This document shows positions 1-64,000 of a stretch of DNA of 64,000 bases, one piece after another. The notes beneath the pieces were generated by a model. The model saw only the letters and a list, made by a program, of their open reading frames with translations, searched no databases and was not told the DNA's origin. The stretch lies in NCBI RefSeq assembly GCF_030384885.1, contig NZ_CP128613.1, one strand, 5' to 3'. How positions within the stretch are numbered: the first letter of the stretch is position 1; the number at the start of each line of letters is the position of its first letter. The translations under genes were made by a program, and so were the position numbers. Source of the DNA: Escherichia coli (lineage in GTDB: Bacteria > Pseudomonadota > Gammaproteobacteria > Enterobacterales > Enterobacteriaceae).

Positions 1-1261
1 CGAACTGGCTGCATACATGCCGGTTTCCGGTTCGTTTGCCACTTACGGTCAGAACTATGTTGAAGAAGGCTTTGGCTTTGCGCTGGGCTGGAACTACTGG
101 TACAACTGGGCTGTGACTATTGCCGTTGACCTGGTTGCTGCGCAGCTGGTTATGAGCTGGTGGTTCCCGGATACACCCGGTTGGATCTGGAGTGCGCTGT
201 TCCTCGGCGTTATCTTCCTGCTGAACTACATTTCGGTCCGTGGCTTTGGTGAAGCAGAATACTGGTTCTCACTGATCAAGGTTACGACGGTTATTGTCTT
301 TATTGTTGTCGGCGTGCTGATGATTATCGGTATCTTCAAAGGCGCACAGCCTGCGGGCTGGAGCAACTGGACAATCGGCGAAGCACCGTTTGCTGGTGGT
401 TTTGCGGCAATGATCGGCGTGGCAATGATTGTCGGCTTCTCTTTCCAGGGTACCGAGCTGATCGGTATTGCTGCAGGCGAGTCCGAAGATCCGGCGAAAA
501 ACATTCCACGCGCGGTACGTCAGGTGTTCTGGCGAATCCTGTTGTTCTATGTGTTCGCGATCCTGATCATCAGCCTGATTATTCCGTACACCGATCCGAG
601 CCTGCTGCGTAATGATGTGAAAGACATTAGCGTTAGCCCGTTCACCCTGGTATTCCAACACGCGGGTCTGCTCTCTGCGGCGGCGGTGATGAACGCTGTT
701 ATTCTGACGGCGGTGCTGTCAGCGGGTAACTCCGGTATGTATGCGTCTACTCGTATGTTGTACACCCTGGCGTGTGACGGTAAAGCGCCGCGCATTTTCG
801 CTAAATTGTCGCGTGGTGGCGTGCCGCGTAACGCGCTGTATGCGACGACGGTGATTGCCGGTCTGTGCTTCCTGACCTCGATGTTTGGTAACCAGACGGT
901 ATACCTGTGGTTGCTGAACACCTCTGGTATGACAGGCTTTATTGCCTGGCTGGGGATTGCGATTAGCCACTACCGCTTCCGTCGCGGTTACGTATTGCAG
1001 GGACACGACATTAACGATCTGCCGTACCGTTCAGGCTTCTTCCCACTGGGGCCGATCTTCGCATTCATTCTGTGTCTGATTATTACTTTGGGCCAGAACT
1101 ACGAAGCGTTCCTGAAAGACACCATTGACTGGGGCGGCGTAGCGGCAACATATATTGGTATCCCGCTGTTCCTGATTATCTGGTTCGGATACAAGCTGAT
1201 TAAAGGAACTCACTTCGTACGCTACAGCGAAATGAAGTTCCCGCAGAACGATAAGAAATAA
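1..1261 (+). CDS. lysP: Lysine-specific permease, C-terminal ~420 aa; 5' end lies upstream of the window
   Basis: Reading frame is open from the window start (frame of pos 2) into ORF 17..1261; multi-TM amino acid permease sequence matching my recollection of LysP; conserved position upstream of cirA. Confidence 0.85.
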   Translation, partial: ELAAYMPVSGSFATYGQNYVEEGFGFALGWNYWYNWAVTIAVDLVAAQLVMSWWFPDTPGWIWSALFLGVIFLLNYISVRGFGEAEYWFSLIKVTTVIVFIVVGVLMIIGIFKGAQPAGWSNWTIGEAPFAGGFAAMIGVAMIVGFSFQGTELIGIAAGESEDPAKNIPRAVRQVFWRILLFYVFAILIISLIIPYTDPSLLRNDVKDISVSPFTLVFQHAGLLSAAAVMNAVILTAVLSAGNSGMYASTRMLYTLACDGKAPRIFAKLSRGGVPRNALYATTVIAGLCFLTSMFGNQTVYLWLLNTSGMTGFIAWLGIAISHYRFRRGYVLQGHDINDLPYRSGFFPLGPIFAFILCLIITLGQNYEAFLKDTIDWGGVAATYIGIPLFLIIWFGYKLIKGTHFVRYSEMKFPQNDKK

Positions 1262-1281
1262 GTTTCCTCCCTTCCTTGCTA

Positions 1282-1308
1282 AGCCCTCTCAACCGAGAGG
1301 GCTTTTTC
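1282..1308 (+). terminator. Rho-independent terminator of lysP
   Basis: GC-rich hairpin agccctctc-aacc-gagagggct followed by TTTTT directly after the lysP stop. Confidence 0.7.
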
Positions 1309-1357
1309 AATTCTATTTCCCTGACAAATCATGCGGATATAAATTTTAACATTTGGA

Positions 1358-1386
1358 TTGATAATTGTTATCGTTTGCATTATCGT
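1358..1386 (+). promoter_or_regulatory. Fur box(es) in cirA promoter
   Basis: tgataattgttatcgtttgcattatcgtta resembles the Fur consensus GATAATGATAATCATTATC; cirA is a classical Fur-repressed gene. Confidence 0.6.
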
Positions 1387-1553
1387 TACGCCGAAATCAA
1401 AAAAGGCTGACAAATCAGGGGCTGTTCCGGCTTTCTGGGATGATCACCTGCATACAAATAAGTCCACCGCGATGCTGCCGTACGCAAGGGGACGTGAAGA
1501 AGATGTGAGCGATAACCCATTTTATTTTCGTAGTTACCTCATGGAGATATGGA

Positions 1554-3533
1554 ATGTTTAGGTTGAACCCCTTCGTACGGGTCGGGCTGTGTTTGTCCGC
1601 TATTTCTTGTGCATGGCCTGTGTTAGCGGTCGATGATGATGGCGAAACGATGGTTGTCACCGCATCTTCCGTTGAGCAAAACCTTAAAGATGCACCCGCC
1701 AGTATCAGCGTCATTACCCAGGAAGACCTGCAGCGAAAACCGGTACAGAATCTGAAGGATGTCCTCAAAGAAGTGCCTGGCGTACAACTGACGAACGAAG
1801 GGGATAACCGTAAGGGCGTTAGTATTCGTGGTCTGGACAGCAGCTACACCCTGATTCTCGTCGACGGTAAACGCGTTAACTCCCGCAATGCCGTCTTCCG
1901 CCACAATGATTTCGATCTGAACTGGATCCCGGTCGATTCCATCGAACGTATTGAAGTGGTCCGTGGCCCGATGTCGTCGCTGTACGGTTCCGATGCGCTC
2001 GGCGGTGTCGTCAACATCATCACCAAGAAGATCGGTCAGAAATGGGCAGGCACAGTAACTGTTGACACCACCATTCAGGAACATCGCGATCGCGGTGATA
2101 CCTATAACGGTCAGTTCTTTACCAGCGGACCATTAATTGACGGCGTGCTGGGAATGAAAGCTTACGGCAGCCTGGCAAAACGTGAAAAGGATGACCCACA
2201 AAACTCAACGACCACCGATACCGGAGAAACGCCGCGTATTGAAGGATTCTCCAGCCGCGACGGCAATGTGGAATTTGCCTGGACACCGAATCAAAATCAC
2301 GATTTTACTGCCGGATACGGTTTTGACCGTCAGGATCGTGATTCCGACTCGCTGGACAAAAACCGCCTGGAACGTCAGAACTACTCCGTCAGCCATAATG
2401 GGCGTTGGGATTACGGCACCAGCGAACTGAAATACTACGGTGAGAAAGTCGAAAACAAAAACCCTGGCAACAGCAGCCCGATAACTTCCGAAAGCAATAC
2501 GGTCGACGGCAAATACACGTTGCCGTTGACGGCGATTAATCAGTTTCTCACGGTTGGCGGTGAATGGCGTCACGACAAACTTAGCGATGCGGTGAACCTG
2601 ACCGGGGGAAGCAGCTCCAAAACGTCTGCCAGCCAGTACGCGCTGTTTGTGGAAGATGAATGGCGGATCTTCGAGCCGCTGGCGCTGACGACCGGCGTAC
2701 GTATGGACGATCATGAAACCTACGGTGAACACTGGAGTCCTCGTGCCTACCTGGTTTATAACGCCACCGACACCGTAACGGTGAAAGGGGGCTGGGCGAC
2801 GGCATTTAAAGCGCCTTCTCTGTTGCAACTTAGCCCTGACTGGACGAGCAATTCCTGCCGTGGCGCATGCAAGATTGTGGGTAGCCCGGATCTGAAACCT
2901 GAAACCAGCGAAAGTTGGGAGCTGGGGCTTTACTACATGGGTGAAGACGGCTGGCTGGAAGGGGTGGAGTCCAGCGTGACCGTTTTCCGTAACGATGTGA
3001 AAGATCGCATCAGCATCAGCCGTACGTCTGACGTCAATGCTGCACCGGGCTACCAAAACTTTGTCGGTTTTACAGCGGACGGTGTGCCAGTATTCAGCTA
3101 CTACAACGTTAACAAAGCACGTATTCAGGGCGTGGAAACCGAACTGAAAATTCCGTTCAACGATGAATGGAAACTGTCGATCAACTACACCTACAACGAT
3201 GGTCGTGATGTCAGCAACGGCGAAAACAAACCGTTGTCCGATCTGCCGTTCCATACCGCTAACGGTACGCTGGACTGGAAACCGCTGGCGCTGGAAGACT
3301 GGTCATTCTATGTTTCTGGTCACTATACCGGGCAGAAACGCGCCGACAGCGCGACGGCTAAAACTCCGGGCGGTTATACCATCTGGAATACCGGCGCGGC
3401 CTGGCAGGTGACCAAAGACGTCAAACTGCGTGCGGGTGTGCTGAACCTTGGCGACAAGGATCTCAGTCGTGACGACTACAGCTATAACGAAGACGGACGT
3501 CGTTACTTTATGGCAGTGGATTATCGCTTCTGA
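1554..3533 (+). CDS. cirA: TonB-dependent catecholate siderophore / colicin I receptor
   Basis: 659-aa ORF; N-terminal signal peptide, TonB box region (ETMVVTA) and C-terminal ...AVDYRF beta-barrel terminus; matches recalled CirA sequence. Confidence 0.95.
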
Positions 3534-3540
3534 TGCGAAG

Positions 3541-3567
3541 ATGCCCGGCGTCGATCCCGCCGGGCAT
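3541..3567. terminator. Hairpin between convergent cirA and transporter gene (probable bidirectional terminator)
   Basis: Inverted repeat atgcccggcg-tcgatc-cgccgggcat between two convergent stop codons. Confidence 0.5.
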
Positions 3568-3591
3568 AATTCCAGAAATTCGCTTCTGGCT

Positions 3592-4914
3592 TTATAACCG
3601 ATGAAATTTTGCCAGTAAGGCCAGTGAAAATGTTGTCAGCAAAATGGTAATGACTGCGTAAATATACACTCCTGACCATTCCCAACTGTTTTTCACCATA
3701 ATAACTGGAAGCCCTGCCATTGCCGCGCCTAAATAACTAAACAAGCCCCTGAATCCAGTAATGGAACCTGCCGCATCTTTATGCGTAACATCAAGACACC
3801 CGACAGCGAATAACATATGCGGTCCATACAATGCAAACCCCATGATTGTAAACAGAATAGCCGTTAATGTGTAGGAGACGTCCTGCACCAGCGGTACGAG
3901 AACGATGCAAATACATAAAGCGATGGCAAAGATTAATCCGGTCATCCAGCGGTTACTTTTAAACATGAAATCGGACAAGTACCCCGCCAGTAATCCCCCA
4001 GCAAGTCCACCTGCTTCAAACCAGGATATAATGGAGTTCGCTTTAATCAGGCTCCAGTTATGAACCTGAGAATAATAAATTTGTGGCCAGTCATTGAGGA
4101 TGGTGCGTGCAATATAGACCGACATATCCCCGAGGATAATGAGCCAAACTAATGGGTTGGTAAGAATATATTTAACGAATATTTGCCAAAAACTGAGATC
4201 AACCGGACTTGCTTTAACTTGTGCAAGTTCTGTCGGGTCGTTGCGCCACTTACCGACGTTAGGCAAACCGAGCGTGCCGGGACGATCTTTTATCGTAAAC
4301 AAGGCAACAATCCCCATAATCAGTGAGATTACACCCGGAACATAAAAGCCCATCTTCCAGCTGCCACTAAAAGCAATAGCAAAGCTTGTCAGGAGAGGCG
4401 CAAGACTACCGCCAATATTATGCGCAGCTTCAACAACTGCCCACCAGCGTCCGCGTTCATTTTTCGAGAACCACGAGGCCATAATTTTTGCCATTGGCGG
4501 AAAACTGGTACCCTGGAGAATAGCATTAAGGCTATACAGGATATAGAACGCAGCAACGCTGTCTGAAAAACCGAAAAGAATGTTAACAATACCGACGCCA
4601 ATAAGTACGGGGCCAGTCATCGCTCGTGGGTTAATTTTATCGACTAACATGCCACCTACAAACTTCATGGAGCCATAAAGAATGTAAAAGACCGACGACA
4701 TGATAGCGAAATCTTGTGCGGTTAATGACGTATCCGTTAACATCGCTGGCATGGCCGCAGAGAAATTCTTGCGGGTTAAGTAAAATACGGCATAAGAGAT
4801 AAATACAGAGGTGATGATTTCAATGCGAAATTTTTTATAAGTATGATCAACTTCTTCTTTTGGTTTGACCACCGGTTGGTCGGCCTGGCTGAAAATAAAT
4901 TTTTTCAAACTCAT
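3592..4914 (-). CDS. MFS transporter of the organophosphate:Pi antiporter family (UhpT/GlpT/PgtP-like)
   Basis: 440-aa 12-TM protein; segments such as WQIFVKYILTNPLVWL align to recalled UhpT (WQIFVEYVLKNKVIWL); AT-rich, part of inserted island. Confidence 0.75.
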   Translation of the reverse strand: MSLKKFIFSQADQPVVKPKEEVDHTYKKFRIEIITSVFISYAVFYLTRKNFSAAMPAMLTDTSLTAQDFAIMSSVFYILYGSMKFVGGMLVDKINPRAMTGPVLIGVGIVNILFGFSDSVAAFYILYSLNAILQGTSFPPMAKIMASWFSKNERGRWWAVVEAAHNIGGSLAPLLTSFAIAFSGSWKMGFYVPGVISLIMGIVALFTIKDRPGTLGLPNVGKWRNDPTELAQVKASPVDLSFWQIFVKYILTNPLVWLIILGDMSVYIARTILNDWPQIYYSQVHNWSLIKANSIISWFEAGGLAGGLLAGYLSDFMFKSNRWMTGLIFAIALCICIVLVPLVQDVSYTLTAILFTIMGFALYGPHMLFAVGCLDVTHKDAAGSITGFRGLFSYLGAAMAGLPVIMVKNSWEWSGVYIYAVITILLTTFSLALLAKFHRL

Positions 4915-4946
4915 TGTGAGTTTCCTTTTCTGTGAACCTTATGGCG

Positions 4947-5834
4947 CTATAATTTTTCTTCTATAAAAAAGAGAAGCGACTCGAAACCATTAAAATTAAT
5001 CTGGTCAGCAATTTTTTCCCGGGTTTTAGGTTTTGCTTTCCATGCCACGCCATTTCCGGCATGCAAAAGCATAGGAATATCATTGGCACCATCTCCACAG
5101 GCAATGATGTTTTCACGGCAGATAGCTAACTCTGTCGCTAAATTTATCAGGGTTTGCTTTTTCTTTTCTGCATTCATAATAGGTAAGGTAATTGTATCAG
5201 TTAACAGATCTTCCTTAATGCGCACAGAGTTAGAAAATGCAAAATCAAGTTGATATTTTTCCTTCAATCGCTCAGTAAAAATATCCAAACCTCCAGATAT
5301 AATTGCCGTCTTGAATCCTTTTTCTTTTAGTATGGGAAGAATAGTTTCAAGACCTGGTGAAAGAGTCATCTGTTCACAAACTTGATGCAATATATCTTTA
5401 TGCGTTCCTTTAAGCATGGCAATTCGCCGGGTAAAACTGGTATCAAAATCGATTTTCCCTTCCATCGCTTCACGGGTCAGTGCGGTGATTTTTTCAGAGA
5501 TGCCGAGTCTACGGGCTATTTCATCGACACCTTCTTCTTCAACAAAGGTGGAATCCATATCAAAGGCAATAATTCCCTGATCCGGTAAGACCCTGGGTTT
5601 ACGGAAAAAATCAAACTGATGATTATCAGCACGGTGACGTAAACCAGCATAAAAAGCAGGGTTGGTAACATCATCTGGTAATACTAGCTTTAGATACTCT
5701 TTATTTATTTGCCCACTGTAATTCGTTGTTAGCGAAAACACCGAGGGGGAAATCTTTAAATGTTGCAGATAATCTTCCAGACATTTTTGGGTGATGTCGA
5801 TGCCTGTTGGCGACAAGAAATAAATAATCGTCAT
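4947..5834 (-). CDS. HAD-family phosphatase, phosphoserine phosphatase (SerB)-like
   Basis: 295 aa; HAD motif I FDMDST, motif III K...GG, motif IV GDGANDIPML as in SerB. Confidence 0.75.
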   Translation of the reverse strand: MTIIYFLSPTGIDITQKCLEDYLQHLKISPSVFSLTTNYSGQINKEYLKLVLPDDVTNPAFYAGLRHRADNHQFDFFRKPRVLPDQGIIAFDMDSTFVEEEGVDEIARRLGISEKITALTREAMEGKIDFDTSFTRRIAMLKGTHKDILHQVCEQMTLSPGLETILPILKEKGFKTAIISGGLDIFTERLKEKYQLDFAFSNSVRIKEDLLTDTITLPIMNAEKKKQTLINLATELAICRENIIACGDGANDIPMLLHAGNGVAWKAKPKTREKIADQINFNGFESLLFFIEEKL

Positions 5835-5927
5835 TTACCGCTCCTTTTTATCTGCAATGATTATAATAAGATTTCATAGAGGCTGATGTATCTGACAATC
5901 ACAGTTGTGAATGTTAAATAAAAGATA

Positions 5928-5991
5928 AAAAAGTACTTTTTTTGATACTTTGAAATAATAAGATACTAAAAGTACCATTTTTGATATCTTT
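5928..5991. promoter_or_regulatory. Pair of ~23-bp imperfect direct repeats in divergent promoter region of the island (candidate operator)
   Basis: aaaagtactttttttgatacttt (5928-5950) and aaaagtaccatttttgatatcttt (5968-5991) in the AT-rich gap between divergent operons. Confidence 0.4.
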
Positions 5992-6044
5992 ACCAGGATA
6001 TAAAGAATAACTATTTTTCAACGTTGAAGGAATCATTTAAAAAT

Positions 6045-7397
6045 ATGGAAAGCTGCATAGATATATTCAAGATAGTTATTGGTCCATCCAGTTCCCGCAC
6101 AGTCGGGCCAATGCGTGCGGCTTATAATTTTGTGTCACAATTGAAACAGCAAGAAATGTTACCTTTGTTGCGGAAAATTGATGTCGAACTTTATGGTGCG
6201 CTGTCATTAAGCCGCAAGTGCCATAATGTTGATGTGGCGATTTATCTCGGTTTGCAAGGACACTTACCTGACAGCGTTGACATTCGCATGGAAATGTCCG
6301 CCATCAGGCGTGCAGAAACTGAGGCGACGCTGGAAGTTATGCCTGGTGTCAACGTCAGTGTATCCATTCTTTCTAATCTACAAGCGCATCCGGGGCACCC
6401 TTATGCGATGACATTTCGTGCCAGAGATGACTGGTTTACACTTTATGAAGAAACCTGGTTTTCTATCGGCGACGGTCAAGTGCTAAAAGCAGGAGAGGCG
6501 ATTATTCCTCCATCAGTCACTCCACATCCTTTTGAATTCCAGAACGCAAACGAATTATTAAAACTTTGTCAGCAAAACGGATTATCTGTCGCGGCATTAA
6601 TGATGAAAAACGAACTGCACTGCCAGACAGCAGCTTTTTTGCATGACGATCTTCATAAAAAATGGGAAGTAATGAAGGATGCGGTTTATCGCGGGATGCA
6701 TACAGAAGGATTACTTCCAGGTCCGTTTCAGGTTAACCGTCGTGCCTGTGCTTTATATAAATCGTTGCAGTCAAAGGGTTTTTCCAATGACTTCCTGACT
6801 GCGCTCAATTGGGTCAATACTTTTGCCATTGCGGTGAGCGAAGAAAATGCTGCGGGTGGACGTGTCGTGACAGCACCCACCAACGGCGCGAGCGGTATTA
6901 TCCCGGCTGTACTGTGCTGGTATGATAAATTCATTCACGAGCTTGATACATACTCCGTTACCCGCTTTTTACTGACCGCTGGTGCCATCGCCATTCTGTT
7001 CAAAAAAAATGCCTCTATTCTGGGTTCTGAAGTTGGATGTCAGGGGGAAATAGGTGTTGCCAGTTCAATGGCGGCAGCAGGATTAGCAGAACTTATGGGC
7101 GGGTCAGTGGCTCAGGTACTTAGCGCGGCAGAAATTGCGATGGAGCATCATTTAGGTTTGACCTGTGATCCAGTTGGCGGGCAGGTACAAATTCCTTGTA
7201 TTGAACGAAATGCTATTTCAGCTGTGAAAGCTATCAACGCAACGACGATGGCGTTGAGTCGCATAAGCGAGCCGTGCATTACGCTGGATGAGATAATTTC
7301 CGCGATGTATGAAACCGGAAAGGATATGAGCGCTAAATACCGTGAAACTTATCATGGCTGTCTGAGCAAATTGCAGCCAAGAAAAAAGGATGCGTAA
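6045..7397 (+). CDS. L-serine dehydratase (Fe-S, SdaA/SdaB family) homolog
   Basis: N-terminus [23 protein letters not shown] parallels SdaA [23 protein letters not shown]; ORF track start 6024 is a TTG, ATG at 6045 preferred. Confidence 0.8.
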
Positions 7398-7398
7398 G

Positions 7399-7788
7399 AT
7401 GAAATATAATACGATGAATAACAACGAAATTATTTTATCACTGTGCGCTCGCATTAAAGAAACGCGTATCTCATTATCATTGACCCAACAGCAGTTAGCC
7501 GAGCGTGCATTGGTGGGCATAGCAACGGTCAAGCGGATTGAAAAGGGGGGAAGTTTAAATCTTGATACTCTCATTTCTCTTCTGCGCGCGCTGAATAAAT
7601 TGCAAAATCTCGATGCCATATTGTTCGAAGCAGAAATGCGTAATTTCAACGAAAATAGTTCCAGCGGCGAAGGGGCAGGGCGACTACAGGTACGCCAGCA
7701 ACTGACAGATTTAAACCAGAAGTCTCCAGCCCCGCACGCAGATGACCATAATTTTAGTACGGCGCTGGAAAATACCCTCTGCTGGTGA
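7399..7788 (+). CDS. XRE-family helix-turn-helix transcriptional regulator
   Basis: HTH segment LSLTQQQLAERALVGIATVKRIEKG; start ambiguous (7390/7399/7414); overlaps end of upstream gene, stop abuts yeiG stop. Confidence 0.65.
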   Translation: MKYNTMNNNEIILSLCARIKETRISLSLTQQQLAERALVGIATVKRIEKGGSLNLDTLISLLRALNKLQNLDAILFEAEMRNFNENSSSGEGAGRLQVRQQLTDLNQKSPAPHADDHNFSTALENTLCW

Positions 7789-8658
<870 letters not shown>

Positions 8659-8882
8659 TCATCATACCGTTTATTCAATGTGCTGTGAGTAACTTTCACT
8701 TCCGTATATACATAACGATGTTTTAACATCTGCTGATGAAAGGCAGCGGCAATTACAATAATTATCGCTGTGAATACTGGATTATGTGCGCCGCCTCACG
8801 CACAATAATCAGGCTGTAAATCAGCTTAATAACTTTGCCCCCACGCAGGGCGGAGGCGTCACACCTGCAGGAGAAATCATAA

Positions 8883-9551
8883 ATGCCATCACTCAGTAAA
8901 GAAGCGGCCCTGGTTCATGAAGCGTTAGTTGCGCGAGGACTGGAAACACCGCTGCGCCCGCCCGTGCATGAAATGGATAACGAAACGCGCAAAAGCCTTA
9001 TTGCTGGTCATATGACCGAAATCATGCAGCTGCTGAATCTCGACCTGGCTGATGACAGTTTGATGGAAACGCCGCATCGCATCGCTAAAATGTATGTCGA
9101 TGAAATTTTCTCCGGTCTGGATTACGCCAATTTCCCGAAAATCACCCTCATTGAAAACAAAATGAAGGTCGATGAAATGGTTACCGTGCGCGATATCACC
9201 CTGACCAGTACCTGTGAACACCATTTTGTTACCATCGATGGCAAAGCGACGGTGGCTTATATCCCGAAAGATTCGGTGATCGGTCTGTCAAAAATTAACC
9301 GTATCGTGCAGTTCTTTGCCCAGCGTCCGCAGGTGCAGGAACGTCTGACGCAGCAAATTCTCATTGCGCTACAAACGCTGCTGGGCACCAATAACGTGGC
9401 TGTCTCTATCGATGCGGTACATTACTGCGTGAAGGCGCGTGGCATCCGCGATGCAACCAGTGCCACGACAACGACCTCTCTTGGTGGATTGTTCAAATCC
9501 AGTCAGAATACGCGCCACGAGTTTCTGCGCGCTGTGCGTCATCACAACTGA
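8883..9551 (+). CDS. folE: GTP cyclohydrolase I
   Basis: 222 aa, matches recalled FolE sequence. Confidence 0.95.
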
Positions 9552-9567
9552 TTAAAAGGCAGGAACC

Positions 9568-10725
9568 ATGGAGCGCAACGTCACGCTCGATTTTGTTCGC
9601 GGCGTCGCCATTCTGGGGATCCTGCTATTAAACATCAGCGCCTTTGGGTTACCAAAGGCGGCTTATCTCAATCCCGCCTGGTACGGCGCTATTACGCCGC
9701 AGGATGCATGGACCTGGGCATTACTCGATCTCATCGGTCAGGTGAAATTCCTCACGCTTTTTGCGTTGCTGTTTGGTGCTGGCCTGCAAATGTTGCTACC
9801 CCGTGGCAAACGCTGGATCCAGTCGCGGTTAACACTGTTAGTCTTGTTGGGCTTTATTCACGGTTTATTGTTCTGGGACGGCGATATTCTGTTGGCTTAC
9901 GGGCTGGTGGGCTTAATCTGTTGGCGGCTGGTGCGCGATGCGCCATCGGTAAAAAGCCTGTTTAATACCGGCGTCATGCTTTATCTGGTGGGGCTTGGCG
10001 TTTTGCTATTGTTGGGGTTGATTTCAGACAGTCAGACCAGCCGCGCCTGGACGCCGGATGCATCGGCTATTTTGTATGAAAAATACTGGAAGCTTCACGG
10101 CGGCGTTGAAGCGATCAGTAATCGTGCCGATGGTGTTGGCAACAGTTTACTGGCACTGGGCGCACAGTATGGCTGGCAACTGGCAGGGATGATGCTAATT
10201 GGCGCGGCGCTGATGCGCAGTGGCTGGCTGAAAGGACAGTTTAGCTTGCGCCATTATCGGCGTACCGGTTTTGTGCTGGTGGCGATTGGGGTGATCATTA
10301 ACCTTCCAGCGATCGCCCTGCAATGGCGGCTGGACTGGGCATATCGCTGGTGCGCCTTCTTACTTCAGATGCCGCGGGAACTGAGTGCGCCGTTTCAGGC
10401 GGTTGGCTATGCGTCGCTGTTTTATGGTTTCTGGCCGCAATTGAGCCGCTTTAAGCTGGTGCTCGCGATCGCCTGCGTCGGACGGATGGCGCTGACCAAC
10501 TATCTATTGCAAACGCTGATTTGTACCACGCTTTTTTATCACCTCAGTTTGTTTATGCAGTTTGACCGTCTGGAATTGCTGGCGTTTGTTATTCCGGTAT
10601 GGCTGGCGAATATTCTCTTCTCTGTTATCTGGCTGCGTTACTTCCGTCAGGGGCCGGTGGAATGGCTCTGGCGTCAGTTAACTTTACGTGCTGCCGGACC
10701 TGCATTATCTAAAACATCAAGATAA
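9568..10725 (+). CDS. yeiB: DUF418-family inner membrane protein
   Basis: 385-aa polytopic membrane protein in conserved position after folE. Confidence 0.85.
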   Translation: MERNVTLDFVRGVAILGILLLNISAFGLPKAAYLNPAWYGAITPQDAWTWALLDLIGQVKFLTLFALLFGAGLQMLLPRGKRWIQSRLTLLVLLGFIHGLLFWDGDILLAYGLVGLICWRLVRDAPSVKSLFNTGVMLYLVGLGVLLLLGLISDSQTSRAWTPDASAILYEKYWKLHGGVEAISNRADGVGNSLLALGAQYGWQLAGMMLIGAALMRSGWLKGQFSLRHYRRTGFVLVAIGVIINLPAIALQWRLDWAYRWCAFLLQMPRELSAPFQAVGYASLFYGFWPQLSRFKLVLAIACVGRMALTNYLLQTLICTTLFYHLSLFMQFDRLELLAFVIPVWLANILFSVIWLRYFRQGPVEWLWRQLTLRAAGPALSKTSR

Positions 10726-10755
10726 CGATCTGGATCACATTCATTAACAAAATGG

Positions 10756-10790
10756 TTGTAACCGTTTCCATTGCTGTGACTCGATTCACG
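10756..10790 (+). promoter_or_regulatory. galS promoter: gal-type operator-like palindrome plus CRP site
   Basis: ttgtaaccgtttccat resembles GalR/GalS operator GTGTAAACGATTCCAC; tgtgactcgattcacg (10775-10790) fits CRP consensus TGTGA-N6-TCACA. Confidence 0.5.
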
Positions 10791-10866
10791 AAGTCCTGAA
10801 TTCAGTGCTGACAAAATAGCCGCCAGCAAGCAGGCATTTACTGCAATCTCATAACAGGTAGTGAAT

Positions 10867-11907
10867 ATGATCACCATTCGTGATGTAGCGCGTCAGGCTG
10901 GCGTCTCTGTGGCAACGGTTTCCCGGGTGCTCAATAACAGCACGCTGGTCAGTGCCGACACGCGTGAAGCAGTAATGAAAGCAGTGAGCGAGCTGGATTA
11001 TCGGCCAAACGCCAATGCCCAGGCGCTGGCAACTCAGGTTAGCGATACCATTGGCGTGGTGGTAATGGACGTTTCTGATGCGTTTTTCGGCGCGCTGGTA
11101 AAAGCGGTGGATCTCGTCGCCCAGCAGCACCAGAAATATGTGCTAATAGGTAATAGCTATCATGAAGCGGAAAAAGAGCGTCATGCCATTGAGGTGTTAA
11201 TTCGTCAGCGTTGTAACGCGTTGATTGTTCATTCAAAAGCGTTAAGCGATGATGAATTAGCGCAGTTTATGGATAACATTCCCGGTATGGTGTTAATCAA
11301 CCGCGTTGTGCCAGGTTACGCCCATCGTTGCGTTTGCCTGGATAATCTCAGTGGTGCCCGAATGGCCACGCGCATGTTGCTCAATAATGGTCATCAACGT
11401 ATTGGTTATCTTTCTTCCAGCCACGGTATTGAAGATGATGCCATGCGCAAAGCAGGCTGGATGAGTGCGTTGAAAGAGCAGGATATTATTCCGTCGGAAA
11501 GCTGGATTGGCACTGGCACCCCGGACATGCCAGGCGGTGAGGCGGCGATGGTTGAACTGCTGGGGCGCAATCTACAACTTACCGCTGTATTTGCATACAA
11601 CGACAATATGGCCGCTGGCGCACTGACGGCATTAAAAGATAATGGTATTGCGATTCCGTTACATCTCTCAATCATCGGTTTCGATGATATTCCCATCGCT
11701 CGTTACACCGACCCACAATTAACGACCGTGCGTTATCCCATTGCTTCGATGGCAAAATTAGCTACCGAACTGGCCTTACAAGGGGCAGCAGGCAACATTG
11801 ATCCTCACGCCAGCCACTGTTTTATGCCGACGTTAGTGCGTCGCCATTCTGTCGCAACGCGCCAGAATGCGGCAGCGATCACTAACTCAACAAATCAGTC
11901 GATGTAA
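10867..11907 (+). CDS. galS: LacI-family repressor of mgl/gal regulon
   Basis: N-terminal [26 protein letters not shown]; matches recalled GalS; track start 10861 is 2 codons upstream. Confidence 0.9.
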
Positions 11908-11919
11908 CCGCTTTCAATC

Positions 11920-11935
11920 TGTGAGTGATTTCACA
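11920..11935 (+). promoter_or_regulatory. CRP-binding site upstream of mglB
   Basis: tgtgagtgatttcaca is a perfect TGTGA-N6-TCACA; followed by tgtaac-containing operator-like sequence (11961-11990). Confidence 0.5.
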
Positions 11936-12186
11936 GTATATTAACAATGCGATAGCTATGATTGCACCGTTTTAACGCTGTAACCTGTATGTAACAGTGA
12001 ATCATCACTTTCACCGAGGTAATAGCGTCATAACAACAATTAAAGCCGTTTTCTGGAGCGTTACCGGGCATGGAAGAACGAATTTTAAAAAGTGAGCTTC
12101 GGCGTTCAGTAACACTTCATTAACTCTACTGCCCCGCCGAGCATTTATCTCAAGCACTACCCTGCATAAGAAAAACCGGAGATACC

Positions 12187-13185
12187 ATGAATAAGAAGGT
12201 GTTAACCCTGTCTGCTGTAATGGCCAGTATGTTATTCGGTGCCACTGCACACGCTGCTGATACCCGTATTGGTGTAACAATCTATAAGTACGACGATAAC
12301 TTTATGTCTGTTGTGCGCAAGGCTATCGAACAAGATGCGAAAGCCGCGCCAGATGTTCAGCTGCTGATGAATGATTCTCAGAATGACCAGTCCAAGCAGA
12401 ACGATCAGATCGATGTATTGCTGGCGAAAGGGGTGAAGGCACTGGCGATCAACCTGGTTGACCCGGCAGCTGCGGGTACGGTGATTGAGAAAGCGCGCGG
12501 GCAAAACGTGCCGGTGGTTTTCTTCAACAAAGAACCGTCTCGTAAGGCGCTGGATAGCTACGATAAAGCCTACTATGTCGGCACTGACTCCAAAGAGTCC
12601 GGCATTATTCAGGGCGATTTGATTGCTAAGCATTGGGCGGCAAACCAGGATTGGGATCTCAACAAAGACGGTCAGATTCAATTCGTACTGCTGAAAGGTG
12701 AACCGGGCCATCCGGATGCAGAAGCACGCACCACTTACGTGATTAAAGAGCTGAACGACAAAGGCATCAAAACTGAACAGTTACAGTTAGATACCGCTAT
12801 GTGGGATACCGCTCAGGCGAAAGATAAGATGGACGCCTGGCTGTCTGGCCCGAACGCCAACAAAATCGAAGTGGTTATCGCCAACAACGATGCGATGGCA
12901 ATGGGCGCAGTAGAAGCACTGAAAGCACACAACAAGTCCAGCATTCCAGTGTTTGGTGTCGATGCGCTGCCAGAAGCTCTGGCACTGGTGAAATCCGGTG
13001 CACTGGCGGGCACCGTATTGAACGACGCTAACAACCAGGCGAAAGCGACTTTTGATCTGGCGAAAAACCTGGCCGATGGCAAAGGTGCGGCTGATGGTAC
13101 CAACTGGAAAATCGACAACAAAGTGGTCCGCGTACCTTACGTTGGCGTAGATAAAGACAACCTGGCTGAATTCAGCAAGAAATAA
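12187..13185 (+). CDS. mglB: Periplasmic galactose/glucose-binding protein
   Basis: 332 aa with signal peptide ...[12 protein letters not shown]; matches recalled MglB. Confidence 0.95.
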
Positions 13186-13193
13186 GACTGATT

Positions 13194-13221
13194 GGGCGCA
13201 GTCGTTTACTGCGCCCTTATT
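13194..13221 (+). terminator. Intercistronic hairpin / partial terminator between mglB and mglA
   Basis: gggcgcag-tcgtttact-ctgcgccc followed by ttattgtat. Confidence 0.5.
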
Positions 13222-13245
13222 GTATGGCCAACAAGGTAAAATTAT

Positions 13246-14766
13246 ATGGTCAGCTCAACGACTCCGTCTTCCGGGGAATACTTGTTGGAAATGAGCGGTA
13301 TCAACAAGTCTTTTCCGGGGGTTAAGGCACTTGATAACGTTAATTTAAAAGTCCGGCCACATTCTATCCATGCATTAATGGGGGAAAACGGCGCAGGAAA
13401 ATCAACATTATTAAAATGCCTGTTTGGTATTTATCAAAAAGACTCCGGCACCATTTTGTTCCAGGGTAAAGAGATCGATTTCCATTCTGCCAAAGAAGCA
13501 CTGGAAAATGGTATTTCGATGGTACACCAGGAATTAAACCTGGTATTGCAACGTTCGGTGATGGACAACATGTGGCTGGGGCGATATCCCACCAAAGGCA
13601 TGTTTGTCGATCAGGACAAAATGTACCGCGAAACCAAAGCAATTTTTGATGAGCTGGATATTGATATCGATCCGCGTGCGCGCGTCGGCACATTATCCGT
13701 TTCGCAAATGCAGATGATCGAAATCGCCAAAGCGTTTTCCTATAACGCGAAAATTGTGATTATGGATGAACCGACATCTTCGTTAACTGAAAAAGAGGTC
13801 AATCATCTTTTCACTATTATTCGTAAATTAAAAGAGCGCGGCTGCGGTATTGTTTATATCTCGCATAAAATGGAAGAAATCTTCCAGTTATGTGATGAAG
13901 TCACCGTATTGCGCGACGGTCAGTGGATCGCTACCGAACCGCTGGCAGGGCTAACGATGGACAAGATCATCGCCATGATGGTTGGACGCTCTCTTAACCA
14001 GCGTTTCCCTGACAAAGAAAACAAGCCGGGCGAAGTGATTCTGGAAGTGCGTAATCTGACGTCGCTGCGCCAGCCGTCGATTCGCGATGTCTCGTTTGAT
14101 CTGCATAAAGGGGAGATCCTCGGTATTGCCGGTCTGGTGGGGGCGAAACGTACCGATATTGTTGAGACGTTATTTGGTATTCGCGAGAAATCGGCTGGCA
14201 CCATTACGTTGCACGGCAAAAAGATCAATAACCATAACGCTAACGAAGCCATAAACCACGGATTTGCACTGGTAACTGAAGAGCGCCGCTCAACGGGAAT
14301 TTATGCCTATCTGGATATTGGCTTTAACTCGTTAATTTCCAATATCCGCAACTACAAAAATAAAGTTGGCTTGCTGGATAACTCGCGGATGAAAAGCGAT
14401 ACCCAGTGGGTAATTGATTCGATGCGGGTAAAAACGCCGGGACATCGTACGCAAATTGGTTCACTCTCCGGCGGTAATCAGCAAAAGGTAATTATTGGGC
14501 GCTGGCTGCTTACGCAACCAGAAATATTAATGCTCGATGAACCAACGCGCGGTATTGATGTCGGAGCGAAGTTTGAAATTTATCAGTTAATTGCCGAACT
14601 GGCGAAGAAAGGCAAGGGGATTATTATTATTTCCTCCGAAATGCCAGAGTTGTTAGGGATAACAGACCGTATTCTGGTCATGAGCAATGGTCTCGTTTCC
14701 GGAATTGTCGATACAAAAACAACAACGCAAAACGAAATTCTGCGTCTTGCGTCTTTGCACCTTTAA
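13246..14766 (+). CDS. mglA: Galactose/methyl-galactoside ABC transporter ATP-binding protein (duplicated ABC domains)
   Basis: 506 aa, two Walker A motifs (GENGAGKST and second cassette). Confidence 0.95.
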
Positions 14767-14781
14767 GATTAGGGGCCTCCC

Positions 14782-15792
14782 ATGAGTGCGTTAAATAAGA
14801 AAAGTTTTCTTACTTACCTGAAAGAGGGCGGTATTTACGTCGTTCTTTTAGTTTTGCTGGCGATTATTATTTTCCAGGACCCAACTTTTTTAAGTCTGTT
14901 GAACTTAAGTAATATTCTCACCCAGTCATCGGTGCGTATTATTATCGCGCTTGGTGTGGCAGGATTAATTGTCACCCAGGGGACCGACCTTTCTGCGGGA
15001 CGTCAGGTAGGGCTGGCAGCCGTGGTGGCAGCGACGTTATTGCAGTCCATGGATAACGCTAACAAAGTATTCCCGGAAATGGCGACGATGCCGATTGCGC
15101 TGGTAATTCTGATTGTCTGTGCCATTGGCGCGGTGATCGGTTTGATCAACGGCCTGATTATCGCTTATCTCAACGTGACGCCATTCATTACCACGCTCGG
15201 CACGATGATTATCGTCTACGGCATCAACTCGCTCTATTACGACTTTGTCGGGGCGTCGCCAATTTCTGGTTTTGACAGTGGCTTCTCTACCTTTGCTCAG
15301 GGCTTTGTCGCGCTGGGGAGCTTCCGTCTCTCTTACATCACTTTCTACGCGTTAATTGCGGTGGCATTCGTCTGGGTGTTGTGGAACAAAACCCGCTTCG
15401 GCAAGAACATTTTTGCCATTGGCGGTAACCCGGAAGCGGCGAAAGTTTCTGGTGTCAACGTTGGCCTGAACCTGCTGATGATCTACGCGTTGTCTGGTGT
15501 GTTCTATGCCTTTGGCGGGATGTTAGAAGCCGGACGTATCGGCTCTGCCACCAACAACCTCGGCTTTATGTATGAGCTGGATGCTATCGCAGCGTGCGTG
15601 GTGGGCGGCGTATCATTTAGCGGCGGTGTGGGGACGGTAATTGGTGTAGTGACCGGGGTAATTATCTTTACCGTTATCAACTATGGCCTGACGTACATCG
15701 GCGTAAACCCGTACTGGCAGTACATCATCAAAGGGGCGATTATTATCTTCGCCGTGGCGCTGGATTCACTGAAATACGCGCGTAAGAAGTGA
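14782..15792 (+). CDS. mglC: Galactose/methyl-galactoside ABC transporter permease
   Basis: 336-aa polytopic permease following mglA. Confidence 0.95.
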   Translation: MSALNKKSFLTYLKEGGIYVVLLVLLAIIIFQDPTFLSLLNLSNILTQSSVRIIIALGVAGLIVTQGTDLSAGRQVGLAAVVAATLLQSMDNANKVFPEMATMPIALVILIVCAIGAVIGLINGLIIAYLNVTPFITTLGTMIIVYGINSLYYDFVGASPISGFDSGFSTFAQGFVALGSFRLSYITFYALIAVAFVWVLWNKTRFGKNIFAIGGNPEAAKVSGVNVGLNLLMIYALSGVFYAFGGMLEAGRIGSATNNLGFMYELDAIAACVVGGVSFSGGVGTVIGVVTGVIIFTVINYGLTYIGVNPYWQYIIKGAIIIFAVALDSLKYARKK

Positions 15793-15805
15793 TGTGAATG
15801 TGGGT

Positions 15806-15855
15806 ATTGCCGGATGCGCCGCATCCGGCAATCGGTGCCAAATGCCGGATGCGTC
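15806..15855. repeat. REP (repetitive extragenic palindrome) elements between convergent mglC and preA
   Basis: tgccggatgcgccgcatccggca and gccggatgcg motifs. Confidence 0.7.
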
Positions 15856-15862
15856 TCTGATT

Positions 15863-17098
15863 TTACAACGTTACCGGGTGTTCTTTCTCTCCCTTCTTAA
15901 ACTTCACTTCCCCAAGATCAATACAACCCACCGGGCAGACGTGACCGCAAAGCAGGCAACCCACACATTTCTCGGTATTACAATGCGGTGTGCGGGTTTT
16001 CTCGCTCCATTCCATCGCCTGGTGACCGCCGTCATAACAGGAAATATAACAGCGTCCACAGCCAACACATTTATCGAGATTGATGTTGGGATAGACAATA
16101 TAACTGCGGTCTAAATCTTCCGCCGGAACAATATTGTGATTCGCCAGACCTACCATCTCCTGCAACGAATCAAACCCCTGATCGGCAAGATAGTGTGACA
16201 ACCCGCTCGCCATATCTTCCACTATCCGATAGCCGTACTGCATAATGCCGGTGGTCACCTGCAATGTCGCTGCACCGAGCAATAAAAACTCTGCCGCATC
16301 TTCCCAGGTTTCAATACCGCCGATACCGCTGATCGGGAAATCGCGCAGCTCTGGATGGGTGCGCATTTGCTGAATAAAGCGTAGGGCGATCGGTTTTACC
16401 GCTTTACCGGAATATCCGGAAATACTCGATTTACCGTTAACGATCGGCATACCAATTTTCTGATTAAGATCGATATTGGTGATGGATTTAACGGTATTAA
16501 TCGCCGCAATGCCATCTGCGCCGCCGCGCTTCGCAGCCAGCGCCACTTCGCACATATCACCGATATTCGGCGTCATCTTCGCCAGCATCGGCAGCGTAGA
16601 ACCACGTTTCACTGCCCGACAATATTTTTCTACCAGCTCCGGGCTTTGCCCGACATCACTACCCATCGCATGAGAAGTCATTTGCGGACAGGAGAAGTTA
16701 CACTCGATCATATCCGCACCAGCTTCTTGCACTAGCCGCGCCAGATCCTCCCACTGCTGTTCATTTTCGCCCATGATCGAAGCGATCAACACTTTGTCCG
16801 GATAATCTTCTTTCAGCCGACGCAGGGCGGCCAGATTCTCCTCCAGAGGATGTTCGGCAATCTGCTCCATATTTTTGAAGCCGATAAAACCGGTATCTTC
16901 TTTCACCAGATGATCAAAACGTGGTGAGACTTCGTTGGCGATAAAAAAGCCGATCGTTTTAAATACCACGCCACCCCAGCCCGTGTCGTAGGCTTTGGCG
17001 CACATCTCATAGCAATTGCCTACCGGCGAAGAAGAGAGGCAGAACGGGTTGGGAAACTTCACGCCGCAAAAGGTAATCGAAAGATCTTTCGTTAACAT
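15863..17098 (-). CDS. preA: NAD-dependent dihydropyrimidine dehydrogenase subunit PreA (4Fe-4S, FMN)
   Basis: Matches recalled PreA; C-terminal ferredoxin CxxCxxCxxxCP motifs; start taken at MLTKDL. Confidence 0.9.
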
Positions 17099-18330
17099 GA
17101 GCAAGCTCCCTCTAAATAGTGATGAATTGCCTCAGCGGCTTCTTTCCCGGTTTTCACGGCATAGACCACGGTTTTGTCACCCTCAACAATATCGCCAGCA
17201 GCAAAGACTTGCGGATCGCGGGTCTGGTAATTTTGTGTTTTGATGGTGTTACGCTGCGGCTCTAACTCCGCAAAGGCATCCAGTCTGGCATGCTGACCGA
17301 CGGCGAGAATAATTTTATCTGCCGCCATCGTCAGTTCGCCCGGTAAGCGTACATGCTTAAACGTGACTTTATTGCCTTCCACGGCCACTGGTGTGAATCC
17401 ATCGATGATCGAAACGCCCAACTCCCGGGCGCTGGCAAACTCTTTTTCGCTTGCCGGAAACTCATCTAACTCTTCACGTGCTACGCAGGTTACCGCCTGA
17501 CAGCCGAGAACTTTCAGCGTGCTGGCAACGTCCATCGCGACATCACCGCCGCCGATAATTAATGCGCTTTGTGGAATGCTGATATCGCCCTGCGCCTGCC
17601 GTGCACGTTGCAAGAAGTCGACGGCAATCTCAACGTCGCTATGCTCAAACAGCGGTAGCCCGGAACCGCCCGACAACCCTACGGTGACAAGTACTGCGCG
17701 GTTTTCCGCTTTCAGTTGCTCCAGGGTGAGTACTTTACCGATTTCGTTATTGCACTTAATGGTCACCCCCATTTTTTCGATACGGGCGATCTCTGCATCC
17801 AGCACGGATTGCGGCAAACGAAATTGCGGAATACCGTTACACAGCCAGCCACCGGGTTGCGCTTCTTTTTCATAAATAGTGACGTCGTACCCCATATTTG
17901 TCAGCGTCACGCTGGCCTGCAATCCAGCAGGACCTGCGCCAATAATGGCGACTTTGCCGAGCGTTTTAGTACCAGGCTGATAAATTTCCATCCCGGTTTG
18001 TTGTTCAAAATCAGTGATAAAACGCTGTAAGCGACCGATATCAATGGGATCATCAACACCGGCACGGGTACAACCGCTTTGACATAATTTCTCCGTTGGG
18101 CAAACTCTGGCGCATACAGCACCTAAGGCATTATTTTCGCGAATTGTCTCGGCAGCGCCTTTAAAATTACGAAAGTAGATTGAGCGTATAAATTTCCCCG
18201 GATCGGTTTGTGCCGGGCAAGCCTGACTACAGGGAGCGTCGTGACATAATAAACAGCGAGAGGCTTCTTTAATCGCCAGTAAAGGCGTAAAAGCCGGAGT
18301 GAGTTCATCCAGATAATTTTGTTGCGGCAT
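17092..18330 (-). CDS. preT: NAD-dependent dihydropyrimidine dehydrogenase subunit PreT
   Basis: 412 aa; FAD/NAD GxGxxG motifs (IIGAGPAG), N-terminal Fe-S cysteines. Confidence 0.9.
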
Positions 18331-18534
18331 GTGATCTTCCTTAATGCTATGAGTAATTAAGGCGAACGCTAAATATACTCGTCATACTTCAAGTTGCATG
18401 TGCTGCGTCTGCGTTAGCTCACCCCAGTCACTTGTCGCCTTCCTGCAACTCGAATTATTTAGAGTATAAATATTGCGTGCTGATATTAAGGCTAAGCGTG
18501 TGGGGAAATTTAAACTGTGAAAGGATTCACAAAT

Positions 18535-18565
18535 AGCTGCGGTTCAGAATGTTATATCCGCAGCT
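18535..18565 (-). terminator. Possible terminator downstream of yeiS
   Basis: Inverted repeat agctgcgg...ccgcagct with large loop; weak. Confidence 0.3.
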
Positions 18566-18616
18566 TATTAAGTGAAGTAATAATTATTCTCAATAATTAA
18601 CAGAAAAGGGAAAATA

Positions 18617-19693
<1,077 letters not shown>

Positions 19694-19725
19694 TGATGCG
19701 ACGTTTATCAGTGTGTCAGACCTGA

Positions 19726-20652
<927 letters not shown>

Positions 20653-20781
20653 GGCGTTGCCTCATAATCATGTAATGGGATAACAGTTTACGAACCCGTT
20701 ATGGCTTTATATGTGATCTGAATCTCATTAATTGTGCAACGAATGAAACTTACATCAAAAATGCGCGACGCATCGCAAATT

Positions 20782-21908
<1,127 letters not shown>

Positions 21909-22002
21909 TTAATTCGTAAAACGTGCTACCGATCACATTAAGAATTCTCAGCATAGTTGAATTACAGGGAAGTAACATCGGGCGAGTGCCCAGTTCAGCA
22001 CA

Positions 22003-22914
22003 CTAATTCTGCTGTAAAAAGTGCAGAAACTGACTTAAAGCATAAGAAGGCGTTTCGTTATTACGCCAAAACACACCGACGCTGCCTTTCTGTTCAATCT
22101 TTGGCAGGTTGAGGATTGCCAGTTGCCCCTGGCTGGCATAACGTTGCGCCAGGCGTAATGACAAAATAGAGATCATATTGCTGCTTTGTAACAGGTTGGT
22201 ACTGACGTTCATCGATGCCGACTCAATCGTGTTTTCTGGCAGCATCACGCCGTGGTCTACCAGCGCATTATCAATGCTGATGCGGATGGGGGTACCTGTC
22301 GGCCAGACTATCCACCGCCAGTTAGCAAGATCATTCCAGCTGAGGGTGGCGTATTTCGCCAGTGGATGCTCAGGACGGGCGACAAAGCATACCGGCTCGG
22401 TGTAGAGCACGCGATAATTCAGCGGCAGCTGCAACGCGCGACCGCCAATTCGCCCAACCACCACATCGACAGAACCTGCCAACAGATCTTGCAGCAATGG
22501 GGTCATCACCTTCTCTTCGATATTCAGGTGTAGAGTTGGCATCTCCTTGAGCAAATGCAAAATCGCCTGGGATACGCAGTCAGTGGCGACGGGAGAACAG
22601 CCAATTTTCAGACTGCCGACCAGTCCACCTTGTTTAAAGCGAGCCAGTTCATATTGCGATCTTTCCATGTCATTGATTAACCGTTGGGCATGTTGCAATA
22701 ACAATTTGCCGCCTTCGGTCGGACGAAGCCCTTTGCTGTGCCGCTCAAAAAGTGTGAGTCCGATCTCATCTTCCAGTTGTGACAACCATTTCGAAAGCGC
22801 GGGTTGGGTGATATTCATCATCCGCGCGACATGGGTCAGATTACCCTGTTCACCCAGCGCCACCAGCATTTGCAGGTGATGTAGTTTTAGTTTTTGCGCC
22901 CAGTTCGCCATTTG
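22003..22914 (-). CDS. mhbR: LysR-family regulator of the gentisate cluster (MhbR-like)
   Basis: N-terminal HTH LTHVARMMNITQPALSKWL, divergent from the catabolic operon; start uncertain (22914 or 22959). Confidence 0.75.
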   Translation of the reverse strand, partial: QMANWAQKLKLHHLQMLVALGEQGNLTHVARMMNITQPALSKWLSQLEDEIGLTLFERHSKGLRPTEGGKLLLQHAQRLINDMERSQYELARFKQGGLVGSLKIGCSPVATDCVSQAILHLLKEMPTLHLNIEEKVMTPLLQDLLAGSVDVVVGRIGGRALQLPLNYRVLYTEPVCFVARPEHPLAKYATLSWNDLANWRWIVWPTGTPIRISIDNALVDHGVMLPENTIESASMNVSTNLLQSSNMISILSLRLAQRYASQGQLAILNLPKIEQKGSVGVFWRNNETPSYALSQFLHFLQQN

Positions 22915-23037
22915 CCATAACCTCCAGGTTATCTCTCTGCCCGAAATGCCATTGTACATCTCATCTCTTTAATCACATTATCGCAACATATACAAAACAA
23001 AAGAAACATCTACCTTACCTGCACTGAGGCATTTACT

Positions 23038-24396
23038 ATGACTCAACGACGTGATTTACAAGCACTTATCGATGCCGCTCCGGTCGGCAAGATGCAGTGG
23101 CGCGTTATCATCTGCTGTTTTCTGGTGGTAATGCTCGATGGTTTTGACACCGCGGCTATCGGCTTTATCGCCCCTGATATTCGCACTCACTGGCAGCTCA
23201 CCGCAGGCGATCTCGCCCCGCTTTTTGGTGCGGGTCTGCTGGGATTAACCGCAGGCGCACTGCTTTGTGGCCCGTTGTCCGATCGCTTTGGTCGCAAGCG
23301 GGTGATTGAGCTGTGCGTCTTTTTGTTTGGCGCGTTAAGCCTCGCCTCGGCTTTCTCACCGGATCTGCAAACGCTGGTCTTCCTGCGCTTTCTCACCGGC
23401 CTGGGTCTGGGCGGCGCGATGCCGAACACCATCACCATGACCTCGGAGTATCTGCCTGCCCGCCGCCGCGGCGCGCTGGTGACGCTGATGTTTTGCGGCT
23501 TTACGCTGGGTTCGGCGTTTGGCGGGATTGTCAGTGCGCAGCTGGTGCCGGTGATTGGCTGGCACGGCATTCTGGTGTTGGGGGGCGTGTTACCGCTGAT
23601 GCTGTTTGTCGCACTGCTGGTAGTTCTGCCGGAATCGCCACGCTGGCAGGTGCGCCGCCAGCTACCGCAGGCGGTGATTGCGAAAACCGTCAGCGCCATC
23701 ACCCGCGAGCGTTATGTCGATACCCACTTTTATCTCATTGAATCAGCCTCCGTTACAAAAGGCAGCATTCGTCAACTGTTTATGGGACGTCAGTTACCCA
23801 TTACGTTGATGTTGTGGGTAGTGTTCTTTATGAGCCTGCTGATTATTTACCTGCTCTCAAGCTGGATGCCGACGCTACTGAACCATCGCGGCATAGACCT
23901 GCAACACGCGTCCTGGGTCACCGCCGCGTTCCAGATTGGCGGTACGTTGGGCGCGCTGGCGCTGGGCGTGCTGATGGATAAGTTCAATCCTTTCCGCGTG
24001 CTGGCGCTGAGCTATGCCATAGGCGCTATATGCATCGTGATGATTGGCTTAAGCCAGGATGGATTATGGCTGATGGCGCTGGCGATTTTCGGCACCGGCA
24101 TTGGCATTAGCGGATCTCAGGTGGGGCTGAATGCGCTGACCGCAACACTTTATCCAACACAAAGTCGCGCCACGGGCGTGAGCTGGTCAAATGCTATCGG
24201 CCGCTGCGGCGCGATTGTCGGCTCGCTTTCTGGCGGCCTGATGATGGCGATGAATTTCTCTTTCGACACCCTGTTTTTCATTATCGCTGTGCCCGCGGCG
24301 ATCAGTGCGGTGATGTTAAGCCTGCTGATCACCGTGGTTCGCCAGTCGACCTCTGTCCCTGACTCACTGCCTCGCGCAGGCGTTGTGAACGAATAA
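23038..24396 (+). CDS. mhbT: MFS aromatic acid:H+ symporter (3-hydroxybenzoate/gentisate transporter-like)
   Basis: 452 aa, 12 TM, MFS motifs ([11 protein letters not shown]). Confidence 0.75.
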
Positions 24397-24407
24397 GGAG
24401 CATCCTA

Positions 24408-25436
24408 ATGACTGATAACAATCAAAAAAGCCGCGAGCAATTTTATCAGCATATTTCCGGGCAAAACCTGACCCCGCTGTGGGAGTCACTGCACCACCTG
24501 GTGCCGAAAACGCCCAACGCCAACTGTGCGCCAGCGTACTGGAATTATCAGGAGATCCGCCCGCTGCTGCTGGAGAGCGGCAGCCTGATTGGCGCGAAAG
24601 AAGCTGTGCGTCGTGTGCTGGTACTGGAAAACCCGGCGCTGCGCGGGCAGTCTTCCATTACCGCGACTTTATATGCCGGTTTGCAACTGATCATGCCGGG
24701 CGAAGTGGCACCGAGTCATCGTCATAATCAGTCGGCGCTGCGTTTTATTGTTGAAGGCAAAGGGGCATTTACCGCCGTTGATGGCGAACGCACGCCAATG
24801 AATGAGGGCGATTTTATCCTGACCCCACAATGGCGCTGGCACGATCACGGTAACCCTGGCGACGAACCGGTTATCTGGCTCGATGGACTGGATCTGCCAT
24901 TAGTGAACACTCTGGGCTGCGGTTTTGCCGAAGATTACCCGGAAGAGCAACAACCGGTAACGCGTAAAGAGGGCGATTATCTGCCACGTTACGCTGCCAA
25001 TATGTTGCCGCTGCGCCATCAGACCGGGAACTCCTCACCCATCTTTAACTACCGTTATGACCGTAGCCGCGAAGTGCTGCACGATTTAACCCGCCTGGGC
25101 GATGCCGATGAGTGGGATGGCTACAAAATGCGCTACGTCAACCCGGTCACCGGCGGCTATCCGATGCCGTCGATGGGCGCCTTCCTGCAACTGCTACCGA
25201 AAGGGTTCGCCTCCCGCGTGGCGCGTACCACTGACAGCACTATCTACCATGTAGTGGAAGGTAGCGGACAAGTCACCATCGGCAATGAAATCTTCACCTT
25301 TAGTGCAAAAGATATCTTTGTGGTGCCGACCTGGCACGGCGTGTCATTCCAGATTACGCAAGATACCGTTTTATTCAGTTTTTCGGACAGACCGGTACAA
25401 GAAGCCCTGGGGCTGTTCCGCGAAGCGCGTTATTAA
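24408..25436 (+). CDS. mhbD: Gentisate 1,2-dioxygenase (bicupin)
   Basis: 342 aa; cupin His motif [12 protein letters not shown]; size and order as in gentisate clusters. Confidence 0.8.
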
Positions 25437-25451
25437 TTTGGGAGAGAGAAA

Positions 25452-26153
25452 ATGACTCAATATGTATTCGAACCACAAGCGCCCGTTACCGTACCGGTTG
25501 TTGGCAGTGATGAACAATTCCCCGTGCGCCGCGTTTACTGTGTCGGGCGTAACTATGCCGCCCACGCCCGCGAAATGGGCTTTGATCCGGATCGTGAACC
25601 CCCCTTCTTCTTCTGCAAACCAGCAGATGCCGTTGTTCCGGTCGCCGCTGGCGAAACGCTGGCGCTGCCGTATCCGGCGCAGACCGATAACTATCATTAC
25701 GAAATTGAACTGGTGGTGGCGATTGGTAAAAAGGGCAGCGATATCCCACTGGAAAAGGCCCATGAATATGTCTGGGGTTATGCCACAGGCCTTGATATGA
25801 CTCGCCGTGACCGTCAAATGGAAATGCGTCAGATGGGCCGCCCGTGGGAAATCGGCAAAGCATTTGATCTCTCGGCCCCCATCGCACCGCTGCACAAAGC
25901 CAGCGAAACTGGCGGTATTGATAACGCACCTATCTGGTTACAGGTTAACGGCGAAGATCATCAGCGCAGCGATATTCGTCATCTCATCTGGTCAGTGAAT
26001 GAAACCATCAGCTACCTGTCAGGCTTCTTTGAACTGCAACCGGGCGATCTAATCTTTACCGGTACGCCAGAAGGGGTGGGCCCAGTAGTCAAAGGTGATG
26101 TGATCACGGGCAACGTCGAGGGCTTAACCCCTATCGCGGTGAAGATTGTCTGA
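25452..26153 (+). CDS. mhbH: Fumarylpyruvate hydrolase (FAH family)
   Basis: 233-aa FAH-fold protein following the dioxygenase. Confidence 0.75.
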
Positions 26154-26161
26154 GGTGCATG

Positions 26162-26806
26162 ATGAAGCTGTACAGTTTTTTTAATAGTTCAGCATCGTAC
26201 CGGGTACGCATTGCGCTGGCGCTGAAAGGCATTAATTACCAGACCGAAGGGGTGAATATCCGTATTGGTCAGCAAAATGAACTGGCCTATCGGCGGATGA
26301 ATCCTGTCGGGCTGGTGCCGACGCTGCTGACTGACGAGGGCGAGTCACTCGGTCAGTCGCTGGCGATTATTGACTGGCTGGATCGTCACTACCCGCAAGT
26401 TCCGCTGGTGCCGCAGGAAGAACCGGCCCGCAATAAGGTGCTGGAAATTGTCTATGCCATCGCTTGTGATATTCATCCATTGAATAACCTGCGCGTGCTG
26501 CGCTATCTGACCGAAGAGCTGAACGTCAGTGAAGAAGAGAAAAAACGCTGGTATGCGCACTGGATCCAGCAAGGGTTAAGCGCGGTGGAACAGCTACTGC
26601 GCCAGAGCCAGTCGGGGCAATTTTGTGTGGGTGAGACGCCGACGCTGGCAGACTGCTGCCTTGTTCCGCAGTGGGCGAACGCGCTACGTATGAACTGCGA
26701 TCTGAGTGGATATCCGCGCTGCAAAGCGGTGTACGACGCCTGCACACAACTGCCAGCGTTCATTGCCGCAGCGCCAGAAAATCAACAAGATAAAATTTCA
26801 GCCTGA
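26162..26806 (+). CDS. mhbI: Maleylpyruvate isomerase (GST zeta-class)
   Basis: 214-aa GST-like protein. Confidence 0.75.
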   Translation: MKLYSFFNSSASYRVRIALALKGINYQTEGVNIRIGQQNELAYRRMNPVGLVPTLLTDEGESLGQSLAIIDWLDRHYPQVPLVPQEEPARNKVLEIVYAIACDIHPLNNLRVLRYLTEELNVSEEEKKRWYAHWIQQGLSAVEQLLRQSQSGQFCVGETPTLADCCLVPQWANALRMNCDLSGYPRCKAVYDACTQLPAFIAAAPENQQDKISA

Positions 26807-26820
26807 CCAGGAGAACCATA

Positions 26821-28014
26821 ATGACTAAAGTGACACGCGCAGTAATTGTGGGAGGCGGGATCGGCGGTGCGGCAACTGCGCTGTCACTGGCCCGCCAGGG
26901 GATCAAAGTGGTGCTGCTGGAAAAGGCGCATGAGATCGGTGAGATCGGCGCAGGTATCCAGTTGGGGCCAAATGCGTTTTCGGCGTTGGATAGTCTTGGT
27001 GTTGGCGAAATCGCCCGCCAACGTGCGGTATTCACCGATCACATCACCATGATGGACGCGGTGAACGCCGAAGAAGTGGTGCGTATTGAAACCGGGCAGG
27101 CCTTTCGTGACCATTTCGGCGGCCCTTACGCGGTGATCCACCGCGTTGATATTCATGCCTCGGTGTGGGAAGCGGTACTGACGCATCCGAACGTGGAGTA
27201 TCACACCTCTACGAATGTCGTGGATATTCGTGAGACGGAAGACGATGTCACCGTTTTCGACGATCGAGGTAATAGCTGGAGCGGCGATATTTTGATTGGA
27301 TGTGATGGCGTGAAGTCAGTGGTGCGCCAGAGCTTATTAGGCGATGCGCCGCGCGTCACCGGTCATGTGGTCTACCGTGCGGTTATCGATTGTGCGGATA
27401 TGCCGGAAGATTTACGTATTAATGCGCCGGTATTGTGGGCGGGGCCGCACTGTCACCTGGTGCATTATCCTTTGCGCGGCGGCAAGCAGTATAACCTGGT
27501 GGTGACATTCCACAGCCGCCACCAGGAAGAGTGGGGCGTGAAGGATGGCAGTAAAGAGGAAGTGCTTTCCTATTTTGAAGGCATTCACCCGCGTCCTCGC
27601 CAGATGCTGGATAAACCGACGTCATGGCGACGCTGGTCAACGGCCGATCGTGAACCGGTAGGGAAATGGGGGACTAACCGCATTACGCTGGTGGGCGATG
27701 CGGCCCATCCGGTGGCGCAGTATATGGCACAAGGTGCCTGTATGGCGCTGGAAGATGCAGTAACGCTGGGTAAGGCGCTGGCGCAGTGTGAGGGTGATGC
27801 GGCGCAAGCTTTTGCGCTGTATGAGTCGGTACGTATTCCGCGTACCGCGCGCATCGTCTGGTCGACCCGTGAAATGGGGCGGGTTTATCACGCCGCAGGG
27901 GTAGAACGTCAGGTACGTAACCTGCTGTGGAAAGGGAAATCGCAGGCAGAGTTTTATCGCGGCATGGAGTGGCTGTACGGCTGGAAAGAAGATAACTGTC
28001 TGCAACCACGCTGA
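26821..28014 (+). CDS. mhbM: FAD-dependent aromatic monooxygenase, 3-hydroxybenzoate 6-hydroxylase / salicylate hydroxylase family
   Basis: N-terminal VIVGGGIGGAATALSL dinucleotide fold, DG and GD FAD motifs. Confidence 0.75.
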   Translation: MTKVTRAVIVGGGIGGAATALSLARQGIKVVLLEKAHEIGEIGAGIQLGPNAFSALDSLGVGEIARQRAVFTDHITMMDAVNAEEVVRIETGQAFRDHFGGPYAVIHRVDIHASVWEAVLTHPNVEYHTSTNVVDIRETEDDVTVFDDRGNSWSGDILIGCDGVKSVVRQSLLGDAPRVTGHVVYRAVIDCADMPEDLRINAPVLWAGPHCHLVHYPLRGGKQYNLVVTFHSRHQEEWGVKDGSKEEVLSYFEGIHPRPRQMLDKPTSWRRWSTADREPVGKWGTNRITLVGDAAHPVAQYMAQGACMALEDAVTLGKALAQCEGDAAQAFALYESVRIPRTARIVWSTREMGRVYHAAGVERQVRNLLWKGKSQAEFYRGMEWLYGWKEDNCLQPR

Positions 28015-28042
28015 GTACTTCTTACCCAATCAGGTGCACGGA

Positions 28043-28084
28043 CGGTCCCCTCGCCCCTTTGGGGAGAGGGTTAGGGTGAGGGGA
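28043..28084. repeat. G-rich imperfect palindromic element at island junction
   Basis: ggtcccctcgcccctttggggagagggttagggtgagggg; family not recognised. Confidence 0.4.
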
Positions 28085-28173
28085 AAAATCTTGCCCGAAT
28101 TAATCAGTAAGTCAGTTTGTCTGCAAACACCAGAGGCGCTAACATAGCGCCTCATTTTTTTGCGGGTGATGAT

Positions 28174-29124
28174 ATGCGTGTGTTACTGGCGCCGATGGAG
28201 GGTGTACTCGACTCTCTGGTGCGTGAATTGCTGACCGAAGTTAACGACTACGATCTGTGCATCACCGAGTTTGTCCGCGTGGTGGATCAACTGCTGCCGG
28301 TAAAAGTTTTTCATCGCATTTGCCCGGAGCTACAAAACGCCAGCCGAACGCCATCCGGTACGCTGGTGCGCGTGCAATTGCTGGGTCAGTTCCCACAATG
28401 GCTGGCAGAGAACGCCGCCCGTGCGGTGGAGTTAGGTTCCTGGGGCGTGGATCTTAATTGCGGCTGTCCGTCGAAAACGGTTAACGGTAGCGGCGGCGGG
28501 GCGACACTACTCAAAGATCCTGAACTCATCTACCAGGGTGCAAAAGCGATGCGTGAAGCTGTACCGGCGCATTTGCCCGTCAGTGTGAAAGTGCGTCTGG
28601 GCTGGGACAGCGGTGAGAAGAAATTTGAAATCGCCGATGCGGTTCAACAGGCTGGCGCTACGGAGTTGGTGGTGCATGGGCGGACAAAAGAGCAGGGGTA
28701 CCGCGCGGAGCATATTGACTGGCAGGCGATTGGCGAGATTCGCCAACGGCTGAATATTCCGGTGATTGCCAACGGTGAAATCTGGGACTGGCAGAGCGCG
28801 CAACAGTGTATGGCGATCAGCGGCTGTGACGCGGTGATGATTGGTCGCGGAGCGCTCAATATTCCCAATCTGAGCCGAGTGGTAAAATATAACGAACCGC
28901 GAATGCCGTGGCCGGAGGTGGTTGCTTTGCTACAAAAATATACCCGTCTGGAAAAGCAGGGCGATACCGGGTTATATCACGTTGCGCGGATTAAACAGTG
29001 GTTGAGTTATTTGCGTAAAGAATACGATGAAGCAACAGAATTATTTCAGCATGTTCGGGTGTTGAATAATTCCCCTGATATTGCAAGGGCTATTCAGGCA
29101 ATTGCTATCGATAAGCTGCGATAA
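28174..29124 (+). CDS. dusC: tRNA-dihydrouridine(16) synthase
   Basis: Start at [10 protein letters not shown] (track start 28117 is upstream extension); Dus family TIM barrel. Confidence 0.9.
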
Positions 29125-29506
29125 TAGTGGAATCGCAGCTTACCAGAGACAATGAGTCGTTTATTCAGCTTCATCATCTTGTTGCGCTCCTTTCATGAGC
29201 TAAGCCATATATTGCCACTGGCGCAAGGCGCGCAGGGGAAGGACAATCGCCTCCTCCCCCTGCAAGCCCGGGCTCTGGCGAACAAAATCGCCGTTGCGCG
29301 GTACCTTCAGCTTATCCCCTTCGTCTACCGTGTCGTGCGCGAGTTAACGTATATGGACGCTCCCTCAGCCCACATTCATGTGGGCTGTCCCGGCCTTCGG
29401 GGAACGCTTCAGCGATTTTGACGCCACCAACACCGGAGCTGTTTGCAAATCAAGTACACAAAATATCGAGTTCCTGACCTGACAACTTATATGCCATATC
29501 TGATTT

Positions 29507-29590
29507 TTAAAATATCATCTTAAATACGCCAGTCACCACCAGTAGTCCAATCAGGAAAATAATCAATACAGCCCAGAGTATAATTTTCAT
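29507..29590 (-). CDS. yohP: Small membrane protein YohP (27 aa)
   Basis: Minus-strand ORF MKIILWAVLIIFLIGLLVVTGVFKMIF with AAGGA Shine-Dalgarno; below the ORF-track length cut-off. Confidence 0.8.
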   Translation of the reverse strand: MKIILWAVLIIFLIGLLVVTGVFKMIF

Positions 29591-29813
29591 TGGCGTTCCT
29601 TTATTTGTGAGTGTCGAATAAGTATAGGAAAAAACGAAGCCCTTTGCCGTTACTCATAAGTGATTAAGATAAATCGGAGAATATCATTCACTTACTGTAT
29701 ATTTTTCTGAATATGTCGTTTTATTGCCACTGATGTATTGCCACGCGAAACTAAAAAATATATTGAATCACACGGTAATCTCCGCGCACCTTTTCTTACC
29801 TGACTATTCCTCC

Positions 29814-31250
29814 ATGAATCGTGATTCCTTTTACCCAGCCATCGCCTGTTTTCCTCTGTTACTGATGCTGGCCGGGTGTGCGCCTATGCATGAAACCCGC
29901 CAGGCGTTAAGCCAGCAAACACCCGCTGCGCAAGTTGACACCGCATTACCTACGGCGCTGAAAAATGGTTGGCCAGACAGCCAATGGTGGCTGGAGTATC
30001 ACGATAATCAACTCACTTCATTAATTAACTATGCACTGCAGAACGCACCGGATATGCAGGTGGCTGAACAGCGCATTCAGCTGGCTGAAGCCCAGGCGAA
30101 GGCAGTTGCCACTCAGGATGGCCCTCAGATCGATTTTTCTGCGGATATGGAGCGGCAAAAAATGTCGGCAGAAGGGCTAATGGGGCCGTTTGCTCTGAAC
30201 GATCCTGCCGCAGGTACGACCGGTCCGTGGTACACCAATGGTACTTTTGGCTTAACGGCGGGCTGGCATCTTGATATTTGGGGAAAGAATCGGGCGGAGG
30301 TTACTGCTCGCCTCGGTACGGTTAAAGCACGGGCGGCGGAACGCGAGCAAACCCGCCAATTGCTGGCTGGCAGCGTTGCCCGCCTTTACTGGGAGTGGCA
30401 AACCCAGGCAGCGTTAAACACTGTTTTGCAGCAAATCGAAAAAGAGCAGAACACCATTATCGCGACCGATCGCCAGCTATACCAGAACGGGATTACTTCT
30501 TCAGTTGAAGGTGTGGAAACCGATATTAATGCCAGCAAGACCCGGCAGCAGCTCAACGATGTCGTGGGAAAAATGAAAATTATTGAGGCACGGTTAAGCG
30601 CACTTACAAATCACCAGATAAAGTCATTGAAGCTTAAACCGGTTGAGTTGCCGAAAGTGGCAAGTCAGCTTCCTGATGAACTGGGGTATTCATTGCTGGC
30701 ACGGCGGGCAGATTTGCAGGCAGCGCATTGGTACGTTGAGTCATCGTTAAGCACCATTGATGCGGCAAAAGCGGCATTTTACCCTGACATCAACCTGATG
30801 GCCTTCCTGCAACAGGATGCGTTGCACTTAAGCGATTTGTTCCGTCATTCCGCGCAGCAAATGGGCGTTACGGCAGGCCTGACGCTACCCATTTTCGATA
30901 GTGGTCGTCTTAACGCCAACCTCGATATTGCAAAAGCCGAAAGCAACTTGTCTATCGCCAGCTACAACAAAGCGGTGGTTGAAGCGGTGAATGACGTGGC
31001 GCGGGCAGCCAGTCAGGTTCAGACGCTGGCGGAGAAAAACCAGCATCAGGCGCAAATTGAGCGCGATGCCTTGCGTGTGGTAGGTCTTGCGCAGGCCCGC
31101 TTTAACGCGGGTATCATTGCTGGTTCCCGCGTCAGCGAAGCCAGGATCCCGGCGCTGCGTGAGCGGGCCAATGGCCTGTTATTGCAAGGGCAGTGGCTGG
31201 ATGCCTCCATTCAACTCACTGGTGCGTTGGGCGGGGGTTACAAACGCTGA
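29814..31250 (+). CDS. mdtQ: Outer membrane efflux lipoprotein (OMF/NodT family), apparently intact
   Basis: Lipoprotein signal ...LLMLAGC; TolC-like repeats; uninterrupted 478 codons from MNRDSF. Confidence 0.8.
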   Translation: MNRDSFYPAIACFPLLLMLAGCAPMHETRQALSQQTPAAQVDTALPTALKNGWPDSQWWLEYHDNQLTSLINYALQNAPDMQVAEQRIQLAEAQAKAVATQDGPQIDFSADMERQKMSAEGLMGPFALNDPAAGTTGPWYTNGTFGLTAGWHLDIWGKNRAEVTARLGTVKARAAEREQTRQLLAGSVARLYWEWQTQAALNTVLQQIEKEQNTIIATDRQLYQNGITSSVEGVETDINASKTRQQLNDVVGKMKIIEARLSALTNHQIKSLKLKPVELPKVASQLPDELGYSLLARRADLQAAHWYVESSLSTIDAAKAAFYPDINLMAFLQQDALHLSDLFRHSAQQMGVTAGLTLPIFDSGRLNANLDIAKAESNLSIASYNKAVVEAVNDVARAASQVQTLAEKNQHQAQIERDALRVVGLAQARFNAGIIAGSRVSEARIPALRERANGLLLQGQWLDASIQLTGALGGGYKR

Positions 31251-31302
31251 TGATATACGCCTTCTATACTTAACGTTTATTCAGCGTTAAGTGGAGAACT
31301 CG

Positions 31303-32064
31303 ATGGCACAGGTCGCGATTATTACCGCTTCCGATTCGGGGATCGGCAAAGAGTGCGCGTTATTACTGGCGCAGCAGGGTTTTGATATTGGTATTACCTG
31401 GCACTCAGATGAAGAAGGGGCAAAAGATACCGCGCGTGAGGTGGTTAGCCACGGCGTACGTGCGGAGATGGTGCAGCTCGATCTCGGTAAACTGCCAGAG
31501 GGGGCACTGGCGCTGGAGAAACTTATTCAACGGCTGGGGCGCATCGATGTGCTCGTGAATAATGCGGGCACAATGACCAAAGCGCCGTTTCTTGATATGG
31601 CTTTCGATGAGTGGCGCAAGATTTTTACCGTTGATGTTGATGGTGCATTTTTATGCTCGCAAATTGCGGCCCGCCAGATGGTGAAACAAGGGCAGGGCGG
31701 TCGCATCATCAACATTACGTCGGTACATGAGCATACGCCGCTGCCGGATGCCAGCGCCTATACAGCCGCTAAACATGCACTCGGTGGGCTAACCAAAGCG
31801 ATGGCGCTTGAGCTGGTCAGGCATAAGATTTTGGTGAATGCAGTCGCGCCTGGGGCTATCGCCACGCCAATGAATGGCATGGATGACGGCGACGTGAAGC
31901 CCGACGCGGAGCCTTCGATTCCCCTGCGGCGTTTCGGCGCAACGCATGAGATTGCCAGCCTGGTGGCGTGGTTATGCTCTGAAGGCGCAAATTACACCAC
32001 CGGGCAGTCGTTAATTGTCGATGGTGGCTTTATGCTGGCGAATCCGCAGTTCAACCCAGAATAG
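31303..32064 (+). CDS. yohF: Short-chain dehydrogenase/reductase
   Basis: TASDSGIG Rossmann motif, Y-x3-K catalytic motif (YTAAK). Confidence 0.85.
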   Translation: MAQVAIITASDSGIGKECALLLAQQGFDIGITWHSDEEGAKDTAREVVSHGVRAEMVQLDLGKLPEGALALEKLIQRLGRIDVLVNNAGTMTKAPFLDMAFDEWRKIFTVDVDGAFLCSQIAARQMVKQGQGGRIINITSVHEHTPLPDASAYTAAKHALGGLTKAMALELVRHKILVNAVAPGAIATPMNGMDDGDVKPDAEPSIPLRRFGATHEIASLVAWLCSEGANYTTGQSLIVDGGFMLANPQFNPE

Positions 32065-32193
32065 CACAGTGAGGTGCGTGGTTATTTCAATGGGTAATAT
32101 TTGGTAGGCATGGTAAGACGTGCAAGCGTCGCATCAGGCATGGTGCGACGGATGTCGGATGCGGCGCAAACCACCTTATCCGAGGCAATGGTT

Positions 32194-32772
32194 TTACGCC
32201 TGATCATCCGGCTTTTTCTTCCCGCGCCGTTTCAGCCACCAGCGCACGCCAACCACCAGAACCACGACCAGGATCAACCAGACCCAGTGCTTCAAATGCT
32301 GGTCGAGATTGTGCAACCACGGCGCAATCACCTGACCACCAGCATAACCGATAGTGGTAAAAATCAACGCCCAGGCAAATGCGCCGAGAATATTCAGCGG
32401 CAGAAAGATTTTCGGCGGCAGCTGGCTGGCACCAATCAGCGTCGGGCCAATGACCCGAAAGCCATACATAAAACGCGTACCAATGACAAACAGATACGGA
32501 TGGCGCTGGATAAGTTTCTGCGCCCGCTCAATTTTATCCTGATGCTTAGAGAAGCGGCGTAACAGCTTGCCACCAAACCGCCGCCCGCACAGATAAAGCA
32601 CCTGGTCGCCAATCATGCCGCCAAGCGCTACAGAAAGTACCACCAGCGGGAACTTTAATAACCCCTGATGTGCCGCAACGCCTCCCAGCAACGTCACGGT
32701 TTCACCTTCCGCCAGACTTCCGAGCACCAGCGCAGCATAACCATATTGTGAGATGAGTGTATTGAGATCCAT
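32194..32772 (-). CDS. yohD: DedA-family inner membrane protein
   Basis: Start taken at MDLNTLISQYGY. Confidence 0.8.
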   Translation of the reverse strand: MDLNTLISQYGYAALVLGSLAEGETVTLLGGVAAHQGLLKFPLVVLSVALGGMIGDQVLYLCGRRFGGKLLRRFSKHQDKIERAQKLIQRHPYLFVIGTRFMYGFRVIGPTLIGASQLPPKIFLPLNILGAFAWALIFTTIGYAGGQVIAPWLHNLDQHLKHWVWLILVVVLVVGVRWWLKRRGKKKPDDQA

Positions 32773-32941
32773 AGGCCCGTCTGTCTCCCTTTGGTTGCTT
32801 GTAAGCATACACCCTGTGAATCATTCACGCTGAAAAAGGACGCTCATCAGACGGTGCAAATTCTATGAATGCACAAAAAATAATCACAAGCTGACTTATA
32901 CTTGAACTGTCAGGTTCATGAACTCACAACAAGGGGGCGGT

Positions 32942-33529
32942 ATGAGCCATGTCTGGGGACTGTTTTCCCATCCCGATCGTGAAATGCAGGTGATTAATCG
33001 CGAAAACGAAACGATTTCTCATCACTACACCCACCACGTTTTGCTGATGGCGGCGATTCCGGTGATTTGCGCCTTCATTGGCACTACACAGATTGGCTGG
33101 AATTTTGGCGATGGCACTATCCTGAAGTTATCCTGGTTCACCGGACTGGCGCTGGCCGTCTTGTTTTATGGCGTTATGCTGGCTGGGGTCGCGGTGATGG
33201 GGCGGGTCATTTGGTGGATGGCACGCAATTACGCGCAGCGTCCGTCGCTTGCGCACTGTATGGTCTTCGCGGGCTACGTTGCGACGCCGCTGTTTTTAAG
33301 CGGTCTGGTGGCGCTTTACCCGCTGGTCTGGTTGTGTGCGCTGGTCGGCACGGTGGCGCTGTTTTACACCGGCTACCTGCTTTACCTCGGTATTCCAAGC
33401 TTCCTGAATATCAACAAAGAGGAAGGCCTTAGCTTCTCCAGTTCGACGCTGGCGATTGGCGTGCTGGTACTGGAAGTGCTGCTCGCCCTTACCGTTATAC
33501 TATGGGGCTACGGTTATCGTTTGTTCTAG
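32942..33529 (+). CDS. yohC: Yip1-family inner membrane protein
   Basis: Start taken at MSHVWGLF. Confidence 0.8.
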   Translation: MSHVWGLFSHPDREMQVINRENETISHHYTHHVLLMAAIPVICAFIGTTQIGWNFGDGTILKLSWFTGLALAVLFYGVMLAGVAVMGRVIWWMARNYAQRPSLAHCMVFAGYVATPLFLSGLVALYPLVWLCALVGTVALFYTGYLLYLGIPSFLNINKEEGLSFSSSTLAIGVLVLEVLLALTVILWGYGYRLF

Positions 33530-33702
33530 CAAGTTCTTTTGCGTTGCATTGCTGGCGTAAATGTCAGCAATGCAGCATTTCCTCACGATTCTTCTTTGAC
33601 GATCGCACTTTTTGCTCGTTATGATGGCGTCGCTAGCCTCAGTAAATCCTTACTCCGGCGGTGCGCAACCTGTGCGCGTGAACCACTATCTGAATGCTCA
33701 TC

Positions 33703-34635
33703 ATGCCGAAATTTCGAGTTTCTTTATTTAGCCTGGCCCTGATGCTGGCTGTGCCTTTTGCACCGCAGGCCGTTGCGAAAACGGCAGCCGCTACCACCGC
33801 TTCACAGCCGGAAATTGCCTCCGGTAGCGCTATGATTGTTGATCTGAATACCAACAAAGTGATCTATTCGAACCACCCGGATCTGGTGCGTCCGATTGCG
33901 TCTATCAGCAAATTAATGACCGCGATGGTTGTGCTGGATGCACGATTGCCGCTGGATGAAAAACTGAAAGTGGATATCAGCCAGACGCCGGAGATGAAAG
34001 GGGTCTATTCGCGCGTACGACTGAACAGCGAAATCAGCCGTAAAGATATGCTGTTGCTGGCGCTGATGTCTTCAGAAAACCGCGCGGCGGCAAGCCTTGC
34101 GCACCATTATCCCGGTGGTTACAAAGCCTTTATTAAGGCGATGAATGCGAAAGCGAAATCGCTCGGAATGAACAACACGCGCTTTGTTGAACCGACCGGA
34201 TTGTCGGTGCATAACGTTTCAACTGCCCGTGACTTAACCAAACTGCTCATTGCCAGCAAACAATATCCGTTGATTGGTCAGTTAAGTACTACCAGGGAAG
34301 ATATGGCAACCTTCTCTAACCCGACGTATACGCTGCCGTTCCGCAATACTAACCATCTGGTGTATCGCGATAACTGGAATATTCAGTTAACCAAAACGGG
34401 CTTTACCAATGCGGCGGGCCATTGTCTGGTGATGCGTACGGTTATCAATAATAAACCGGTAGCGTTGGTGGTGATGGACGCGTTTGGCAAATATACCCAT
34501 TTTGCCGATGCCAGCCGCCTGCGTACCTGGATTGAAACCGGTAAAGTGATGCCTGTTCCGGCAGCAGCGTTGAGCTATAAAAAACAAAAAGCCGCCCAGA
34601 TGGCGGCGGCGGGGCAGACGGCGCAGAACGATTAA
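33703..34635 (+). CDS. pbpG: D-alanyl-D-alanine endopeptidase (PBP7)
   Basis: Signal peptide, SxxK motif (SISK), SEN motif (SSEN), KTG motif. Confidence 0.9.
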
Positions 34636-34815
34636 GGGTAGGCAGGATAAGGCGTTTACGCCGCATCAGGCATTCGGAGCACGATGCCTGATGCGATGCT
34701 TGCGCATCTTATCAGGCCTACAAACGTGACGCGTCCGTAGGCAGGATAAGGCGTTCACGCCGCATCCGGCATTCGGTGCACGATGCCTGATGCGATGCTT
34801 CTATTTGCATCAGGC
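34636..34815. repeat. BIME: two tandem ~60-bp units each containing REP palindromes
   Basis: aggcaggataaggcgtt(t/c)acgccgcatc(a/c)ggcattcgg(a/t)gcacgatgcctgatgcgatgctt occurs twice. Confidence 0.8.
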
Positions 34816-34827
34816 ATCCAGCCGTAT

Positions 34828-36543
34828 TTACTCCACTTCCTGCCAGTTTTTCCGCTTACTGGTTTTACCGATCCCCGGATTCATGCTGTTGGTCGGATCG
34901 TTCTCGCGATAGAACTTCTGCAACGTCTCCGGTGCTTTATACAAATGACCGACGTTATGCTCGGCAGGGTATTGCGCGCCGCGCTGCTGTAGCAGTTCCA
35001 GCATCTGTTCTTTCAACGCATGCACATCCACGCCTTTTTTAACGATGTAATCCTGATGGAAGACATAGCACATAAAATGGCCGTAATAGAGCTTGTGCAC
35101 CAGCTGGCAGTCGATCTCCGGCGGTAAATGCTCATACCACTCGGTGTCGTTACGCCGCAGAGCGATATCCAGTGCCAGAATGTCTTCGACTTCATCGGAA
35201 TGCACCGCCTGATAACGAATTGCTGCGCCCGCAGCGGCGAAACGGTGTAAAAACGCTTTGCTGCCTTCTTCCGGCGTACAGACAAAGAAATCGCCCTCGG
35301 CCTGTTTGAAATAATCCACCAGCCACGATTTAGCTTCGCCGACGCCATCGCCCGCCATTTTTAACAGCAGATGATGTTCATATTTATCGCGCCAGCTTTT
35401 CATGCGCGGTGGTAAATGGCTGGGGAACAAGTGACCGAATTTTTGCATCGCACGGTCGGTAAAATGCGGACGGAAGAATTTCACTTTCTCCAGCATCGCA
35501 TCGGTGCGTCCCTTGAGATTAAAGAAGAACGGCATCTTGTCGGTGCCTAACTTATCAATCATCAGGAAGGTGTCTTTGCCGTATTTTTCCGCAATATCGT
35601 AGATATCCCGGTGCATATATTCCCCGGCAACTGGCAGATTTTCGAAATTAGCCAGGATATGGCGGCGGATTTCGGTCAGCACTTCCGGCTGGTTGGTGCC
35701 GATATAAAACACTTGCTGATTTTTTTCTGCTTCGAAGGTATCAAGACGTACCGCAAAGACGGCCAGTTTACCGGCGCAACCGGAGGATTCAAACAGGCGA
35801 TCCGGGTCGGCGTTATAACGTGCTGGTGTGTCGGCTTCAATATCACGAACGCGGTGGACATAGTCATAATCGTGGGCGTGACGACCATCGTGGCGCACAT
35901 CGTCATCTTTGATGCGATCGTCATCCAGCTTGCTAAGGATCTGCTCCGGCGTTTCGCCGAGATCAATCCCCAGATGGTTCACCAGCGTCAGTTTGCCGTC
36001 TTCATTTATACGCGCGAATAACGACATTTCGGTATACGCCGGGCCACGCTGCACCAGCGAGCCGCCGGAGTTGTTACAGATACCGCCGATGACTGATGCG
36101 CCTATACACGATGAGCCAATCACCGAGTGCGGTTCGCGTCCCAGCGGTTTGAGGGCTTTTTCCAGCGAATAAAGCGTGGTGCCCGGATAGGCCAGCACCT
36201 GTTCGCCCTTGCCAAGAACATGTAGTTTGTCGAGACGCAGGGTGCTGATGATCACGATATCGCGATCATAGTCGTTACCGTTTGGCGTCGAGCCTTCGGT
36301 CAGACCTGTATTGGCAGCCTGCATCAGAATAATTTTGTCGGCGGTGACGCAGGCTTTCAGCACCCGCCACAATTCCAGTAGTGAGCCAGGGAAAACGACA
36401 GCCAGCGCGTCGCCCTGACCAGAACGGAAGCCCTTGCGATAGCGGGCCGTTTTTGCGGGATCGGTGAGCAGGTGTGAATGACCGACCAGACGGGCAAGTT
36501 CATTCAAAAAGGCTTTATTATCAGTTGTTGTCATGGAAGACAT
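34828..36543 (-). CDS. dld: FAD-dependent D-lactate dehydrogenase (membrane-associated)
   Basis: Start at MSSMTTTDNK; matches recalled Dld. Confidence 0.9.
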   Translation of the reverse strand: MSSMTTTDNKAFLNELARLVGHSHLLTDPAKTARYRKGFRSGQGDALAVVFPGSLLELWRVLKACVTADKIILMQAANTGLTEGSTPNGNDYDRDIVIISTLRLDKLHVLGKGEQVLAYPGTTLYSLEKALKPLGREPHSVIGSSCIGASVIGGICNNSGGSLVQRGPAYTEMSLFARINEDGKLTLVNHLGIDLGETPEQILSKLDDDRIKDDDVRHDGRHAHDYDYVHRVRDIEADTPARYNADPDRLFESSGCAGKLAVFAVRLDTFEAEKNQQVFYIGTNQPEVLTEIRRHILANFENLPVAGEYMHRDIYDIAEKYGKDTFLMIDKLGTDKMPFFFNLKGRTDAMLEKVKFFRPHFTDRAMQKFGHLFPSHLPPRMKSWRDKYEHHLLLKMAGDGVGEAKSWLVDYFKQAEGDFFVCTPEEGSKAFLHRFAAAGAAIRYQAVHSDEVEDILALDIALRRNDTEWYEHLPPEIDCQLVHKLYYGHFMCYVFHQDYIVKKGVDVHALKEQMLELLQQRGAQYPAEHNVGHLYKAPETLQKFYRENDPTNSMNPGIGKTSKRKNWQEVE

Positions 36544-36738
36544 TTTCCACTCCTTGTGGTGGCGAAAAAATATCACAAACTAGAATAGCGCCTTGTATGA
36601 CAATTCAGCGAGTGAATATTTTGAAAATTCAGACAATAAACTGAGCATTCTTTTTCTCTCTCCATCATGCTTATGGCAAACTACGGTTTTTGCACCATTT
36701 TCGCTGCCTCGTCGGGCAACAGAGGAAGAATAATCCAT

Positions 36739-39036
36739 ATGAAATGGCTATGTTCAGTAGGTATCGCGGTGAGTCTGGCCCTGCAACCAGCACTGGCGGA
36801 TGATTTATTCGGCAACCATCCATTAACGCCTGAAGCGCGGGATGCGTTCGTCACCGAACTGCTTAAGAAAATGACGGTTGATGAGAAAATTGGTCAGCTG
36901 CGCTTAATCAGCGTCGGCCCGGATAACCCGAAAGAGGCGATCCGCGAGATGATCAAAGACGGGCAGGTTGGGGCGATTTTCAACACCGTAACCCGTCAGG
37001 ATATCCGCGCCATGCAGGATCAGGTGATGGAATTAAGCCGCCTGAAAATTCCTCTTTTCTTTGCTTACGACGTGCTGCACGGTCAGCGCACGGTGTTCCC
37101 GATTAGCCTCGGTCTGGCCTCGTCTTTTAACCTCGATGCGGTGAAAACGGTCGGACGTGTCTCTGCTTATGAAGCGGCAGATGATGGCCTGAATATGACC
37201 TGGGCACCGATGGTCGATGTTTCGCGCGATCCGCGCTGGGGACGTGCTTCCGAAGGTTTTGGGGAAGATACGTATCTCACTTCGATTATGGGTAAGACTA
37301 TGGTGGAAGCGATGCAGGGTAAAAGCCCGGCAGATCGCTACTCGGTGATGACCAGCGTCAAACACTTTGCCGCTTACGGCGCGGTAGAAAGTGGTAAAGA
37401 GTACAACACCGTCGATATGAGTCCGCAGCGCCTGTTTAACGACTATATGCCGCCGTACAAAGCGGGGCTGGATGCAGGCAGCGGTGCGGTAATGGTGGCG
37501 CTGAACTCGCTGAATGGCACGCCAGCAACTTCCGACTCCTGGCTGCTGAAAGATGTGCTGCGCGATCAGTGGGGCTTTAAAGGCATTACCGTTTCCGATC
37601 ATGGCGCAATCAAAGAGCTGATTAAACATGGCACGGCGGCAGACCCGGAAGATGCGGTGCGCGTGGCACTGAAATCCGGCATCAACATGAGTATGAGCGA
37701 CGAGTACTACTCGAAGTATCTGCCCGGTTTGATCAAATCCGGCAAAGTGACGATGGCAGAGCTGGACGACGCTGCCCGCCACGTGCTGAACGTCAAATAT
37801 GATATGGGGCTGTTCAACGACCCATACAGCCACCTTGGACCGAAAGAGTCTGACCCGGTTGATACGAATGCTGAAAGCCGCCTGCACCGCAAAGAAGCGC
37901 GTGAAGTGGCGCGCGAAAGCCTGGTATTGCTGAAAAACCGCCTTGAAACGCTGCCGCTGAAAAAATCGGCAACCATTGCGGTGGTAGGGCCACTGGCGGA
38001 CAGCAAACGTGACGTGATGGGCAGCTGGTCCGCAGCCGGTGTTGCCGATCAATCTGTGACCGTACTGACCGGGATTAAAAACGCCGTCGGTGAAAACGGC
38101 AAGGTGCTGTATGCCAAAGGTGCGAACGTTACCAGTGATAAAGGCATTATCGATTTCCTGAATCAGTATGAAGAGGCGGTCAAAGTCGATCCGCGTTCGC
38201 CGCAAGAGATGATTGATGAAGCGGTGCAGACCGCGAAACAATCTGATGTGGTGGTGGCTGTGGTCGGTGAAGCTCAGGGGATGGCGCACGAAGCCTCCAG
38301 CCGTACCGATATCACTATTCCACAAAGCCAACGTGACTTGATTGCAGCGTTGAAAACCACTGGTAAACCGCTGGTGCTGGTGCTGATGAACGGGCGTCCG
38401 CTGGCGCTGGTGAAAGAAGATCAGCAGGCTGATGCGATTCTGGAAACCTGGTTTGCGGGGACTGAAGGCGGTAATGCAATTGCCGATGTATTGTTTGGCG
38501 ATTACAACCCGTCCGGCAAGCTGCCAATGTCCTTCCCGCGTTCTGTCGGGCAGATCCCGGTGTACTACAGCCATCTGAACACCGGGCGGCCGTATAATGC
38601 CGACAAGCCGAACAAATACACTTCGCGTTATTTTGATGAAGCTAACGGGGCGCTTTATCCGTTCGGCTATGGTCTGAGCTACACCACTTTCACCGTCTCT
38701 GATGTGAAACTTTCTGCGCCGACCATGAAGCGTGACGGCAAAGTGACCGCCAGTGTGCAGGTGACGAACACCGGTAAGCGCGAAGGGGCGACGGTAGTGC
38801 AGATGTACTTGCAGGATGTGACGGCTTCCATGAGTCGTCCGGTGAAGCAGCTGAAAGGCTTTGAGAAAATCACCCTGAAACCGGGCGAAACTCAGACCGT
38901 CAGCTTCCCAATTGATATCGAGGCGTTGAAGTTCTGGAATCAACAGATGAAATATGACGCCGAGCCTGGCAAGTTCAATGTCTTTATCGGCACTGATTCC
39001 GCACGCGTTAAGAAAGGCGAGTTTGAGTTGCTGTAA
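36739..39036 (+). CDS. bglX: Periplasmic beta-glucosidase (GH3)
   Basis: Start at MKWLCSVG with signal peptide; GH3 motifs. Confidence 0.9.
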   Translation: MKWLCSVGIAVSLALQPALADDLFGNHPLTPEARDAFVTELLKKMTVDEKIGQLRLISVGPDNPKEAIREMIKDGQVGAIFNTVTRQDIRAMQDQVMELSRLKIPLFFAYDVLHGQRTVFPISLGLASSFNLDAVKTVGRVSAYEAADDGLNMTWAPMVDVSRDPRWGRASEGFGEDTYLTSIMGKTMVEAMQGKSPADRYSVMTSVKHFAAYGAVESGKEYNTVDMSPQRLFNDYMPPYKAGLDAGSGAVMVALNSLNGTPATSDSWLLKDVLRDQWGFKGITVSDHGAIKELIKHGTAADPEDAVRVALKSGINMSMSDEYYSKYLPGLIKSGKVTMAELDDAARHVLNVKYDMGLFNDPYSHLGPKESDPVDTNAESRLHRKEAREVARESLVLLKNRLETLPLKKSATIAVVGPLADSKRDVMGSWSAAGVADQSVTVLTGIKNAVGENGKVLYAKGANVTSDKGIIDFLNQYEEAVKVDPRSPQEMIDEAVQTAKQSDVVVAVVGEAQGMAHEASSRTDITIPQSQRDLIAALKTTGKPLVLVLMNGRPLALVKEDQQADAILETWFAGTEGGNAIADVLFGDYNPSGKLPMSFPRSVGQIPVYYSHLNTGRPYNADKPNKYTSRYFDEANGALYPFGYGLSYTTFTVSDVKLSAPTMKRDGKVTASVQVTNTGKREGATVVQMYLQDVTASMSRPVKQLKGFEKITLKPGETQTVSFPIDIEALKFWNQQMKYDAEPGKFNVFIGTDSARVKKGEFELL

Positions 39037-39045
39037 TGCTTTAGT

Positions 39046-39070
39046 AAGGGCGCGACGTCTGCGCCCTTTA
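39046..39070 (+). terminator. Terminator after bglX
   Basis: aagggcgc-gacgtct-gcgccctt followed by T-rich stretch. Confidence 0.55.
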
Positions 39071-39184
39071 AGTATTTCTCTGATTCTGCAATTGAATCCC
39101 TCCGCTCAGGCTAACCCCGCCATTATCAACTATGCTTTTCTCTTAATTCGCTGAAAACAACAGTAAAAGAATGAGGAAAGCATC

Positions 39185-40102
39185 ATGCCACTCTCAAAGC
39201 TCTGGGCAGGTTCACTGGTTTTGTTGGCAGCCGTGAGCCTGCCGCTACAGGCGGCTTCTGCCGTTAAAGTCGGTTCAAAAATCGATACCGAAGGCGCGCT
39301 ACTCGGCAACATTATTTTGCAAGTGCTGGAAAGCCACGGCGTACCGACGGTGAATAAAGTCCAGTTGGGAACCACGCCGGTGGTGCGCGGCGCGATCACT
39401 TCTGGCGAGCTGGATATCTATCCGGAATATACCGGTAATGGCGCTTTCTTCTTTAAAGATGAAAATGATGCGGCGTGGAAAAATGCCGGACAAGGCTACG
39501 AGAAAGTCAAAAAGCTCGATGCAGAGCAAAACAAGTTAATCTGGCTAACGCCCGCGCCTGCAAATAACACCTGGACCATCGCCGTGCGTCAGGATGTGGC
39601 AGAGAAAAATAAACTCACTTCGCTTGCCGACCTGAGTCGTTATCTGAAAGAGGGTGGCACCTTCAAACTGGCAGCCTCGGCTGAGTTTATCGAACGCGCC
39701 GATGCCTTACCCGCTTTTGAAAAAGCCTACGACTTTAAACTCGGTCAGGATCAGTTGCTGTCACTGGCCGGTGGCGACACGGCGGTGACAATCAAAGCTG
39801 CTGCCCAGCAAACATCCGGCGTTAATGCGGCGATGGCTTACGGCACCGACGGCCCGGTCGCGGCGCTGGGGCTGCAAACCTTAAGCGATCCGCAAGGCGT
39901 GCAACCTATCTACGCGCCTGCACCAGTGGTGCGTGAATCGGTGTTGAAGGAGTATCCGCAAATGGCACAGTGGCTACAGCCAGTCTTCGCCAGCCTCGAT
40001 GCAAAAACATTGCAGCAACTGAATGCCAGCATTGCTGTGGAAGGACTGGATGCCAAAAAAGTGGCTGCCGACTACCTGAAACAAAAAGGGTGGACGAAGT
40101 AA
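39185..40102 (+). CDS. osmF: Glycine betaine-binding periplasmic protein
   Basis: 305 aa with signal peptide; first gene of osmF-yehYXW. Confidence 0.85.
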   Translation: MPLSKLWAGSLVLLAAVSLPLQAASAVKVGSKIDTEGALLGNIILQVLESHGVPTVNKVQLGTTPVVRGAITSGELDIYPEYTGNGAFFFKDENDAAWKNAGQGYEKVKKLDAEQNKLIWLTPAPANNTWTIAVRQDVAEKNKLTSLADLSRYLKEGGTFKLAASAEFIERADALPAFEKAYDFKLGQDQLLSLAGGDTAVTIKAAAQQTSGVNAAMAYGTDGPVAALGLQTLSDPQGVQPIYAPAPVVRESVLKEYPQMAQWLQPVFASLDAKTLQQLNASIAVEGLDAKKVAADYLKQKGWTK

Positions 40103-40108
40103 TTTCCC

Positions 40109-41266
40109 GTGACTTATTTCCGTATTAATCCTGTTCTGGCGCTGCTGCTGTTGCTGACGGCAATCGCAGCGGCGCTGCCGTTTATCAGTTACGCGCCTAA
40201 TCGTTTAGTCTCGGGTGAGGGGCGTCATCTCTGGCAGCTGTGGCCGCAAACGATCTGGATGCTGGTGGGCGTTGGTTGCGCCTGGCTGACCGCCTGTTTT
40301 ATTCCCGGTAAAAAAGGCAGCATTTTTGCACTCATTCTGGCGCAATTCGTCTTCATATTGCTGGTGTGGGGCGCGGGAAAGGCGGCGACACAACTGGCGC
40401 AAAATGGCAGTGCGCTGGCGCGTACCAGCCTCGGCAGTGGTTTCTGGCTGGCTGCGGCGCTGGCACTGCTGGCCTGTAGCGATGCCATCCGCCGAATCTC
40501 CACGCATCCGCTGTGGCGCTGGTTGTTGCATATGCAGATTGCCATTATTCCGCTGTGGTTGCTGTATTCCGGCGCGCTTAACGATCTCTCGCTAATGAAA
40601 GAATACGCCAACCGTCAGGATGTGTTTAATGACGCGCTGGCGCAACATCTGACGTTGCTGTTTGGTGCGGTGCTGCCTGCGTTAGTGATTGGTGTGCCGC
40701 TGGGCGTCTGGTGCTACTTTTCCACTGCGCGGCAGGGGGCGATTTTTTCTCTGCTGAATGTCATTCAGACCGTGCCTTCGGTGGCGCTCTTTGGCCTGTT
40801 GATTGCGCCGCTTGCCGCGCTGGTTACGGCCTTTCCGTGGCTGGGAACGCTCGGCGTAGCAGGAACCGGAATGACACCCGCACTGATTGCCCTGGTGCTC
40901 TATGCCTTGCTGCCGCTGGTGCGCGGTGTGGTAGTCGGCTTGAACCAGATCCCGCGCGATGTGCTGGAGAGCGCCAGAGCGATGGGCATGAGCGGGGCGC
41001 AGCGATTCCTGCATGTTCAGTTACCGCTGGCGTTACCGGTATTTCTGCGCAGCCTGCGGGTGGTGATGGTGCAAACCGTCGGCATGGCGGTGATTGCGGC
41101 GTTAATCGGCGCAGGTGGTTTTGGTGCGCTGGTTTTCCAGGGGCTGCTAAGCAGTGCCATTGATTTAGTGTTGCTGGGGGTGATCCCGGTAATCGTACTG
41201 GCGGTGCTGATCGACGCACTGTTCGATCTGGTTATCGCACTGCTGAAGGTGAAAAGTAATGATTGA
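40109..41266 (+). CDS. yehY: ABC transporter permease
   Basis: 385 aa, GTG start, overlaps yehX start. Confidence 0.85.
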
Positions 41267-42185
41267 ATTTAGCCATGTCAGCAAACTGTTCGGCACACAA
41301 AAAGCCGTTAACGATCTCAACCTCAATTTTCAGGAAGGGAGTTTCTCGGTGCTGATTGGTACATCAGGCTCCGGTAAATCCACCACATTGAAAATGATCA
41401 ACCGTCTGGTAGAGCATGACAGCGGAGTGATCCGCTTTGCCGGAGAAGAAATTCGCTCGCTGCCAGTGCTGGAGTTACGCCGCCGGATGGGCTATGCCAT
41501 TCAATCTATTGGCCTGTTTCCCCACTGGAGCGTGGCGCAAAACATTGCTACTGTGCCGCAATTACAAAAATGGTCGCGGGCGCGGATCGACGACCGTATC
41601 GACGAATTAATGGCGCTACTGGGGCTGGAGCCAAATTTGCGTGAGCGTTATCCGCATCAGCTTTCCGGTGGTCAGCAGCAACGTGTGGGAGTGGCCCGCG
41701 CGTTGGCTGCCGATCCGCAAGTCTTACTGATGGATGAACCTTTTGGCGCACTGGACCCGGTAACGCGTGGTGCGTTGCAACAAGAGATGACGCGTATTCA
41801 CCGTTTGTTAGGGCGCACCATTGTGCTGGTCACTCATGATATTGATGAGGCGCTACGGTTGGCAGAACATCTGGTATTGATGGATCACGGTGAAGTGGTG
41901 CAGCAGGGCAATCCTCTGGCGATGCTGACTCGTCCGGCGAATGATTTCGTCCGCCAGTTTTTTGGCCGTAGTGAACTGGGGGTCCGCCTGCTTTCGTTAC
42001 GTAGCGTGGCGGATTATGTGCGCCGCGAAGAACGGGCAGAAGGTGAGGCACTGGCAGAAGAGATGACGCTACGCGATGCGCTCTCCCTGTTTGTCGCGCG
42101 GGGATGCGAAGTGCTGCCGGTGGTAAACACGCAGGGCCAGCCTTGCGGCACGCTGCATTTTCAGGATCTGCTGGTGGAGGCGTAA
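41259..42185 (+). CDS. yehX: ABC transporter ATP-binding protein with C-terminal CBS-like domain
   Basis: Walker [10 protein letters not shown], signature LSGGQQQRV. Confidence 0.9.
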
Positions 42186-42189
42186 GCGT

Positions 42190-42921
42190 ATGAAGATGTT
42201 GCGCGATCCGCTGTTCTGGCTCATTGCTCTGTTTGTGGCACTGATTTTCTGGCTGCCTTACAGCCAGCCGCTGTTTTCTGCCTTGTTCCCACAACTGCCA
42301 CGCCCCGTTTATCAGCAAGAAAGTTTTGCTGCTCTGGCACTGGCTCATTTCTGGCTGGTGGGAATTTCGAGTTTGTTTGCGGTGATCATTGGCACAGGTG
42401 CCGGAATTATTGTTACTCGCCCGTGGGGTGCGGAATTTCGCCCACTGGTGGAAACTATTGCCGCCGTTGGGCAGACTTTTCCGCCCGTTGCGGTGCTGGC
42501 GATTGCCGTTCCGGTGATTGGGTTTGGTCTGCAACCGGCGATTATCGCCTTGATCCTGTACGGTGTGCTGCCCGTCCTGCAGGCGACACTTGCCGGGCTG
42601 GGAGCGATTGATGTCAGCGTGACAGAAGTTGCGAAAGGTATGGGAATGAGCCGTGGTCAGCAACTGCGTAAGGTCGAGCTACCGCTGGCGGCTCCGGTGA
42701 TTCTGGCGGGCGTGCGAACTTCGGTGATTATCAACATTGGTACGGCGACGATCGCCTCAACGGTAGGGGCCAGCACGCTGGGTACGCCCATCATCATCGG
42801 GCTTAGCGGATTTAATACCGCGTATGTGATCCAGGGGGCGTTACTGGTGGCACTGGCGGCGATCATCGCAGACCGCCTGTTTGAAAGGCTGGTGCAGGCG
42901 CTTAGCCAGCACGCAAAATAA
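42190..42921 (+). CDS. yehW: ABC transporter permease
   Basis: 243 aa permease. Confidence 0.85.
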
Positions 42922-43009
42922 AGGTATAACCTGCGAGCATGACGCCACCAATTCCGCCTAACGCCATAAAAAGGAACAGGGCGATGACCCCAATTTTAGC
43001 TATGCGCAT
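42902..43009 (-). CDS. yohO: Small membrane protein YohO (35 aa)
   Basis: Minus-strand [38 protein letters not shown] preceded by AAGGAG; 3' end overlaps yehW 3' end by 20 nt; absent from ORF track. Confidence 0.8.
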
Positions 43010-43068
43010 AATGCACTCCTTATGTTAACGAAAGGATTGTACAGTAAAGCGCATTTGTTAACGAATCA

Positions 43069-43800
43069 TTAAATGCCGAGTGGGAAAATATCATGGCCTT
43101 GTTCCTGCCAACTGGTAAGTTGCTGCTGTTGGGCAGAGGTTCGATTTTCACCGCACCACACCAGCAATGTACGGCCTTCGAACAGTTCTGGGCGTAGTTG
43201 ATTGAGCGAGTGGGCGAGGACATCAATGCGCCATCCTTGTTGACTGGCAATCCAGCCCTCTAGCCACAGACGGGTGGTATCCTGAATATTCCAGCCAACC
43301 ACCAGCGCATCTTTACCCTGTTTTTTACGTGCCGAAGCCAGACAAATGGCGATGTAGTTGATCAGTACGCCGTCGAGGATCGCCAGCAGCGCCTGGAGAG
43401 TCGGTTGTTGGCACTGAAGCCGTCGGCGCAGAGGAATAAACAGGTGCGTGGTGAGTGTCTGGGCGGGGTAATCCTGACCGCGCTCTTTGATCCACGTTCG
43501 CAGGCTATGCAGATTGCCGCTTTGCAGGTAAGTCAGTAATGTTTCTTGCTGATCGCGCCAGCCGTTCTGCACATCAACATTTTCATTACTGAGCAGCATT
43601 TTAACTTTGCTGACCTGCACGCCGTTGTCGATCCAGCGTTTGATCTCGCGGATCCGGTCAATATCGGCATCATTGAACAGCCGATGACCGCCGTCTGTCC
43701 GTTGCGGTTTCAGCAATCCGTAACGCCTCTGCCACGCGCGTAACGTGACAGGGTTAATATCACAAAGCAACGCCACTTCACCAATTGTGTAAAGCGCCAT
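43069..43800 (-). CDS. mlrA: MerR-family regulator (curli/csgD activator)
   Basis: 243 aa; N-terminal MerR HTH MALYTIGEVALLCDINPVTLRAWQRRYGLL. Confidence 0.9.
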   Translation of the reverse strand: MALYTIGEVALLCDINPVTLRAWQRRYGLLKPQRTDGGHRLFNDADIDRIREIKRWIDNGVQVSKVKMLLSNENVDVQNGWRDQQETLLTYLQSGNLHSLRTWIKERGQDYPAQTLTTHLFIPLRRRLQCQQPTLQALLAILDGVLINYIAICLASARKKQGKDALVVGWNIQDTTRLWLEGWIASQQGWRIDVLAHSLNQLRPELFEGRTLLVWCGENRTSAQQQQLTSWQEQGHDIFPLGI

Positions 43801-44021
43801 CGTCTCACCCTTGCTCGCGAGGTCCCAGTTTAACTTTAGACGCAGTTTTGCGAACCAGGTAGTTTTGCCCGTTTTTTGTTCATCTATAGGGTGATTTTAT
43901 TTTTGCCAGGCGATTTTGAGTGATCGTACTCACGAATTCTCATTTTTCTGCAAGAGTTCAAAGAAAGTTAAACGCAGGCAATGTATGTTACGCGTTTTAA
44001 AGGGAAGTGTGGTTTGCGGGT

Positions 44022-45707
44022 ATGTACGATTTTAATCTGGTGTTGCTGCTGCTTCAGCAGATGTGCGTTTTTTTAGTCATTGCGTGGTTAATGAGTAAAA
44101 CGCCATTATTCATACCGTTAATGCAGGTCACGGTTCGTCTGCCGCATAAATTTCTCTGCTACATCGTCTTTTCCATCTTCTGCATCATGGGCACCTGGTT
44201 TGGGCTGCACATTGACGATTCTATTGCCAATACCCGTGCGATTGGTGCGGTAATGGGCGGCTTACTCGGCGGTCCGGTCGTCGGTGGGCTGGTTGGTCTG
44301 ACCGGCGGGTTACATCGATATTCGATGGGGGGCATGACCGCGCTAAGTTGCATGATCTCGACCATCGTTGAAGGATTGCTCGGCGGCCTGGTACACAGCA
44401 TCCTGATCCGTCGCGGGCGTACTGATAAAGTCTTTAATCCCATTACCGCGGGTGCCGTCACGTTCGTCGCTGAAATGGTGCAAATGCTGATCATCCTGGC
44501 TATCGCCCGACCTTATGAAGATGCGGTGCGTCTGGTGAGTAATATTGCTGCGCCAATGATGGTCACCAATACCGTCGGCGCGGCGCTGTTTATGCGTATA
44601 TTGCTCGATAAACGCGCGATGTTTGAAAAATACACCTCGGCTTTTTCTGCCACCGCACTGAAAGTGGCGGCTTCGACGGAAGGCATTTTGCGCCAGGGTT
44701 TTAACGAAGTGAACAGCATGAAAGTGGCACAGGTGCTGTATCAGGAGCTGGATATTGGTGCAGTCGCGATTACCGATCGAGAGAAATTGCTGGCTTTTAC
44801 CGGAATTGGTGACGACCACCATTTACCCGGCAAACCGATTTCTTCGACTTATACCTTAAAAGCGATTGAAACCGGTGAAGTGGTCTACGCTGATGGCAAC
44901 GAAGTACCTTATCGTTGCTCTTTGCATCCGCAATGCAAACTGGGGTCGACGCTGGTAATTCCGTTGCGTGGTGAAAATCAGCGGGTGATGGGTACCATCA
45001 AATTGTATGAAGCCAAAAACCGTTTATTCAGTTCAATCAATCGCACGCTGGGCGAGGGGATTGCGCAATTGCTTTCGGCGCAGATCCTCGCTGGGCAATA
45101 TGAGCGGCAAAAAGCGATGCTCACCCAGTCAGAGATCAAACTACTTCACGCCCAGGTGAACCCCCATTTTCTGTTCAATGCGCTTAACACCATTAAAGCG
45201 GTGATCCGACGCGACAGCGAACAGGCCAGTCAGCTGGTGCAGTATCTTTCCACTTTTTTCCGTAAAAACTTAAAGCGGCCTTCGGAGTTTGTGACTCTCG
45301 CCGACGAAATTGAACATGTGAATGCTTATCTGCAAATTGAAAAGGCGCGCTTCCAGTCGCGGTTGCAGGTCAACATTGCTATTCCGCAAGAATTATCCCA
45401 GCAGCAACTGCCCGCGTTTACCCTGCAACCGATAGTGGAAAACGCTATTAAACATGGGACATCACAACTGCTCGATACAGGGCGAGTGGAAATCAGCGCC
45501 CGACGTGAGGGGCAACATTTGATGCTGGAGATCGAAGACAATGCTGGTTTGTATCAACCGGTAACCAATGCCAGTGGGCTGGGGATGAATCTGGTGGATA
45601 AGCGTTTACGTGAACGGTTTGGCGATGACTATGGGATAAGCGTCGCCTGTGAACCTGATAATTACACCCGAATAACGTTACGACTGCCATGGAGGGACGA
45701 GGCATGA
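44022..45707 (+). CDS. btsS: LytS-type sensor histidine kinase (pyruvate sensing)
   Basis: 5TM-LytS N-domain, GAF, His-kinase motifs; start at MYDFNLV. Confidence 0.9.
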
Positions 45708-46423
45708 TTAAAGTCTTAATTGTCGATGACGAACCGTTAGCACGGGAGAACCTGCGCGTATTTTTGCAGGAGCAGAGTGATATTGAAATTGTCGGCGAGT
45801 GTTCAAACGCTGTAGAAGGGATCGGCGCGGTGCATAAACTGCGCCCGGACGTGCTGTTTCTCGATATCCAGATGCCGCGTATTAGCGGTCTGGAAATGGT
45901 GGGGATGCTCGACCCGGAACATCGTCCGTATATCGTTTTTCTCACCGCGTTTGACGAATACGCCATTAAAGCCTTTGAAGAACATGCATTTGATTATCTC
46001 CTGAAGCCAATTGATGAAGCGCGGCTGGAGAAAACGCTGGCGCGTTTGCGTCAGGAGCGCAGCAAGCAGGATGTTTCGCTGTTACCGGAAAATCAACAGG
46101 CGCTGAAATTTATCCCTTGTACGGGGCATAGTCGGATTTATTTGCTGCAAATGAGAGATGTAGCATTTGTCAGCAGTCGGATGAGCGGTGTCTACGTTAC
46201 CAGCCACGAAGGGAAAGAAGGTTTTACCGAACTGACTTTGCGCACCCTGGAGAGCCGTACACCACTACTGCGCTGCCATCGTCAGTACCTGGTTAACCTC
46301 GCGCATTTACAGGAGATTCGTCTGGAAGATAACGGCCAGGCCGAGTTGATTTTACGTAATGGCTTAACTGTTCCGGTCAGCCGCCGCTATCTGAAAAGTT
46401 TAAAAGAGGCGATTGGCCTGTAA
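45704..46423 (+). CDS. btsR: LytTR-family response regulator
   Basis: Receiver domain VLIVDDEP...D, LytTR C-terminus; ATGA overlap with btsS. Confidence 0.9.
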
Positions 46424-46469
46424 AAGACTGCTAAAATGGTTTTTTGCCTCATCAACACCTGAAGGCCTC

Positions 46470-46940
46470 ATGCTAAGTAACGATATTCTGCGCAGCGTGC
46501 GCTACATTTTGAAAGCCAATAATAACGACCTGGTGCGCATTCTGGCGCTGGGTAATGTCGAAGCCACTGCGGAACAGATCGCCGTCTGGCTACGCAAAGA
46601 AGACGAAGAAGGGTTTCAGCGTTGTCCGGACATTGTTCTGTCTTCATTCCTGAATGGCCTGATTTATGAAAAACGTGGCAAGGATGAGTCAGCTCCGGCA
46701 CTGGAGCCGGAACGTCGCATTAATAACAACATCGTGCTGAAAAAATTACGTATCGCGTTTTCGCTGAAAACTGATGATATTCTGGCGATCCTTACCGAAC
46801 AGCAGTTCCGCGTTTCGATGCCGGAAATTACGGCGATGATGCGTGCACCGGATCATAAAAACTTTCGTGAATGCGGCGATCAATTCATGCGTTATTTTCT
46901 GCGTGGGCTGGCAGCGCGCCAGCATGTGAAGAAAAGCTAA
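46470..46940 (+). CDS. yehS: DUF1456 protein
   Basis: Start at MLSNDILRS, internally duplicated domain. Confidence 0.8.
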   Translation: MLSNDILRSVRYILKANNNDLVRILALGNVEATAEQIAVWLRKEDEEGFQRCPDIVLSSFLNGLIYEKRGKDESAPALEPERRINNNIVLKKLRIAFSLKTDDILAILTEQQFRVSMPEITAMMRAPDHKNFRECGDQFMRYFLRGLAARQHVKKS

Positions 46941-46947
46941 GACGGGT

Positions 46948-46978
46948 ATGGCGGCCATGCGAAGAACATGGCCGCCGA
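46948..46978. terminator. Bidirectional terminator hairpin between convergent yehS and yehR
   Basis: tggcggccatg-cgaagaa-catggccgcc. Confidence 0.55.
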
Positions 46979-46982
46979 CAGA

Positions 46983-47444
46983 TTATTTCACTTCTTTAAA
47001 ACCAGCGGCTTTCATCACCAGTTCCATTTGCGCCATAGTGATACCTTTTTTGGCATCTTCAGCAGAAACGTTGATACCTGAAATACCCTGCAGGGCTTTA
47101 AAATCAACTTTTTCCATATCGATAGTCACGTTTTCCTGAGCATAGGTATCGGTAAAGGTTAATTTTTCTTCAACGCCAGGGATGTTTTTATATTTGGCAC
47201 TTAACGGCTCAAGTGTCTTGGCAGCATCTTCTTTGGTGGTTGCACCAATGGAGGCAAATTGAATTTTGGTTTCAGAAGATTGCTTAAGAACCTTGTCACC
47301 TTTGTAGACATAGGTAATAGCAATTTCAGTACCGTTCAGATTAGCGCTAAATTTCTTCGATTCTTCTTTGTCACCGCAGCCAGCAAGAGAGAAAACCAGA
47401 ACAGATGCAACAACAAGGGAAAACAGCTTATTGAAAGCCTTCAT
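46983..47444 (-). CDS. yehR: Lipoprotein (DUF1307)
   Basis: Lipobox FSLAGC; start at MKAFNKLF. Confidence 0.8.
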   Translation of the reverse strand: MKAFNKLFSLVVASVLVFSLAGCGDKEESKKFSANLNGTEIAITYVYKGDKVLKQSSETKIQFASIGATTKEDAAKTLEPLSAKYKNIPGVEEKLTFTDTYAQENVTIDMEKVDFKALQGISGINVSAEDAKKGITMAQMELVMKAAGFKEVK

Positions 47445-47575
47445 GTAAAACTCCATTTTATTTAATCAAGGAACTGGTGACCACACCAGGGGCCATATAG
47501 GATATGCCTAATACCTTGGCGTGAGCAGTCCGGAACTGGAGTAGAACTCTTTGTAAAAAGCACTATTTGTTCTTG

Positions 47576-49567
47576 TTACTCAAGCAAGGTTAATAATTGT
47601 TCGCAAAGCAAAACGCAGTTATTCATTGCTTCTCCCCGTGCCTCGCCTTCTGTATTACGAAATTGTCCCAACACATGTGCCAGCCGATAAAAACCCATCG
47701 CGGTGAGTTCATTGACCAGCAACTCTGACTGACTAATGGCACTCTGTTCCTGATAGCGCCAGCCATTATGGAGCAGTTGAATAAGCAACGCCTGACAGCG
47801 CATCAGTAACTGATGAGTGGTAGACGGTACAGGCAGAACGCTGGTAGAAGGTAGCGGTGCCACAGGCGAAGTTTCTGCGTCCAGTGCCCAGGCGCGGGTT
47901 TGCGTCATCATTACTCGTGGTTCCAGTGTCAATTGCCCCTCAGCAAAATTGATAAACCCAGAAACCAGACTAACGGGATCTTCTGTTTGTTGTAACAGAG
48001 CTGCCATGCGTTCAACAGCAAAGGGCGCACTGGCTGAAGCTGGCAGTGATAACGTCAGCACATTATCGTCACCTTCGCCACTGATTACCTGCGCATCCAG
48101 TGTCTGCCGACTGCTGTCCCAACCGAGTGAAATGCACTCTTCTACTGGCAGAATAAATAAGTTATCGACCTGGTTAAGCGGTCGTATGGCGGCTGGCGGA
48201 CGTTGGCGTAAATATTCCCGCAAAGCCACAATGCCCGGCTGGCGCAGTGGTGCGCTCAACATTTGCCAGGCATCAGGCGACAGCGGAACAACACTGCTTA
48301 AGCGGTTGCGGGTAGCTAACAGCAACTCGCCATCGGCACTGCGTTTTGCTGCTTGTGAAACAATTTGCCCACCCGCCAGCGCGCCAGCCTGAAAACTAAA
48401 CAGCCGCCGTTTTGCCGCTGGAGAGTTATCCTGTTCACTTCTCGGCCAACTGCGCGAAAGATGCAAAATACTGCCGGTGTCGGGATCGGTGAACCAGATG
48501 CGTAAACCATACCGCTCATTATCCTGCCAGCAACGCATACCTAGTGACACCAGCCGCAAATGATCAAGCTTTGCTTCGCCAGCAATGCCTGCGCCGACGA
48601 GCGTGCGCCACGGTATGGGCGGTACCTCACCGACACTGTCACGTCGCGCCATCTCTTGTGCACTGTTCAAGCGACTGGTTAACGCCGCAATCTGGCACAA
48701 GCATTTTCCGGCATGATAGTGGCTGGCGCGGGCGTGGAAGGCATCAACGCTTGCCCGTAGCTGTCGTAGTGATTCACTTACCCAACGCCAGTTGCAGCGT
48801 TCCGCCGCTTGCTGCGCGCGGCTGAAAGCGGCCTCGTAGTGGATTGGCGGTTGGCTGATCCCGCCCAGCCATAATGCCTGACTTAATTGCTGAACATATT
48901 GACGACATGCTTTACCTTCGTCGCTGGAAAACGGATCGTCAGATGATGTGACGTGTTCACTGTGCATCTGCCAGATCAAATGAGTAAATTCCGCTTGTTG
49001 ATTTTTGGCCTCGACGAAGGCCTGCACAGCCAGTGCTACGTGTTCACACAGCGTTCCTTCAATACAATCACAACGGGCGAAACGAATGCTGCTGCGGGAA
49101 TAAAAACGCACATCGCTCATCGGTAAGCGGGCAGAGGGAATTTCGCCCGGTGTGCAGAACAACTCAATGGTGATGCCTTTAGCGACCAGCGCCTGCGCGC
49201 GTTTACGCGTGGTATTGGGCAGGGTAGCCAGTTCTTCCTGCCAGATTGCCGGATCCCACTCTTCTTCTTTTTCCGTAGGCTGGGCGGTGGCACAAAGTCG
49301 TTGATAACTTAACACCAGCATCACGCGATGACGGCACATGCCGCTGGCCCCGCAGCTACATTGAGCCTCTTTCAGTGCCTGACTGTTCGCCAGCCGGGTA
49401 CGGACACCGTCACTGAAGGTGGCGATTAAAGCGCCGTTCTCATGGCAGATTTCCGGGACATTGCCATTTTCCAGTTCCTTAAGGCTGCGCTTCACAAAAC
49501 CAGCATTGCTTAACGCCGTCAGGGCCTGCGGTGTCAGTTCTAATAATTCCGGACGTAGTGAATTCAT
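47576..49567 (-). CDS. yehQ: SWIM zinc-finger protein, last gene of yehLMPQ
   Basis: CxC...CxH SWIM signature (CSCGASGMCRH) near N-terminus; start at MNSLRPEL gives ATGA overlap with yehP. Confidence 0.75.
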   Translation of the reverse strand: MNSLRPELLELTPQALTALSNAGFVKRSLKELENGNVPEICHENGALIATFSDGVRTRLANSQALKEAQCSCGASGMCRHRVMLVLSYQRLCATAQPTEKEEEWDPAIWQEELATLPNTTRKRAQALVAKGITIELFCTPGEIPSARLPMSDVRFYSRSSIRFARCDCIEGTLCEHVALAVQAFVEAKNQQAEFTHLIWQMHSEHVTSSDDPFSSDEGKACRQYVQQLSQALWLGGISQPPIHYEAAFSRAQQAAERCNWRWVSESLRQLRASVDAFHARASHYHAGKCLCQIAALTSRLNSAQEMARRDSVGEVPPIPWRTLVGAGIAGEAKLDHLRLVSLGMRCWQDNERYGLRIWFTDPDTGSILHLSRSWPRSEQDNSPAAKRRLFSFQAGALAGGQIVSQAAKRSADGELLLATRNRLSSVVPLSPDAWQMLSAPLRQPGIVALREYLRQRPPAAIRPLNQVDNLFILPVEECISLGWDSSRQTLDAQVISGEGDDNVLTLSLPASASAPFAVERMAALLQQTEDPVSLVSGFINFAEGQLTLEPRVMMTQTRAWALDAETSPVAPLPSTSVLPVPSTTHQLLMRCQALLIQLLHNGWRYQEQSAISQSELLVNELTAMGFYRLAHVLGQFRNTEGEARGEAMNNCVLLCEQLLTLLE

Positions 49568-50700
49568 GACTGAAGATTCTCCGCAAGCCAGGTAGCCAGT
49601 TCGCCCGGTGTCATGGCAGCTATTTGTGCGCCGACATTTACCAGCGCCTGGGCTGTATCGCGGTCGTAGCAAGGTGTTGCGGTGCTATCGAGCGCTGCCA
49701 GTCCCAGCACTTTGATGCCGCTCTGGACACACTTTTTCACCTGATGCGTCAGCAAAGATGATGAACCCCCTTCATAAAAATCGCTCACGAGTATGATGAC
49801 GCTTTTCGCTGGTTGTTCAATAAGTTGCCGACCATATTCCACGGCACTGGCGATATTGGTCCCGCCGCCCAATTGTACTTTCATTAATAACTCTACCGGA
49901 TCGGCAACGTCGGCAGTGAGATCGACGACGTTAGTGTCAAAAGCGACCAGATGGGTACGAATGCCGGGTAACTGCCATAAACAGGCCGCCATCACCGCTG
50001 AGTGGATCACCGAGTCAACCATCGATCCGCTTTGATCAACCAGTAACACCAGCTGCCATTGTTCGCTATGGCGCTTAATGCGACTGTTAAAGCGGGGGGA
50101 TTCGATATACAACTTGCCGTGTTGCGGGTGCCAGTGTTGCAGGTTGGCGCGCAGAGTACTTTTGAAATCGAAATTACGCGCCAGTGGAATAAATGAGCGG
50201 CGACGGCGATCGCGGACACCAGAAAAAGCCTGACGAACTTCCTTTGCCAGTCGCGCCATAATTTCTTCAACAACCTGGCGCACTATCCGGCGGGCGGCAG
50301 CCAGCACTTCGGGATTCATCAGATGTTTGGTGTGCAAAACGGCGCGTAACAGGCTTTCAGAGGGCTGCATACGTTCCAGCACGTCGAGATTTGTCACTAC
50401 ATCTTCAATGCCATAGCGCAGTACAGCATCGCTTTCCAGCCGCTCAATCACCTGTTGCGGAAACAGCGTGTGAATACTGTTGATCCAATCAGGGGTGGTG
50501 AGATTTGAGCCACCTAATCCACCGGAGCGTTCACCACGCTGGAGCCGTTCAGGATCGCGCCCGTACAGCCACTCCAGCGCGTGGTCCATCCGCCGGGCGT
50601 TGTCATCCAGCCCACAAAGCGTCGTTTCTGCCGCTTCGCCAAGAATTAATCGCCAGCGTTGTAGCTCACGAGTGGTCAGAAGATCGTTCAGTTCAGACAT
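49564..50700 (-). CDS. yehP: von Willebrand factor A (VWA) domain protein
   Basis: MIDAS motif LLVDQSGSM; start at MSELNDLL; overlaps yehM stop. Confidence 0.8.
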   Translation of the reverse strand: MSELNDLLTTRELQRWRLILGEAAETTLCGLDDNARRMDHALEWLYGRDPERLQRGERSGGLGGSNLTTPDWINSIHTLFPQQVIERLESDAVLRYGIEDVVTNLDVLERMQPSESLLRAVLHTKHLMNPEVLAAARRIVRQVVEEIMARLAKEVRQAFSGVRDRRRRSFIPLARNFDFKSTLRANLQHWHPQHGKLYIESPRFNSRIKRHSEQWQLVLLVDQSGSMVDSVIHSAVMAACLWQLPGIRTHLVAFDTNVVDLTADVADPVELLMKVQLGGGTNIASAVEYGRQLIEQPAKSVIILVSDFYEGGSSSLLTHQVKKCVQSGIKVLGLAALDSTATPCYDRDTAQALVNVGAQIAAMTPGELATWLAENLQS

Positions 50701-52972
50701 GGAAAACTCCCCAGTGTTGCAGTGATGCCAGTGCCTGCTGTTCGAGCTGTTGATGATGTGCAATGGCTTGCGGTGGGCAATGCAACGGCATTTGCAGCGC
50801 CGAAACGGGAAGCTGAGCGAGCTGGTAATGCTCAAGCACCTGATGCGCCAGCGTCCCGCGTTCTCGTGGCGGTAGCCAGGCCATCGCCGCGCGTAAATCG
50901 GGCAGGGCGTTAATAAAATCGGCGTCACTCAGTTGATTCAAATGGCTGCTGAAACCGGCGATAAATGCAGGCTGACTGGCCAGTTGATGGCGGGCTAATG
51001 CCAGCAAACCGTGCAGCGCCTCGCCAGATTGTGCCGGGGATAATTGTGCCAGCATCGTCAGCGCCGCTTCGGCACTGGCGTTGGGATGTTCCAGACGCAT
51101 CAGCGCGCCAAGGGCCGCACCGCGATCCAGCGCTGGGGCATGAATCGCCTGACTGCGACGTTCCAGTAAGGCTACCGCCGCAGAAAGCGAAACGCCGGGT
51201 AAATTAACGCCGCTATTTAGATCGCGCAGGATATGGCAAAGCGCCTGCCAGCTATGCAGGTGAGCGTGAAACTCCTTCTCATCCGGCCTGCCGTTGGATT
51301 CACATAGCCACAGTGTGCGATCGATAGCCGCGTATAACGTCGTCTGTAATATCTGCGCGCCTTGCATACCGCTGATTTCATCGAGCTGCCACAAGGCGTA
51401 AAGCACTTCCAGCGCCTGGCCCATTTCGGCAAACTGATTTTCCTGGGCGATTAATAATGTGAGTTGTTCCAGTAATTGCTGACTGAAGGACGCCAGACCC
51501 GCTAACGCTGCCTGGCTAAGACATGTGGTGATGCCGCTGATTCCACCCGCGTCCAGCATATCGGCTTCTAATTTATTGCGTGCGGCCTCCTGGAGTGTGG
51601 CACCAAAGCAGGCGGCTTCAATCAATGCCGCATGTTGGCTAAGTGGCTGGGTTAATGTCCAGCGTTCTTCACCGTTGCCCGCCAGCGTCAGTGTACTTCC
51701 TTGCTCGCGCACAATGCCGGGAATCTCCAGTATTGCCAACCGATGTAGCACCTGACTTTGCGCCAGTCCATCGGGGGTAAAGCGATTTAAGGTAAGCTCC
51801 GCCGGAAGAGAGATTCCGGTACGTTCCAGTTCGCAGGTGACATCTTTTGGCAGAGGTGGCTGTGGCGTCGAGGGGGCAAGTTTACCGAATCCGTCACCTG
51901 CTAATGTGTCTATCAACGTTACCAGTATCGGATCGGTATCGGGATGAATAACGCCGCGATAGCTCCACGGCAACGGCGCATTCAAGGCTTCTTTAATCAG
52001 CGAGCCTGCTATGGCATCCAGCCAGTCAGCGCGTAACGGTAGTGTATGACCGCGCAGCTGTGCCAGCGCCATCGCATGTAGATGAGCGGCAGCCATATCC
52101 GCGGTTGAAGCAGGCAAGTGGTGCTGGCGCAAACGGGTAAGAACCGTTTTTAGTAGTTGTTCACCTGCCTGCTGCAAACCTGACTGCCAGCACCAGTTTT
52201 GCCAGACCGGGGCTGGCATTCCTGAAAGGTATCCTGCCAGCACATCAAGGCGCTTTTCACTGTATGGCGTGAGATAGCAACCTGTAACGGCATCATCCTG
52301 TGAGAGCAATTCTGGCTTGTTAATTTCTTGCGGGCATTCGCGCCACATTTTTGCAAGTGCCGGAGCGTGCCAGCCTCCGCAGACGACTAATACGTCGCCA
52401 TTATTTTGCTGCATCGCCCATGCAATCCAGCGGGCCATAAAGGCTTCGCGCTGACGATTGAGTGCATCGCCGGAGGCGTCGCCCCGCAGTTGTGCAAAAT
52501 AGTGCGCCAGTGCAGAGGGTAATATAGTTTGCTGGCTTTCATCTTCGAACAAGTGATCCCACAAGGTGTCGCTGTTATCCATGCGGGTGGCACGCAGCAG
52601 CAAGGCCTGGCTTTCCTCTTGCATATCAGGCGAATCATCCTCTTCTTCACTTTGTGCCCAGCAAGGCAAATCGATGAAGTAAGTTTGTGCCTGAATACGA
52701 CGTGCGGCTTGTAGCGCCTGCCACTCCGGCGAAAATTCAGCAAATGGCGTCCAGGCACCACGCCCAGGGGCCGCACCGTCCTGATACTGGCAATAACTGT
52801 AAATAGCTACCGGAAGCTGGTGGGCTAACAACAGTTCGTCTACCCGGTCATTAAAATCAGCAGGGCCTTCAATCAATACGTATCGTGGCCGCTGTCTTTC
52901 GATTAACGATTTCACCAGCCTGGCACAGGCTGGGCTATGATGCCGGATGCCGACAATTAACGGCTCGCTCAT
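50693..52972 (-). CDS. yehM: Large uncharacterized protein of yehLMPQ operon
   Basis: 759 aa from MSEPLIVG; no motif I recognise. Confidence 0.75.
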   Translation of the reverse strand: MSEPLIVGIRHHSPACARLVKSLIERQRPRYVLIEGPADFNDRVDELLLAHQLPVAIYSYCQYQDGAAPGRGAWTPFAEFSPEWQALQAARRIQAQTYFIDLPCWAQSEEEDDSPDMQEESQALLLRATRMDNSDTLWDHLFEDESQQTILPSALAHYFAQLRGDASGDALNRQREAFMARWIAWAMQQNNGDVLVVCGGWHAPALAKMWRECPQEINKPELLSQDDAVTGCYLTPYSEKRLDVLAGYLSGMPAPVWQNWCWQSGLQQAGEQLLKTVLTRLRQHHLPASTADMAAAHLHAMALAQLRGHTLPLRADWLDAIAGSLIKEALNAPLPWSYRGVIHPDTDPILVTLIDTLAGDGFGKLAPSTPQPPLPKDVTCELERTGISLPAELTLNRFTPDGLAQSQVLHRLAILEIPGIVREQGSTLTLAGNGEERWTLTQPLSQHAALIEAACFGATLQEAARNKLEADMLDAGGISGITTCLSQAALAGLASFSQQLLEQLTLLIAQENQFAEMGQALEVLYALWQLDEISGMQGAQILQTTLYAAIDRTLWLCESNGRPDEKEFHAHLHSWQALCHILRDLNSGVNLPGVSLSAAVALLERRSQAIHAPALDRGAALGALMRLEHPNASAEAALTMLAQLSPAQSGEALHGLLALARHQLASQPAFIAGFSSHLNQLSDADFINALPDLRAAMAWLPPRERGTLAHQVLEHYQLAQLPVSALQMPLHCPPQAIAHHQQLEQQALASLQHWGVFHV

Positions 52973-52982
52973 GCATCTTTCC

Positions 52983-54071
52983 TCACGGCAGGCGGTGGCG
53001 AGCTTGATAATAAGCCTGCCAGTGAGCTTCTTTATGTGTAGCGACACGCTGTTCGAAGTAACGGCGCAGACGTGCGCGATCTTCTTCGTTATCTTTGACG
53101 ATGGTTCCGGCAATACAGTCTACCAGGTCGGCAGGCTCCCCAGCGCGATTCGCTAAAAACCAGGCGCGGAAACCCACGGCGTGTGCTACGTTAACGGCTT
53201 CAGCGGTGGACATAATCGCTGTAAGGGTATCCATTGAGGTTTTCTTTTCGCCGTTGGCACGCAGATCGCGGAAGGTGCGGACCAGTAACTCCAGTACCGC
53301 GTCAGGCACTTTATGCGGAATACCGCTATGGGCCAGCAAACGTGCCGAAGCGCTGGCGACAAGCTCCAGCTCCTGGGCGAAATCCATAATCGGAAAGACA
53401 GTTTCAAAATCGAAGCGACGCTTGAGTGCGGCACTCATTTCATTGACGCCGCGATCGCGGGTATTGGCAGTAGCAATAATATTAAAGCCTTCCCGCGCAT
53501 AGAGCTGACTGGCTTCACCAGTGAGTTCCGGCACCGTCATAACCCTGTCAGAAAGCATACCTAACAGACAGTCTTGTACTTCCAGTGGTGTACGCGTTAT
53601 CTCTTCAAAACGGACAATTTTGCCGTCGCGCATTCCCTGGTAGAGCGGGGCAGGGACCAGCGCTTCCGTTGACGGACCATGGTTGATAAGCAGGGCGTAG
53701 TTCCAGCCGTACTTGATTTGATCTTCGGTGGTAGATGCGCCGCCCTGGATGGTTAACCCGGCATCGCCGCTAATAGCGGTTGCCAGTAATTCAGACAGGA
53801 GCGATTTTGCGGTGCCAGGTTCCCCCACCAACATCAAACCGCGCCCGGTAGCGAGAGTGACTAACATGCGTTCGACAGCGGAGGGGCTAATCACGACTTT
53901 ACGGCTAATATTTTGTGCTTCGTCGCCAAGGATAAAAACACGGGCCGCAGGCAAACTTAACTGCCAACCGGGCGGGCAAGGTGCGTGATCATTTTGTTTT
54001 AATTTTGCCAGTTCATCGGCGTATAACACAGCGGCAGGCGGACGCTGCAGATGATTATTCTGCGGTGACAT
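52983..54071 (-). CDS. yehL: MoxR-like AAA+ ATPase
   Basis: Walker A LVGEPGTAKS, Walker B/sensor motifs; start at MSPQNNHL. Confidence 0.85.
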   Translation of the reverse strand: MSPQNNHLQRPPAAVLYADELAKLKQNDHAPCPPGWQLSLPAARVFILGDEAQNISRKVVISPSAVERMLVTLATGRGLMLVGEPGTAKSLLSELLATAISGDAGLTIQGGASTTEDQIKYGWNYALLINHGPSTEALVPAPLYQGMRDGKIVRFEEITRTPLEVQDCLLGMLSDRVMTVPELTGEASQLYAREGFNIIATANTRDRGVNEMSAALKRRFDFETVFPIMDFAQELELVASASARLLAHSGIPHKVPDAVLELLVRTFRDLRANGEKKTSMDTLTAIMSTAEAVNVAHAVGFRAWFLANRAGEPADLVDCIAGTIVKDNEEDRARLRRYFEQRVATHKEAHWQAYYQARHRLP

Positions 54072-54181
54072 ATATTCATCCCTGAAATGTATTAATGAAA
54101 TAAACGATATTTTACGCGCAATAAATGTTTGGCGCATTAGTTGTTTGAGCGGAAAATATCTGGAAAGCAGATCACAGTAAA

Positions 54182-54265
54182 TAAAAAAACCTGCTGGTGA
54201 GGCAGGTTCTTTTATTTACTACTTTCAGGCCTAACACCACGGCCTGTGCAACATCGTGTTCCAAC
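54182..54265 (-). ncRNA. orzO: Antisense antitoxin sRNA (OrzO-like) of type I TA locus
   Basis: Minus-strand promoter TTGCAA-17 nt-TATAAT (-10 at 54272-54277), 5' region complementary to toxin leader (54246-54265 vs 54412-54431, 19/20), hairpin acctgc..gcaggt + U7 terminator at 54182-54207. Confidence 0.7.
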
Positions 54266-54294
54266 GAACGAATTATAACCATCGGTGGACCCCG

Positions 54295-54322
54295 TTGCAA
54301 TTAAGATAATGAGATTTATAAT
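54295..54322 (+). promoter_or_regulatory. Promoter of toxin mRNA (TTGCAA-16 nt-TATAAT), giving ~175-nt 5' leader
   Basis: -35 ttgcaa 54295-54300 (palindromic, shared with divergent sRNA promoter), -10 tataat 54317-54322. Confidence 0.65.
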
Positions 54323-54502
54323 CCTGACTGTTGGGACGTTGCGCCGGATCGAACCCATTTCAAGTCCTGGCTACCGGACGGGTGGTGCCGCAGGTAGTGC
54401 CCTGATCCGGAGTGCAACATCGTGGTCCAACATACGTAAACCAGTATCGACAGGCAGTGTAAGGGTAAGATGCTGGTGTTGCGCTCCTTAATAAGGAGAG
54501 CG

Positions 54503-54592
54503 GATGGACACGCTGACACAAAAGTTAACCGTGCTCATTGCCGTACTGGAGTTATTAGTGGCTCTGTTACGGCTGATTGATTTGTTGAAGTA
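54503..54592 (+). CDS. zorO: Type I toxin, 29-aa hydrophobic peptide (ZorO-like)
   Basis: ORF MDTLTQKLTVLIAVLELLVALLRLIDLLK preceded by strong SD taaggagag; matches my recollection of ZorO from E. coli O157:H7; not in ORF track (too short). Confidence 0.7.
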
Positions 54593-54615
54593 ACGGGCAA
54601 ATTGAAACGCATCTA

Positions 54616-54645
54616 AGGGGGAAAATACCGCTTCCCCCTTTAATA
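54616..54645 (+). terminator. Rho-independent terminator of toxin mRNA
   Basis: agggggaa-aataccgc-ttccccct followed by ttaataaaat. Confidence 0.6.
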
Positions 54646-54792
54646 AAATGATTATTGCTTCCATTAATTCACCCGATAACTTTTTTCTTATTTATTAATT
54701 CATCGATTTTATAATTAACGTACATTTGACCGGGATGTGAGTATTTATGGTGGCTATTGGCGAAAAATATCTGGAAACCAGATCGCGGAAAA

Positions 54793-54874
54793 TAAAAAAA
54801 CCTGCTGGTGAGGCAGGTTCTTTTATTTACTACTTTGACGATAACTTGCTGATTGTGCAACATTTCGTACCAAC
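54793..54874 (-). ncRNA. Second Orz-like sRNA (orphan: no cognate toxin ORF downstream)
   Basis: Intact minus-strand promoter TTGCAA(54904-54909)-17-TATAAT(54881-54886), terminator hairpin 54800-54818 + U-run; seed gtgcaacatttcgtaccaac differs from unit 1. Confidence 0.6.
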
Positions 54875-54986
54875 GAGTAAATTATAACCATATCCACACT
54901 CCATTGCAATTCAGTGAGTGAGATTTATAATCCTGCCCCTTGGGAGGTTGTGCCGGATCGGACCAATTTGAATTATTTAGAGTATA

Positions 54987-55304
54987 TTATTCTATTTCTT
55001 GGTTGAATATGTTCTGTAGTTCACGATTAAAAATGGCTATTACCGTTTCTGGTGATTCACCTCGTAATTTTCGCTCATCAATAAATTCATCTCTTATATA
55101 AATCAACGCATCATTTATTAGCGGGTCGGCATCTTCTCCATCACGTTGATGAAATGTTGGACGTAGCCGGAATCGTTCCTGTCGATAGACGGAACCTGTA
55201 AATAATTCAGAGCATTTATGGATCTCAAGTCTGAAGGAAAACGGATCTTCAGGTACAGGGACTTCATAATCATAAGTAGCGACCAGCTCTTTTTGCACGA
55301 TCAT
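54987..55304 (-). CDS. yehK: Uncharacterized small protein
   Basis: 105 aa in conserved position between yehL and yehI. Confidence 0.75.
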   Translation of the reverse strand: MIVQKELVATYDYEVPVPEDPFSFRLEIHKCSELFTGSVYRQERFRLRPTFHQRDGEDADPLINDALIYIRDEFIDERKLRGESPETVIAIFNRELQNIFNQEIE

Positions 55305-55364
55305 CGCTTTTCCCGGTGGTAAGTCGTGTTGATAACGGGCAGTCGCATCACTGCCCGCTGTGTT

Positions 55365-58300
55365 TTAATGGAAAATGACGTCAGGTGCGCTTAACGCTTC
55401 ACTCAAATCAAACGTATCGAGTTCGGCAAAAGTGACAGATTTATTGTCACGGTACACTCGAAGAGAACGGAAGCTCATTAGCGCTTTGCTATCAGCACTG
55501 TAGTGGTTAAAACCGGGTGAAAACTTAAGGACCAGCCGATACTCGCCCAGGTCATAGACACATGCGTCCTCAAAACCTGACTCCCAGCCTTTGTATCGCA
55601 TTCCCATAAGTTGCCCAACGGTTGCGGATTTACCTTCCCAGCGAGTCAGGCTGTTACTGGCTGACTCGTCAGGTGTGAGCAGCACTGTGCGCCGCATCAA
55701 CTGGCGAAAAGGCGGCATAATTTCGTAATCGGCAAAAACCTGTGCAAATTCACTGCGCATTTCTGCTGTCATTTCTAACGGGTGGGCAATGCCAATCAGA
55801 GCATCCGCAGGCAGGTCAATTGGCTCATCTTGTGCGTTGCAGAACTCCCTCTCAGCGGCCACACGAAAGGCGTTAAGTAAACGACGCGGTTCATTTGCCG
55901 GATAAACCGCCCATATTAATCGCTGAGTAACCAGGCGAGTAAAGGGATGATTAACAAACAGAGAATGAAAATCTGCCAGCGACCAGCGTCGAGTGGTGCG
56001 TAGGGCAGTTTCAAGACGCGGGAGCAGGTTTTTGCTCACCTGAGTGGCATCTTTTTTTAGCCCTTTTAGTCGGGCCAGTGCCTCGGGTGCTTTCAGCTGA
56101 TCGTCATCGGCGCGCAACCGGGGAACACTTTTCTGGCGAACGTTTTGCTGATCAAAGATAACCGGGTTGAGGTTTTCATCGAAGCGAACGGTAAACTGCC
56201 GGGGTCCAAAATCAAATATCAACGCCTGCGGATCATCCAGGCCCAGTGTTGGGACTAATCTGTCCGCTAACTCTTCCTGGCTTAGTCCACGATTTTCTGC
56301 GACCACCTGAAGAAATTCCGCCGCGTTATCACGTAAGGGACGGGATTTCGCCCGTTGCGATATATGATGCAGCTGTATCAGCGCCATATCATTATTCATC
56401 AGGGTAAGTATATTCAGACCACTGACAGCACGGGCAGATTTGCCCTCTTGAGGCCAGGCAAGGATCTGTGTCGTCAGATCCCGTGCCGTGCTTTCGTCGC
56501 CAAAGAGACTTAACGCCAGAAATGCCCAGTTGTCTTTTGCGGGAGCACCAGCTTGTTGCCACGCGGTGAAAAGATCCCAGGCAAAAGCGGCCAGCGTTTG
56601 TGGCTGGCAGAACGTTTTCAGTTGTTCCAGCCCGCAATAAAAACGTCCGCCCTGGGTAAAGCGCAGCATTTCGCCAATAATTTCCAGAGCGTCATCAGTA
56701 ACAGGTTGATTATTCGTGATAAGTCTCGGTCTGGACCACATTGTCGGATGCCAGAAATCAGGAGCTTTTGGAATGCGTGTTGGGTAAATCTCTATTGGAC
56801 TCTGTTTAAGTAATTGATCCAGGGCAGGCCATACATCTGTACGCTGCCAGCGGTTTGCCACGGTTTGCAGTAATTCGCCATGCCCTTGTTCATACAGTAA
56901 ACGCAGAGCGCTGAGTGCCGCTTCGCTGTTATCGCCAGACCTGGCAAAGATTAATGGGATCAGCGCCGTAGCCGTATGCTCCGGCCATTGTAAAATCCAC
57001 TGGCGAGCCAGATTACGCTGGCCCGCAAAACGATGCCAGACGCGGGCAACGGGCAGCGCCAGTTCTGTTGCGCCAAAATGAATCAGCAGCGGAAATATCT
57101 CTTTGGGATGTCGGGCAAAGGCGGTGATTAATCCGGGCAAAGCATCGGTACCCAGGACACTTAACAGATATTCTACCCCGGTGTAATGAAAATCAGCCGC
57201 AACAATTTGTTGCCAGCACGATACCGCCATTTCGCGCGGCATCTGCGCGATAAGGTACAGATTCCACACTCCCCAACGCTTTTCATCAGTGTAATTAAAT
57301 TTGCGTTGGAAAGTTCGCCACCCCTCCATCAACGCAACGCTATCTTGTGCCAGTAATGCGCTGGCGGCCTCTTCCCGGTAGTGTTTATTTTCAGTCTGTT
57401 TTGCCTGATAATTGAGCAATCTTCCTAATGAAGTATGTGTCTCTAGTTGATCGGTATCCAGAGCATCCAACTGTCCTGTGAGAATAAACTCATTAAACTT
57501 CCACCTGTGATCTTCAAAACCTAATTCCCGCAAGAAGGTATCTGCCCCTCTGCTTACGAGACGTTCGTCAAAAGACATGGCGCTAAAATGGTCAATTGCA
57601 GTTTGCTGTTCCGGCGTCCAGTGTTTATTCGGCGACCTATACGCTTGCGGTACAAGCGTAAGTTCAGGTAGCGAAAAGTGAGTTATGGAAGTCTTTTTCC
57701 TGCCACGCCATGGTGGTGAAACGAGGATTTCAGGCAGACTGCTGTTATCGGTGCTATCAATAACCGGTTTTGGCGATGCCGATAAATAACTATTCACCAC
57801 TGCCCGGGCTTGAGTACTTAACCACGGGATCACCTCTTCTGCCAGTTGTGGCTGCGATGCCATCAGCGTTTGTAACAGCGTACGCCAGTATTCATCACGT
57901 GCTTTTTGCTGTGCAGGCAGCTTTTTGTCTTCGATGATAGGATAACCAGGGCGCGTAGGGGGGGCTTTTAACGCCAGTAGTTCTGCCAGTGCGGCGAGCG
58001 TCGCATGGGGAAAGTTTTTACTGTATTTAGCCACACGCTGCAGGCTGGGTTTGTTTTTATCGGCAACTAACAGCAAGATGCGAATAATTTGCGGATGGTT
58101 AATTTGTACCAGCAGGCTACCGCAATCTTCTTTATGGGCATACATTGCCAGGTGTGGAATGGCTGCCAGTCCTTGTTCGCGCAAAAGGGCAGCGCAGGCC
58201 GCGTAGCCGAAGTGGTTTTCATGCGACATGTAGCTGGCTTCCCGATCGCTAAATATATCCTGGCTCCAGTAGCGTTCGAGTTTTTTCACCGCTCTGGGGT

Positions 58301-59015
58301 CATTAGCAACAACTTTTAACCACTCCTTAGAATGAAAATGAGTCCGCGGGCATTCAAGGCCTACCAACTCATTGGCGATTTCTGGTTTCTCCGGGAGGAT
58401 GAGTGCAATAAAAGGACGGCGAACTTTGGGTATTCCTGGCAGTGCGGCAATGAGTTTGTCGGCGCAACGCTGCCAGCAGCTTTCCTCTGCCAGAGAGAGA
58501 TGCTTACGCAGTCGGAGATCGAATTCGTTATAGGTTTCTGAGCGATAACCATAACCATCGTCCTCGTTCTGATACTGCAATGTTACTACCAGAGGATCAC
58601 TCTCATAACACCGTACAATAAACTGGCGTGCAATCACCACTTCAGTCGCATATTCCAGTCCCTCTTGTTGGACGATTTCGTCGAGCAACTGTTGGCTATC
58701 ATTTTGCGCGATACAGGCTAGCGCCGCCATTGTCCGGGCCGGAATTGAGGGTTTGTGCTCGCCGATCAAGTTGATGGCTTGCGTAATGGCCGACTGCCAC
58801 TCCAGTGAAAAATTTTCATAACGCCAGACGATGTTTTTTTTCTTCTCAGCAATGTGTAGCAATTTATCACCCAGTGTCTGGATGAGGCTTTCAGTGATAA
58901 CAGGCACCGGTTCGCCCGGCCAATTGCGATGGCTGAGTGGTGTTTTGCCTTTTTTATATTTCAGTTCCAGTTGGGCGTTATCCGCCAGCCACGGTAATTC
59001 CTTGTCCATGCTCAT
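55365..59015 (-). CDS. yehI: Giant uncharacterized protein, MolR/YehI family (DUF4132)
   Basis: 1216-aa ORF paralogous to the two upstream genes; start may be 2 codons downstream. Confidence 0.8.
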   Translation of the reverse strand: MSMDKELPWLADNAQLELKYKKGKTPLSHRNWPGEPVPVITESLIQTLGDKLLHIAEKKKNIVWRYENFSLEWQSAITQAINLIGEHKPSIPARTMAALACIAQNDSQQLLDEIVQQEGLEYATEVVIARQFIVRCYESDPLVVTLQYQNEDDGYGYRSETYNEFDLRLRKHLSLAEESCWQRCADKLIAALPGIPKVRRPFIALILPEKPEIANELVGLECPRTHFHSKEWLKVVANDPRAVKKLERYWSQDIFSDREASYMSHENHFGYAACAALLREQGLAAIPHLAMYAHKEDCGSLLVQINHPQIIRILLLVADKNKPSLQRVAKYSKNFPHATLAALAELLALKAPPTRPGYPIIEDKKLPAQQKARDEYWRTLLQTLMASQPQLAEEVIPWLSTQARAVVNSYLSASPKPVIDSTDNSSLPEILVSPPWRGRKKTSITHFSLPELTLVPQAYRSPNKHWTPEQQTAIDHFSAMSFDERLVSRGADTFLRELGFEDHRWKFNEFILTGQLDALDTDQLETHTSLGRLLNYQAKQTENKHYREEAASALLAQDSVALMEGWRTFQRKFNYTDEKRWGVWNLYLIAQMPREMAVSCWQQIVAADFHYTGVEYLLSVLGTDALPGLITAFARHPKEIFPLLIHFGATELALPVARVWHRFAGQRNLARQWILQWPEHTATALIPLIFARSGDNSEAALSALRLLYEQGHGELLQTVANRWQRTDVWPALDQLLKQSPIEIYPTRIPKAPDFWHPTMWSRPRLITNNQPVTDDALEIIGEMLRFTQGGRFYCGLEQLKTFCQPQTLAAFAWDLFTAWQQAGAPAKDNWAFLALSLFGDESTARDLTTQILAWPQEGKSARAVSGLNILTLMNNDMALIQLHHISQRAKSRPLRDNAAEFLQVVAENRGLSQEELADRLVPTLGLDDPQALIFDFGPRQFTVRFDENLNPVIFDQQNVRQKSVPRLRADDDQLKAPEALARLKGLKKDATQVSKNLLPRLETALRTTRRWSLADFHSLFVNHPFTRLVTQRLIWAVYPANEPRRLLNAFRVAAEREFCNAQDEPIDLPADALIGIAHPLEMTAEMRSEFAQVFADYEIMPPFRQLMRRTVLLTPDESASNSLTRWEGKSATVGQLMGMRYKGWESGFEDACVYDLGEYRLVLKFSPGFNHYSADSKALMSFRSLRVYRDNKSVTFAELDTFDLSEALSAPDVIFH

Positions 59016-59018
59016 TCC

Positions 59019-62000
59019 TTATTCAAACAGGGCTTCGATGTCGTTAATTAACTCGCTAGCGGTGATGTCATCGAGTGCGGAGAACAGCGCTTCCTGTGTT
59101 GAATTAATCCCCCAGCCATAGCTTTCTGCTTTGCCTTCCCATAGCCACAGCTTGCTTAAGAGTTGCTCGGCACTGAGTTCGGCTGGCGACATACCAACTG
59201 CAAATCCTTCATCGATTTCCATGATTAATGACCAGCGGCCCAGAGGTTTGATCATCCAGCCGATCCAGCCACCGTCCTGCGGTTCACCACGCACCCAGCC
59301 TTTATTCGACAGCCCCATAACCCGACCGCTCGGGCATTTTCTGCCTGCCCAGCGGGTTAGTTCGCTGGTGTTTCGTTCGACTTCAGTCAGGGCATAACTG
59401 TTGCGGTCGAGCTGGCGGAACGGCGGTAACAGCTCGTAGTCGGCAAAAAGCTGACCAAAGGCGGCGGCATCCGTCGGTGATATTTCCAGAACGTGAGGAA
59501 TACCTATAGAGATATCGCCTTCCGGCAGGGTGAAAAGATCATCGTCAGCGGTGCTGTAGCTGTTATCTTCCGCCACACGGAAGCACGCCAGTAACTGGTT
59601 GTCTGCGCTATAAATGCCCCAAATCAGACGGCGGGTTAAGTGGCAGACCAGCGGATTCTCAACCAGAAAGAGCTGAAAGTTTTCTGGCGACCAGCGGCGG
59701 CGCAGGCACATGGCGGATTCCAGCCTTGCCACCTGCTGGGCGGCAACGGTACGCGCATCTTTTTTCAGCAGTTTGTAGCGGTTAACTGCATCGTTCGCTT
59801 GGGTTTCATCATCGCTTTTGTTCGGTTTAGGCAAGTCTTTCAGGCGGCTGCCGGAAGCATCACGCACAAACGGTTTTAAGGTTTCATCAAAGCTGACGGT
59901 GAACTGCCGTGGCCCGAAATCCAGCAGCAGCGAACCGTTATCATCCAGACCGAGATCGGGCGCTAAGCGATCTTCAAGTTCTGCCACTGTGAGTTCGCGG
60001 CTTTCGGCAATGTCGGCAATTTTTTCTTTTGCCCGCTCCTGTAATGCTTTGAATTTCAGTTTCTGGGCGATGCCGTTAAGCTGCATCAGGGCGATATCAC
60101 TACCGATAGCAGCGAGAATATCCAGCCCGACGGTGGCGCGTTTATGCTGGGATTCACCAGGCCAGGCGCGGATTAATGGCGTCAGTTTGCGGGCGGTGTC
60201 ATCGTTGCCAAGAACACCTAATGCAGTGAACGCCCAGCTCTCTTTCGACGGCGCGCCAGCGGTCTCCCAGGCGGTAAACAGATCCCAGGCAAACTCAGCC
60301 AGTGAGTCGGCAGTACAGGCGTCTTTCACCTGTAATAACCCCGCATACAGCGTATCTTCCTGAGGGAAGCGGAGCATTTCACCGAGGTGGAAGAGGGCGC
60401 TATCTGGCAGTGATTGGGCGTTTGCTTTTAATACCGGGCGTGTCCAGAGCGATGGCTGATAAAAGGCCGGAAGTGTCGGGATTTTAGTCGGGTGATTATC
60501 TAAGGGATCGAGCGCAAGTAGAGCGTTCACCGCATCGGTTACTTCCGGCTGGTTATAACGCTGGGCGATTTCTTGCAGTAATGACGGATAACCACTTTCA
60601 ATCAACATACGTAAGGCGGCGCGGGCGTTATCCTGGGCTTCACCAGCTTTGCCGAGTGCCGCAGGCAACAGGCCGATAATGGCATGTTCCGGATATTTCA
60701 GCAGCCAGGTGCGGGCGTCTTGTCGTAGAGTTTTGAGTTTGTTAAAGGCGCGGGCGACGGCAGGAGCCAGCTCACTCGCTGCGAAGTAATTCGTTATGGG
60801 CAAGGCTTCCTGTGGATAGCGTGCAAGTGAGTTTACTAACCCAGGTAATCCTTTGAGTCCAAAATGTAACATGGCGTATTCGGTATCGGTATGCGGAGAT
60901 ACAGTAAGGGCATTCCATGCTCTTATTGCTTTCTCCAGCGGCAATGTTGTCAAAATCCCCAAATGCCAATAATGCCCGGTAGGTGAATGAAACACCTTAA
61001 ATTCACTTATTAAGGTTGAATAATCTTCATTTAGCCATGCCTCAACTACCGCTTCGGGAGCTTTAATATATGTACCAGCGATCCGTCGTTGAAAACCCAT
61101 CCTTGCCAACAGATTGGCAGTACTTTCTTCATGACTAACCGTGATGTGTTTTGAATACCAGATATATTTCGCCAAAAGTTGATTACTGATTTCTTCTGTC
61201 AGATAACTGATTGGCTCAATGCCTAATGGTGCTAAATCAAGCACCGGAATCGACGATTTTTTCTTTTTCGAAAGCCATGGTGGGGAGACTACTATGGCCG
61301 GCAGTAGATCGGTGCTGGCATGGTTTGAGGGCTGTGTCAGTTGTTGCTGGCATGATTTCAGCACTGCAGCTGCGGGTGTCGAAAGCCAGGGAATGACCTG
61401 TTCTGCCAGTGCTGGTTGCGAGATAAGCATCGTCATTAGCATAATGCGCCAACTATTCTCTTCTTTTTGCACTAGAAGTTCCGCCAGTGCTGCCAGTGCT
61501 GCGTGTGGGAACGCAGCGCAGGCTTTCGTCATTCGATCGTGACAGCGTTTAGTATGCCCGGCTACACGTATAAGCAGTGTTAATGCGAACGGATGATTGA
61601 TATGACGCAACACATCGGCGCAGTAGTCACTTGCGGCATAGGGAGCAAATCGGGGCAGGGCTGCAACACCTTGCTCCTGTAATACGGTGGCTGACCATAT
61701 CGCACCACAATAGTAATCATCAAAAATGGCATATGGCTCGTGATATTTTTCTAATGAGGCAAGAATGTGCTCATCAGTCGCCACTATTTTTAGCCACTCA
61801 AGCGAGGGTAATTTTTTTTTCCCCAGTAGACGCTGGGCAATTTCATGTGCAATTTCTGGTTTTTCGGGTAATAACAAAGCAATTAATGGTTGCCGCCATT
61901 CTGGAATATGTGGAATTGCGGCAATGAGTTTTTGTGCACATTTTTGCCAGAGAGACTCTTCCGCCAGTGATAAATGTTTCCGTAGGCGTAATTCAAAACT

Positions 62001-62813
62001 GGAATATTGCTGCAAGTTATCAGGTGCAATGCCAGACGGCAGAATAATAATGATATTATTCGCATAATTCCATTCAATATCAATCTGTTGAAGGTGTATT
62101 ATTACATCAGTAGCATATTCCAGACCGCCTTCCTGAATGATCTGATCCATAACATCCTCACGCACTTTATATCTTGTGCATTTCATTTCAAGTGCCGTGA
62201 GTACAGCCATTACTGGTGATGGTAACTGTGTTGTTTTCAGGCAGTCGATCTGACTGATCGCCTGGGCGACGGTGTTTTGCCATACTAAAGAACAGGCGCT
62301 GAAGTCAAATGTGGCTGTTTTATTATCCCGTTGCGACACGCTACAGGCTAAGCGACGTAACTGGGTCAAGTTGTCTGCTTGCTGAACAGGAACTCCGGGA
62401 AAGCGGCGATGGCTTAACGTGGTGTGTACAACTTCGGGCGGAAAAACGACAGCAATATCTTTCGCCAGCCACGGTAAAACATCATCTGTATTTTTGTCAG
62501 CCACACGGGCTTCTGCTACGCAAAAGGGTTGTTCCTGAATAATGGTGGATAAGGCCGCTACCTTGAGAGAATCCGTTACCGTTTGGGAAGGTTGCAAAGA
62601 ATTATCCTTCGCTTGCTCCACATACCCCTTCTTCATCTTCTCCGCAATCAGCCTCAGTTCCGCTTTTTCCGCCGCCGCAGCATCAGCAAAGCTTTTTACC
62701 TGGCTTTGCCCGTTGGTACCAACTTTGCCCCAACTAATATGCAGCTCGTTTCCCTGTTGCTCCACTGCCCAGAATTTATGTGATTTTTCGTCCTGATAAA
62801 TATAGGTTTTCAT
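59019..62813 (-). CDS. molR: Giant WGR-domain + DUF4132 protein (MolR), intact
   Basis: 1264 aa; N-terminus KFWAVEQQGNELHISWGKVGTNGQ...AELRLIAEKMKKGY fits WGR domain; stop 3 nt from yehI start. Confidence 0.8.
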   Translation of the reverse strand: MKTYIYQDEKSHKFWAVEQQGNELHISWGKVGTNGQSQVKSFADAAAAEKAELRLIAEKMKKGYVEQAKDNSLQPSQTVTDSLKVAALSTIIQEQPFCVAEARVADKNTDDVLPWLAKDIAVVFPPEVVHTTLSHRRFPGVPVQQADNLTQLRRLACSVSQRDNKTATFDFSACSLVWQNTVAQAISQIDCLKTTQLPSPVMAVLTALEMKCTRYKVREDVMDQIIQEGGLEYATDVIIHLQQIDIEWNYANNIIIILPSGIAPDNLQQYSSFELRLRKHLSLAEESLWQKCAQKLIAAIPHIPEWRQPLIALLLPEKPEIAHEIAQRLLGKKKLPSLEWLKIVATDEHILASLEKYHEPYAIFDDYYCGAIWSATVLQEQGVAALPRFAPYAASDYCADVLRHINHPFALTLLIRVAGHTKRCHDRMTKACAAFPHAALAALAELLVQKEENSWRIMLMTMLISQPALAEQVIPWLSTPAAAVLKSCQQQLTQPSNHASTDLLPAIVVSPPWLSKKKKSSIPVLDLAPLGIEPISYLTEEISNQLLAKYIWYSKHITVSHEESTANLLARMGFQRRIAGTYIKAPEAVVEAWLNEDYSTLISEFKVFHSPTGHYWHLGILTTLPLEKAIRAWNALTVSPHTDTEYAMLHFGLKGLPGLVNSLARYPQEALPITNYFAASELAPAVARAFNKLKTLRQDARTWLLKYPEHAIIGLLPAALGKAGEAQDNARAALRMLIESGYPSLLQEIAQRYNQPEVTDAVNALLALDPLDNHPTKIPTLPAFYQPSLWTRPVLKANAQSLPDSALFHLGEMLRFPQEDTLYAGLLQVKDACTADSLAEFAWDLFTAWETAGAPSKESWAFTALGVLGNDDTARKLTPLIRAWPGESQHKRATVGLDILAAIGSDIALMQLNGIAQKLKFKALQERAKEKIADIAESRELTVAELEDRLAPDLGLDDNGSLLLDFGPRQFTVSFDETLKPFVRDASGSRLKDLPKPNKSDDETQANDAVNRYKLLKKDARTVAAQQVARLESAMCLRRRWSPENFQLFLVENPLVCHLTRRLIWGIYSADNQLLACFRVAEDNSYSTADDDLFTLPEGDISIGIPHVLEISPTDAAAFGQLFADYELLPPFRQLDRNSYALTEVERNTSELTRWAGRKCPSGRVMGLSNKGWVRGEPQDGGWIGWMIKPLGRWSLIMEIDEGFAVGMSPAELSAEQLLSKLWLWEGKAESYGWGINSTQEALFSALDDITASELINDIEALFE

Positions 62814-62825
62814 TGCAAAGTCCTT

Positions 62826-64000
62826 TTAATCAAAAAGTGATTCAACATCGTTAATCAACTCGCTGGCGGTGATGTCGTCGAGCATGGAAAAAGTAAGTAA
62901 AGGTTGTTTACCGTAGCGATCATCTGGCGAGGTGATTTTTACGCTTTCAACAGGTAACAGGTCGCCATAACCTGTTTCACCATAAATTAATGAAAAATGT
63001 TCTGTTTCAAGTTCGAGATCGCCATAAGGGGTAGATTTGCGCATCGCATAGACGCTGCCGCTTTCTTCCAGACGTTGCCAGCCTCGGCGCTCTAGCCCGA
63101 CAATACGTCCGGCCTGACAGAGCTGTCCTTGCCAGCGTGTCAGGTCGTGGGTATTCCGTTCATTATCAGCAAGACGATAACTACCACGATCGAGCTGTTG
63201 GAAGGGGGGAAGCAGTTCGTAATCAGCGTAAATTTGCCTGAATGCAGCGGCAGATTCAGGGGGGATTTCCAGCACATGCGGTATACCGATGTTTCCTGCT
63301 GGCAGCGTGAATAACTCATCCTGCGCATCGCTGTAAGTGCTGTCTTCTGCGACCCGGAAGCAGGCAATCAGCGTGTTTTCTTCAGTATATACTCCCCATA
63401 ACAGCCGTCGGGTTAAGTGACGTACCAGCGGATGCTCCACCAGAAACAGGCGGAACTGTTCTGCCGTCCAGCGTCTGCGCTGGCACATAGCCTGCTCCAG
63501 ACGATCAATCTGCTGACTGGCAATGGCGCGCACATCTTTCTTCAATTGTTTGAAGAGGTTAACGGCGTCAGTTGCCAGTGTTTTATCATCGCTCTGATTT
63601 GGTTTGGGTAAATCTTTCAGGACTTTGCCGTTTGCATCGCGCACTACAGGTTTTAAGGTTTCGTCAAAACCAACGGTGAATTGACGTGGGCCGAAATTAA
63701 GTATCAGCGAGCCGTTGATATCAAGCCCTAAATCTGGAGCCAGGCGGTCTTCCAGTTCGGCCATAGTCAGCCCACGGTTTTCAGCAACTATGTTGATTTT
63801 CTCGCGGGCATGTTCCTGTAATACAACGAATTTAATCTTTTTCGCAATGCCATTAAGCAGCATTAGCGCAACATCGCTGCCAATATCAGCTAATACATCC
63901 AACCCGGACACCGCCCGTTTATGCTGTGATTCCCCAGGCCAGGCACTGATAAGCGGGGTTAATTTACGCGCGGTGTCGTCATTGCCTAAAATCCCCAGCG
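62826..64000 (-). CDS. Third MolR/YehI-family paralog, C-terminal part (gene continues beyond window end)
   Basis: Frame open to window edge; protein and DNA alignable to molR (59019-60300); C-terminal ...LDDITASELINDVESLFD. Confidence 0.75.
   Translation of the reverse strand, partial: LGILGNDDTARKLTPLISAWPGESQHKRAVSGLDVLADIGSDVALMLLNGIAKKIKFVVLQEHAREKINIVAENRGLTMAELEDRLAPDLGLDINGSLILNFGPRQFTVGFDETLKPVVRDANGKVLKDLPKPNQSDDKTLATDAVNLFKQLKKDVRAIASQQIDRLEQAMCQRRRWTAEQFRLFLVEHPLVRHLTRRLLWGVYTEENTLIACFRVAEDSTYSDAQDELFTLPAGNIGIPHVLEIPPESAAAFRQIYADYELLPPFQQLDRGSYRLADNERNTHDLTRWQGQLCQAGRIVGLERRGWQRLEESGSVYAMRKSTPYGDLELETEHFSLIYGETGYGDLLPVESVKITSPDDRYGKQPLLTFSMLDDITASELINDVESLFD

Follow-up and report, generated by a model that had tools for sequence, protein, structure and literature searches.

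Is the iron-box-like sequence in front of cirA in this Escherichia coli strain a genuine Fur operator, and if so, is cirA the gene that it controls? The window (the whole stretch of DNA analysed, 64,000 nucleotides) begins at its 5' end inside lysP, whose open reading frame ends at 1261, and a spacer of 292 bp separates lysP from cirA. A sequence-only reading of the window had placed a Fur box in the cirA promoter at 1358-1386, within this spacer, and had called the site ordinary. The call of a Fur box is borne out, both by a 22.3-bit match that is the best in the window and by a 43-bp stretch that shows no mismatch to the Fur footprint of K-12. We consider it practically certain that window positions 1347-1389 are the Fur operator of the E. 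coli cirA (cir) promoter, and none of the evidence speaks against it. The word ordinary was also well chosen, the site being the well-known Fur operator of cir.

The identity of the downstream gene rests on two independent lines of support, a profile match and the RefSeq annotation of a related strain, and both agree with the name cirA that the sequence-only reading had given it. The open reading frame at 1554-3533 (plus strand, 659 aa) encodes the catecholate siderophore and colicin I receptor: it matches the NCBIfam equivalog NF007478 with 1443.8 bits, against a cut-off of 745, and the alignment is full-length, joining protein residues 1-659 to profile positions 1-663 of 663. The region 1200-1620 is 100% identical to that of strain 2013C-4282, in which RefSeq names the open reading frame cirA. 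For comparison of the two proteins, CirA has 659 aa in the window strain and 663 aa in K-12.

The upstream open reading frame, which RefSeq names lysP, has a 923-bit match to NF008094, a subfamily model for amino-acid permeases. Downstream of it on the plus strand, a terminator scan found an intrinsic-terminator-like hairpin at 1281-1304, with a 10-pair stem that includes 6 G-C pairs, followed by a run of T; this hairpin would shield the cirA promoter from transcription that runs on from lysP. The arrangement is general in the species, since region 1200-1620 was matched in 5,425 of 5,426 complete E. coli genomes and was always flanked by annotated lysP and cirA. Identity across this 421-bp promoter region reaches 99% or more in only 19 of the 5,425 matching genomes, and the window strain therefore belongs to an uncommon E. 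coli lineage.

The core box and its overlapping neighbours

The scan for Fur sites used a 19-bp weight matrix made from 18 independent K-12 Fur sites, with cir excluded, and rendered symmetric. The strongest Fur site at each of 13 K-12 promoters was included, with centre coordinates from Chen et al. 2007 (PMC2189734), as was the best site from each of five more footprinted regions. The coordinates of Chen et al. were converted from version 2 to version 3 of the K-12 genome, and each 19-mer was checked by eye for centring on the palindrome. The resulting matrix has the consensus AATGATAATCATTATCATT and an information content of 19.3 bits. The known preT/yeiT Fur site came out as its second-best match in the window, with 21.4 bits at 18576-18594, so that the matrix has an internal positive control.

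The top match of the entire 64-kb window, even though the matrix was built without cir, is the 19-mer ATTGATAATTGTTATCGTT at 1357-1375, with 22.3 bits. This core box is a near-palindrome of the form GATAAT-T-GTTATC centred at 1366. It begins 1 bp 5' of the interval 1358-1386 of the sequence-only reading, which has the sequence TTGATAATTGTTATCGTTTGCATTATCGT. The probability of 22.3 bits is 1.8e-8 per position, corresponding to 0.0012 expected matches per window, and none of 300 dinucleotide shuffles reached this score (shuffle maximum, 20.9 bits). Real training sites, each left out in turn, score 7-28 bits, and the core box falls in the upper half of this range. Searches with simple consensus forms led to the same place. 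The inverted repeat GATAAT-N-ATTATC with at most one mismatch has its sole match in the window at 1360-1372, where 0.14 are expected by chance; this 6-1-6 core, GATAATtGTTATC, has 1 mismatch to the repeat. The 7-1-7 form TGATAATNATTATCA with at most two mismatches has two matches in the window, against 0.21 expected, and one of them is TGATAATtGTTATCG at 1359-1373, with 2 mismatches.

Chance or AT-richness as the cause of the match was considered and is ruled out by statistics that use the spacer's own composition: at that AT-rich composition, 3e-5 matches of 22.3 bits are expected in the spacer.

Where does the box lie relative to the gene? Its centre precedes the cirA ATG (1554) by 188 bp, and the interval 1358-1386 spans 196 to 168 bp upstream. 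The distance of about 170 bp given in the sequence-only reading thus describes the 3' edge of the interval (168 bp) well and falls short for the centre of the box. The core box at 1357-1375 is the same site as the strongest one that Chen et al. 2007 give for cir, which lies 189 bp upstream of the K-12 ATG. Those authors list three cir sites in a 31-bp cluster, the strongest having 20.7 bits at -189, and state that Fur sites are generally clustered at 6-bp steps (PMC2189734). Weaker Fur-box-like 19-mers overlap the core in the same 6-bp register within 1351-1387 of the window, with centres at 1360 (3.1 bits), 1372 (6.3 bits) and 1378 (1.8 bits). These centres are offset by -6, +6 and +12 bp from that of the core and are all weak, at 1.8-6.3 bits. 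The predicted sites therefore overlap at offsets of the 3- or 6-bp kind that goes with binding of several Fur dimers.

The K-12 operator and the tandem cirA promoters

How closely does this DNA correspond to that on which Fur has been observed? In Table 3 of PMC2189734, a DNase I footprint of Fur on K-12 cir is given as NC_000913 2244957-2244999 and ascribed to Griggs & Konisky 1989. Its equivalent in the window, 1347-1389, is the 43-mer TAACATTTGGATTGATAATTGTTATCGTTTGCATTATCGTTAC, with 0 mismatches. Alignment of the whole spacer with that of K-12 MG1655 gave 98% identity, with differences at 1314, 1344, 1394, 1419 and 1455 and a 1-bp deletion after 1453; all of them lie outside 1347-1389. Thus, the window shares with the K-12 cir P1/P2 operator the same protected region base for base, the neighbours lysP and cirA, the promoter hexamers and a box centre 188-189 bp from the ATG. 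The two differ in that the window has T at 1344 where K-12 has A, which is outside the footprint; in that window position 1394, which directly precedes the P2 start, is A in place of the C of K-12; and in that the leader is 1 bp shorter in the window strain. Judged from the identity of the two sequences, the site is the already known cir Fur operator itself and not merely one similar to it.

A promoter scan found two overlapping sigma-70-like promoters on the plus strand, each with a 17-bp spacer. Promoter P1 (1346-1374) comprises a -35 element TTAACA at 1346-1351 and a -10 element TATCGT at 1369-1374, and P2 (1358-1386) comprises TTGATA at 1358-1363 and TATCGT at 1381-1386. The interval of the sequence-only reading, 1358-1386, is exactly the span of P2 from -35 to -10. 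Guillier & Gottesman 2008 quote two K-12 cirA promoters with leaders of 173 nt (p1) and 160 nt (p2) (PMC2588501). Positions of +1 placed from these quoted K-12 lengths fall at 1382 for P1 and 1395 for P2, which are 8 and 9 nt past the respective -10 hexamers. The cirA 5' leader would accordingly occupy 1382-1553 and have 172 nt from P1 and 159 nt from P2, one base less than in K-12. Both the P2 -35 and the P1 -10 lie under the core Fur box, and the footprint equivalent 1347-1389 covers all four P1 and P2 hexamers.

This coincidence permits a different explanation of the match, namely that it is a by-product of AT-rich sigma-70 elements (TTGATA, TATCGT) in a promoter to which Fur does not bind. 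Promoters are AT-rich like Fur boxes, and a promoter-like -35/-10 pair has exactly the same limits as the interval. However, the expectation of 3e-5 given above already takes the AT-rich composition of the spacer into account, and identical K-12 DNA has been footprinted (per the cir entry in PMC2189734), gel-shifted (PMC3145626) and found bound by Fur in chromatin immunoprecipitation (PMC4676285). Moreover, the roles of operator and promoter are compatible, and their overlap is how repression would work. We consider a promoter without Fur binding to be exceedingly improbable.

We propose that the Fur operator acts on cirA as follows. When iron is sufficient, Fe2+-loaded Fur dimers would bind the high-affinity near-palindrome centred at 1366 and probably spread from there onto the weaker overlapping hexamer repeats to its left and right. 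The -35 and -10 hexamers of P1 and P2, the two tandem sigma-70 promoters predicted here, are all covered by the operator; therefore, bound Fur would exclude RNA polymerase and shut off cirA. Repression is thus presumed to occur by promoter occlusion. Upon iron starvation, Fur would lose its metal and leave the DNA, and cirA would be transcribed with a leader of 159-172 nt, which the small RNAs OmrA/B and RyhB target in turn.

Several studies of Fur at cir bear on this scheme. On the cir promoter, a metal-dependent gel shift and a Fur titration have been described (PMC3145626); an RNA-polymerase competition control on cir is named in a figure legend of the same paper, the text of which gives no outcome. 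Fur was bound upstream of cirA by ChIP-seq in K-12, and cirA RNA levels were dependent on Fur and RyhB (PMC4676285). In the uropathogenic strain CFT073, cirA is among the core-genome genes that Fur regulates (PMC7157518), and cirA is a member of the Fur-1 iModulon (PMC10164565). The K-12 and CFT073 literature (PMC4676285, PMC7157518) thus agrees with the known iron regulation to which the sequence-only reading had appealed. We infer from the conserved DNA that Fur regulation is the same in the window strain as in K-12. Conceivably, the T at 1344, the A at 1394 and the 1-bp shorter leader could change the relative use of P1 and P2 or affect small-RNA control of the leader in this lineage; nothing in the data points there, and we think such an effect very unlikely.

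Could the box instead be the operator of another regulator, such as Zur or another protein of the Fur family, or CRP, with the iron control of cirA being indirect? The boxes of the Fur family are all AT-rich palindromes. Griggs et al. are said to have reported in 1990 that cAMP-CRP influences cir expression, and this counts for such a regulator. Against it, the matrix was trained on Fur sites alone and the core box scores in the upper half of genuine Fur sites. No CRP site was found to overlap the Fur box, the only CRP-like match in the spacer lying elsewhere, at 1504-1519. Direct binding of Fur is documented in K-12, and it is on this positive evidence for Fur, with a Fur matrix alone used for scanning, that we set another regulator aside as scarcely credible. 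Fur remains the regulator that we assign to the operator at 1347-1389.

The CRP-like match at 1504-1519, TGTGAGCGATAACCCA, lies in the cirA leader and has 2 mismatches to TGTGA-N6-TCACA; it may be due to chance. The same may hold for a weak Fur-matrix match of 9.6 bits at 1508-1526, which overlaps it. The pairing region of OmrA/B in the K-12 cirA leader, -35 to -10 (PMC2588501), corresponds to window positions 1519-1544. With a permissive threshold, scanning 1200-1700 revealed no Rfam family in the promoter or leader; the two matches obtained, both sub-threshold, lie over the lysP terminator.

How does the cir box compare with other Fur boxes of E. coli (fepA-fes, entC, fhuA, fecI, ryhB, sufA and others)? 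It shares with them the 19-bp near-palindrome of the AATGATAATnATTATCATT type and scores within their range. The clustering of sites at 6-bp steps is likewise shared, being general for Fur sites according to Chen et al. (PMC2189734). In contrast to those boxes, the cir box serves a pair of overlapping tandem promoters, and its distance from the start codon is unusually large because the leader is about 160-173 nt long.

With this operator, the window strain would keep the canonical iron control of the receptor for catecholate siderophores and colicins Ia and Ib, and the identity of cirA is confirmed, which adds little beyond annotation. CirA is also a receptor through which siderophore-conjugated antibiotics are imported. 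In practical terms, the cirA box can be used as a convenient internal positive control when the window is scanned for Fur sites.

Conservation of the box among Enterobacterales

Within E. coli, the 43-bp footprint is at least 99% identical in 4,924 of 5,426 complete genomes, and 443 more carry one or two changes. Beyond the species, a conserved CirA peptide, written as a degenerate pattern, was searched for in a collection of species-representative genomes, and 87 Enterobacterales loci were obtained; 75 were kept, those in which a start codon could be placed and at least 250 bp lay upstream. A Fur-matrix match of at least 18 bits was present within 400 bp upstream at 58 of the 75 cirA-like loci, compared with 9 of 1,397 other 400-bp pieces of the same loci.

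When the upstream sequences are aligned on this match, ATTGATAA is virtually constant and the right half mostly reads nTTATCnTT. The aligned box occurs in Escherichia, Salmonella, Citrobacter, Klebsiella, Raoultella, Kluyvera, Kosakonia, Buttiauxella, Atlantibacter, Yokenella and Trabulsiella, and farther from it the cirA upstream sequence diverges between genera. The cirA promoters of other Enterobacterales thus resemble that of the window in the core ATTGATAAT-N-nTTATCnTT, followed by a -10-like element TTATC(G/A)T at the same spacing, the position of the P2 -10; they differ from it in the distance from box to ATG, which ranges from about 110 to 215 bp.

At the remaining 17 of the 75 cirA-like loci (L018, L025, L029, L031, L032, L034, L035, L044, L049, L054, L055, L058, L063, L070, L075, L081 and L086), no match of at least 18 bits was found within 400 bp upstream of the inferred start. 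The loci that do not carry a strong box are mostly from Pantoea, Mixta, Erwinia and Winslowiella (Erwiniaceae); Cedecea neteri and some Enterobacter sp. are also among them. The lack of a strong box may mean that the gene lies within an operon, that its start codon was placed wrongly, that the receptor is a paralogue or that the box has diverged.

Might the Fur box be real and yet act on lysP, or on an antisense or divergent transcript, and not on cirA? A promoter-like pair on the minus strand at 1371-1343 could be taken to favour this. However, lysP precedes the box on the cirA strand, stops at 1261 and has the terminator hairpin after it, and the box overlaps the mapped cirA promoters. In addition, the box travels with cirA across genera, and cirA RNA is Fur-dependent (PMC4676285, PMC7157518). 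A target other than cirA therefore has hardly any probability, and cirA is the gene to which we assign the operator.

Other Fur-matrix matches and insertions in the window

The preT/yeiT site that served as control for the matrix, AGTAATAATTATTCTCAAT at 18576-18594, lies upstream of preT (minus strand, 17092-18330), at a distance of 31 bp from the yeiS end. Chen et al. 2007 list a yeiT/preT Fur site (PMC2189734), and Beauchene et al. 2015 describe Fur binding at the preT promoter region. The yeiS-preT spacer is 286 bp long in the window strain and 193 bp in K-12, and it is longer because of a 92-bp insertion (about 18376-18467) between the Fur site and the preT start. The insertion contains AAGTGACTGGGGTGAGC and GCACATGCAACTTGAAGTATGACGAGTATA, and because of it the Fur box lies about 255 bp, instead of 163 bp, upstream of preT. 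We take the inserted DNA at about 18376-18467 to be an ERIC/IRU-like repeat sequence.

The third-best Fur-matrix match in the window, AATTACAATAATTATCGCT at 8751-8769 (13.6 bits), lies in the divergent spacer between yeiG and folE. About 0.33 matches of such strength are expected per window, and this one is therefore compatible with chance.

Finally, we note two larger differences from K-12 in gene content. Between cirA and yeiG, positions 3592-7788 hold four genes, for an MFS transporter, a SerB-type phosphoserine phosphatase, an L-serine ammonia-lyase and an HTH protein; since cirA and yeiG are 31 bp apart in K-12, this segment is an accessory insertion of about 4.2 kb. Between yohJ and dusC, where K-12 has a spacer of about 240 bp only, positions 22003-28014 hold a LysR regulator and a cluster for 3-hydroxybenzoate/gentisate degradation, which comprises mhbT, gtdA, maiA and genes for a FAH-family hydrolase and 3-hydroxybenzoate 6-monooxygenase.

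Follow-up and report, generated by a model that had tools for sequence, protein, structure and literature searches.

Which function do the four intact genes exert that occupy the gap between cirA and yeiG in this E. coli, and were they inserted here or lost elsewhere? Their layout (Table 1) was taken from the list of open reading frames and from the RefSeq annotation of NZ_CP027579.1, an identical record from E. coli 2013C-4282; the window denotes the whole 64-kb stretch of DNA that was analysed. A preliminary description had named the genes as transporter, phosphatase, dehydratase and regulator, and open reading frames, annotation and family profile scores agree with these identities and with the strand layout. 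It had also proposed import of a phosphorylated substrate followed by dephosphorylation and deamination to pyruvate, with phosphoserine as the simplest substrate. We infer that this is still the best reading, and it is strengthened by the phosphoserine-binding residues of the phosphatase, a charge pair in the transporter, the linkage of the two in three gene arrangements and purifying selection. On balance we favour the view that the block is an old nutrient-utilisation module of Escherichia, Salmonella and Citrobacter, which would lead from imported phosphoserine via serine to pyruvate and which was deleted in most E. coli.

Table 1. Features of the cirA–yeiG interval (positions in the window).
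Feature	Position	Strand	Remark
cirA	1554-3533	+	left flank
Spacer, cirA stop to transporter stop	3534-3591	none	sequence read
MFS transporter, OPA family, 440 aa	3592-4914	-	
SerB-like HAD phosphatase (HAD-IB), 295 aa	4947-5834	-	
Divergent regulatory region	5835-6044	none	phylogenetic footprints
GGAG Shine-Dalgarno of phosphatase (CTCC)	5841-5844		conserved footprint
Palindromic TATAAT	5860-5867		conserved footprint
ATCACA box	5898-5903		conserved footprint
Dyad operator 1, GTACTTTTTTTGATAC	5933-5948		conserved footprint, putative
Dyad operator 2, GTACCATTTTTGATAT	5972-5987		conserved footprint, putative
L-serine ammonia-lyase, single-chain [4Fe-4S], 450 aa	6045-7397	+	
XRE-family HTH regulator, 129 aa	7399-7788	+	HTH matches
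yeiG	7789-8625	-	right flank

The phosphatase consists of an N-terminal domain of 85 residues, which evolves fast, and a conserved catalytic core; identity to the Salmonella orthologue is 41% in the former and 73% in the latter. It passes the SerB model TIGR00338 (207.6 bits, cut-off 144), falls short of the full-length SerB model for enterobacteria (201 bits vs 413) and aligns over its full length with PDB 4EZE (396 bits), which we take to be the structure of this Salmonella orthologue. The catalytic motifs DxDxT, S, K and DxxxD are all retained, and the equivalents of residues D11, D13, E20, M43, F49, R56, S99, K144, D167, N170 and D171 of the M. jannaschii phosphoserine phosphatase (PSP) are invariant in the alignment. 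E20, M43, F49 and R56 are presumably the phosphoserine contacts in the structures 1F5S and 1L7P, and read in this way every phosphoserine-contacting residue of that enzyme is kept.

The transporter has its highest NCBIfam scores with UhpC (426 bits), the PgtP subfamily (343) and GlpT (279), yet stays below all curated equivalog cut-offs. Aligned with GlpT (1PW4, 236 bits), it retains the equivalents of R45, K80, H165 and R269, and its clade is essentially one cluster at 50% identity among 1.84 billion representatives. E162 stands at the GlpT-N162 column, a helical turn away from H165; R389 occupies the UhpT-K391 column and, with Thr at the D388 column, is uncompensated. Among 104 aligned representatives the E162/R389 pair is unique to the clade, being found in 0 of the 99 other family representatives. 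Work from the Maloney and Wang laboratories reportedly implicates GlpT N162 and UhpT D388/K391 in substrate selectivity. The two charges would match the ammonium and the carboxylate of a phospho-amino acid, and we regard the protein as a candidate phosphoserine:Pi antiporter. We know of no OPA family member that transports a phospho-amino acid, and none was found in the literature searched.

The dehydratase passes TIGR00720 for L-serine ammonia-lyase (547 bits, cut-off 345), stays under the cut-offs of the SdaA/SdaB-type equivalog models and aligns over its full length with the L. pneumophila enzyme LpLSD (4RQO, 367 bits). We place the translation start at the conserved ATG at 6045; a TTG start at 6024, chosen in the preliminary description, was rejected as that codon is not conserved. 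Three Cys ligands and the equivalent of His61, the catalytic base in LpLSD (PMC12647591), are invariant. The GPSSSHT motif, whose His is present in 105 of 105 canonical homologues, reads GPSSSRT in all 18 clade members, Arg replaces the Gly58 equivalent beside the catalytic His, and the proteins lack the C-terminal GGLAIKVxC tail, a Cys tail that in LpLSD ligates the cluster and serves as intrinsic inhibitor (PMC12647591). With 20 clade-specific residues, the protein is, as judged by alignment, a member of a distinct clade of Fe-S L-serine dehydratase homologues, and given the altered loop His, the second Arg and the missing Cys tail its substrate may be other than plain L-serine.

Linkage of the transporter clade to a SerB-type phosphatase was found in three gene arrangements, which are the divergent four-gene module of enterobacteria, a rearranged HAD-MFS-XRE cluster that has the dehydratase gene convergent to it (L023 and L024), and paired MFS and HAD genes in Photobacterium lutimaris as well as on a metagenome contig. 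The Photobacterium phosphatase shares 50% identity with E. coli SerB but only 36% with the module phosphatase and by these values belongs to another SerB lineage. All GPSSSRT-type dehydratases with examined context sit with transporter, phosphatase and regulator. Against phosphoserine it has to be considered that the linkage is not universal, since the transporter stands alone in Gallibacterium (77–82% identical) and P0014, a 53%-identical relative, adjoins a 2-hydroxyacid dehydrogenase instead, and that enteric periplasmic phosphatases could destroy external phosphoserine ahead of uptake. Another anionic organophosphate might be transported, such as 2- or 3-phosphoglycerate or phosphoenolpyruvate (as by PgtP), phosphothreonine or 4-phosphohydroxythreonine, with the enzymes acting on it or on its product. 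According to the PgtP/UhpT literature, carboxylated substrates go with a basic residue that is left uncompensated at the UhpT-K391 column; the transporter has such a residue, P0014 carries Lys there, the PgtP subfamily is the second-best NCBIfam match and the active-site loops of the dehydratase clade are altered. We nevertheless consider such a substrate rather unlikely, as the phosphatase that passes the SerB threshold keeps the amino-binding Glu and the carboxylate-binding Arg, the transporter clade has SerB partners from two separate lineages, and the Glu at the N162 column, which is unique to this clade and not found in P0014, points to a substrate with a cationic group.

The regulator gene is translationally coupled to the dehydratase gene and its stop codon abuts that of yeiG. 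Its product matches HTH-type models only, orthologues carry Pfam HTH_3, and the C-terminus ...LCW is kept in Salmonella. Footprints from an alignment across Escherichia, Salmonella and Citrobacter revealed more than 100 conserved nt of operators and promoter elements between the phosphatase and dehydratase genes (Table 1). The two dyad operators lie 39 bp apart; their pattern has two matches in 64 kb (0.04 expected) and is found again at the equivalent position in related loci, and in L023 a GGTATCATTTTTG half-site precedes the rearranged module. Sequences resembling promoter hexamers occur at 5950-5978 and 5981-6008, where they overlap with operator 2. We propose that the XRE protein, whose gene would share a transcript with that of the dehydratase, binds the two operators and in all likelihood keeps both operons repressed in the absence of an inducer. 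For its Salmonella orthologue, confirmed as STM2195, the description given is 'putative DNA-binding protein', with no orthologue in K-12, and transposon insertions in it are tolerated less in Typhimurium than in Typhi (PMC3487940); this greater cost fits a repressor.

The module is dispensable. It is kept by 89 of 5,426 complete E. coli genomes (~1.6%) and missing from 98%, IS1 hits the block in three carriers, and the transporter gene is frameshifted in two type strains, C. koseri NCTC10786 and S. arizonae CCUG 6322T. This counts against the phosphoserine reading and would equally be expected of a decaying or AT-silenced remnant that is intact by chance or weakly useful and takes no part in phosphoserine use, with the dehydratase maybe a fourth serine deaminase. 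In a Tn-seq study (PMC9308263), mutation of STM14_2709 is reported to improve growth when iron is limiting, a gain that would point the same way if this is a module gene, an assignment made solely by tag order after STM14_2708 (STM2195). A remnant is improbable, however, given that purifying selection acts on each of the four genes, with dN/dS well below 1 within E. coli and between genera (0.02–0.39; transporter 0.02–0.05, regulator ~0.09, dehydratase 0.11–0.13, phosphatase 0.15–0.39), that 85 of the 89 carriers have 80% or more of the block as one contiguous stretch and that the operators and promoter elements are conserved.

The AT-richness and the adjacency of cirA and yeiG in K-12, both stated in the preliminary description, were borne out. 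The block has 42.7% GC compared to 52.4% and 50.9% in the flanks, the lowest value of 599 sliding 4.2-kb windows across the 64 kb (mean 51.0, sd 2.8), with GC3 of 34–47% in the module genes and 57–64% in the flanking genes; in block-free genomes 31 bp separate the two neighbours. Alignment with such an empty site places carrier-only DNA at ~3551-7796, in place of ~23 bp, with the left edge at ~3550/3551, where identity extends through GATGCCCGGCG and is lost beyond. The last two yeiG codons differ, the protein ending in YLQE in block carriers and in YLLK without the block. Two hairpins 3' of cirA (GCCCGGCG at 3543-3550 pairing with CGCCGGGC at 3558-3565, and CCAGAA at 3572-3577 with TTCTGG at 3584-3589) may act as terminators; the pattern scanner did not call them as such.

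The further reading, an insertion consistent with horizontal acquisition, is not supported for this E. coli. The four-gene module, its orientation retained, adjoins yeiG in E. whittamii, in three subspecies of S. enterica, in at least eight Citrobacter species, in Scandinavium and in another enterobacterium. Between E. coli and E. whittamii dS is 0.29–0.60 for the module genes and 0.35–0.61 for the flanking genes, and against Salmonella it is saturated or nearly so for both. Neither tRNA, integrase nor bracketing repeats were found at the module, no phage copies were found, and apparent plasmid matches were rejected as mislabelled chromosomal fragments. Since a yeiG-proximal module occurs in at least five enterobacterial lineages, dS matches and mobility signatures are missing, the K-12 arrangement is most readily explained by a deletion and would thus be the derived state. 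A recent island from an AT-rich donor in the cirA–yeiG spacer would account for the composition, the few E. coli carriers and the similarity to the transporter of low-GC Gallibacterium, yet it is highly improbable in view of the shared position and orientation across genera, the matching dS at each phylogenetic depth, the missing mobility signatures and at least four block haplotypes, 3–5% apart, among E. coli carriers. Acquisition of the module from a low-GC donor may have taken place long ago, prior to the divergence of these genera.

The module appears to be orthologous to STM2195–STM2198 of Salmonella enterica (Typhi t0657–t0660), which lies at the yeiG–cirA site in conserved order and orientation; STM2196–2198 are presumably the remaining module genes. 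Identities to the window are 92% for the transporter, 72% for the dehydratase, 64% for the phosphatase and 75% for the regulator. The Salmonella genes are less AT-rich (GC3 47–65%) and, judged from cluster sizes of 6,223 and 3,428 sequences, the locus is very frequent there while it is rare in E. coli. The combination, introduced as not being a described pathway, is already annotated in Salmonella; in the literature searched we found no functional study of the module or the Salmonella locus and no transport, enzyme, growth or expression data on the four genes.

Mechanistically, the OPA-family antiporter would take up O-phospho-L-serine, or a phospho-amino acid very similar to it, from outside in exchange for cytoplasmic phosphate, the phosphatase would form L-serine and Pi, thereby regenerating the phosphate needed for further exchange, and the Fe-S dehydratase would yield pyruvate and ammonium, by which carbon and nitrogen would be gained and serine build-up avoided. 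Known OPA family members swap an organophosphate for Pi (PMC9306846). The module transporter has the fold of UhpT, UhpC, GlpT and PgtP (TCDB 2.A.1.4) and the phosphate-binding Arg pair, Lys and His of GlpT, while its identity is 39% to UhpC, 25% to UhpT and, judged from the 236-bit alignment, ~30% or less to GlpT; in place of UhpAB or PgtABC sensor genes there is the XRE regulator. The phosphatase shares the HAD-IB core, the four motifs and the phosphoserine contacts with SerB and M. jannaschii PSP, whereas its core is only 38% identical to that of E. coli SerB and its N-terminal domain is unrelated to SerB's; its position in an operon with the transporter points to a role in catabolism and not, as for housekeeping SerB, in biosynthesis. 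With SdaA, SdaB, TdcG and LpLSD the dehydratase shares the single-chain beta+alpha architecture, the three cluster cysteines and the His61 equivalent, and it is ~52% identical to the E. coli Fe-S paralogues. A dedicated importer, an enzyme yielding pyruvate and ammonium and a local regulator are combined likewise in dsdCXA, the importer-plus-deaminase module for D-serine. The same design is seen in cyuPA, which comprises a cysteine importer and an Fe-S desulfidase (PMC9040844). Unlike these systems, the module would import a phosphorylated compound via a phosphate antiporter rather than an amino-acid permease and would add a phosphatase step.

The ORF list and the annotation place four genes between the convergent ends of cirA and yeiG, as the preliminary description had it, and the record NZ_CP027579.1 (E. 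coli 2013C-4282, isolated from human stool) is identical to the window. Genomes that do not carry the block have 31 bp between the stop codons of cirA and yeiG; alignment with this empty site delimits the carrier-only DNA to approximately 3551–7796, and the last two codons of yeiG are altered when the block is present. The ATG start codon of the dehydratase gene at 6045 is kept in all genera compared, while a TTG at 6024 is not. The GC content of the block, 42.7%, is the minimum among the 4.2-kb stretches across the 64-kb window (mean 51.0, sd 2.8), and GC3 amounts to 34–47% in the module genes vs. 57–64% in neighbouring genes, which confirms the higher AT-content relative to the flanks noted earlier. 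GC3 of the Salmonella orthologues is 47–65%, and the AT-richness of the module is real but lineage-dependent. As a separate observation, the product of cirA has 659 aa in the window and 663 aa in other E. coli carriers, E. whittamii and Salmonella, reflecting a four-residue indel.

Features of the cirA–yeiG region, with positions on the window
Feature	Position	Strand	Remark
cirA	1554-3533	+	convergent with yeiG
MFS transporter	3592-4914	-	intact
SerB-like HAD phosphatase	4947-5834	-	intact
Shine-Dalgarno sequence of phosphatase gene	divergent region		conserved footprint
Palindromic TATAAT	5860-5867		conserved footprint, placed to serve the phosphatase-transporter operon
ATCACA box	5898-5903		conserved footprint
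First dyad site, GTAyy-N-TTTTT-rATAy	5933-5948		conserved footprint, 39 bp from the second
Second dyad site, GTAyy-N-TTTTT-rATAy	5972-5987		conserved footprint
Fe-S L-serine dehydratase homologue	6045-7397	+	intact
XRE-type HTH protein, 129 aa	7399-7788	+	intact
yeiG	7789-8625	-	convergent with cirA

The phosphatase scores 207.6 bits against the SerB equivalog model TIGR00338 (cut-off 144.15). HAD motifs I–IV and the residues contacting the serine moiety (D92, D94, S95, T96, E101, M124, F130, R137, S180, K225, D248, N251, and D252) are invariant in an alignment including E. coli SerB, the phosphoserine phosphatase of Methanocaldococcus jannaschii and the phosphatases encoded beside related transporters. 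In substrate complexes of the M. jannaschii enzyme, the amino group is held by E20, the carboxylate by R56, and the side of the serine moiety by M43 and F49. The full-length enterobacterial SerB model NF008350 is matched with 201 bits at a cut-off of 413 and only over residues 80–288, and the N-terminal domains of the phosphatase and of E. coli SerB share 16% identity. The low conservation of the phosphatase between genera (64% overall to Salmonella) is mainly owing to its 85-residue N-terminal domain, which is 41% identical compared to 73% for the catalytic core. The structure of the Salmonella orthologue, PDB 4EZE, is deposited only as "haloacid dehalogenase-like hydrolase". Judged by its sequence, the protein is predicted to be a genuine phosphoserine phosphatase that is distinct from the housekeeping enzyme.

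The transporter aligns with the GlpT structure 1PW4 over residues 7–426 (236 bits) and with SLC37A4 (176 bits), its orthologues bear Pfam MFS_1, and its residues R48, K84, H165, and R270 fall into the columns of GlpT R45, K80, H165, and R269. These matches assign it to the OPA family of MFS antiporters as a predicted member, and it stays below the NCBIfam cut-offs for UhpC (426 bits vs. 564), the PgtP subfamily (343 vs. 408), GlpT (279 vs. 633), the PgtP equivalog (217 vs. 750), and UhpT (198 vs. 497). When 1.84 billion cluster representatives are searched, the clade collapses to one full-length representative, and the next full-length relatives show at most 38% identity. The positions N162 of GlpT and D388/K391 of UhpT influence substrate selectivity, and an uncompensated cation at UhpT 391 favours carboxylated substrates. 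In clade members of at least 64% identity, except for one degenerate homologue (P0013), the N162 column holds a Glu, one turn from H165, the K391 column an Arg, and the D388 column Thr instead of Asp. An acidic/basic pair at the N162 and K391 columns occurs in none of the 99 other representatives; Asp at the former and Arg at the latter are each found in one of them only. In structural terms, the added Glu/Arg pair would suit the need of a zwitterionic phospho-amino acid substrate. A family review lists as OPA substrates only glycerol-3-phosphate, hexose phosphates, and phosphoglycerates/PEP (PMC9306846). It is rather unlikely that the substrate is an organophosphate other than phosphoserine. 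A role as UhpC-like sensor is also unlikely, as UhpAB-type partners are missing and UhpC-like proteins have Val and Asn in place of the Arg and Glu of the clade.

The genes of the transporter clade adjoin a SerB-type phosphatase gene in three arrangements. These are the divergent enterobacterial module, a rearranged HAD-MFS-XRE operon with a convergent dehydratase gene (loci L023 and L024, transporter 71% identical), and MFS-HAD pairs in Photobacterium lutimaris and on one metagenome contig. The Photobacterium phosphatase is 50% identical to housekeeping SerB vs. 36% to the module phosphatase, so that two SerB lineages are paired with one transporter clade. Exceptions to this linkage are Gallibacterium, which has the transporter alone, and a 53% identical transporter relative (P0014), which does not have the Glu and is encoded beside a 2-hydroxyacid dehydrogenase. 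Dehydratases of the GPSSSRT type occur together with transporter, phosphatase and regulator in every context examined. In three Gallibacterium species, which are bird Pasteurellaceae (L014, L015, and L018; 7001–8320), the transporter is 77–82% identical and encoded between a permease gene and ffh with a host-like GC content of 37–39%; this identity is high for the taxonomic distance and hints at an old exchange between the families. The locus L023, an 8.6-kb contig filed as Salmonella enterica (GCA_040089445.1), holds the rearranged module amid phage-like genes (tail, lysis) and an autotransporter fragment. With no more than 71% identity between its transporter and the copy on the Salmonella chromosome, the true source organism is uncertain.

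The dehydratase reaches 547.4 bits with the single-chain L-serine ammonia-lyase model TIGR00720 (cut-off 345.1). C332, C374, C385, and H60 are invariant in an alignment of 123 dehydratases and correspond to the cluster-ligating C343, C385, and C396 and to H61 of the L. pneumophila enzyme LpLSD (4RQO), in which H61 is regarded as the catalytic base (PMC12647591). The module dehydratases form a separate clade with approximately 52% identity to the E. coli paralogues and 20 fixed differences. The His of the GPSSSHT loop is an Arg in 18 of 18 clade members, while it is His in all 105 other homologues, and the dehydratase of the rearranged module shares this Arg. Moreover, the Gly three residues before the catalytic His is replaced by Arg in the clade, and the C-terminal tail is missing: canonical proteins finish with GGLAIKVxC(x), those of the clade with another 15-residue stretch (not shown) or a similar one. 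The tail cysteine of LpLSD, Cys458, serves as fourth Fe ligand and intrinsic inhibitor (PMC12647591). The changes in the clade may alter the regulation of the dehydratase, or they may mean a more anionic substrate. It is a long shot that the members of the clade are not ordinary L-serine dehydratases but Fe-S lyases with a new specificity, directed at a more anionic compound, for example through direct β-elimination of phosphate from O-phosphoserine or dehydration of another acidic hydroxy-amino acid. If this held true, they would, jointly with the first OPA phospho-amino-acid:phosphate antiporter, constitute a new nutrient route that lets Salmonella, Citrobacter and the few E. coli carriers use host or dietary phosphoserine. 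For the roles of the otherwise invariant GPSSSHT-loop His and of the C-terminal cysteine "tail" in Fe-S serine dehydratases, the clade provides a natural experiment.

HTH models match residues 18–73 of the XRE regulator, its orthologues bear Pfam HTH_3, and its gene is translationally coupled to the dehydratase gene. A type II antitoxin of the HipB/MqsA type was rejected (TIGR03070, 41 bits vs. 71.65; TIGR03830, 24 vs. 62; no toxin-like ORF adjacent), as was a defence-system gene, for which PADLOC returned only a weak generic HTH match. The 210-bp divergent region contains footprints that are kept across three genera (table). The dyad pattern has two matches in 64 kb vs. 0.04 expected, the second site overlaps promoter-like hexamers of the dehydratase-regulator operon, and the rearranged module has a matching half-site upstream. 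Inspection by eye around the ATCACA box revealed no convincing CRP site of the form TGTGA-N6-TCACA. The single experimental hint at its role comes from a Tn-seq table (PMC3487940), according to which S. Typhimurium tolerated transposon insertions in the orthologue STM2195 less well than S. Typhi; this insertion cost fits a putative repressor role of the XRE protein.

Very probably, the module serves the uptake and breakdown of a phosphorylated hydroxy-amino acid. We favour, by a little over even chances, a specific mechanism in which the antiporter would take up external phosphoserine in exchange for internal Pi, the phosphatase would liberate serine and Pi, the latter sustaining the exchange, the dehydratase would convert serine to pyruvate and ammonium, and the XRE protein would gate both operons.

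All four module genes are constrained, with dN/dS values of 0.02–0.05 for the transporter, 0.11–0.13 for the dehydratase, 0.15–0.39 for the phosphatase, and approximately 0.09 for the regulator. In view of this constraint, it is quite improbable that the module is a silent or decaying remnant. Some strains nevertheless show decay: IS1 disrupts the module in three E. coli strains (MB53, CFS3246, and strain 35). Two type strains contain interrupted transporter genes, for which sequencing errors are possible: in C. koseri NCTC10786 (L017, 7001–8324) the gene is split into ORFs of 274 aa and 173 aa, and in S. arizonae CCUG 6322T (L010, 7001–8584) a C-terminal frameshift results in a 527-aa ORF.

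The block is present in 89 of 5,426 complete E. coli genomes (1.6%), always on the chromosome and always at the cirA-yeiG site, in at least four haplotypes that differ by 0–5% from the window. Many of the listed carriers originate from animals, wastewater or surface water, and several are human stool isolates of the CDC series. The same gene order abuts yeiG-folE-yeiB-galS in E. whittamii, in Salmonella enterica including the subspecies arizonae and diarizonae, in at least eight Citrobacter species, in a Scandinavium-like genome, and in one further enterobacterium. The far-side neighbour is cirA in Escherichia and Salmonella, another TonB-dependent receptor gene in the C. freundii group, and an AraC/glycosidase cluster in one locus (L034); as it varies between lineages, the module is anchored to yeiG. 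The receptor of the C. freundii group (L007–L009, L011, L012, and L019; approximately 8700–10700) is about 35% identical to CirA and encoded on the opposite strand, with lysP retained beyond. Between the window and E. whittamii, dS is 0.29–0.60 for the module genes and 0.35–0.61 for the flanking genes, and towards Salmonella both are saturated or nearly so.

No integrase or transposase was found in the ORF list or annotation of the block, no tRNA gene within 1–12000 of the window, and no repeats bracketing 3551–7796. Plasmid matches of high identity bear yeiG/fghA and are chromosomal fragments, and the matches in phage collections are UhpC-like proteins of approximately 40% identity. Horizontal acquisition, put forward in the preliminary description, is not borne out as an event in this E. 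coli, and a recent insertion is very improbable: among the hallmarks of genomic islands only the deviant base composition is seen, while mobility features are missing and, instead of being absent from the same site in relatives and discordant in dS, the module occupies it in at least five lineages with dS values matching the flanks. The shared synteny, the concordant dS, and the lack of mobility signatures and of real plasmid or phage carriage mark the block as an old resident of the site. A deletion is the best reading of the K-12 arrangement, and a single event is plausible since nearly all genomes sampled share the same empty-site geometry. The locus illustrates well how an AT-rich "island" relative to K-12 can actually be an ancestral segment that most members of the species have lost.

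The records L032 (NZ_CP022017.1) and H91–H94, labelled as Salmonella plasmids, hold yeiG/fghA and the rest of the module and look like mislabelled chromosomal fragments. The yeiG allele of the window is unusually divergent, with a dS of 0.42–0.45 to other E. coli including module carriers and of 0.61 to E. whittamii; lysP (approximately 0.2) and yeiB (approximately 0.18) are also high for a within-species comparison, which points to a haplotype in this region that is old or imported. A second cluster absent from K-12 is located between yohJ and dusC (22003–28014), encoding a LysR regulator, the 3-hydroxybenzoate transporter MhbT, gentisate 1,2-dioxygenase, a fumarylacetoacetate-hydrolase-family protein, maleylacetoacetate isomerase, and 3-hydroxybenzoate 6-monooxygenase. 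Salmonella STM2178, a "putative 1,2-dioxygenase" without K-12 orthologue, is from the same neighbourhood (PMC3487940), and this cluster may be a further ancestral segment that K-12 has lost.

In the full-text literature searched on phosphoserine uptake and catabolism, on the Salmonella locus, on PDB 4EZE and on residues of OPA specificity, no description of the function of the module was found. There are incidental mentions only: STM2195 in the Tn-seq table, STM14_2709 under iron restriction, and a silent SNP in STM14_2710. None of the tags of the module were found in the Tn-seq supplement of Chaudhuri 2013, and a paper on cell-free phosphoserine mentions none of the relevant enzymes. The genes themselves are not new, as annotations of Salmonella include the locus and a structure is deposited for one of the proteins. 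If the proposed function is true, it would give a function to four genes found very frequently in Salmonella and commonly in Citrobacter, one product of which already has an unexplained structural-genomics structure, and the polymorphic module could contribute to niche differences among E. coli, for instance with regard to phosphoprotein-rich diets or host-cell phosphoserine. The OPA family is reputed for the transport of sugar phosphates, glycerol phosphate and phosphoglycerates, and phospho-amino acids would be a new substrate class for it if the transporter carries phosphoserine. The module unites known protein families in an uncharacterised pathway, with a transporter of probably new specificity.

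Follow-up and report, generated by a model that had tools for sequence, protein, structure and literature searches.

Regulators of the lambda/434 type bind as dimers to dyads of 14–17 bp, and one bound protein can repress one promoter and activate the other; dual activator/repressor behaviour is also found among the controller (C) proteins of restriction–modification systems. At the melAB (MelR–CRP) and deoP2 (CytR–CRP) promoters a regulator is phased near a CRP site, and a weak CRP site may need such a partner. HipB, of the HipBA toxin–antitoxin module, binds cooperatively to several palindromic operators (TATCC-N8-GGATA) and carries a 16-residue unstructured tail which ends in a conserved Trp and is a Lon degron (PMC3376134). 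The sdaC promoter of E. coli is reported to be regulated by CRP and Lrp (PMC10882989).

The window (the whole 64-kb stretch of DNA that was analysed) is E. coli chromosomal DNA, 100% identical to strain 2013C-4282, and contains a four-gene insert of low GC content (0.33–0.45) flanked by cirA and yeiG. Within the insert a minus-strand operon for a SerB-like phosphatase and an MFS transporter diverges from a plus-strand operon for an L-serine ammonia-lyase (the dehydratase) and an XRE-family regulator (XRE), across an intergenic region of 210 bp (5835–6044; GC 25%), just as the initial annotation had placed the site (Table 1). The dehydratase stop codon is followed after 1 nt by the XRE start; the dehydratase is 52% identical to E. 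coli SdaB, and the best matches of the transporter are UhpC, PgtP and GlpT, every one of them below its equivalog cut-off. Taken together, the gene annotations suggest phosphoserine import followed by conversion to pyruvate, ammonia and phosphate. The insert, including the intergenic region, is carried by 86 of 5426 complete E. coli genomes, in which it is chromosomal and single-copy without exception, at 93–100% identity. We propose that two palindromic sites within the intergenic region, O1 and O2, are likely to be operators for the XRE-family protein encoded at 7399–7788 (WP_001353094.1). The pair would serve an XRE subfamily that is uncharacterised; a literature search for papers on the island, on the accessions of its proteins or on control of sdaCB by an XRE-type regulator found none.

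Table 1. Features of the island and of its divergent control region (window coordinates; conservation is the mean majority-base fraction in the intergenic alignment)
Feature	Position	Strand	Conservation	Remarks
MFS transporter gene, organophosphate:phosphate antiporter type	3592–4914	-		Minus-strand operon gene 2; UhpC/PgtP/GlpT-like
SerB-like phosphoserine phosphatase gene	4947–5834	-		Minus-strand operon gene 1; TIGR00338, 207.6 bits, above cut-off
Predicted -10 hexamer TATAAT	5860–5865	-		Inside ATTATAAT; phosphatase–transporter promoter
Palindromic ATTATAAT	5860–5867		0.92 (13 taxa)	
CRP-like site	5888–5903	-		TGTGATTGTCAGATAC; conserved in its TGTGAT half alone (5903 to 5898)
A/T-rich 25-nt block between O1 and TGTGAT	5904–5928		0.86	
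Candidate operator O1	5929–5952		0.84 (13 taxa)	24-mer AAAAGTACTTTTTTTGATACTTTG; palindromic core 16-mer GTACTTTTTTTGATAC at 5933–5948; weaker copy, phosphatase–transporter side
O1–O2 spacer	5953–5967		0.64 (13 taxa)	Length kept, sequence not
Candidate operator O2	5968–5991		0.86 (13 taxa)	24-mer AAAAGTACCATTTTTGATATCTTT; palindromic core 16-mer GTACCATTTTTGATAT at 5972–5987; stronger copy, dehydratase–XRE side
Candidate core-promoter zone	5973–6008	+		TACCAT 5973–5978; TGaTATCTT 5982–5990; TATAAA 5999–6004
Candidate AAGAAT, in the same zone	6003–6008	+		Paired with TTGATA 5981–5986
Further candidate TATTTT	6012–6017	+		Just outside the zone; best E. coli candidate
O2 to dehydratase ribosome-binding site			0.63 (13 taxa)	
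L-serine ammonia-lyase gene	6045–7397	+		Plus-strand operon gene 1; TIGR00720, 547 bits
XRE-family regulator gene	7399–7788	+		129 aa; Pfam HTH_3, E = 2.4e-9; RefSeq start

The initial annotation had noted two 23-bp direct repeats lying 40 bp apart. Both copies are present, as aaaagtactttttttgatacttt (5929–5951) and aaaagtaccatttttgatatcttt (5968–5991), at a start-to-start distance which we measured as 39 bp rather than 40; at 10.5 bp per turn this is a non-integral number of turns. Without gaps the copies agree at 17 of 19 positions (5929–5947 versus 5968–5986), and the full strings first reported differ by two mismatches and one indel. ‘Direct repeats’ is thus apt insofar as there are two similar copies, and not insofar as it implies simple repeats, since each copy is itself an imperfect palindrome of roughly 22 bp with the consensus TAAAGTATCA-N4-TGATACTTTA. 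Within each copy the half-sites are spaced by one helical turn, as would be suitable for a single dimer of a helix–turn–helix (HTH) protein, and since the centres of O1 and O2 are separated by 39 bp in the window (37–40 bp in other loci), two dimers probably bind together.

It is scarcely credible that the repeat is a chance or neutral local tandem duplication of 39 bp in AT-rich DNA and has no function. Tandem Repeats Finder does report an array of this kind (period 39, 2.0 copies, 84% matches, 5916–5991), the similarity reaching further upstream than the copies themselves, and the region has a GC content of only 25%. Against this, dinucleotide-preserving shuffles of 5835–6045 fail to reproduce the repeat (among 1000 shuffles none produced a 19-mer direct repeat matching at 17 positions or more, and two produced a 23-mer matching at 19 or more), and different families retain both the pair and its spacing but not the intervening sequence. 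Moreover, GTAYY-N6-GATAY is found three times in the 64-kb window, against 0.32 occurrences expected.

The arrangement resembles that of the lambda/434 CI–Cro operators (OR1–OR3 with PR and PRM) in that proteins of the same HTH fold are associated with several operators between divergent promoters. It differs in having two sites 39 bp apart instead of three at about 23–24 bp, in lacking any phage context, and in that no C-terminal oligomerisation domain is predicted in XRE. The C proteins (C.Esp1396I, with its paired OL/OR) are likewise structural neighbours of XRE and bind adjacent dyad operators as two dimers; their operators, however, abut within a C-box of roughly 35 bp, whereas those described here are 39 bp apart, no restriction–modification genes are present at the island, and XRE, unlike them, has a long disordered tail.

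Conservation of the intergenic region was assessed in alignments of 5 and of 13 taxa. The same four genes are present at the cirA/yeiG site in Escherichia whittamii, Salmonella enterica subspecies arizonae and diarizonae, Scandinavium and at least eight Citrobacter species, with XRE proteins which are 69–76% identical to that of the window (95% in E. whittamii). In the alignment of 13 taxa the two palindromes stand out from the spacer between them and from the sequence separating O2 from the dehydratase ribosome-binding site (Table 1), and ATCACA at 5898–5903 (TGTGAT on the minus strand) is invariant. In agreement, the E. coli carriers that diverge in this region (by up to 7%) keep the operators, the variation falling elsewhere, and O2 is identical in the divergent carriers apart from one base in one strain.

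This conservation could in principle be that of an RNA, the repeats forming hairpins in a 5′ leader that act as an attenuator, a terminator-like element or a protein-binding RNA; we regard this as very improbable. Each palindrome can indeed form an A/U-rich hairpin, and the minimum free energy of the fold is −10.7 kcal/mol. The fold of 5920–6000 is, however, no better than that of shuffled sequences (z = −1.27, with 25 of 200 shuffles folding as well), and there is no Rfam match at E-values up to 1. Further, deviating half-sites stay complementary in only 0–15% of cases (50 sites) and compensatory changes account for 11 of 210 deviating position-pairs, so that the sequence is kept and the pairing is not; the sites also lie upstream of the predicted minus-strand transcription start.

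The motif follows the XRE gene well beyond the island. A search of a genome collection with the XRE alignment returned 20 loci, and a distant homologue added four more; all 24 pair XRE with a serine dehydratase gene, in two architectures, several neighbourhoods and about a dozen genera. In Mangrovibacter, Limnobaculum, Budvicia, Leminorella and Gilliamella the homologues are only 39–48% identical overall, and the XRE gene is convergent to an sdaC–sdaB operon whose products are 83–87% (SdaC) and 68–72% (SdaB) identical to the E. coli proteins. In this group of loci sdaC is preceded by two or four copies of the palindrome, paired 38–39 bp apart. A further search with the Budvicia protein revealed a 145-aa XRE subfamily that is widespread in Enterobacterales and bears no functional name anywhere; Raoultella, Pantoea, Pectobacterium and Dickeya all have the sdaC–sdaB/XRE trio, with unrelated flanking genes. 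The pair and its spacing thereby extend over five families, Enterobacteriaceae, Budviciaceae, Pectobacteriaceae, Erwiniaceae and Orbaceae.

The motif was represented as a symmetrised 24-nt matrix built from 30 sites of non-Escherichia loci only (consensus TAAAGTATCAATATTGATACTTTA; 20.6 bits), these training sites having been gathered with a consensus from an alignment that included E. coli, a circularity partly offset by independent loci and by scans of whole loci. The dyad consensus also holds for the 50 sites compiled afterwards. In the 64-kb window the matrix scores highest at O2 (24.4 bits), followed by O1 (17.2 bits) and then by a match of 13.4 bits. In each locus outside the training set the two best matches are upstream of sdaC and 37–39 bp apart, and only one match of at least 15 bits occurs outside control regions in 388 kb (the window and the loci). 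Every locus examined that has an intact XRE homologue and an intact operon carries a pair 37–40 bp apart upstream of the serine operon, while the core sdaCB promoter of E. coli, which has no XRE neighbour and served as the single negative-control promoter, contains no match of 10 bits or more. Additionally, the recognition helix of the HTH domain (G-I-A-T-I-K-R-x-E-x-G) is nearly invariant across both XRE subfamilies, which are about 40% identical overall, and this fits one DNA motif common to the two. Since the conserved palindromes occur wherever the XRE gene adjoins a serine-breakdown operon, O1 and O2 are very probably XRE operators. The initial suggestion of a candidate operator for the island regulator thus gains support from the conservation footprint, the co-occurrence with XRE, the absence of the motif at E. 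coli sdaCB and the shared recognition helix. A metagenome scan for TAAAGTATCANNNNTGATA matched at least 120 stretches; among the matches listed (80 loci) none has an XRE, SdaB/SDH or SdaC relative and three have weak pairs. These matches are due to chance, the collection being huge.

Binding of the palindromes by some other protein (IHF, Lrp, Fis or an unlinked specific regulator), with XRE as a bystander, appears improbable to us. The reverse strand of each site does contain WATCAA, which is part of the IHF consensus. In addition, sdaC of E. coli is Lrp-regulated (PMC10882989). But IHF, Lrp and Fis are present in all these hosts, and yet the motif is absent from the sdaCB promoter of E. coli; the IHF consensus is matched without its TTR part; a 22-bp dyad made up of two equal half-sites suits an HTH protein that binds as a dimer; and, besides the dehydratase, XRE is the sole constant companion gene of the motif. 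In a separate comparison by eye with the FNR, CRP, IHF, Fis and Lrp consensuses, none was found to fit both halves of the repeats.

The operators belong to a larger module, which is read toward the phosphatase–transporter operon in the island and toward sdaCB elsewhere, and in which a distal operator, a proximal operator, a gap, TGTGAT(C) and a −10-like hexamer (TAnnnT) follow one another in this order. The TGTGAT element and the geometry are found in all sdaCB-type loci as well. The second half of the CRP-like site matches the consensus at 0 of 5 positions in E. coli; Gilliamella has a full, perfect CRP site (TGTGATGAAGGTCACA) and the remaining loci have only the TGTGAT half. The gap between O1 and TGTGAT measures 24–25 nt in 20 of 23 loci. 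In 20 loci the centre of the proximal operator is 44–45 bp from that of the CRP-like 16-mer. Gilliamella has a distance of 55 bp, and Pectobacterium and Dickeya one of 64 bp; since these two values correspond to about +10 and +20 bp, the helical phase is kept. A TAnnnT −10 box is located 21–22 nt past the 16-mer starting at TGTGA in 22 of the 23 loci measured, a spacing that predicts the 16-mer centre at −41.5 or −42.5 from the transcription start. The exception is Salmonella arizonae, where a duplicated TGTGAT halted the automated search and where the second copy, by eye, restores the spacing.

In the island, TATAAT (5865–5860), 22 nt past the CRP-like 16-mer, is the best −10 on the minus strand and is conserved in position. 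We infer from it a minus-strand transcription start near 5853, which would put the centre of the CRP-like site at about −42.5, O1 at about −87 and O2 at about −126, and the promoter would then be of the class II CRP type. The A/T-rich block between O1 and TGTGAT sets the phased distance and may serve as an alpha-CTD/UP-like region. The sdaCB promoter of E. coli K-12, which belongs to the same kind of operon as the distant loci, has the same geometry of CRP 16-mer, 21 nt and −10 box (TATCTT); unlike the island promoter it has a two-half CRP site (TGGGATCAAGATCACT), no XRE neighbour and no paired palindromes. The co-dependent MelR and CytR promoters apparently resemble the island in having phase-preserving spacing upstream of a CRP-like site. 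They differ in that MelR and CytR are of the AraC and LacI types, and XRE is not, and in that CRP is deduced here from a half-site and its position.

As to how bound XRE would act, we envisage two XRE dimers, one per operator, at about −87 and −126, with upstream XRE acting together with CRP and RNA polymerase at the half-site class II-type promoter of the phosphatase–transporter operon. Provided that XRE binds, we see an even chance that it co-activates this CRP-type promoter, a reading which we prefer to repression or anti-activation. We lean to co-activation because the operators are always far upstream (in 23 of 23 loci upstream of about −75 from the CRP-type promoter) and never on the core promoter or leader, because a second, downstream operator for looping is absent, because the phase is kept across insertions of 10 and 20 bp, and because the CRP site is degenerate exactly where XRE is present and complete in XRE-less sdaC. 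This preference is weakened by the fact that most small HipB-like XRE proteins are repressors. Repression or anti-activation by bound XRE is a serious possibility, if a somewhat less probable one, favoured by the habits of the family and by the overlap of O2 with the plus-strand promoter.

In its most explicit form the latter proposal holds that O1 and O2 are XRE operators at which XRE works as a plain, HipB-like repressor or anti-activator of both divergent promoters, occluding the dehydratase–XRE promoter at O2 and damping CRP activation of the phosphatase–transporter promoter. We consider this doubtful. The nearest solved relatives of XRE are mostly repressors (HipB, 434 Cro, DdrO), O2 overlaps every plausible plus-strand −35 or −10, and HipB too binds several palindromic operators cooperatively (PMC3376134). 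The position of the operators in all 23 loci and the missing downstream site argue the other way, the phase-preserving insertions and the CRP half-site fit co-activation better, and the XRE gene of the sdaCB-type loci has no operator.

On the plus strand the picture is less uniform. Neither a consensus scan nor −10/−35 scoring revealed a positionally conserved −10 across 13 taxa, and TATTTT (6012–6017) is not conserved even among the E. coli carriers. The centre of O2 is at about −6 to −48 relative to the candidate plus-strand starts. Since only 53 nt separate the end of O2 from the dehydratase ATG, O2 is inside or directly upstream of the core of the plus-strand promoter. At O2, XRE would autoregulate the dehydratase–XRE operon, probably negatively. 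In the sdaCB-type loci no operator was found within 300 nt upstream of the XRE gene; the XRE gene there lacking an operator of its own, autoregulation is no trait of the family.

The XRE protein itself has, according to an AlphaFold model (30-sequence alignment), a five-helix HTH domain (residues 8–88; pLDDT 82–96) and a disordered tail (residues 89–129; pLDDT below 50), of which the C-terminal W129 is invariant in 30 of 30 sequences. The solved structures closest to it are HipB antitoxins, an uncharacterised Vibrio regulator (4ghj), ClgR, restriction–modification controller proteins and 434 Cro; HipB entries rank first by structure and second by sequence profile. The likeness to HipB extends to the small Cro/C1-type HTH, to operators that are palindromic, number more than one and contain TATC in the half-site (HipB binds its own cooperatively), and to a C-terminal tail that is disordered and has a conserved Trp at its end. 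In contrast to HipB, whose operators are over the core promoter, those proposed for XRE are far upstream of a CRP-type promoter, and the partner genes of XRE are metabolic.

We also considered whether the protein is HipB of a HipBA toxin–antitoxin module, and rejected this. A HipA kinase or domain is absent, the neighbours being the serine ammonia-lyase, the SerB-like phosphatase, the MFS transporter and yeiG. With 41.2 bits the protein stays below the TIGR03070 cut-off of 71.65, and BLASTP against E. coli HipB gave a non-significant E = 0.97 (the tail of the HipB sequence used agrees with PMC3376134). A HipB-type operator was rejected as well, the half-site here being TATCA with N4, versus TATCC-N8-GGATA.

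Considering that XRE contains no ligand-binding domain, we suggest that a signal probably reaches it via the Trp-ending disordered tail, by proteolysis or through a partner protein. In an AlphaFold model of an artificial dehydratase–linker–XRE fusion, computed from a shallow alignment (16 paired sequences) and without a contact map, the XRE tail again had a pLDDT below 50 and its docking on the enzyme found no support. It is conceivable, though we think it unlikely, that XRE is the first described member of a family of toxin-less HipB-like regulators for L-serine catabolism across Enterobacterales (in the island probably phosphoserine catabolism), two dimers of which co-activate half-CRP-site promoters from phase-locked upstream operators and take their signal through a Trp-ending tail of 40–60 residues, either because the tail undergoes regulated proteolysis or because it contacts CRP/RNA polymerase or the co-encoded serine dehydratase.

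Serine catabolism affects fitness in the gut and in the urinary tract, and its local regulator is for this reason worth knowing. From a protein known anonymously as ‘helix-turn-helix domain-containing protein’ and a spacer that bore no annotation, a testable circuit can now be drawn up. It has a 24-bp motif, two sites in a fixed arrangement and, as predictions, a CRP-type promoter and a regulon. The latter would comprise the sdaCB operons of many Enterobacterales, including plant pathogens and gut commensals, as well as the rare accessory island present in E. coli, in Citrobacter and in the arizonae and diarizonae subspecies of Salmonella. The phase-locked upstream geometry combined with a sensor-less regulator poses a modest mechanistic question; the finding is otherwise of a familiar type.

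Finally, a search of plasmids with the XRE protein identified four E. coli IncFIA plasmids with a Klebsiella/Raoultella-like fragment that includes the XRE gene; in these fragments an aph(3′)-Ia/IS insertion adjoins a truncated sdaB, and the operators are absent. The Salmonella ‘plasmid’ matches to the XRE protein turned out to be the island, adjoining fghA.

Among complete E. coli genomes, the four-gene insert encoding the MFS transporter, the SerB-like phosphatase, the L-serine dehydratase and the XRE regulator is carried by only 86 of 5426. In many Citrobacter species, as well as in E. whittamii, Salmonella arizonae and diarizonae, and Scandinavium, it occupies the identical position on the chromosome. 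Its genes suggest a role in phosphoserine uptake and catabolism; a literature search on the insert found no publication. When window positions 3592-7788 were compared with the Citrobacter loci L002, L008 and others, the insert genes were found to have diverged to very different degrees: the MFS transporter is 90-92% identical and the adjoining phosphatase just 58-63%, with the dehydratase (72-77%) and the XRE regulator (69-75%) falling between them; yeiG and folE, in the flank of the insert, are 86-97% identical. The TonB-dependent receptor adjoining the insert in Citrobacter lies on the opposite strand and shares only approximately 36% identity with E. coli CirA, and thus the left flank of the insert varies by genus. 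Within Citrobacter koseri NCTC10786 the tblastn match to the MFS transporter is split into two pieces (residues 1-272 and 274-440), which suggests a frameshift or stop codon, and the gene may therefore be a pseudogene in this strain.

Coordinates of the features discussed
Feature	Locus	Coordinates	Context
Four-gene low-GC insert	window	3534-7788	between cirA and yeiG
Second accessory cluster	window	about 22000-28000	between yohJ and dusC; source-genome annotation
Two operator matrix matches	window	29487-29531	AT-rich stretch at small yohP gene
TonB-dependent receptor	Citrobacter L002, L008, L013-L015, L017, L018, L028	about 100-2850	adjoining insert
Split MFS transporter	L027 (Citrobacter koseri NCTC10786)	2172-3492	
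Paired palindromes	L082 (metagenome contig Ga0075115_10080921)	1075-1139	
Klebsiella/Raoultella-like chromosomal fragment	L160 (E. coli IncFIA plasmid pBH100alpha)	6001-7072	
Leader-like sequence	L022; L024	9740-9930; 8690-8900	

In contrast to the two putative operators of the E. coli island, the Budviciaceae loci (L022-L026) carry four upstream of sdaC, arranged as two pairs separated by 53-65 bp; four predicted operators suggest that the nucleoprotein complex formed in Budviciaceae would be larger than that of the E. coli island. Elsewhere in the window, the third-best match to the operator matrix (13.4 bits) lies 21 bp from a weaker one (9.1 bits), and we judge both to be chance matches since their scores fall under those of nearly all true sites. 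Higher scores (22.0 and 19.8 bits) were obtained for two GTATCA-N4-TGATAC(ATTG) palindromes, 41 bp apart, on an unrelated metagenome contig of 1.2 kb, in which no relatives of XRE, SdaB or SdaC were detectable; these palindromes may belong to another system whose operator is similar, or may have arisen by chance.

Conjugative resistance plasmids also bear an XRE homologue, within a Klebsiella/Raoultella-like fragment. The protein is 63% identical to the XRE subfamily member of Budvicia, the serine dehydratase gene of the fragment is truncated next to an aph(3')-Ia/IS insertion, and a search of the fragment for operator sites found none.

The second accessory cluster of the window comprises genes for a LysR regulator, the 3-hydroxybenzoate transporter MhbT (mhbT), gentisate 1,2-dioxygenase, a fumarylacetoacetate hydrolase-family protein, maleylacetoacetate isomerase and 3-hydroxybenzoate 6-monooxygenase; E. 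coli K-12 is not known to carry this cluster. Separately, two of the Budviciaceae loci share a conserved, structured-looking sequence with a terminator-like T-run at its end. The sequence lies upstream of a gene for a TerC-family membrane protein, and we take it to resemble the alx/yybP-ykoY manganese leader, although searching L022 against Rfam at the gathering threshold returned no match.

Follow-up and report, generated by a model that had tools for sequence, protein, structure and literature searches.

The analyzed DNA was a single stretch of 64,000 nucleotides of the Escherichia coli chromosome (contig NZ_CP128613.1), referred to here as the window, in which the genes follow the order folE-yeiB-galS-mglBAC. 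RefSeq annotates the locus of interest as yeiB, galS, and mglB, and the layout in E. coli K-12 MG1655 is the same. The 1.6 kb surrounding the galS and mglB control sites were 100% identical to the corresponding DNA of E. coli 2013C-4282, and the galS-mglB region was found in 5425 of 5426 complete E. coli genomes. Compared to K-12, the galS and mglB regulatory regions showed approximately 98% identity, and every site discussed below was identical. Set against K-12 galSp and mglBp as described in RegulonDB/EcoCyc and by Qian et al., the sequences of the sites, their order, and their spacing were the same; this strain differs at a few flanking bases only, and nothing substantial distinguishes it. 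The features of the locus are collected in Table 1.

Table 1. Genes and control features of the galS-mglB locus. Positions are those of the window; operator centers relative to the transcription start were calculated from the RegulonDB CRP distances.
Feature	Position	Strand	Sequence or product	Placement and remarks
yeiB	ends at 10725			stop codon TAA at 10723-10725
Candidate second CRP site of galSp	10721-10742	+	GATAACGATCTGGATCACATTC	center about -93.5 (51 bp upstream of the galS CRP site)
galS external GalR/GalS operator (O_E)	10756-10771		TTGTAACCGTTTCCAT	center about -61.5
galS CRP site	10772-10793 (core 10775-10790)		core TGTGACTCGATTCACG	class II position, center -42.5
galSp extended -10 (predicted)	10809-10817	+	TGaCAAAAT	predicted start about 10825
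galS CDS	10867-11907	+	LacI-family galactose isorepressor, 346 aa	RefSeq; Pfam LacI HTH and Peripla_BP
galS internal operator (O_I)	10908-10923		GTGGCAACGGTTTCCC	center about +91.5, within the GalS helix-turn-helix codons
mgl GalS/GalR operator	11902-11917		ATGTAACCGCTTTCAA	center about -59.5; contains the galS stop codon TAA (11905-11907)
mglBAC CRP site	11917-11938 (core 11920-11935)		core TGTGAGTGATTTCACA	class II, center -41.5
mglBp -10 (predicted)	11957-11962	+	TATGAT	predicted start about 11969
mglB 5′ leader	11969-12186	+		about 218 nt; conserved blocks (17-genus alignment)
Two leader TGTAAC copies	11979-11984, 11990-11995	+	TGTAAC	about +11 to +27 of the mglB transcript
mglB CDS	12187-13185	+	periplasmic galactose/glucose-binding protein	RefSeq; Pfam Peripla_BP_4

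Operators were scored with a GalR/GalS position weight matrix (PWM) that was built from 16 other GalR ChIP-chip sites (Qian et al. 2016, PMC5110547), with the sites under test left out; the training sites ranged from 12.0 to 19.5 bits. Chance expectations were obtained from mononucleotide shuffles of the 64-kb window. The original prediction had placed a gal-operator-like palindrome upstream of galS, and O_E is indeed present there as an imperfect 16-bp dyad with zero mismatches to the gal operator core TGTAANCGNTTNCA. It scored 19.7 bits (10757-10770 in the PWM) and ranked first of the approximately 64,000 positions, with 0.003 matches of this strength expected per shuffled window. The mgl operator, likewise without a mismatch to the core, ranked second in the window (17.5 bits; 11903-11916 in the PWM; 0.05 expected). 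The 16-bp hyphenated dyad with a central CG that characterizes GalR/GalS operators (GTGNAANC.GNTTNCAC; conserved positions T2, G3, A5, and A6 in the left half and T11, T12, C14, and A15 in the right half) was found at both sites. Matches to the operator core with up to one mismatch were expected by chance 1.16 times. Both operators correspond to sites that were inferred from K-12 GalR ChIP-chip data (ATGGAAACGGTTACA for O_E and TTGAAAGCGGTTACA for the mgl operator), and so does the internal galS operator O_I (GTGGCAACGGTTTCC) (Qian et al. 2016, PMC5110547). O_I scored 11.2 bits, just under the training range, and ranked fifth, with 2.3 matches expected at that score; its conservation beyond Escherichia was poor among the Enterobacterales galS loci that were compared. 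Because O_I is weak and is not conserved outside Escherichia, its role may be minor or lineage specific. The original prediction had omitted both O_I and the CRP-like site further upstream of galS (10721-10742). Another site named by Qian et al., the "O(mglB)" inside the mglB gene (GTGAAATCCGGTGCAC, 12988-13003), scored -0.4 on the ChIP-derived PWM and was excluded from the system.

CRP sites were scored with a 22-bp PWM derived from 47 RegulonDB sites (supplement of Shimada et al. 2011, PMC3105977), again with the test sites left out. The core of the mglB site starts two bases after the mgl operator and is a perfect TGTGA-N6-TCACA, so that the perfect CRP consensus predicted upstream of mglB was confirmed at exactly its coordinates. 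The site scored 14.6 bits (rank 5 in the window; 0.21 expected per shuffled window) and is conserved. The core of the galS site (TGTGA-N6-TCACG) starts three bases after O_E and agrees with the CRP core at 9 of 10 positions. RegulonDB lists CRP activator sites of galS at -42.5 and of mglBAC at -41.5, and the sequences given there agree with those of the window (supplement of Shimada et al. 2011, PMC3105977). On the PWM, however, the galS site reached only 6.9 bits and rank 49, with about 37 matches expected, which is chance level. The description of this site as a near-consensus CRP site adjoining the galS operator therefore holds for its presence, its core, and its conservation (see below), but not for its PWM score. 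PWM scores below threshold at the named positions had been put forward as the outcome that would speak against the original prediction; by this criterion the galS CRP site was borderline and came close to counting against it. Allowing up to one mismatch to the CRP core, five matches were found in the window compared to 1.85 expected, and the galS and mglB sites were among them. The combination of an operator with a CRP site 17 to 20 bp after it was observed twice, compared to 0.018 expected in the window, an excess of approximately 100-fold.

Conservation was surveyed with one genome per species, using as the query a conserved mglB coding motif that is blind to the regulatory sites; this yielded 120 loci. 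A strong pair of operator and CRP site at mglB was present in 63 of the 66 testable Enterobacterales loci, with the two centers exactly 18 bp apart. Among Pasteurellaceae, 14 of 19 loci carried the pair at a spacing of 19 to 20 bp, and it was found in none of 29 loci from Vibrio, Firmicutes, Chloroflexi, and others. At galS, 50 Enterobacterales loci with DNA upstream of a galS orthologue were compared. All 50 retained O_E, and all 50 retained the TGTGA-N6-TCACG motif, whose halves are invariant and whose six spacer bases vary freely. The distance between the centers of O_E and the CRP site was 19 bp in 49 loci and 18 bp in the remaining one. Invariant halves around a free spacer are the mark of a real CRP site, and we consider that this outweighs the poor PWM score; the reality of the galS CRP site rests on its conservation and on the literature, not on its score. 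The site is useful for calibration: although genuine and conserved, it scores at chance on a standard PWM, and its fixed spacing, together with conserved halves and a free spacer, identifies it unambiguously.

A scan for the sigma-70 consensus found no -35/-10 promoter at galSp or mglBp. This result is uninformative on its own and fits a class II dependence on CRP. The -10 elements and starts of Table 1 are placed by the RegulonDB distances of the CRP sites (-42.5 for galS and -41.5 for mglB). At both predicted positions the sequence is conserved, as a TGnCA(A/G)AAT block across genera at galSp and as CTATGAT in Enterobacteriaceae at mglBp.

The observed sequences, statistics, spacing, and conservation lead us to read galSp and mglBp as two well-characterized CRP-dependent, galactose-repressible promoters of the gal regulon, with a probability of about 95%. 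Occupancy of the sites, dependence on CRP, and repression are taken from the literature. Nine classical gal-regulon operators have been listed, one of them at mglB and two at galS (Qian et al., PMC5110547), and the galS and mglB promoters were both recovered by genomic SELEX with CRP (Shimada et al. 2011). GalR and GalS share their operators, from which galactose releases both; the galS promoter becomes more active as cAMP increases; and control of mglB is exerted by CRP together with GalS/GalR, the sites of repressor and activator there partly overlapping. CRP activates galS, and CRP and GalS both control mglBAC, so CRP, GalS, and their targets form an incoherent feed-forward loop, as has been documented.

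From the arrangement of the sites we infer a steric mechanism. When glucose is absent, cAMP-CRP bound in the class II position at -42.5 (galS) or -41.5 (mglB) would recruit RNA polymerase and replace the -35 element. In the absence of galactose, a dimer of GalS or GalR would bind the 16-bp dyad directly upstream, with its center 19 bp (galS) or 18 bp (mglB) from that of CRP. Since the footprints of operator and CRP site adjoin or overlap by one base, the bound repressor may occupy the place needed by the alpha C-terminal domain of the polymerase and by CRP, and would in this way counter the activation by CRP. Galactose would then relieve the repression by GalS/GalR. The weaker internal operator at about +91.5 would allow galS to be autoregulated. 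The control sites at galS and mglB are ordinary gal-regulon biology that is already known: knowledge of these sites goes back to the early 1990s, and Weickert and Adhya as well as Hogg et al. reportedly described galSp and mglBp of K-12. The expectation of gal-regulon control at the two genes is accordingly borne out by the RefSeq locus, the K-12 ChIP-chip sites, and the RegulonDB CRP sites, and the finding confirms that the window was read correctly as the galS-mglBAC locus of E. coli.

The layout of the two promoters resembles that of galETK P1 and galP, where an upstream GalR/GalS operator also adjoins a class II CRP site. At galP (RegulonDB), the operator ends with GATTACAC and is followed by TGA and then by TGTGA, which gives the same center distance of 19 bp as at galS. 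A second operator is present at galETK and galP, as it is at galS, whereas mglB has a single operator and a spacing of 18 bp. Unlike at galETK and galP, the main repressor of mgl is GalS rather than GalR according to the literature. Looping that depends on HU has been shown for galETK but is not known to occur at galS or mgl. The lac promoter is comparable in that CRP and a LacI-family repressor integrate the signals of glucose and of a specific sugar; its CRP site, however, is of class I at -61.5 and its main operator lies over the transcription start, whereas galSp and mglBp combine a class II CRP site with an operator upstream of it.

One modest new lead emerged at galSp, a conserved CRP-like site centered at about -93.5 that is apparently unannotated so far. 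Its presence suggests an extension of the scheme described above, not a rival to it: galSp could be a tandem-CRP promoter, with an additional CRP dimer at about -93.5 and with O_E flanked by CRP sites 51 bp from each other. Through the second alpha C-terminal domain, the upstream dimer would contribute further activation, and a bound repressor would block both. With 10.5 bits on the CRP PWM, the candidate scores above the documented galS site (6.9 bits); by itself this score is unremarkable, as 4.5 such matches are expected per 64 kb. Thirty-nine of the 47 testable Enterobacterales loci, members of Enterobacteriaceae, Erwiniaceae, and Dickeya, had their best CRP-like site upstream of the operator exactly 51 bp from the -42.5 site, and the conservation followed the pattern GA-N6-TCACAA, that is, conserved halves around a variable 6-bp spacer. 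In the left half-site, AACGA or AATGA stands in place of TGTGA, a poor match, and in the galS loci of Yersinia, Serratia, and Rahnella the site was absent. Since the stop codon of yeiB falls within the first five bases of the candidate site, coding constraint could explain part of the conservation; however, the motif persists in loci where the yeiB stop codon is located elsewhere, where the open reading frame reads through, or where no upstream open reading frame ends at this place.

Published data agree with an activator at this position. In a Reg-Seq preprint (10.1101/2025.05.13.653802), an activator site located "around -95" is described for galSp in addition to the known CRP site; its footprint was most pronounced in stationary phase and with acetate or galactose. 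These are all high-cAMP conditions, and we count the footprint in favor of CRP. The authors of that study assigned no factor to the site, which counts against the identification with CRP. A spacing of 49 to 54 bp between tandem CRP sites is also common in the RegulonDB list, for instance at cdd, nupG, nupC, manX, glpA/T, and ptsG (PMC3105977). In addition, about nine Pasteurellaceae mglB promoters displayed a layout of CRP site, operator, and CRP site, with 49 to 51 bp between two strong CRP sites. Overall, we regard tandem CRP binding at galSp as slightly better than an even bet. No comparable arrangement was seen at E. coli mglB, where the best candidate for a second CRP site upstream of the mgl operator was just a 6.0-bit match 52 bp away within galS.

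Should the -93.5 site prove real, galSp would have in common with the CytR promoters (deoP2, cdd, nupG, and nupC) a pair of CRP sites separated by about 50 bp and a LacI-family repressor site between them. We intend this resemblance to CytR-type promoters as an analogy and not as a claim of membership. CytR binds weakly alone and depends on protein contacts with CRP; GalR and GalS, by comparison, bind a strong dyad operator independently, and GalS is not known to contact CRP. The CRP pairs at cdd, nupG, and nupC are positioned at -92.5/-42.5 or -89.5/-40.5 (RegulonDB list, PMC3105977). With a real -93.5 site, a factor could be assigned to the unexplained Reg-Seq footprint, and GalS/GalR, like their paralogue CytR, might be able to act between two CRP dimers. 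On balance the odds lean narrowly toward the putative site being both the -95 activator site of the Reg-Seq study and one side of a CytR-like sandwich, which recurs at the mglB promoters of Pasteurellaceae.

At mglB, the original prediction had also mentioned operator-like repeats containing TGTAAC. This hexamer occurs three times near the gene, at 11903-11908, 11979-11984, and 11990-11995. The first copy is part of the mgl operator, and to this extent the claim stands, but as a statement about several repeats it goes too far: the two copies in the leader failed the operator PWM. It could be argued that the leader copies are additional GalR/GalS operators that loop with the upstream one, as O_E and O_I of galETK do, given that TGTAAC corresponds to the left half of the core, that Enterobacteriaceae conserve the second copy (ATGTAAC), and that galE, galP, galR, and galS have two operators each (PMC5110547). 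However, no register of the leader copies scored above -2.4, and the maximum of the operator PWM over 11940-12186 was -0.14. The copies lack both the central CG and a second half-site, and the first of them reads TGAAAC in most genera. Moreover, a single mgl operator is counted among the nine classical ones, and one site was inferred there from ChIP-chip (PMC5110547). We therefore consider it very improbable that the leader copies serve as operators.

That the motifs at galS and mglB are chance matches without a regulatory role can be dismissed: scores such as those of the galS CRP site and O_I do arise by chance in 64 kb, but the two operators take the top two ranks in the window, the paired modules exceed expectation by two orders of magnitude, their spacing is invariant over dozens of genera, and ChIP-chip, SELEX, and RegulonDB all record the sites, so that this reading is already refuted.

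The mglB transcript would begin with the leader given in Table 1. Single-sequence folding of this leader gave a z score of -1.2, and RNAalifold returned a weak consensus structure (-6.2 kcal/mol, with a covariation term of -0.25). A search of positions 10600 to 12300 identified no Rfam family, the two matches obtained being at chance level (E values of 0.3 and 0.8), and we claim no structured element in the leader. Binding of Hfq and pairing with the small RNA Spot 42 have been reported for the mglB 5′ UTR (Holmqvist et al. 2016). The conserved block of the leader just upstream of the mglB ATG (approximately 12156 to 12186) includes the reported Spot 42 pairing region.

A CRP-like site supported by its CRP position weight matrix (PWM) score and by conservation was found upstream of galS. 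It overlaps the stop codon of yeiB and lies exactly 51 bp 5′ of the documented galS CRP site. Loci from Enterobacteriaceae, Erwiniaceae, and Dickeya share the site and differ in its spacer. Its position is that of an activator footprint near −95 of galSp, to which no factor was assigned in the Reg-Seq preprint (10.1101/2025.05.13.653802).

The layout proposed for enterobacterial galSp is the CRP-operator-CRP sandwich of a set of Pasteurellaceae mglB promoters. Among the 120 mglB loci scanned (one genome per species), nine Pasteurellaceae promoters (L005, L022, L027, L081, L096, L099, L102, L109, and L118) displayed a strong CRP site on either side of the Gal operator, with a distance between CRP centers of 49 to 51 bp; this distance was 60 bp in L020. 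Within Enterobacterales, the operator and CRP pair was missing at only three of 66 testable mglB loci, namely, L026 and L066 (Budvicia) and L032 (Pantoea symbiont of Nezara), the last of which has lost the operator and retained a strong CRP site.

Another CRP-like sequence, GGTAGTGAATATGATCACCATT, covers the ribosome-binding site and ATG of galS at about +43, and its 16-bp core is listed among the genomic SELEX boxes for galS (Shimada et al. 2011, PMC3105977). The TCAC half stems from Ile-Thr codons, and the CRP likeness may therefore be coincidental. The operator within galS, a GalR site inferred from ChIP in K-12 (Qian et al. 2016, PMC5110547), is formed by the codons of the GalS helix-turn-helix (VATVSR) themselves; it is weak and is not conserved outside Escherichia.

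Features in and around the galS-mglB locus and elsewhere in the window
Feature	Position	Score or remark
F13 site, TGTTATCGTTTGCA	1366-1379	14.9 bits, rank 3 on GalR/GalS PWM
CRP-like site upstream of galS	10721-10742	CRP PWM, conservation
CRP-like sequence, GGTAGTGAATATGATCACCATT	10857-10878	9.6 bits (CRP)
galS internal operator	10908-10923	11.2 bits
mglB leader	11969-12186	218 nt
O (mglB), GTGAAATCCGGTGCAC	12988-13003	within mglB
Strong CRP site, yeiT/preT	18516-18531	perfect core; RegulonDB −57.5
Strong CRP site, cdd	20709-20730	−42.5
Strong CRP site	21919-21940	18.2 bits
Strong CRP site	22750-22771	14.9 bits

Two further sites carry names from the same GalR study (PMC5110547). The sequence TGTTATCGTTTGCA, located between lysP and cirA, is the F13 site, which Qian et al. 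tied to long-range GalR contacts by chromosome conformation capture (3C). Their O (mglB), GTGAAATCCGGTGCAC, was based on prediction and 3C; on the operator PWM built from ChIP sites its score was −0.4, and its center reads CCGG rather than CG. The true mgl operator carries the label OE (galS) in Table 1 of that study.

Several blocks of the mglB leader are kept across Enterobacteriaceae, one of them being TGAAAC-N4-TGTAAC near the 5′ end. Published Spot 42/Hfq regulation maps to an invariant block preceding the ATG (Holmqvist 2016). An Rfam search with the leader gave no match. A long hairpin is possible, with weak structural support, through pairing of GTTAC (12060-12064) with GTAAC (12109-12113) and of GGAAG (12072-12076) with CTTC (12097-12100).

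Between cirA and yeiG, a segment of about 4.2 kb (3592-7788) is not present in K-12. Its genes code for an MFS transporter resembling UhpC/PgtP, a SerB-like phosphoserine phosphatase, an L-serine ammonia-lyase, and a small HTH protein of the XRE type, and the segment looks like a strain-variable island for phosphoserine or serine utilization.

Follow-up and report, generated by a model that had tools for sequence, protein, structure and literature searches.

Gene content of the locus

The window, i.e., the whole 64,000-nucleotide stretch of Escherichia DNA that was analyzed, carries six mhb genes between the core genes yohJ and dusC. When the open reading frames at 22003–28014 were checked, all six genes were free of internal stop codons and were sited where the first-pass annotation had placed them. 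The coding features are as follows:

21474–21872, minus strand: yohJ, CidA/LrgA family, left flanking core gene (NCBIfam PRK01821, 218 bits, cutoff 124; RefSeq)
22003–22911, minus strand: mhbR, PcaQ-like LysR-type regulator, divergent from the operon (RefSeq start, GGAGG Shine-Dalgarno)
23038–24396, plus strand: mhbT, AAHS family MFS transporter, predicted 3-hydroxybenzoate uptake (PcaK and AAHS models; RefSeq name MhbT)
24408–25436, plus strand: mhbD/gtdA, gentisate 1,2-dioxygenase, gentisate to maleylpyruvate (TIGR02272; PDB 2D40)
25452–26153, plus strand: mhbH, FAH-family hydrolase, predicted fumarylpyruvate hydrolase yielding fumarate and pyruvate (PDB 6J5Y, 4MAQ)
26162–26806, plus strand: mhbI/maiA, zeta-class GST-type glutathione-dependent maleylpyruvate isomerase (TIGR01262; PDB 6JWK, 2V6K)
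26821–28014, plus strand: mhbM, FAD-dependent 3-hydroxybenzoate 6-monooxygenase, 3-hydroxybenzoate to gentisate (NF006021; PDB 4BJY/4BJZ)
28174–29124, plus strand: dusC, right flanking core gene (NF007838, 695 bits, cutoff 395; RefSeq)

For mhbR, the mechanically called reading frame reaches 22959, and the RefSeq start gives 22911. The window matched the 2013C-4282 chromosome at 100% identity; RefSeq had already named the mhb genes of that strain, a member of Escherichia cryptic clade I (PMC10100065). Judged from its sequence, the six-gene cluster is an intact and previously annotated 3-hydroxybenzoate/gentisate operon, already known and ordinary.

The gene identities proposed in the first-pass annotation were borne out by NCBIfam, PDB, and RefSeq matches. 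Its statement that yohJ and dusC adjoin in K-12 was also correct, as both genes are neighboring and divergent in a K-12-like genome.

Functional assignment of the encoded proteins

For family assignment, NCBIfam profile scores were judged against curated (equivalog) cutoffs; the dioxygenase, isomerase, and monooxygenase exceeded theirs. The gentisate dioxygenase scored 599 bits on TIGR02272 (cutoff 442) and differed from PDB 2D40 of E. coli O157:H7 at only 7 of 342 aligned residues (E 1e-235). It retains His104, His106, and His145, the Fe2+-binding His triad of the bicupin fold. The isomerase MhbI reached 309 bits on TIGR01262 (cutoff 171) and matched 6JWK (E 1e-68) and the NagL maleylpyruvate isomerase 2V6K (E 1e-47); its N-terminal SSASYRVRIAL fits the glutathione-site motif SSxxxRVRIAL.

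The monooxygenase MhbM scored 758 bits on the 3-hydroxybenzoate 6-monooxygenase equivalog NF006021 (cutoff 459) and matched the Rhodococcus 3HB6H structures 4BJY/4BJZ (E 4e-79). The motifs GGGIGG (residues 11–16), DG (162), and GDAAH (292) were found together with Arg169, while His212 and Tyr216 align to chain residues 213 and 217 of 4BJY. We take His212/Tyr216 and Arg169 to be active-site residues.

The regulator MhbR was best matched by the PcaQ model TIGR02424, with 185 bits lying under the equivalog cutoff of 303.8, and it shares 85% amino-acid identity with the K. oxytoca orthologue found in the same context. The transporter MhbT scored 426 bits on the PcaK model and 379.5 bits on the AAHS model TIGR00895, each below its cutoff. 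Members of the AAHS family carry DGXD in TM1 and GXXXD(R/K)XGR(R/K) between TM2 and TM3 (PMC5566891); in MhbT, DGFD was located at residues 33–36 and the second motif at residues 78–88, which places it in this family.

For MhbH, no NCBIfam equivalog cutoff was reached, the best model being PRK10691 (155 bits vs. 201). Its best PDB matches were 6J5Y (E 2e-113) and 4MAQ, a 'putative fumarylpyruvate hydrolase' (E 2e-73), and the match to the maleylpyruvate hydrolase 6JVV was weaker (E 7e-22). Since both MhbH and MhbT fall under the equivalog cutoffs, their substrates rest on context and homologues; for MhbH, the predicted fumarylpyruvate hydrolase function is based on the structure matches and the operon context.

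In comparison with O157:H7, dN/dS was 0.03–0.06 in all six genes, with the flanks in the same range. Homology, retained catalytic residues, and strong purifying selection together lend good support to the predicted functions.

Intergenic elements and terminator

Four further elements were located around the coding sequences:

22917–22932, no strand assigned: palindrome ATAACCTCCAGGTTAT, putative MhbR binding site with half-sites ATAAC/GTTAT, resembling PcaQ operators
22948–22958, no strand assigned: conserved block GCCATTGTACA in the mhbR–mhbT intergenic region, candidate promoter or activation site by conservation
28047–28083, no strand assigned: palindromic, GC-rich interspersed repeat separating mhbM from the terminator, outside the pathway
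28133–28161, plus strand: intrinsic terminator of mhbTDHIM, a 9-bp stem GAGGCGCTA/TAGCGCCTC followed by T7

The ATAAC/GTTAT half-sites were almost invariant in 20 Enterobacterales intergenic regions. The PcaQ consensus is ATAAC-N5-GTTAT (PMC3572157), and the S. meliloti PcaQ site is given in PMC5002191. In GCCATTGTACA, the core CCATT was invariant and the remainder conserved among the aligned Enterobacteriaceae sequences. A scan of the mhbR–mhbT intergenic region for the sigma-70 consensus found no convincing promoter.

The GC-rich repeat occurs once in the window and at many sites per E. coli genome, and it is missing from the alleles of strain E69 and Citrobacter. The dusC ATG follows about 12 nt after the terminator, which is kept across genera, also in the K-12 empty allele.

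Proposed pathway and regulation

The cluster is predicted to encode a complete route from 3-hydroxybenzoate through gentisate, maleylpyruvate, and fumarylpyruvate to fumarate and pyruvate. The PcaQ-like MhbR would bind the conserved ATAACC-N4-GGTTAT palindrome and, with 3-hydroxybenzoate or gentisate as the probable inducer, would switch on the divergent mhbTDHIM promoter. After uptake by MhbT, 3-hydroxybenzoate would be hydroxylated at C6 by MhbM (with FAD, NAD(P)H, and O2), yielding gentisate, which the Fe2+-dependent MhbD would cleave to maleylpyruvate. Glutathione-dependent isomerization by MhbI would then give fumarylpyruvate, to be hydrolyzed by MhbH to fumarate and pyruvate, and transcription of the operon would stop at the hairpin-T7 terminator just ahead of dusC. 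Growth of this strain on 3-hydroxybenzoate may be expected from this gene content.

A cluster that, though intact, is physiologically silent or serves another substrate (e.g., only gentisate or another hydroxy-aromatic acid), so that the strain would not grow on 3-hydroxybenzoate, is unlikely. Such a reading could draw on the scores of the transporter and hydrolase below their equivalog cutoffs and on the outcome of the sigma-70 scan. However, all six genes are under strong purifying selection, MhbM matches the 3-hydroxybenzoate-specific equivalog with 758 bits, the regulatory palindrome is conserved, and orthologous clusters allow growth in Klebsiella, Salmonella, and K-12 supplied with cloned Klebsiella DNA (PMC3572157).

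K-12-type allele and secondary copies

In the K-12-type allele, about 6.2 kb comprising exactly the six genes is swapped for an unrelated filler of 102 nt (about 0.12 kb). The segment missing in K-12 extends from about 50 nt beyond the mhbR stop codon to 4 nt beyond the mhbM stop codon; the left junction lies at 21945–21953, with K-12 homology stopping at 21944–21952. The filler allele was present in 4920 of 5426 genomes and the native-site cluster in 504, a patchy pattern among E. coli sensu stricto. Loss is the best reading of the K-12 state, with most E. coli sensu stricto carrying the derived allele. K-12 is a deletion mutant relative to the enterobacterial ancestor, and the "island" label derived from its lack of the genes is therefore misleading.

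About 107 genomes have secondary copies, either plasmid-borne or within an efa1/lifA island; reacquisition by recombination, rather than retention, could therefore account for the cluster in some E. coli carriers. The copy in the efa1/lifA island of O145:H28 begins within about 2 bp of the break point of the K-12 allele. It is doubtful, though conceivable, that yohJ–dusC holds an old two-allele polymorphism (the 6.2-kb cluster vs. the 102-nt filler) and that the cluster perhaps behaves as a discrete cassette. If so, the shared start point would hint at one site-preferring excision/capture mechanism, and at selection favoring plant-phenolic breakdown in ruminant-associated pathogenic lineages that had lost the native copy.

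Probable ancestral position and co-divergence with the flanks

The order sanA-cdd-yohK-yohJ-mhbRTDHIM-dusC was found in at least 25 genomes, covering E. albertii, Citrobacter, Klebsiella, Kluyvera, Pseudocitrobacter, Pluralibacter, and Shimwellia. Nucleotide identity to O157:H7 was 95.06% for the cluster and 95.7% for the rest of the window, the latter being 95.07% identical to a K-12-like genome. The identity matrix of the cluster tracks the Escherichia phylogeny, and dS values of cluster and flanks agree at three evolutionary depths. The cluster occupied the native site in 8 of 8 sampled genomes with this strain's left-flank type, at least two of these genomes being from published cryptic clade I strains. 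We consider it probable, at roughly 0.85, that this cryptic clade I Escherichia carries its chromosomal mhbRTDHIM cluster at the ancestral yohJ–dusC position, passed down vertically together with the flanks.

A loss before E. coli and clade I split, undone later when homologous recombination via the conserved flanks brought the cluster back to this site from a related Escherichia, appears improbable. The divergence from O157:H7 is mosaic (mhbT 98.3% identical, mhbM 92.7%), two genomes with the clade-I-type flank differ by 2.2% in the cluster and only about 0.6% in the left flank, and the occurrence within E. coli sensu stricto is patchy, all of which would fit such an exchange. Nevertheless, the known outgroup copies (E. 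albertii at about 90%, strain E69 at about 91.5%) are too distant as donors, clade I and O157:H7 are on average as far apart in the cluster as in the core, and more events would be required than under retention with loss.

The base composition had led the first-pass annotation to describe the cluster as conspicuously GC-rich. At 54.8% GC, against 50.6% elsewhere in the window, the cluster exceeds its surroundings by 4.3 points. It is indeed the highest-GC 6-kb block in the window, yet it stands only about 1.5 SD higher than the mean of the window, and its GC3 (0.55–0.68) overlaps that of the flanking core genes (0.55–0.60). The description is correct but overstated; the excess is small and does not by itself speak for recent transfer. 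At the native site, no integrase, IS element, or tRNA gene was found, and no terminal direct or inverted repeats.

The first-pass view of a GC-rich accessory island inserted between yohJ and dusC, taken as horizontal acquisition in the recent ancestry of this strain, is very improbable and largely refuted. In its favor, the cluster is missing from K-12 and about 89% of complete E. coli genomes, its GC exceeds that of the remaining window by 4 points, and its six genes recur in a pathogenicity island and on plasmids beside IS elements. But it occupies the same place in many genera and in every sampled genome with this strain's left-flank type, diverges as the flanks do (95.06% vs. 95.1–95.7%), mirrors the species tree in its identity matrix, and lacks mobility signatures.

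The cluster predicts use of 3-hydroxybenzoate and gentisate by this clade I strain; the practical value is small. Both compounds are phenolic breakdown products of plants and microbes and are present in gut and rumen. The same ability is expected in O157:H7 and many Citrobacter, Klebsiella, and Salmonella, and not in K-12. The secondary copies beside efa1/lifA and on plasmids suggest that lineages that lost the trait can regain it.

Comparison with known systems

The closest characterized counterpart is mhbRTDHIM of Klebsiella pneumoniae M5a1, now classed as K. oxytoca. All six genes, with the divergent LysR-type regulator among them, recur there in identical order and orientation. The Klebsiella gene order noted in the first-pass annotation was confirmed, since three Klebsiella species show exactly this order and these strands; the clusters of K. 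oxytoca, K. grimontii, and K. spallanzanii lie in the same yohJ–dusC context, with 85–92% amino-acid identity. The protein alignment that the first-pass annotation had suggested gave 85–92% amino-acid identity, with K. oxytoca NBRC 105695 as a proxy for the characterized M5a1. The present cluster differs in its cryptic clade I host and in the GC-rich repeat added between mhbM and the terminator.

The M5a1 cluster was described by Jones & Cooper 1990, Robson 1996, Lin 2010, and Xu 2012, as cited in PMC3572157 and PMC5566891. In M5a1, mhbM is the 3-hydroxybenzoate 6-hydroxylase gene and MhbR a LysR-type activator (PMC3572157). According to the citation of Robson 1996 in PMC3572157, K-12 given Klebsiella DNA grew on 3-hydroxybenzoate, and the same pathway is in use in Salmonella (PMC3572157).

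The E. coli O157:H7 cluster is orthologous and lies at the same locus, with 95% nucleotide and 97–99% protein identity. The nucleotide divergence of about 5% equals that between the clade I and E. coli cores, and no functional difference was evident. Dioxygenase activity of 2D40 is attributed to Adams et al. 2006 in PMC4585797, and rumen experiments found the GtdA protein in O157 (PMC9135228).

The chemistry is shared with the enzymes of Ralstonia sp. U2 nagIKL and Pseudomonas aeruginosa (NagL 2V6K/2JL4; 6J5Y; 6JWK): an Fe2+ dioxygenase, a glutathione-dependent maleylpyruvate isomerase, and an FAH-family fumarylpyruvate hydrolase. In those systems, however, gentisate arises from salicylate or naphthalene, and the operons are larger and have other regulators, whereas here the feed-in enzyme is 3-hydroxybenzoate 6-monooxygenase.

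Burkholderia xenovorans LB400 mhbRTDHI has a homologous T-D-H-I order, with 53–64% identity to the Klebsiella enzymes. It differs in a MarR-type regulator, an unlinked mhbM, and an extra ORF between mhbT and mhbD (PMC3572157 for both).

Gene content and predicted pathway

Six open reading frames were found at the coordinates reported in the first-pass annotation (22003-28014), and none contained an internal stop codon. Together with matches to curated NCBIfam models, these intact frames bear out the six genes that it had proposed. The same models placed yohK and yohJ on one side of the cluster and dusC on the other.

Genes of the cluster and their NCBIfam assignments
mhbR: LysR regulator; best match PcaQ, with a score under the PcaQ cutoff
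mhbT: MFS transporter of the aromatic-acid/H+ symporter (AAHS) family
mhbD: gentisate 1,2-dioxygenase, 599 bits (cutoff 442)
mhbH: FAH-family hydrolase
mhbI: maleylacetoacetate/maleylpyruvate-type isomerase, 309 bits (cutoff 171)
mhbM: 3-hydroxybenzoate 6-monooxygenase, 758 bits (cutoff 459)

Structural matches were obtained for the enzymes. The mhbD product differed from the E. coli O157:H7 enzyme (PDB 2D40) at 7 of 342 aligned residues and kept His104, His106 and His145; Adams et al. 2006, cited in PMC4585797, characterised the activity of the O157:H7 dioxygenase. The mhbM product aligned over its whole length with structures 4BJY and 4BJZ of the 3-hydroxybenzoate 6-hydroxylase from Rhodococcus (E 4e-79), with His212 and Tyr216 aligned to residues 213 and 217 of the 4BJY chain, and it carried the flavoprotein motifs GGGIGG, DG and GDAAH as well as Arg169. 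The mhbI product is a zeta-class GST close to 6JWK and to the maleylpyruvate isomerase NagL (2V6K), and glutathione dependence is therefore expected. For the mhbH product, the nearest structures were 6J5Y and 4MAQ ("putative fumarylpyruvate hydrolase"), and the maleylpyruvate hydrolase 6JVV was distant. The AAHS motif DGFD and a second AAHS motif (PMC5566891) were present in the mhbT product.

As predicted from these sequences, 3-hydroxybenzoate would be taken up and hydroxylated to gentisate, the ring of gentisate would be cleaved to maleylpyruvate, and isomerisation to fumarylpyruvate followed by hydrolysis would yield fumarate and pyruvate. The six genes would thus encode a complete route, and the earlier functional interpretation, a complete gentisate pathway, agrees with the gene identities, the structure matches and the kept motifs. 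For all six genes, dN/dS against the O157:H7 orthologues was 0.03-0.06, indicating strong purifying selection, and values for cdd, yohK, yohJ and dusC fell in the same range.

Conservation of the locus

One genome per species was scanned with MhbM, which yielded many loci, and the proteins of the window were then mapped onto them. The order sanA-cdd-yohK-yohJ-mhbR-mhbT-mhbD-mhbH-mhbI-mhbM-dusC recurred across genera.

Taxa with this gene order
Escherichia: E. albertii and another divergent Escherichia (strain E69)
Citrobacter: at least five species
Klebsiella: three species
Kluyvera, Pseudocitrobacter, Pseudenterobacter, Pluralibacter and Shimwellia
Salmonella diarizonae, within the partial locus examined

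The resemblance to the Klebsiella mhbRTDHIM order that had been pointed out earlier was confirmed in all three Klebsiella species. Nucleotide identity of the mhb genes went in step with that of the flanks, synonymous divergence of the two agreed at three depths, and the pairwise identity matrix of the cluster mirrored the genus phylogeny.

Identity of flanking genes and mhb genes
E. albertii: flanking genes 87-92%, mhb genes 89-92%
Citrobacter: flanking genes 80-86%, mhb genes 79-85%
K. oxytoca: flanking genes 77-80%, mhb genes 74-82%

The strain belongs to Escherichia cryptic clade I, which is the sister group to E. coli sensu stricto (PMC10100065). In keeping with this, identity to other E. 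coli across the whole window is only about 95%. Outside the cluster, identity was 95.07% over 47 kb to the K-12-like genome and 95.7% over 33 kb to O157:H7; for the cluster itself, identity to that of O157:H7 was 95.06%. The cluster was present at the native site in all eight sampled genomes with the left-flank type of this strain; of these, at least 2013C-4282 and EC42405 have been assigned to clade I in published work (PMC10100065).

Signatures of mobility were also sought. Neither terminal direct or inverted repeats at the cluster nor tRNA genes or Rfam elements were found, and the native site contained no integrase and no IS element. The cluster had been described as conspicuously GC-rich. 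A higher GC content was indeed measured (54.8% against 50.6% in the remaining window), making it the highest-GC 6-kb block of the window, yet the difference from the window mean was only about 1.5 SD, and GC3 in the cluster overlapped that of the flanking core genes.

Taken together, synteny across genera, divergence concordant with the flanks, presence in clade I and the lack of mobility signatures indicate from comparative sequence data that the cluster is ancestral between yohJ and dusC, and that the K-12 state is derived. The insertion proposed in the first-pass annotation would thus have the wrong direction, although the adjacency of yohJ and dusC in K-12, which it had stated, was correct: in the K-12-like genome the two genes lie side by side and divergent.

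The K-12-type allele

Homology of the K-12-type allele to the window ended at about 21944-21952, approximately 50 nt past the mhbR stop codon, and restarted 4 nt past the mhbM stop codon when alleles without the extra repeat were compared. In place of the cluster, a filler of 102 nt was found (2046-2166 of L002, the K-12-like empty site), containing a hairpin with an 11-bp stem (AGAGGGATTGC ... GCAATCCCTCT). No homologue of the filler was detected in any mhb-positive locus, and a blastn-short search of the K-12 intergenic region against 87 loci matched the two flanks only. This allele keeps the mhb operon terminator immediately before dusC, where there is no longer an operon for it to end.

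Among 5426 complete E. coli genomes, 4920 carried the filler and 504 carried the cluster at the native site. The two alleles were essentially mutually exclusive, their sum being 5424 genomes.

Regulatory region and terminator

The mhbR-mhbT intergenic region measured 126 bp (125-126 bp in most Enterobacteriaceae examined), and comparison within the family revealed two strongly conserved elements, listed here together with the terminator at the far end of the operon.

22917-22932: palindrome ATAACCTCCAGGTTAT, overlapping the mhbR Shine-Dalgarno sequence
22948-22958: conserved block GCCATTGTACA, within the intergenic region
28133-28161: operon terminator, a hairpin with a 9-bp stem followed by T7, about 12 nt before the ATG of dusC

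The half-sites of the palindrome, ATAAC/GTTAT, agree with published PcaQ operators (PMC3572157; PMC5002191), in line with PcaQ being the closest family of MhbR, and we infer a putative MhbR recognition site at 22917-22932. A sigma-70 consensus scan of the 126-bp region gave no convincing promoter, with fewer hits than in shuffled sequence; the elements are therefore called conserved blocks and not a promoter.

A palindromic, GC-rich interspersed repeat (CCCCTCGCCCCTTTGGGGAGAGGGTTAGGGTGAGGGG) was observed at 28047-28083, after mhbM and ahead of the terminator. It occurred once in the window, whole E. coli genomes had similar sequences at 8 places each (median), and it was missing from the E69 and Citrobacter alleles.

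Secondary copies and other hosts

The cluster was detected anywhere in 611 genomes, and given the 504 with a native-site copy, about 107 genomes therefore carry it elsewhere. Plasmid locations numbered 26.

L006 8001-14116 and L004 6001-12116: pathogenicity-island copy with all six genes, in O145:H28 RM12581 and strain 99-3311
L005 8001-13947: plasmid copy; the plasmid measures 77 kb and comes from an O157:H16 pig isolate

The island copy was accompanied by efa1/lifA (lymphostatin) and remnants of IS3, IS66 and IS4, and its left end fell within about 2 bp of the K-12 filler junction. Its flanks had no match at the native locus, only in a metagenome-assembled (MAG) contig labelled Collinsella. 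The plasmid copy was about 93.5% identical to that of the window, had tighter ends and lay among IS fragments. Identities of the secondary copies to the native O157:H7 copy were 97.1% and 95.5%, in or near E. coli diversity, and they are best read as intraspecific re-acquisitions.

The contig labelled Collinsella sp. was 99.6-99.9% identical to the O145:H28 island flanks and contained the mhb genes apart from mhbH. It almost certainly derives from E. coli and was wrongly binned with an actinobacterial MAG. In Serratia marcescens (L029, L032), a complete cluster, its proteins 86-92% identical in amino acids to those of E. coli, was present without the yohJ/dusC flanks, which looks like transfer out of Enterobacteriaceae. 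Kluyvera and relatives (L026, L027, L030, L044) carried about 1.5 kb extra between mhbM and dusC, the dusC start lying at about 12730-12890 compared with the usual 11256 or so.

Other variable segments of the window

At 3551-7200, just downstream of cirA (1554-3533), three genes were observed that are missing at this position from the K-12-like genome and O157:H7 alike. They look like a module for phosphoserine uptake and catabolism.

3592-4914, minus strand: UhpC/PgtP-like MFS transporter
4947-5834, minus strand: SerB-like phosphoserine phosphatase
6024-7397, plus strand: L-serine ammonia-lyase

At 48001-49000 and 54600-59400, local identity to the K-12-like genome was 87-92%, with several alignment gaps; these stretches fall in its yeh region, which appears hypervariable.

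Comparison with known systems

The literature search returned no paper connecting gentisate, E. coli and yohJ. The finished chromosome of strain 2013C-4282 was 100% identical to the window, and its RefSeq annotation already names mhbT, gtdA, maiA and 3-hydroxybenzoate 6-monooxygenase. The gentisate dioxygenase reaction is already included in EHEC metabolic models (PMC3229490), and GtdA protein was detected for O157 in rumen experiments (PMC9135228). According to PMC3572157, the 3-hydroxybenzoate/gentisate pathway works in Klebsiella M5a1 and Salmonella, MhbR of Klebsiella M5a1 is a LysR-type activator, and K-12 provided with cloned Klebsiella DNA grows on 3-hydroxybenzoate. The cluster is a known and ordinary catabolic operon, for which annotation and a partial characterisation already exist in E. 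coli O157:H7 and Klebsiella.

What the first reader, a model, noticed from the sequence alone, without database searches (positions are those of the whole stretch)
28043..28084. Unclassified G-rich palindromic element at the right junction of the gentisate island
ggtcccctcgcccctttggggagagggttagggtgagggg lies between the mhbM stop and the dusC promoter. It is neither a canonical REP nor a simple terminator, and it sits exactly at an island boundary, so it may be a remnant of the integration event or a small repeat family.
Basis: seen in the sequence. Interest (0 to 1): 0.3.

Follow-up and report, generated by a model that had tools for sequence, protein, structure and literature searches.

The report
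Known BoxC repeat after mhbM
The G-rich element is an ordinary copy of BoxC (also called PIT or TMECO), a known short repeat found many times in E. coli chromosomes, and it entered this gene spacer later rather than being a scar of island integration.

Summary
The 40-nt string is real, at window 28044-28083. It is not unclassified. It matches the published BoxC/PIT/TMECO consensus CCCTCNCCC-N3-6-GGGNGAGGG-N3-GGGNGAGGG exactly. Its 36-nt core is identical to three E. coli K-12 MG1655 copies. Near-identical copies occur in 5134 of 5426 complete E. coli genomes, median 8 per genome.

It is not an integration remnant. The yohJ-[mhb/gentisate cluster]-dusC order is shared by E. albertii, Citrobacter, Klebsiella, Salmonella diarizonae, Kluyvera, Pluralibacter and Shimwellia. 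The cluster is therefore ancestral here, and K-12-type strains have lost it.

The ancestral mhbM-dusC spacer is 61 bp and has no BoxC. About 139 cluster-bearing E. coli genomes, E. albertii and several Citrobacter species still have that form. In 365 E. coli genomes, including the window, 108 nt containing BoxC replace 10 nt of that spacer. No cluster-free genome has BoxC at this position.

The element lies 45 bp inside the point where similarity to K-12-type strains resumes. The K-12 deletion allele derives from a BoxC-less spacer.

Published work found no promoter or terminator activity, triplex formation only in isolated single strands, and higher local variability around copies. The finding is ordinary and of low interest.

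The parts
28034..28088 (+). Full BoxC repeat unit of about 55 bp: a 14-nt family-conserved 5' extension (GTGCACGGACGGTC), the 36-nt core, and GAAAA.
   Evidence: Megablast matches to copies at other loci span window 28032-28089 at most. Alignment by eye with 10 MG1655 copies shows conservation from GYGCAC-N5-6-GGTC through the core to GAA. GenBank-annotated BoxC length is 56 bp, range 51-59 (PMC5172473).
28048..28083 (+). TMECO/PIT core CCCTCGCCCCTTTGGGGAGAGGGTTAGGGTGAGGGG, type 'A mm'. C block 28048-56, loop 1 28057-61, G block 1 28062-70, loop 2 TTA 28071-73, G block 2 28074-82.
   Evidence: Exact match to the published consensus. Identical to MG1655 TMECO numbers 7, 11 and 15 in Table 1 of PMC4666352. 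Either G block can pair with the C block.
28021..28128 (+). Lineage-specific 108-nt spacer segment (BoxC plus about 50 nt of non-repeated flanks). It occupies the place of TAATCCGCTG in the ancestral 61-bp mhbM-dusC spacer, a net gain of 98 bp.
   Evidence: Alignments with the short-spacer alleles of E. coli 13P477T and E69, E. albertii and Citrobacter. The 50-nt right flank 28084-28133 occurs once per genome in exactly 365 genomes.
28133..28161 (+). Terminator-like hairpin GAGGCGCTAACATAGCGCCTC followed by T7. It is the real terminator candidate of the spacer and is not part of BoxC.
   Evidence: Flagged by the terminator scan. DNA fold z = -3.8. Conserved in all genera sampled and in cluster-free K-12.
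26821..28014 (+). mhbM (3-hydroxybenzoate 6-monooxygenase), last gene of the mhb/gentisate cluster. Its stop codon is 33 nt upstream of the BoxC core.
   Evidence: ORF list. RefSeq annotation of the 100% identical strain 2013C-4282.
28174..29124 (+). dusC (tRNA dihydrouridine(16) synthase).
   Evidence: Sequence and annotation. Translation [10 protein letters not shown]....

Best explanation
The element is one copy of BoxC, also called the PIT element or TMECO. BoxC is a roughly 56-bp non-coding interspersed repeat of enterobacterial chromosomes. Its core is a C-rich block followed by two G-rich blocks. As isolated single-stranded DNA, the core folds back twice into a purine-motif intrastrand triplex.

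At this locus BoxC is a secondary, lineage-specific insertion into the short spacer between the mhbM stop codon and a conserved terminator-like hairpin just upstream of dusC. The insertion predates the divergence of the window-type and O157-type alleles (inferred from about 5% sequence difference).

The mhb/gentisate cluster itself is ancestral at the yohJ-dusC site. BoxC therefore has nothing to do with acquisition of the cluster or with its loss in K-12-type strains.

Most likely BoxC has no dedicated cellular function here (inferred). It is a passively inherited repeat that is probably transcribed within the mhbM 3' region, where in RNA it can form only a hairpin. As DNA it is prone to non-B structures on the G-rich strand when single-stranded. 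Published comparisons link these copies to raised local indel and rearrangement rates. How BoxC copies spread remains unknown.
For: Identity:
- Exact match to the TMECO consensus, with none expected by chance.
- The 36-nt core is identical to three MG1655 copies.
- The family-specific 14-nt 5' extension is shared with 10 MG1655 copies.
- Near-identical copies occur in 5134 of 5426 genomes, median 8 places, almost all chromosomal: 34365 places against 8 on plasmids.
- The location is intergenic.

Secondary insertion:
- yohJ-mhb-dusC synteny holds in about 25 enterobacterial species, with MhbM identity falling roughly with taxonomic distance.
- A 61-bp BoxC-less spacer is shared by E. coli E69 and 13P477T, E. 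albertii and Citrobacter species.
- 365 genomes have the long spacer against 504 with the cluster.
- The long alleles of the window and O157 share the same unique flanks but differ at about 7 positions in the 108-nt segment.

Not involved in the K-12 deletion: K-12 keeps the short-type TTTAATCCGCTGACCAT.

Not a terminator or promoter:
- No T-run follows it, and no promoter-like site was found.
- Published assays found no promoter or terminator activity, no in vivo replication block and no in vivo triplex footprint, but a stable triplex for the single strand in vitro and higher variability around copies (PMC4666352).

Mostly vertical inheritance: two K-12 BoxC loci are present at the same position in at least 95% of genomes.
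Against: - Nothing contradicts the identification.
- 'No dedicated function' rests on published negative results for other copies and on absence of evidence here. This copy was never tested.
- The insertion is not clean. About 50 nt of non-BoxC sequence of unknown origin came with it or accumulated later, so a single simple insertion event is not demonstrated.
- The figure of about 139 BoxC-less cluster carriers is a difference of two coverage-threshold counts, not a direct enumeration.
- Transcription of the element is inferred only from its position upstream of the terminator-like hairpin.
Confidence: 0.88

Rival explanations
1. The element is a remnant of the event that integrated the gentisate island, such as an attachment-site scar or terminal repeat.
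For: It lies within 45 bp of where similarity to cluster-free strains resumes. It occurs at this position only in cluster-bearing genomes.
Against: - The cluster is at the same yohJ-dusC position in many genera, so it is ancestral rather than integrated.
- No tRNA was found within 15000-35000, the cluster has no integrase or transposase, and its GC content is unremarkable.
- There is only one copy of the motif in the 64-kb window, so none at the left end.
- Many cluster carriers lack the element.
- The same sequence is dispersed at unrelated loci in nearly all E. coli genomes.
Confidence: 0.02
2. The copy has a local RNA-level role. One version is a 3' stem-loop that protects mhb mRNA from exonucleases, as REP elements do. 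The other is a partial barrier that tunes read-through from mhbM into dusC.
For: - It sits 33 nt after the mhbM stop and upstream of the terminator-like hairpin, so it is probably transcribed.
- The RNA can form a GC-rich 9-bp hairpin.
- Six of the eight K-12 BoxC loci examined also lie just downstream of a stop codon, between convergent genes.
Against: - Published tests of PIT elements found no terminator or promoter activity and no effect on RNA polymerase (citing Hoyne & Maher 2002).
- Both orientations occur relative to flanking genes.
- Fold stability is not above composition-matched shuffles.
- The ancestral spacer works without it in about 139 E. coli genomes and in other genera.
Confidence: 0.07
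3. The element acts as a non-B-DNA fragile site (triplex, hairpin or G-quadruplex) that caused the structural differences at this junction, including loss of the cluster in K-12-type strains.
For: - TMECO loci are more variable than control intergenic sites.
- This spacer shows several length variants around the element, and the decayed BoxC in L005 is followed by unrelated sequence.
- The G-rich strand fits a (G3+N1-7)4 quadruplex pattern, seen directly in the sequence.
Against: - The K-12 deletion allele retains the short-type spacer sequence and none of the BoxC flanks, so the deletion arose from a BoxC-less allele.
- In vivo footprinting did not detect the triplex, and NMR argued against a quadruplex for the oligonucleotide.
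- The association between variability and BoxC may be reversed: repeats may simply land in tolerant spacers. REP-type inserts occupy the same spot in other genera.
Confidence: 0.05

Closest known systems
BoxC / PIT element / TMECO (Bergler 1992; Hoyne et al. 2000, 2002; Holder et al. 2015, PMC4666352)
   Same: Exact consensus match and a core identical to MG1655 copies 7, 11 and 15. It has the same 14-nt 5' extension and a unit of about 55 bp. It is intergenic, chromosomal and multi-copy in nearly all E. coli genomes. It is type A (TTA second loop) with the usual single mismatched triplet.
   Different: Nothing in the element itself differs. It is a single copy, not one of the inverted A+B pairs. 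The locus (mhbM-dusC spacer) is absent from K-12, so it is not among the 23 MG1655 copies. I did not check whether it is among the 62 conserved loci of Holder et al., whose 56 strains probably include O157:H7.
REP/BIME elements
   Same: Short, GC-rich, imperfectly palindromic, intergenic and often just after stop codons. REP-like inserts occupy the same mhbM-dusC spacer in Citrobacter amalonaticus, Salmonella diarizonae and Klebsiella.
   Different: No similarity to the REP consensus. REP-like matches in the window are elsewhere, at 32104-32139 and 34686-34721. The three-block C/G/G design is not a simple palindrome. No RAYT-type transposase is known for BoxC (my knowledge).
Intrinsic (Rho-independent) terminator
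   Same: GC-rich hairpin downstream of a stop codon.
   Different: It is followed by AAAAA, not a T-run, and the scan does not flag it. The true terminator-like site is 28133-28161. Published assays found no terminator activity.
MITEs (miniature inverted-repeat transposable elements)
   Same: Small, non-coding, dispersed, with presence/absence polymorphism at this locus.
   Different: No terminal inverted repeats matching a known IS. No consistent target-site duplication: weak here (p about 0.035) and absent in 10 K-12 copies. Copies are mostly fixed at orthologous sites.

Membership tests
BoxC / PIT / TMECO | Core consensus CCCTCNCCC-N3-6-GGGNGAGGG-N3-GGGNGAGGG | tested here: met
   Exact match at 28048-28082, with 0 expected in 100 shuffles. 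Consensus taken from PMC4666352.
BoxC / PIT / TMECO | Unit of about 56 bp (51-59) including conserved sequence 5' of the core | tested here: met
   Matches to other copies span 28032-28089. The GYGCAC-N5-6-GGTC extension is shared with 10 MG1655 copies. Length taken.
BoxC / PIT / TMECO | Multi-copy, dispersed, chromosomal, intergenic in E. coli | tested here: met
   5134 of 5426 genomes, median 8 places at megablast stringency, 34365 chromosomal places against 8 on plasmids. This copy is intergenic. 23 copies are reported in MG1655.
BoxC / PIT / TMECO | The G-rich strand folds into a purine-motif intrastrand triplex in vitro | not testable with these tools
   Block complementarity fits: the C block pairs with either G block. 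CD and NMR data are published for 'type A mm' oligonucleotides, and the paper's mutated control oligonucleotide is this exact 36-mer with four G-to-C changes.
REP / BIME | 35-40 bp imperfect palindrome matching the REP consensus (GCCKGATGCGRCG...CTTATCMGGCCTAC) | tested here: not met
   A consensus search with up to 3 mismatches hits only 32104-32139 and 34686-34721, nothing near 28044.
Intrinsic terminator | GC-rich stem-loop immediately followed by a T-run | tested here: not met
   The scan flags only 28133-28161. BoxC is followed by AAAAAT.
Genomic-island attachment or integration scar | Matching repeat at both island ends, with adjacent tRNA or integrase, and an island absent from the ancestral locus | tested here: not met
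   Single copy in the window. No tRNA. No mobility genes. The cluster is syntenic across genera.
Rfam RNA families | Score at or above a family's gathering threshold | tested here: not met
   Only sub-threshold chance matches: best on the element is Antizyme_FSE at 18 bits against a gathering score of 40, E = 1.9.

The most novel reading that the evidence does not exclude
This locus is a clean natural 'filled versus empty' pair for BoxC, with a 61-bp ancestral spacer and a 159-bp derived one. The filled allele shows BoxC flanked by an imperfect direct repeat, TCTTACCC-AATCAG / TCTTGCCCGAATTAATCAG, plus extra unique sequence. If that pattern recurred at other polymorphic BoxC sites, it would mean BoxC spreads by a target-duplicating or template-switching mechanism. 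No mobility mechanism has ever been shown for this family.
Probability: 0.08. Interest if true: 0.4.

Novelty: already known. Interest (0 to 1): 0.08.

Why it matters
It matters little in itself, because the element belongs to a repeat family described since 1992 and studied in 2000, 2002 and 2015.

The useful outcomes are corrections:
- The 'gentisate island' of E. coli is an ancestral enterobacterial gene cluster, lost in most E. coli, not an insertion.
- The G-rich element is a later passenger in the spacer, not a boundary marker.

The locus does offer a well-defined filled/empty allele pair, with 365 against about 139 genomes. This could be used to test experimentally whether BoxC affects neighbouring gene expression or local mutation rates, which remains unresolved for the family.

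Tried and rejected
- **Rfam.** An E-value search of 27000-29500 gave nothing meaningful on the element.
- **Integration signatures.** No tRNA or tmRNA, an unremarkable GC profile, no second copy in the window, and no mobility genes in the annotation.
- **Target-site duplication.** The direct repeat flanking this copy is only marginal (p about 0.035 by shuffling, chosen post hoc). None of 10 MG1655 copies shows one at p < 0.05, so this is not supported as a family property.
- **Composite repeat.** I tested whether the non-BoxC flank (28084-28133) belongs to a larger repeated unit. It occurs once per genome, only at this locus. Rejected.
- **Empty sites at other BoxC loci.** I looked at two K-12 loci, zntA-tusA and aaeR-tldD. 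Both are occupied in at least 95% of genomes, with only small or additional indels, so no filled/empty comparison was obtained.
- **Origin of the K-12 spacer.** I tested whether the 101 nt that replace the cluster in K-12 derive from the cluster or from other species' loci. No significant similarity was found, so their origin is unknown.
- **Did BoxC cause the K-12 deletion?** Rejected, because K-12 retains the BoxC-less spacer sequence.
- **Alignment caveat.** The first automatic MAFFT alignment misplaced the short allele. I re-examined it by eye and with pairwise alignments.
- **Later literature.** A search for a discovered function found nothing beyond Holder et al. 2015 in the held library.

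Full report
**1. Observation**

The quoted string GGTCCCCTCGCCCCTTTGGGGAGAGGGTTAGGGTGAGGGG is at window 28044-28083 on the + strand. This is one base inside the stated coordinates at each end. It lies between the stop codon of the 397-aa ORF 26821-28014 (3-hydroxybenzoate 6-monooxygenase, mhbM) and the ATG of dusC at 28174. It occurs once in the 64-kb window. Neither the string nor shorter versions of it appeared in 100 dinucleotide-preserving shuffles.

It is not a simple palindrome. One C-rich block (28048-56) can pair with either of two G-rich blocks (28062-70 or 28074-82). This gives a 9-bp stem with one G x A mismatch plus a spare G-rich block. Its folding energy is unremarkable for such a composition (z between -0.45 and -1.4).

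**2. Identity**

A megablast of 28015-28110 against 5426 complete E. coli genomes found near-identical copies in 5134 genomes. The median was 8 places per genome and the maximum 14. There were 34365 places on chromosomes against 8 on plasmids, and none carried an annotated feature in the rows listed. Similarity to copies at other loci covers window 28032-28089, about 56 bp.

A literature search led to Holder et al. 2015 (PMC4666352). That paper treats this sequence under three names:
- BoxC, first noted by Bergler et al. 1992;
- PIT, 'potential intrastrand triplex' element (Hoyne et al. 2000, 2002);
- TMECO.

Their consensus CCCTCNCCC-N3-6-GGGNGAGGG-N3-GGGNGAGGG matches the window exactly at 28048-28082. 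The 36-nt core is identical to MG1655 copies 7, 11 and 15 in their Table 1. It is type 'A mm': a TTA second loop and one mismatched triplet.

I extracted 10 MG1655 copies with their flanks. They share with the window copy a 14-nt extension upstream of the core (GYGCAC-N5-6-GGTC) and GAA downstream. This places the unit at about 28034-28088. The GenBank-annotated BoxC length is 56 bp, range 51-59, with 33 copies in K-12 (PMC5172473).

The element does not match the REP consensus. REP-like matches in the window are at 32104 and 34686. It is not flagged as a terminator and matches no Rfam family.

**3. The 'island'**

The window is 100% identical at this locus to E. coli 2013C-4282. The gene order there is yohJ(-), a LysR regulator(-), mhbT, gtdA, an FAH-family hydrolase, maiA, 3-hydroxybenzoate 6-monooxygenase, then dusC.

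Cluster-free strains (K-12 type) align up to window about 21947 on the left and from 28129 on the right. They carry about 118 nt of their own in between. BoxC therefore ends 45 bp inside the right-hand breakpoint, not at it.

I scanned one genome per species (GTDB) with MhbM. The same yohJ-cluster-dusC arrangement, with the same spacing, appeared in:
- E. albertii
- at least eight Citrobacter species
- Klebsiella species
- Salmonella enterica subsp. diarizonae
- Pseudocitrobacter
- Kluyvera
- Pluralibacter
- Shimwellia
- several others

MhbM identity declines roughly with taxonomic distance, from 96% to 87%. There is no tRNA, no mobility gene and no compositional anomaly. The cluster is therefore ancestral at this site, and the K-12 state is a deletion. 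About 504 of 5426 E. coli genomes retain the cluster.

**4. History of the spacer**

A 61-bp mhbM-dusC spacer is present in E. coli E69 and 13P477T, E. albertii (as far as its contig runs) and six Citrobacter genomes. Its E. coli form reads GAG-CACTT-TAATCCGCTG-ACCGG, followed by the hairpin and T-run. Near-equivalents of 62-63 bp occur in Pseudocitrobacter, Pluralibacter and the unclassified Enterobacteriaceae bacterium LSJC7. This is the ancestral form, and it has no BoxC.

In the window, 108 nt (28021-28128) stand in place of TAATCCGCTG, a net gain of 98 bp. These 108 nt consist of BoxC plus about 50 nt of unique sequence.

Three independent searches each return exactly 365 genomes:
- mhbM + long spacer + dusC;
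- long spacer + dusC;
- the 50-nt right flank alone, once per genome.

It follows that no cluster-free genome has BoxC at this position, that the flank is not part of a repeated unit, and that about 139 cluster carriers lack the element. The last figure is a difference of thresholded counts.

The window-type and O157-type long alleles share the same architecture but differ at about 7 positions in the segment. This points to one old insertion.

The K-12 deletion allele retains the short-type TTTAATCCGCTGACCAT. The deletion therefore happened in a BoxC-less allele, and BoxC did not cause it.

In other genera the same spot, just after the mhbM stop, carries REP/BIME-like inserts. This suggests a permissive landing site rather than a boundary signal.

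**5. What it does**

Shown in the literature for other copies:
- The duplex does not form a triplex.
- In vivo DMS footprinting did not detect the triplex.
- PIT elements showed no promoter or terminator activity and no in vivo replication block.
- TMECO loci are more variable among strains than control intergenic sites.

Shown here:
- No T-run and no promoter-like site at the element.
- The terminator-like hairpin of the spacer is separate, at 28133-28161.
- Two K-12 BoxC loci are occupied at the same position in at least 95% of genomes, so copies are mostly inherited vertically.

Inferred: this copy is a passively inherited repeat, probably transcribed in the mhbM 3' region as a hairpin, and without a dedicated role. 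Its main plausible effect is structure-prone DNA on the G-rich strand. A local role in mRNA stability or read-through is possible but unsupported.

**6. Mobility**

The copy is flanked by an imperfect direct repeat, TCTTACCC-AATCAG / TCTTGCCCGAATTAATCAG. The repeat is only marginally better than shuffles (p about 0.035, chosen post hoc). Ten K-12 copies show nothing comparable. I therefore do not claim a target-site duplication. How BoxC spreads remains unknown. No later paper in the held library reports a function or a mechanism.

**7. Verdict**

The element is a member of a small repeat family, but it is a known one. It is neither at the exact boundary nor a relic of integration. Novelty: already known. 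Interest: low.

Noticed in passing
window 28133-28161: The hairpin GAGGCGCTAACATAGCGCCTC plus T7 ends 13 nt before the dusC ATG. It is conserved in every enterobacterial genus sampled that has dusC downstream of mhbM, and it is retained in cluster-free K-12, where no upstream gene needs terminating. It may be the mhb operon terminator, a dusC leader or attenuator, or both. dusC transcription must pass through it.
   Followed up: partly
L008, L009, L011, L014, L016, L017, L031, L071 (mhbM-dusC spacers): In Citrobacter amalonaticus, C. sedlakii, Salmonella diarizonae and Klebsiella species, the same spacer just after the mhbM stop carries REP/BIME-like insertions instead of BoxC. It looks like a recurrent landing site for small repeats.
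   Followed up: partly
L004 1383-1483 (K-12-type yohJ-dusC spacer): About 101 nt of unknown origin stand where the 6.2-kb cluster is in other strains. They include the hairpin AGAGGGATTGCAGTTTGCAGCAATCCCTCT. They show no similarity to the cluster or to other species' loci.
   Followed up: partly
L005 5627-5830: A contig binned as a 'Collinsella sp.' MAG encodes MhbM 98% identical to the window's. Downstream it has a decayed BoxC followed by unrelated sequence instead of dusC. It is probably a mis-binned Escherichia contig with a further rearrangement at the BoxC.
   Followed up: no
E. coli genomes identical to the window at this locus (2013C-4282, EC42405, R32_14_1F, RMDEC465): These genomes show only 1-4 megablast BoxC places, against a median of 8 and a maximum of 15 across E. 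coli. BoxC load differs strongly between lineages.
   Followed up: no
L034 14796-14922 (Serratia sp. H1w): An inverted pair of BoxC-like units lies about 6.7 kb downstream of the mhbM homologue. This shows the family outside Enterobacteriaceae sensu stricto.
   Followed up: no
L022, L023, L024, L027, L041: Pseudenterobacter, Kluyvera and related loci have 0.4-1.7 kb of extra sequence between mhbM and dusC, probably an additional gene.
   Followed up: no
window 32104-32139 (-) and 34686-34721 (+): Two REP-like elements match the REP consensus with 3 and 2 mismatches.
   Followed up: no
zntA-tusA spacer, hits H164-H169: Some E. coli genomes carry an extra 160-170 bp, or about 450 bp with a hypothetical ORF, next to the K-12 BoxC copy of this spacer. 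This is another example of length variation around a BoxC.
   Followed up: no
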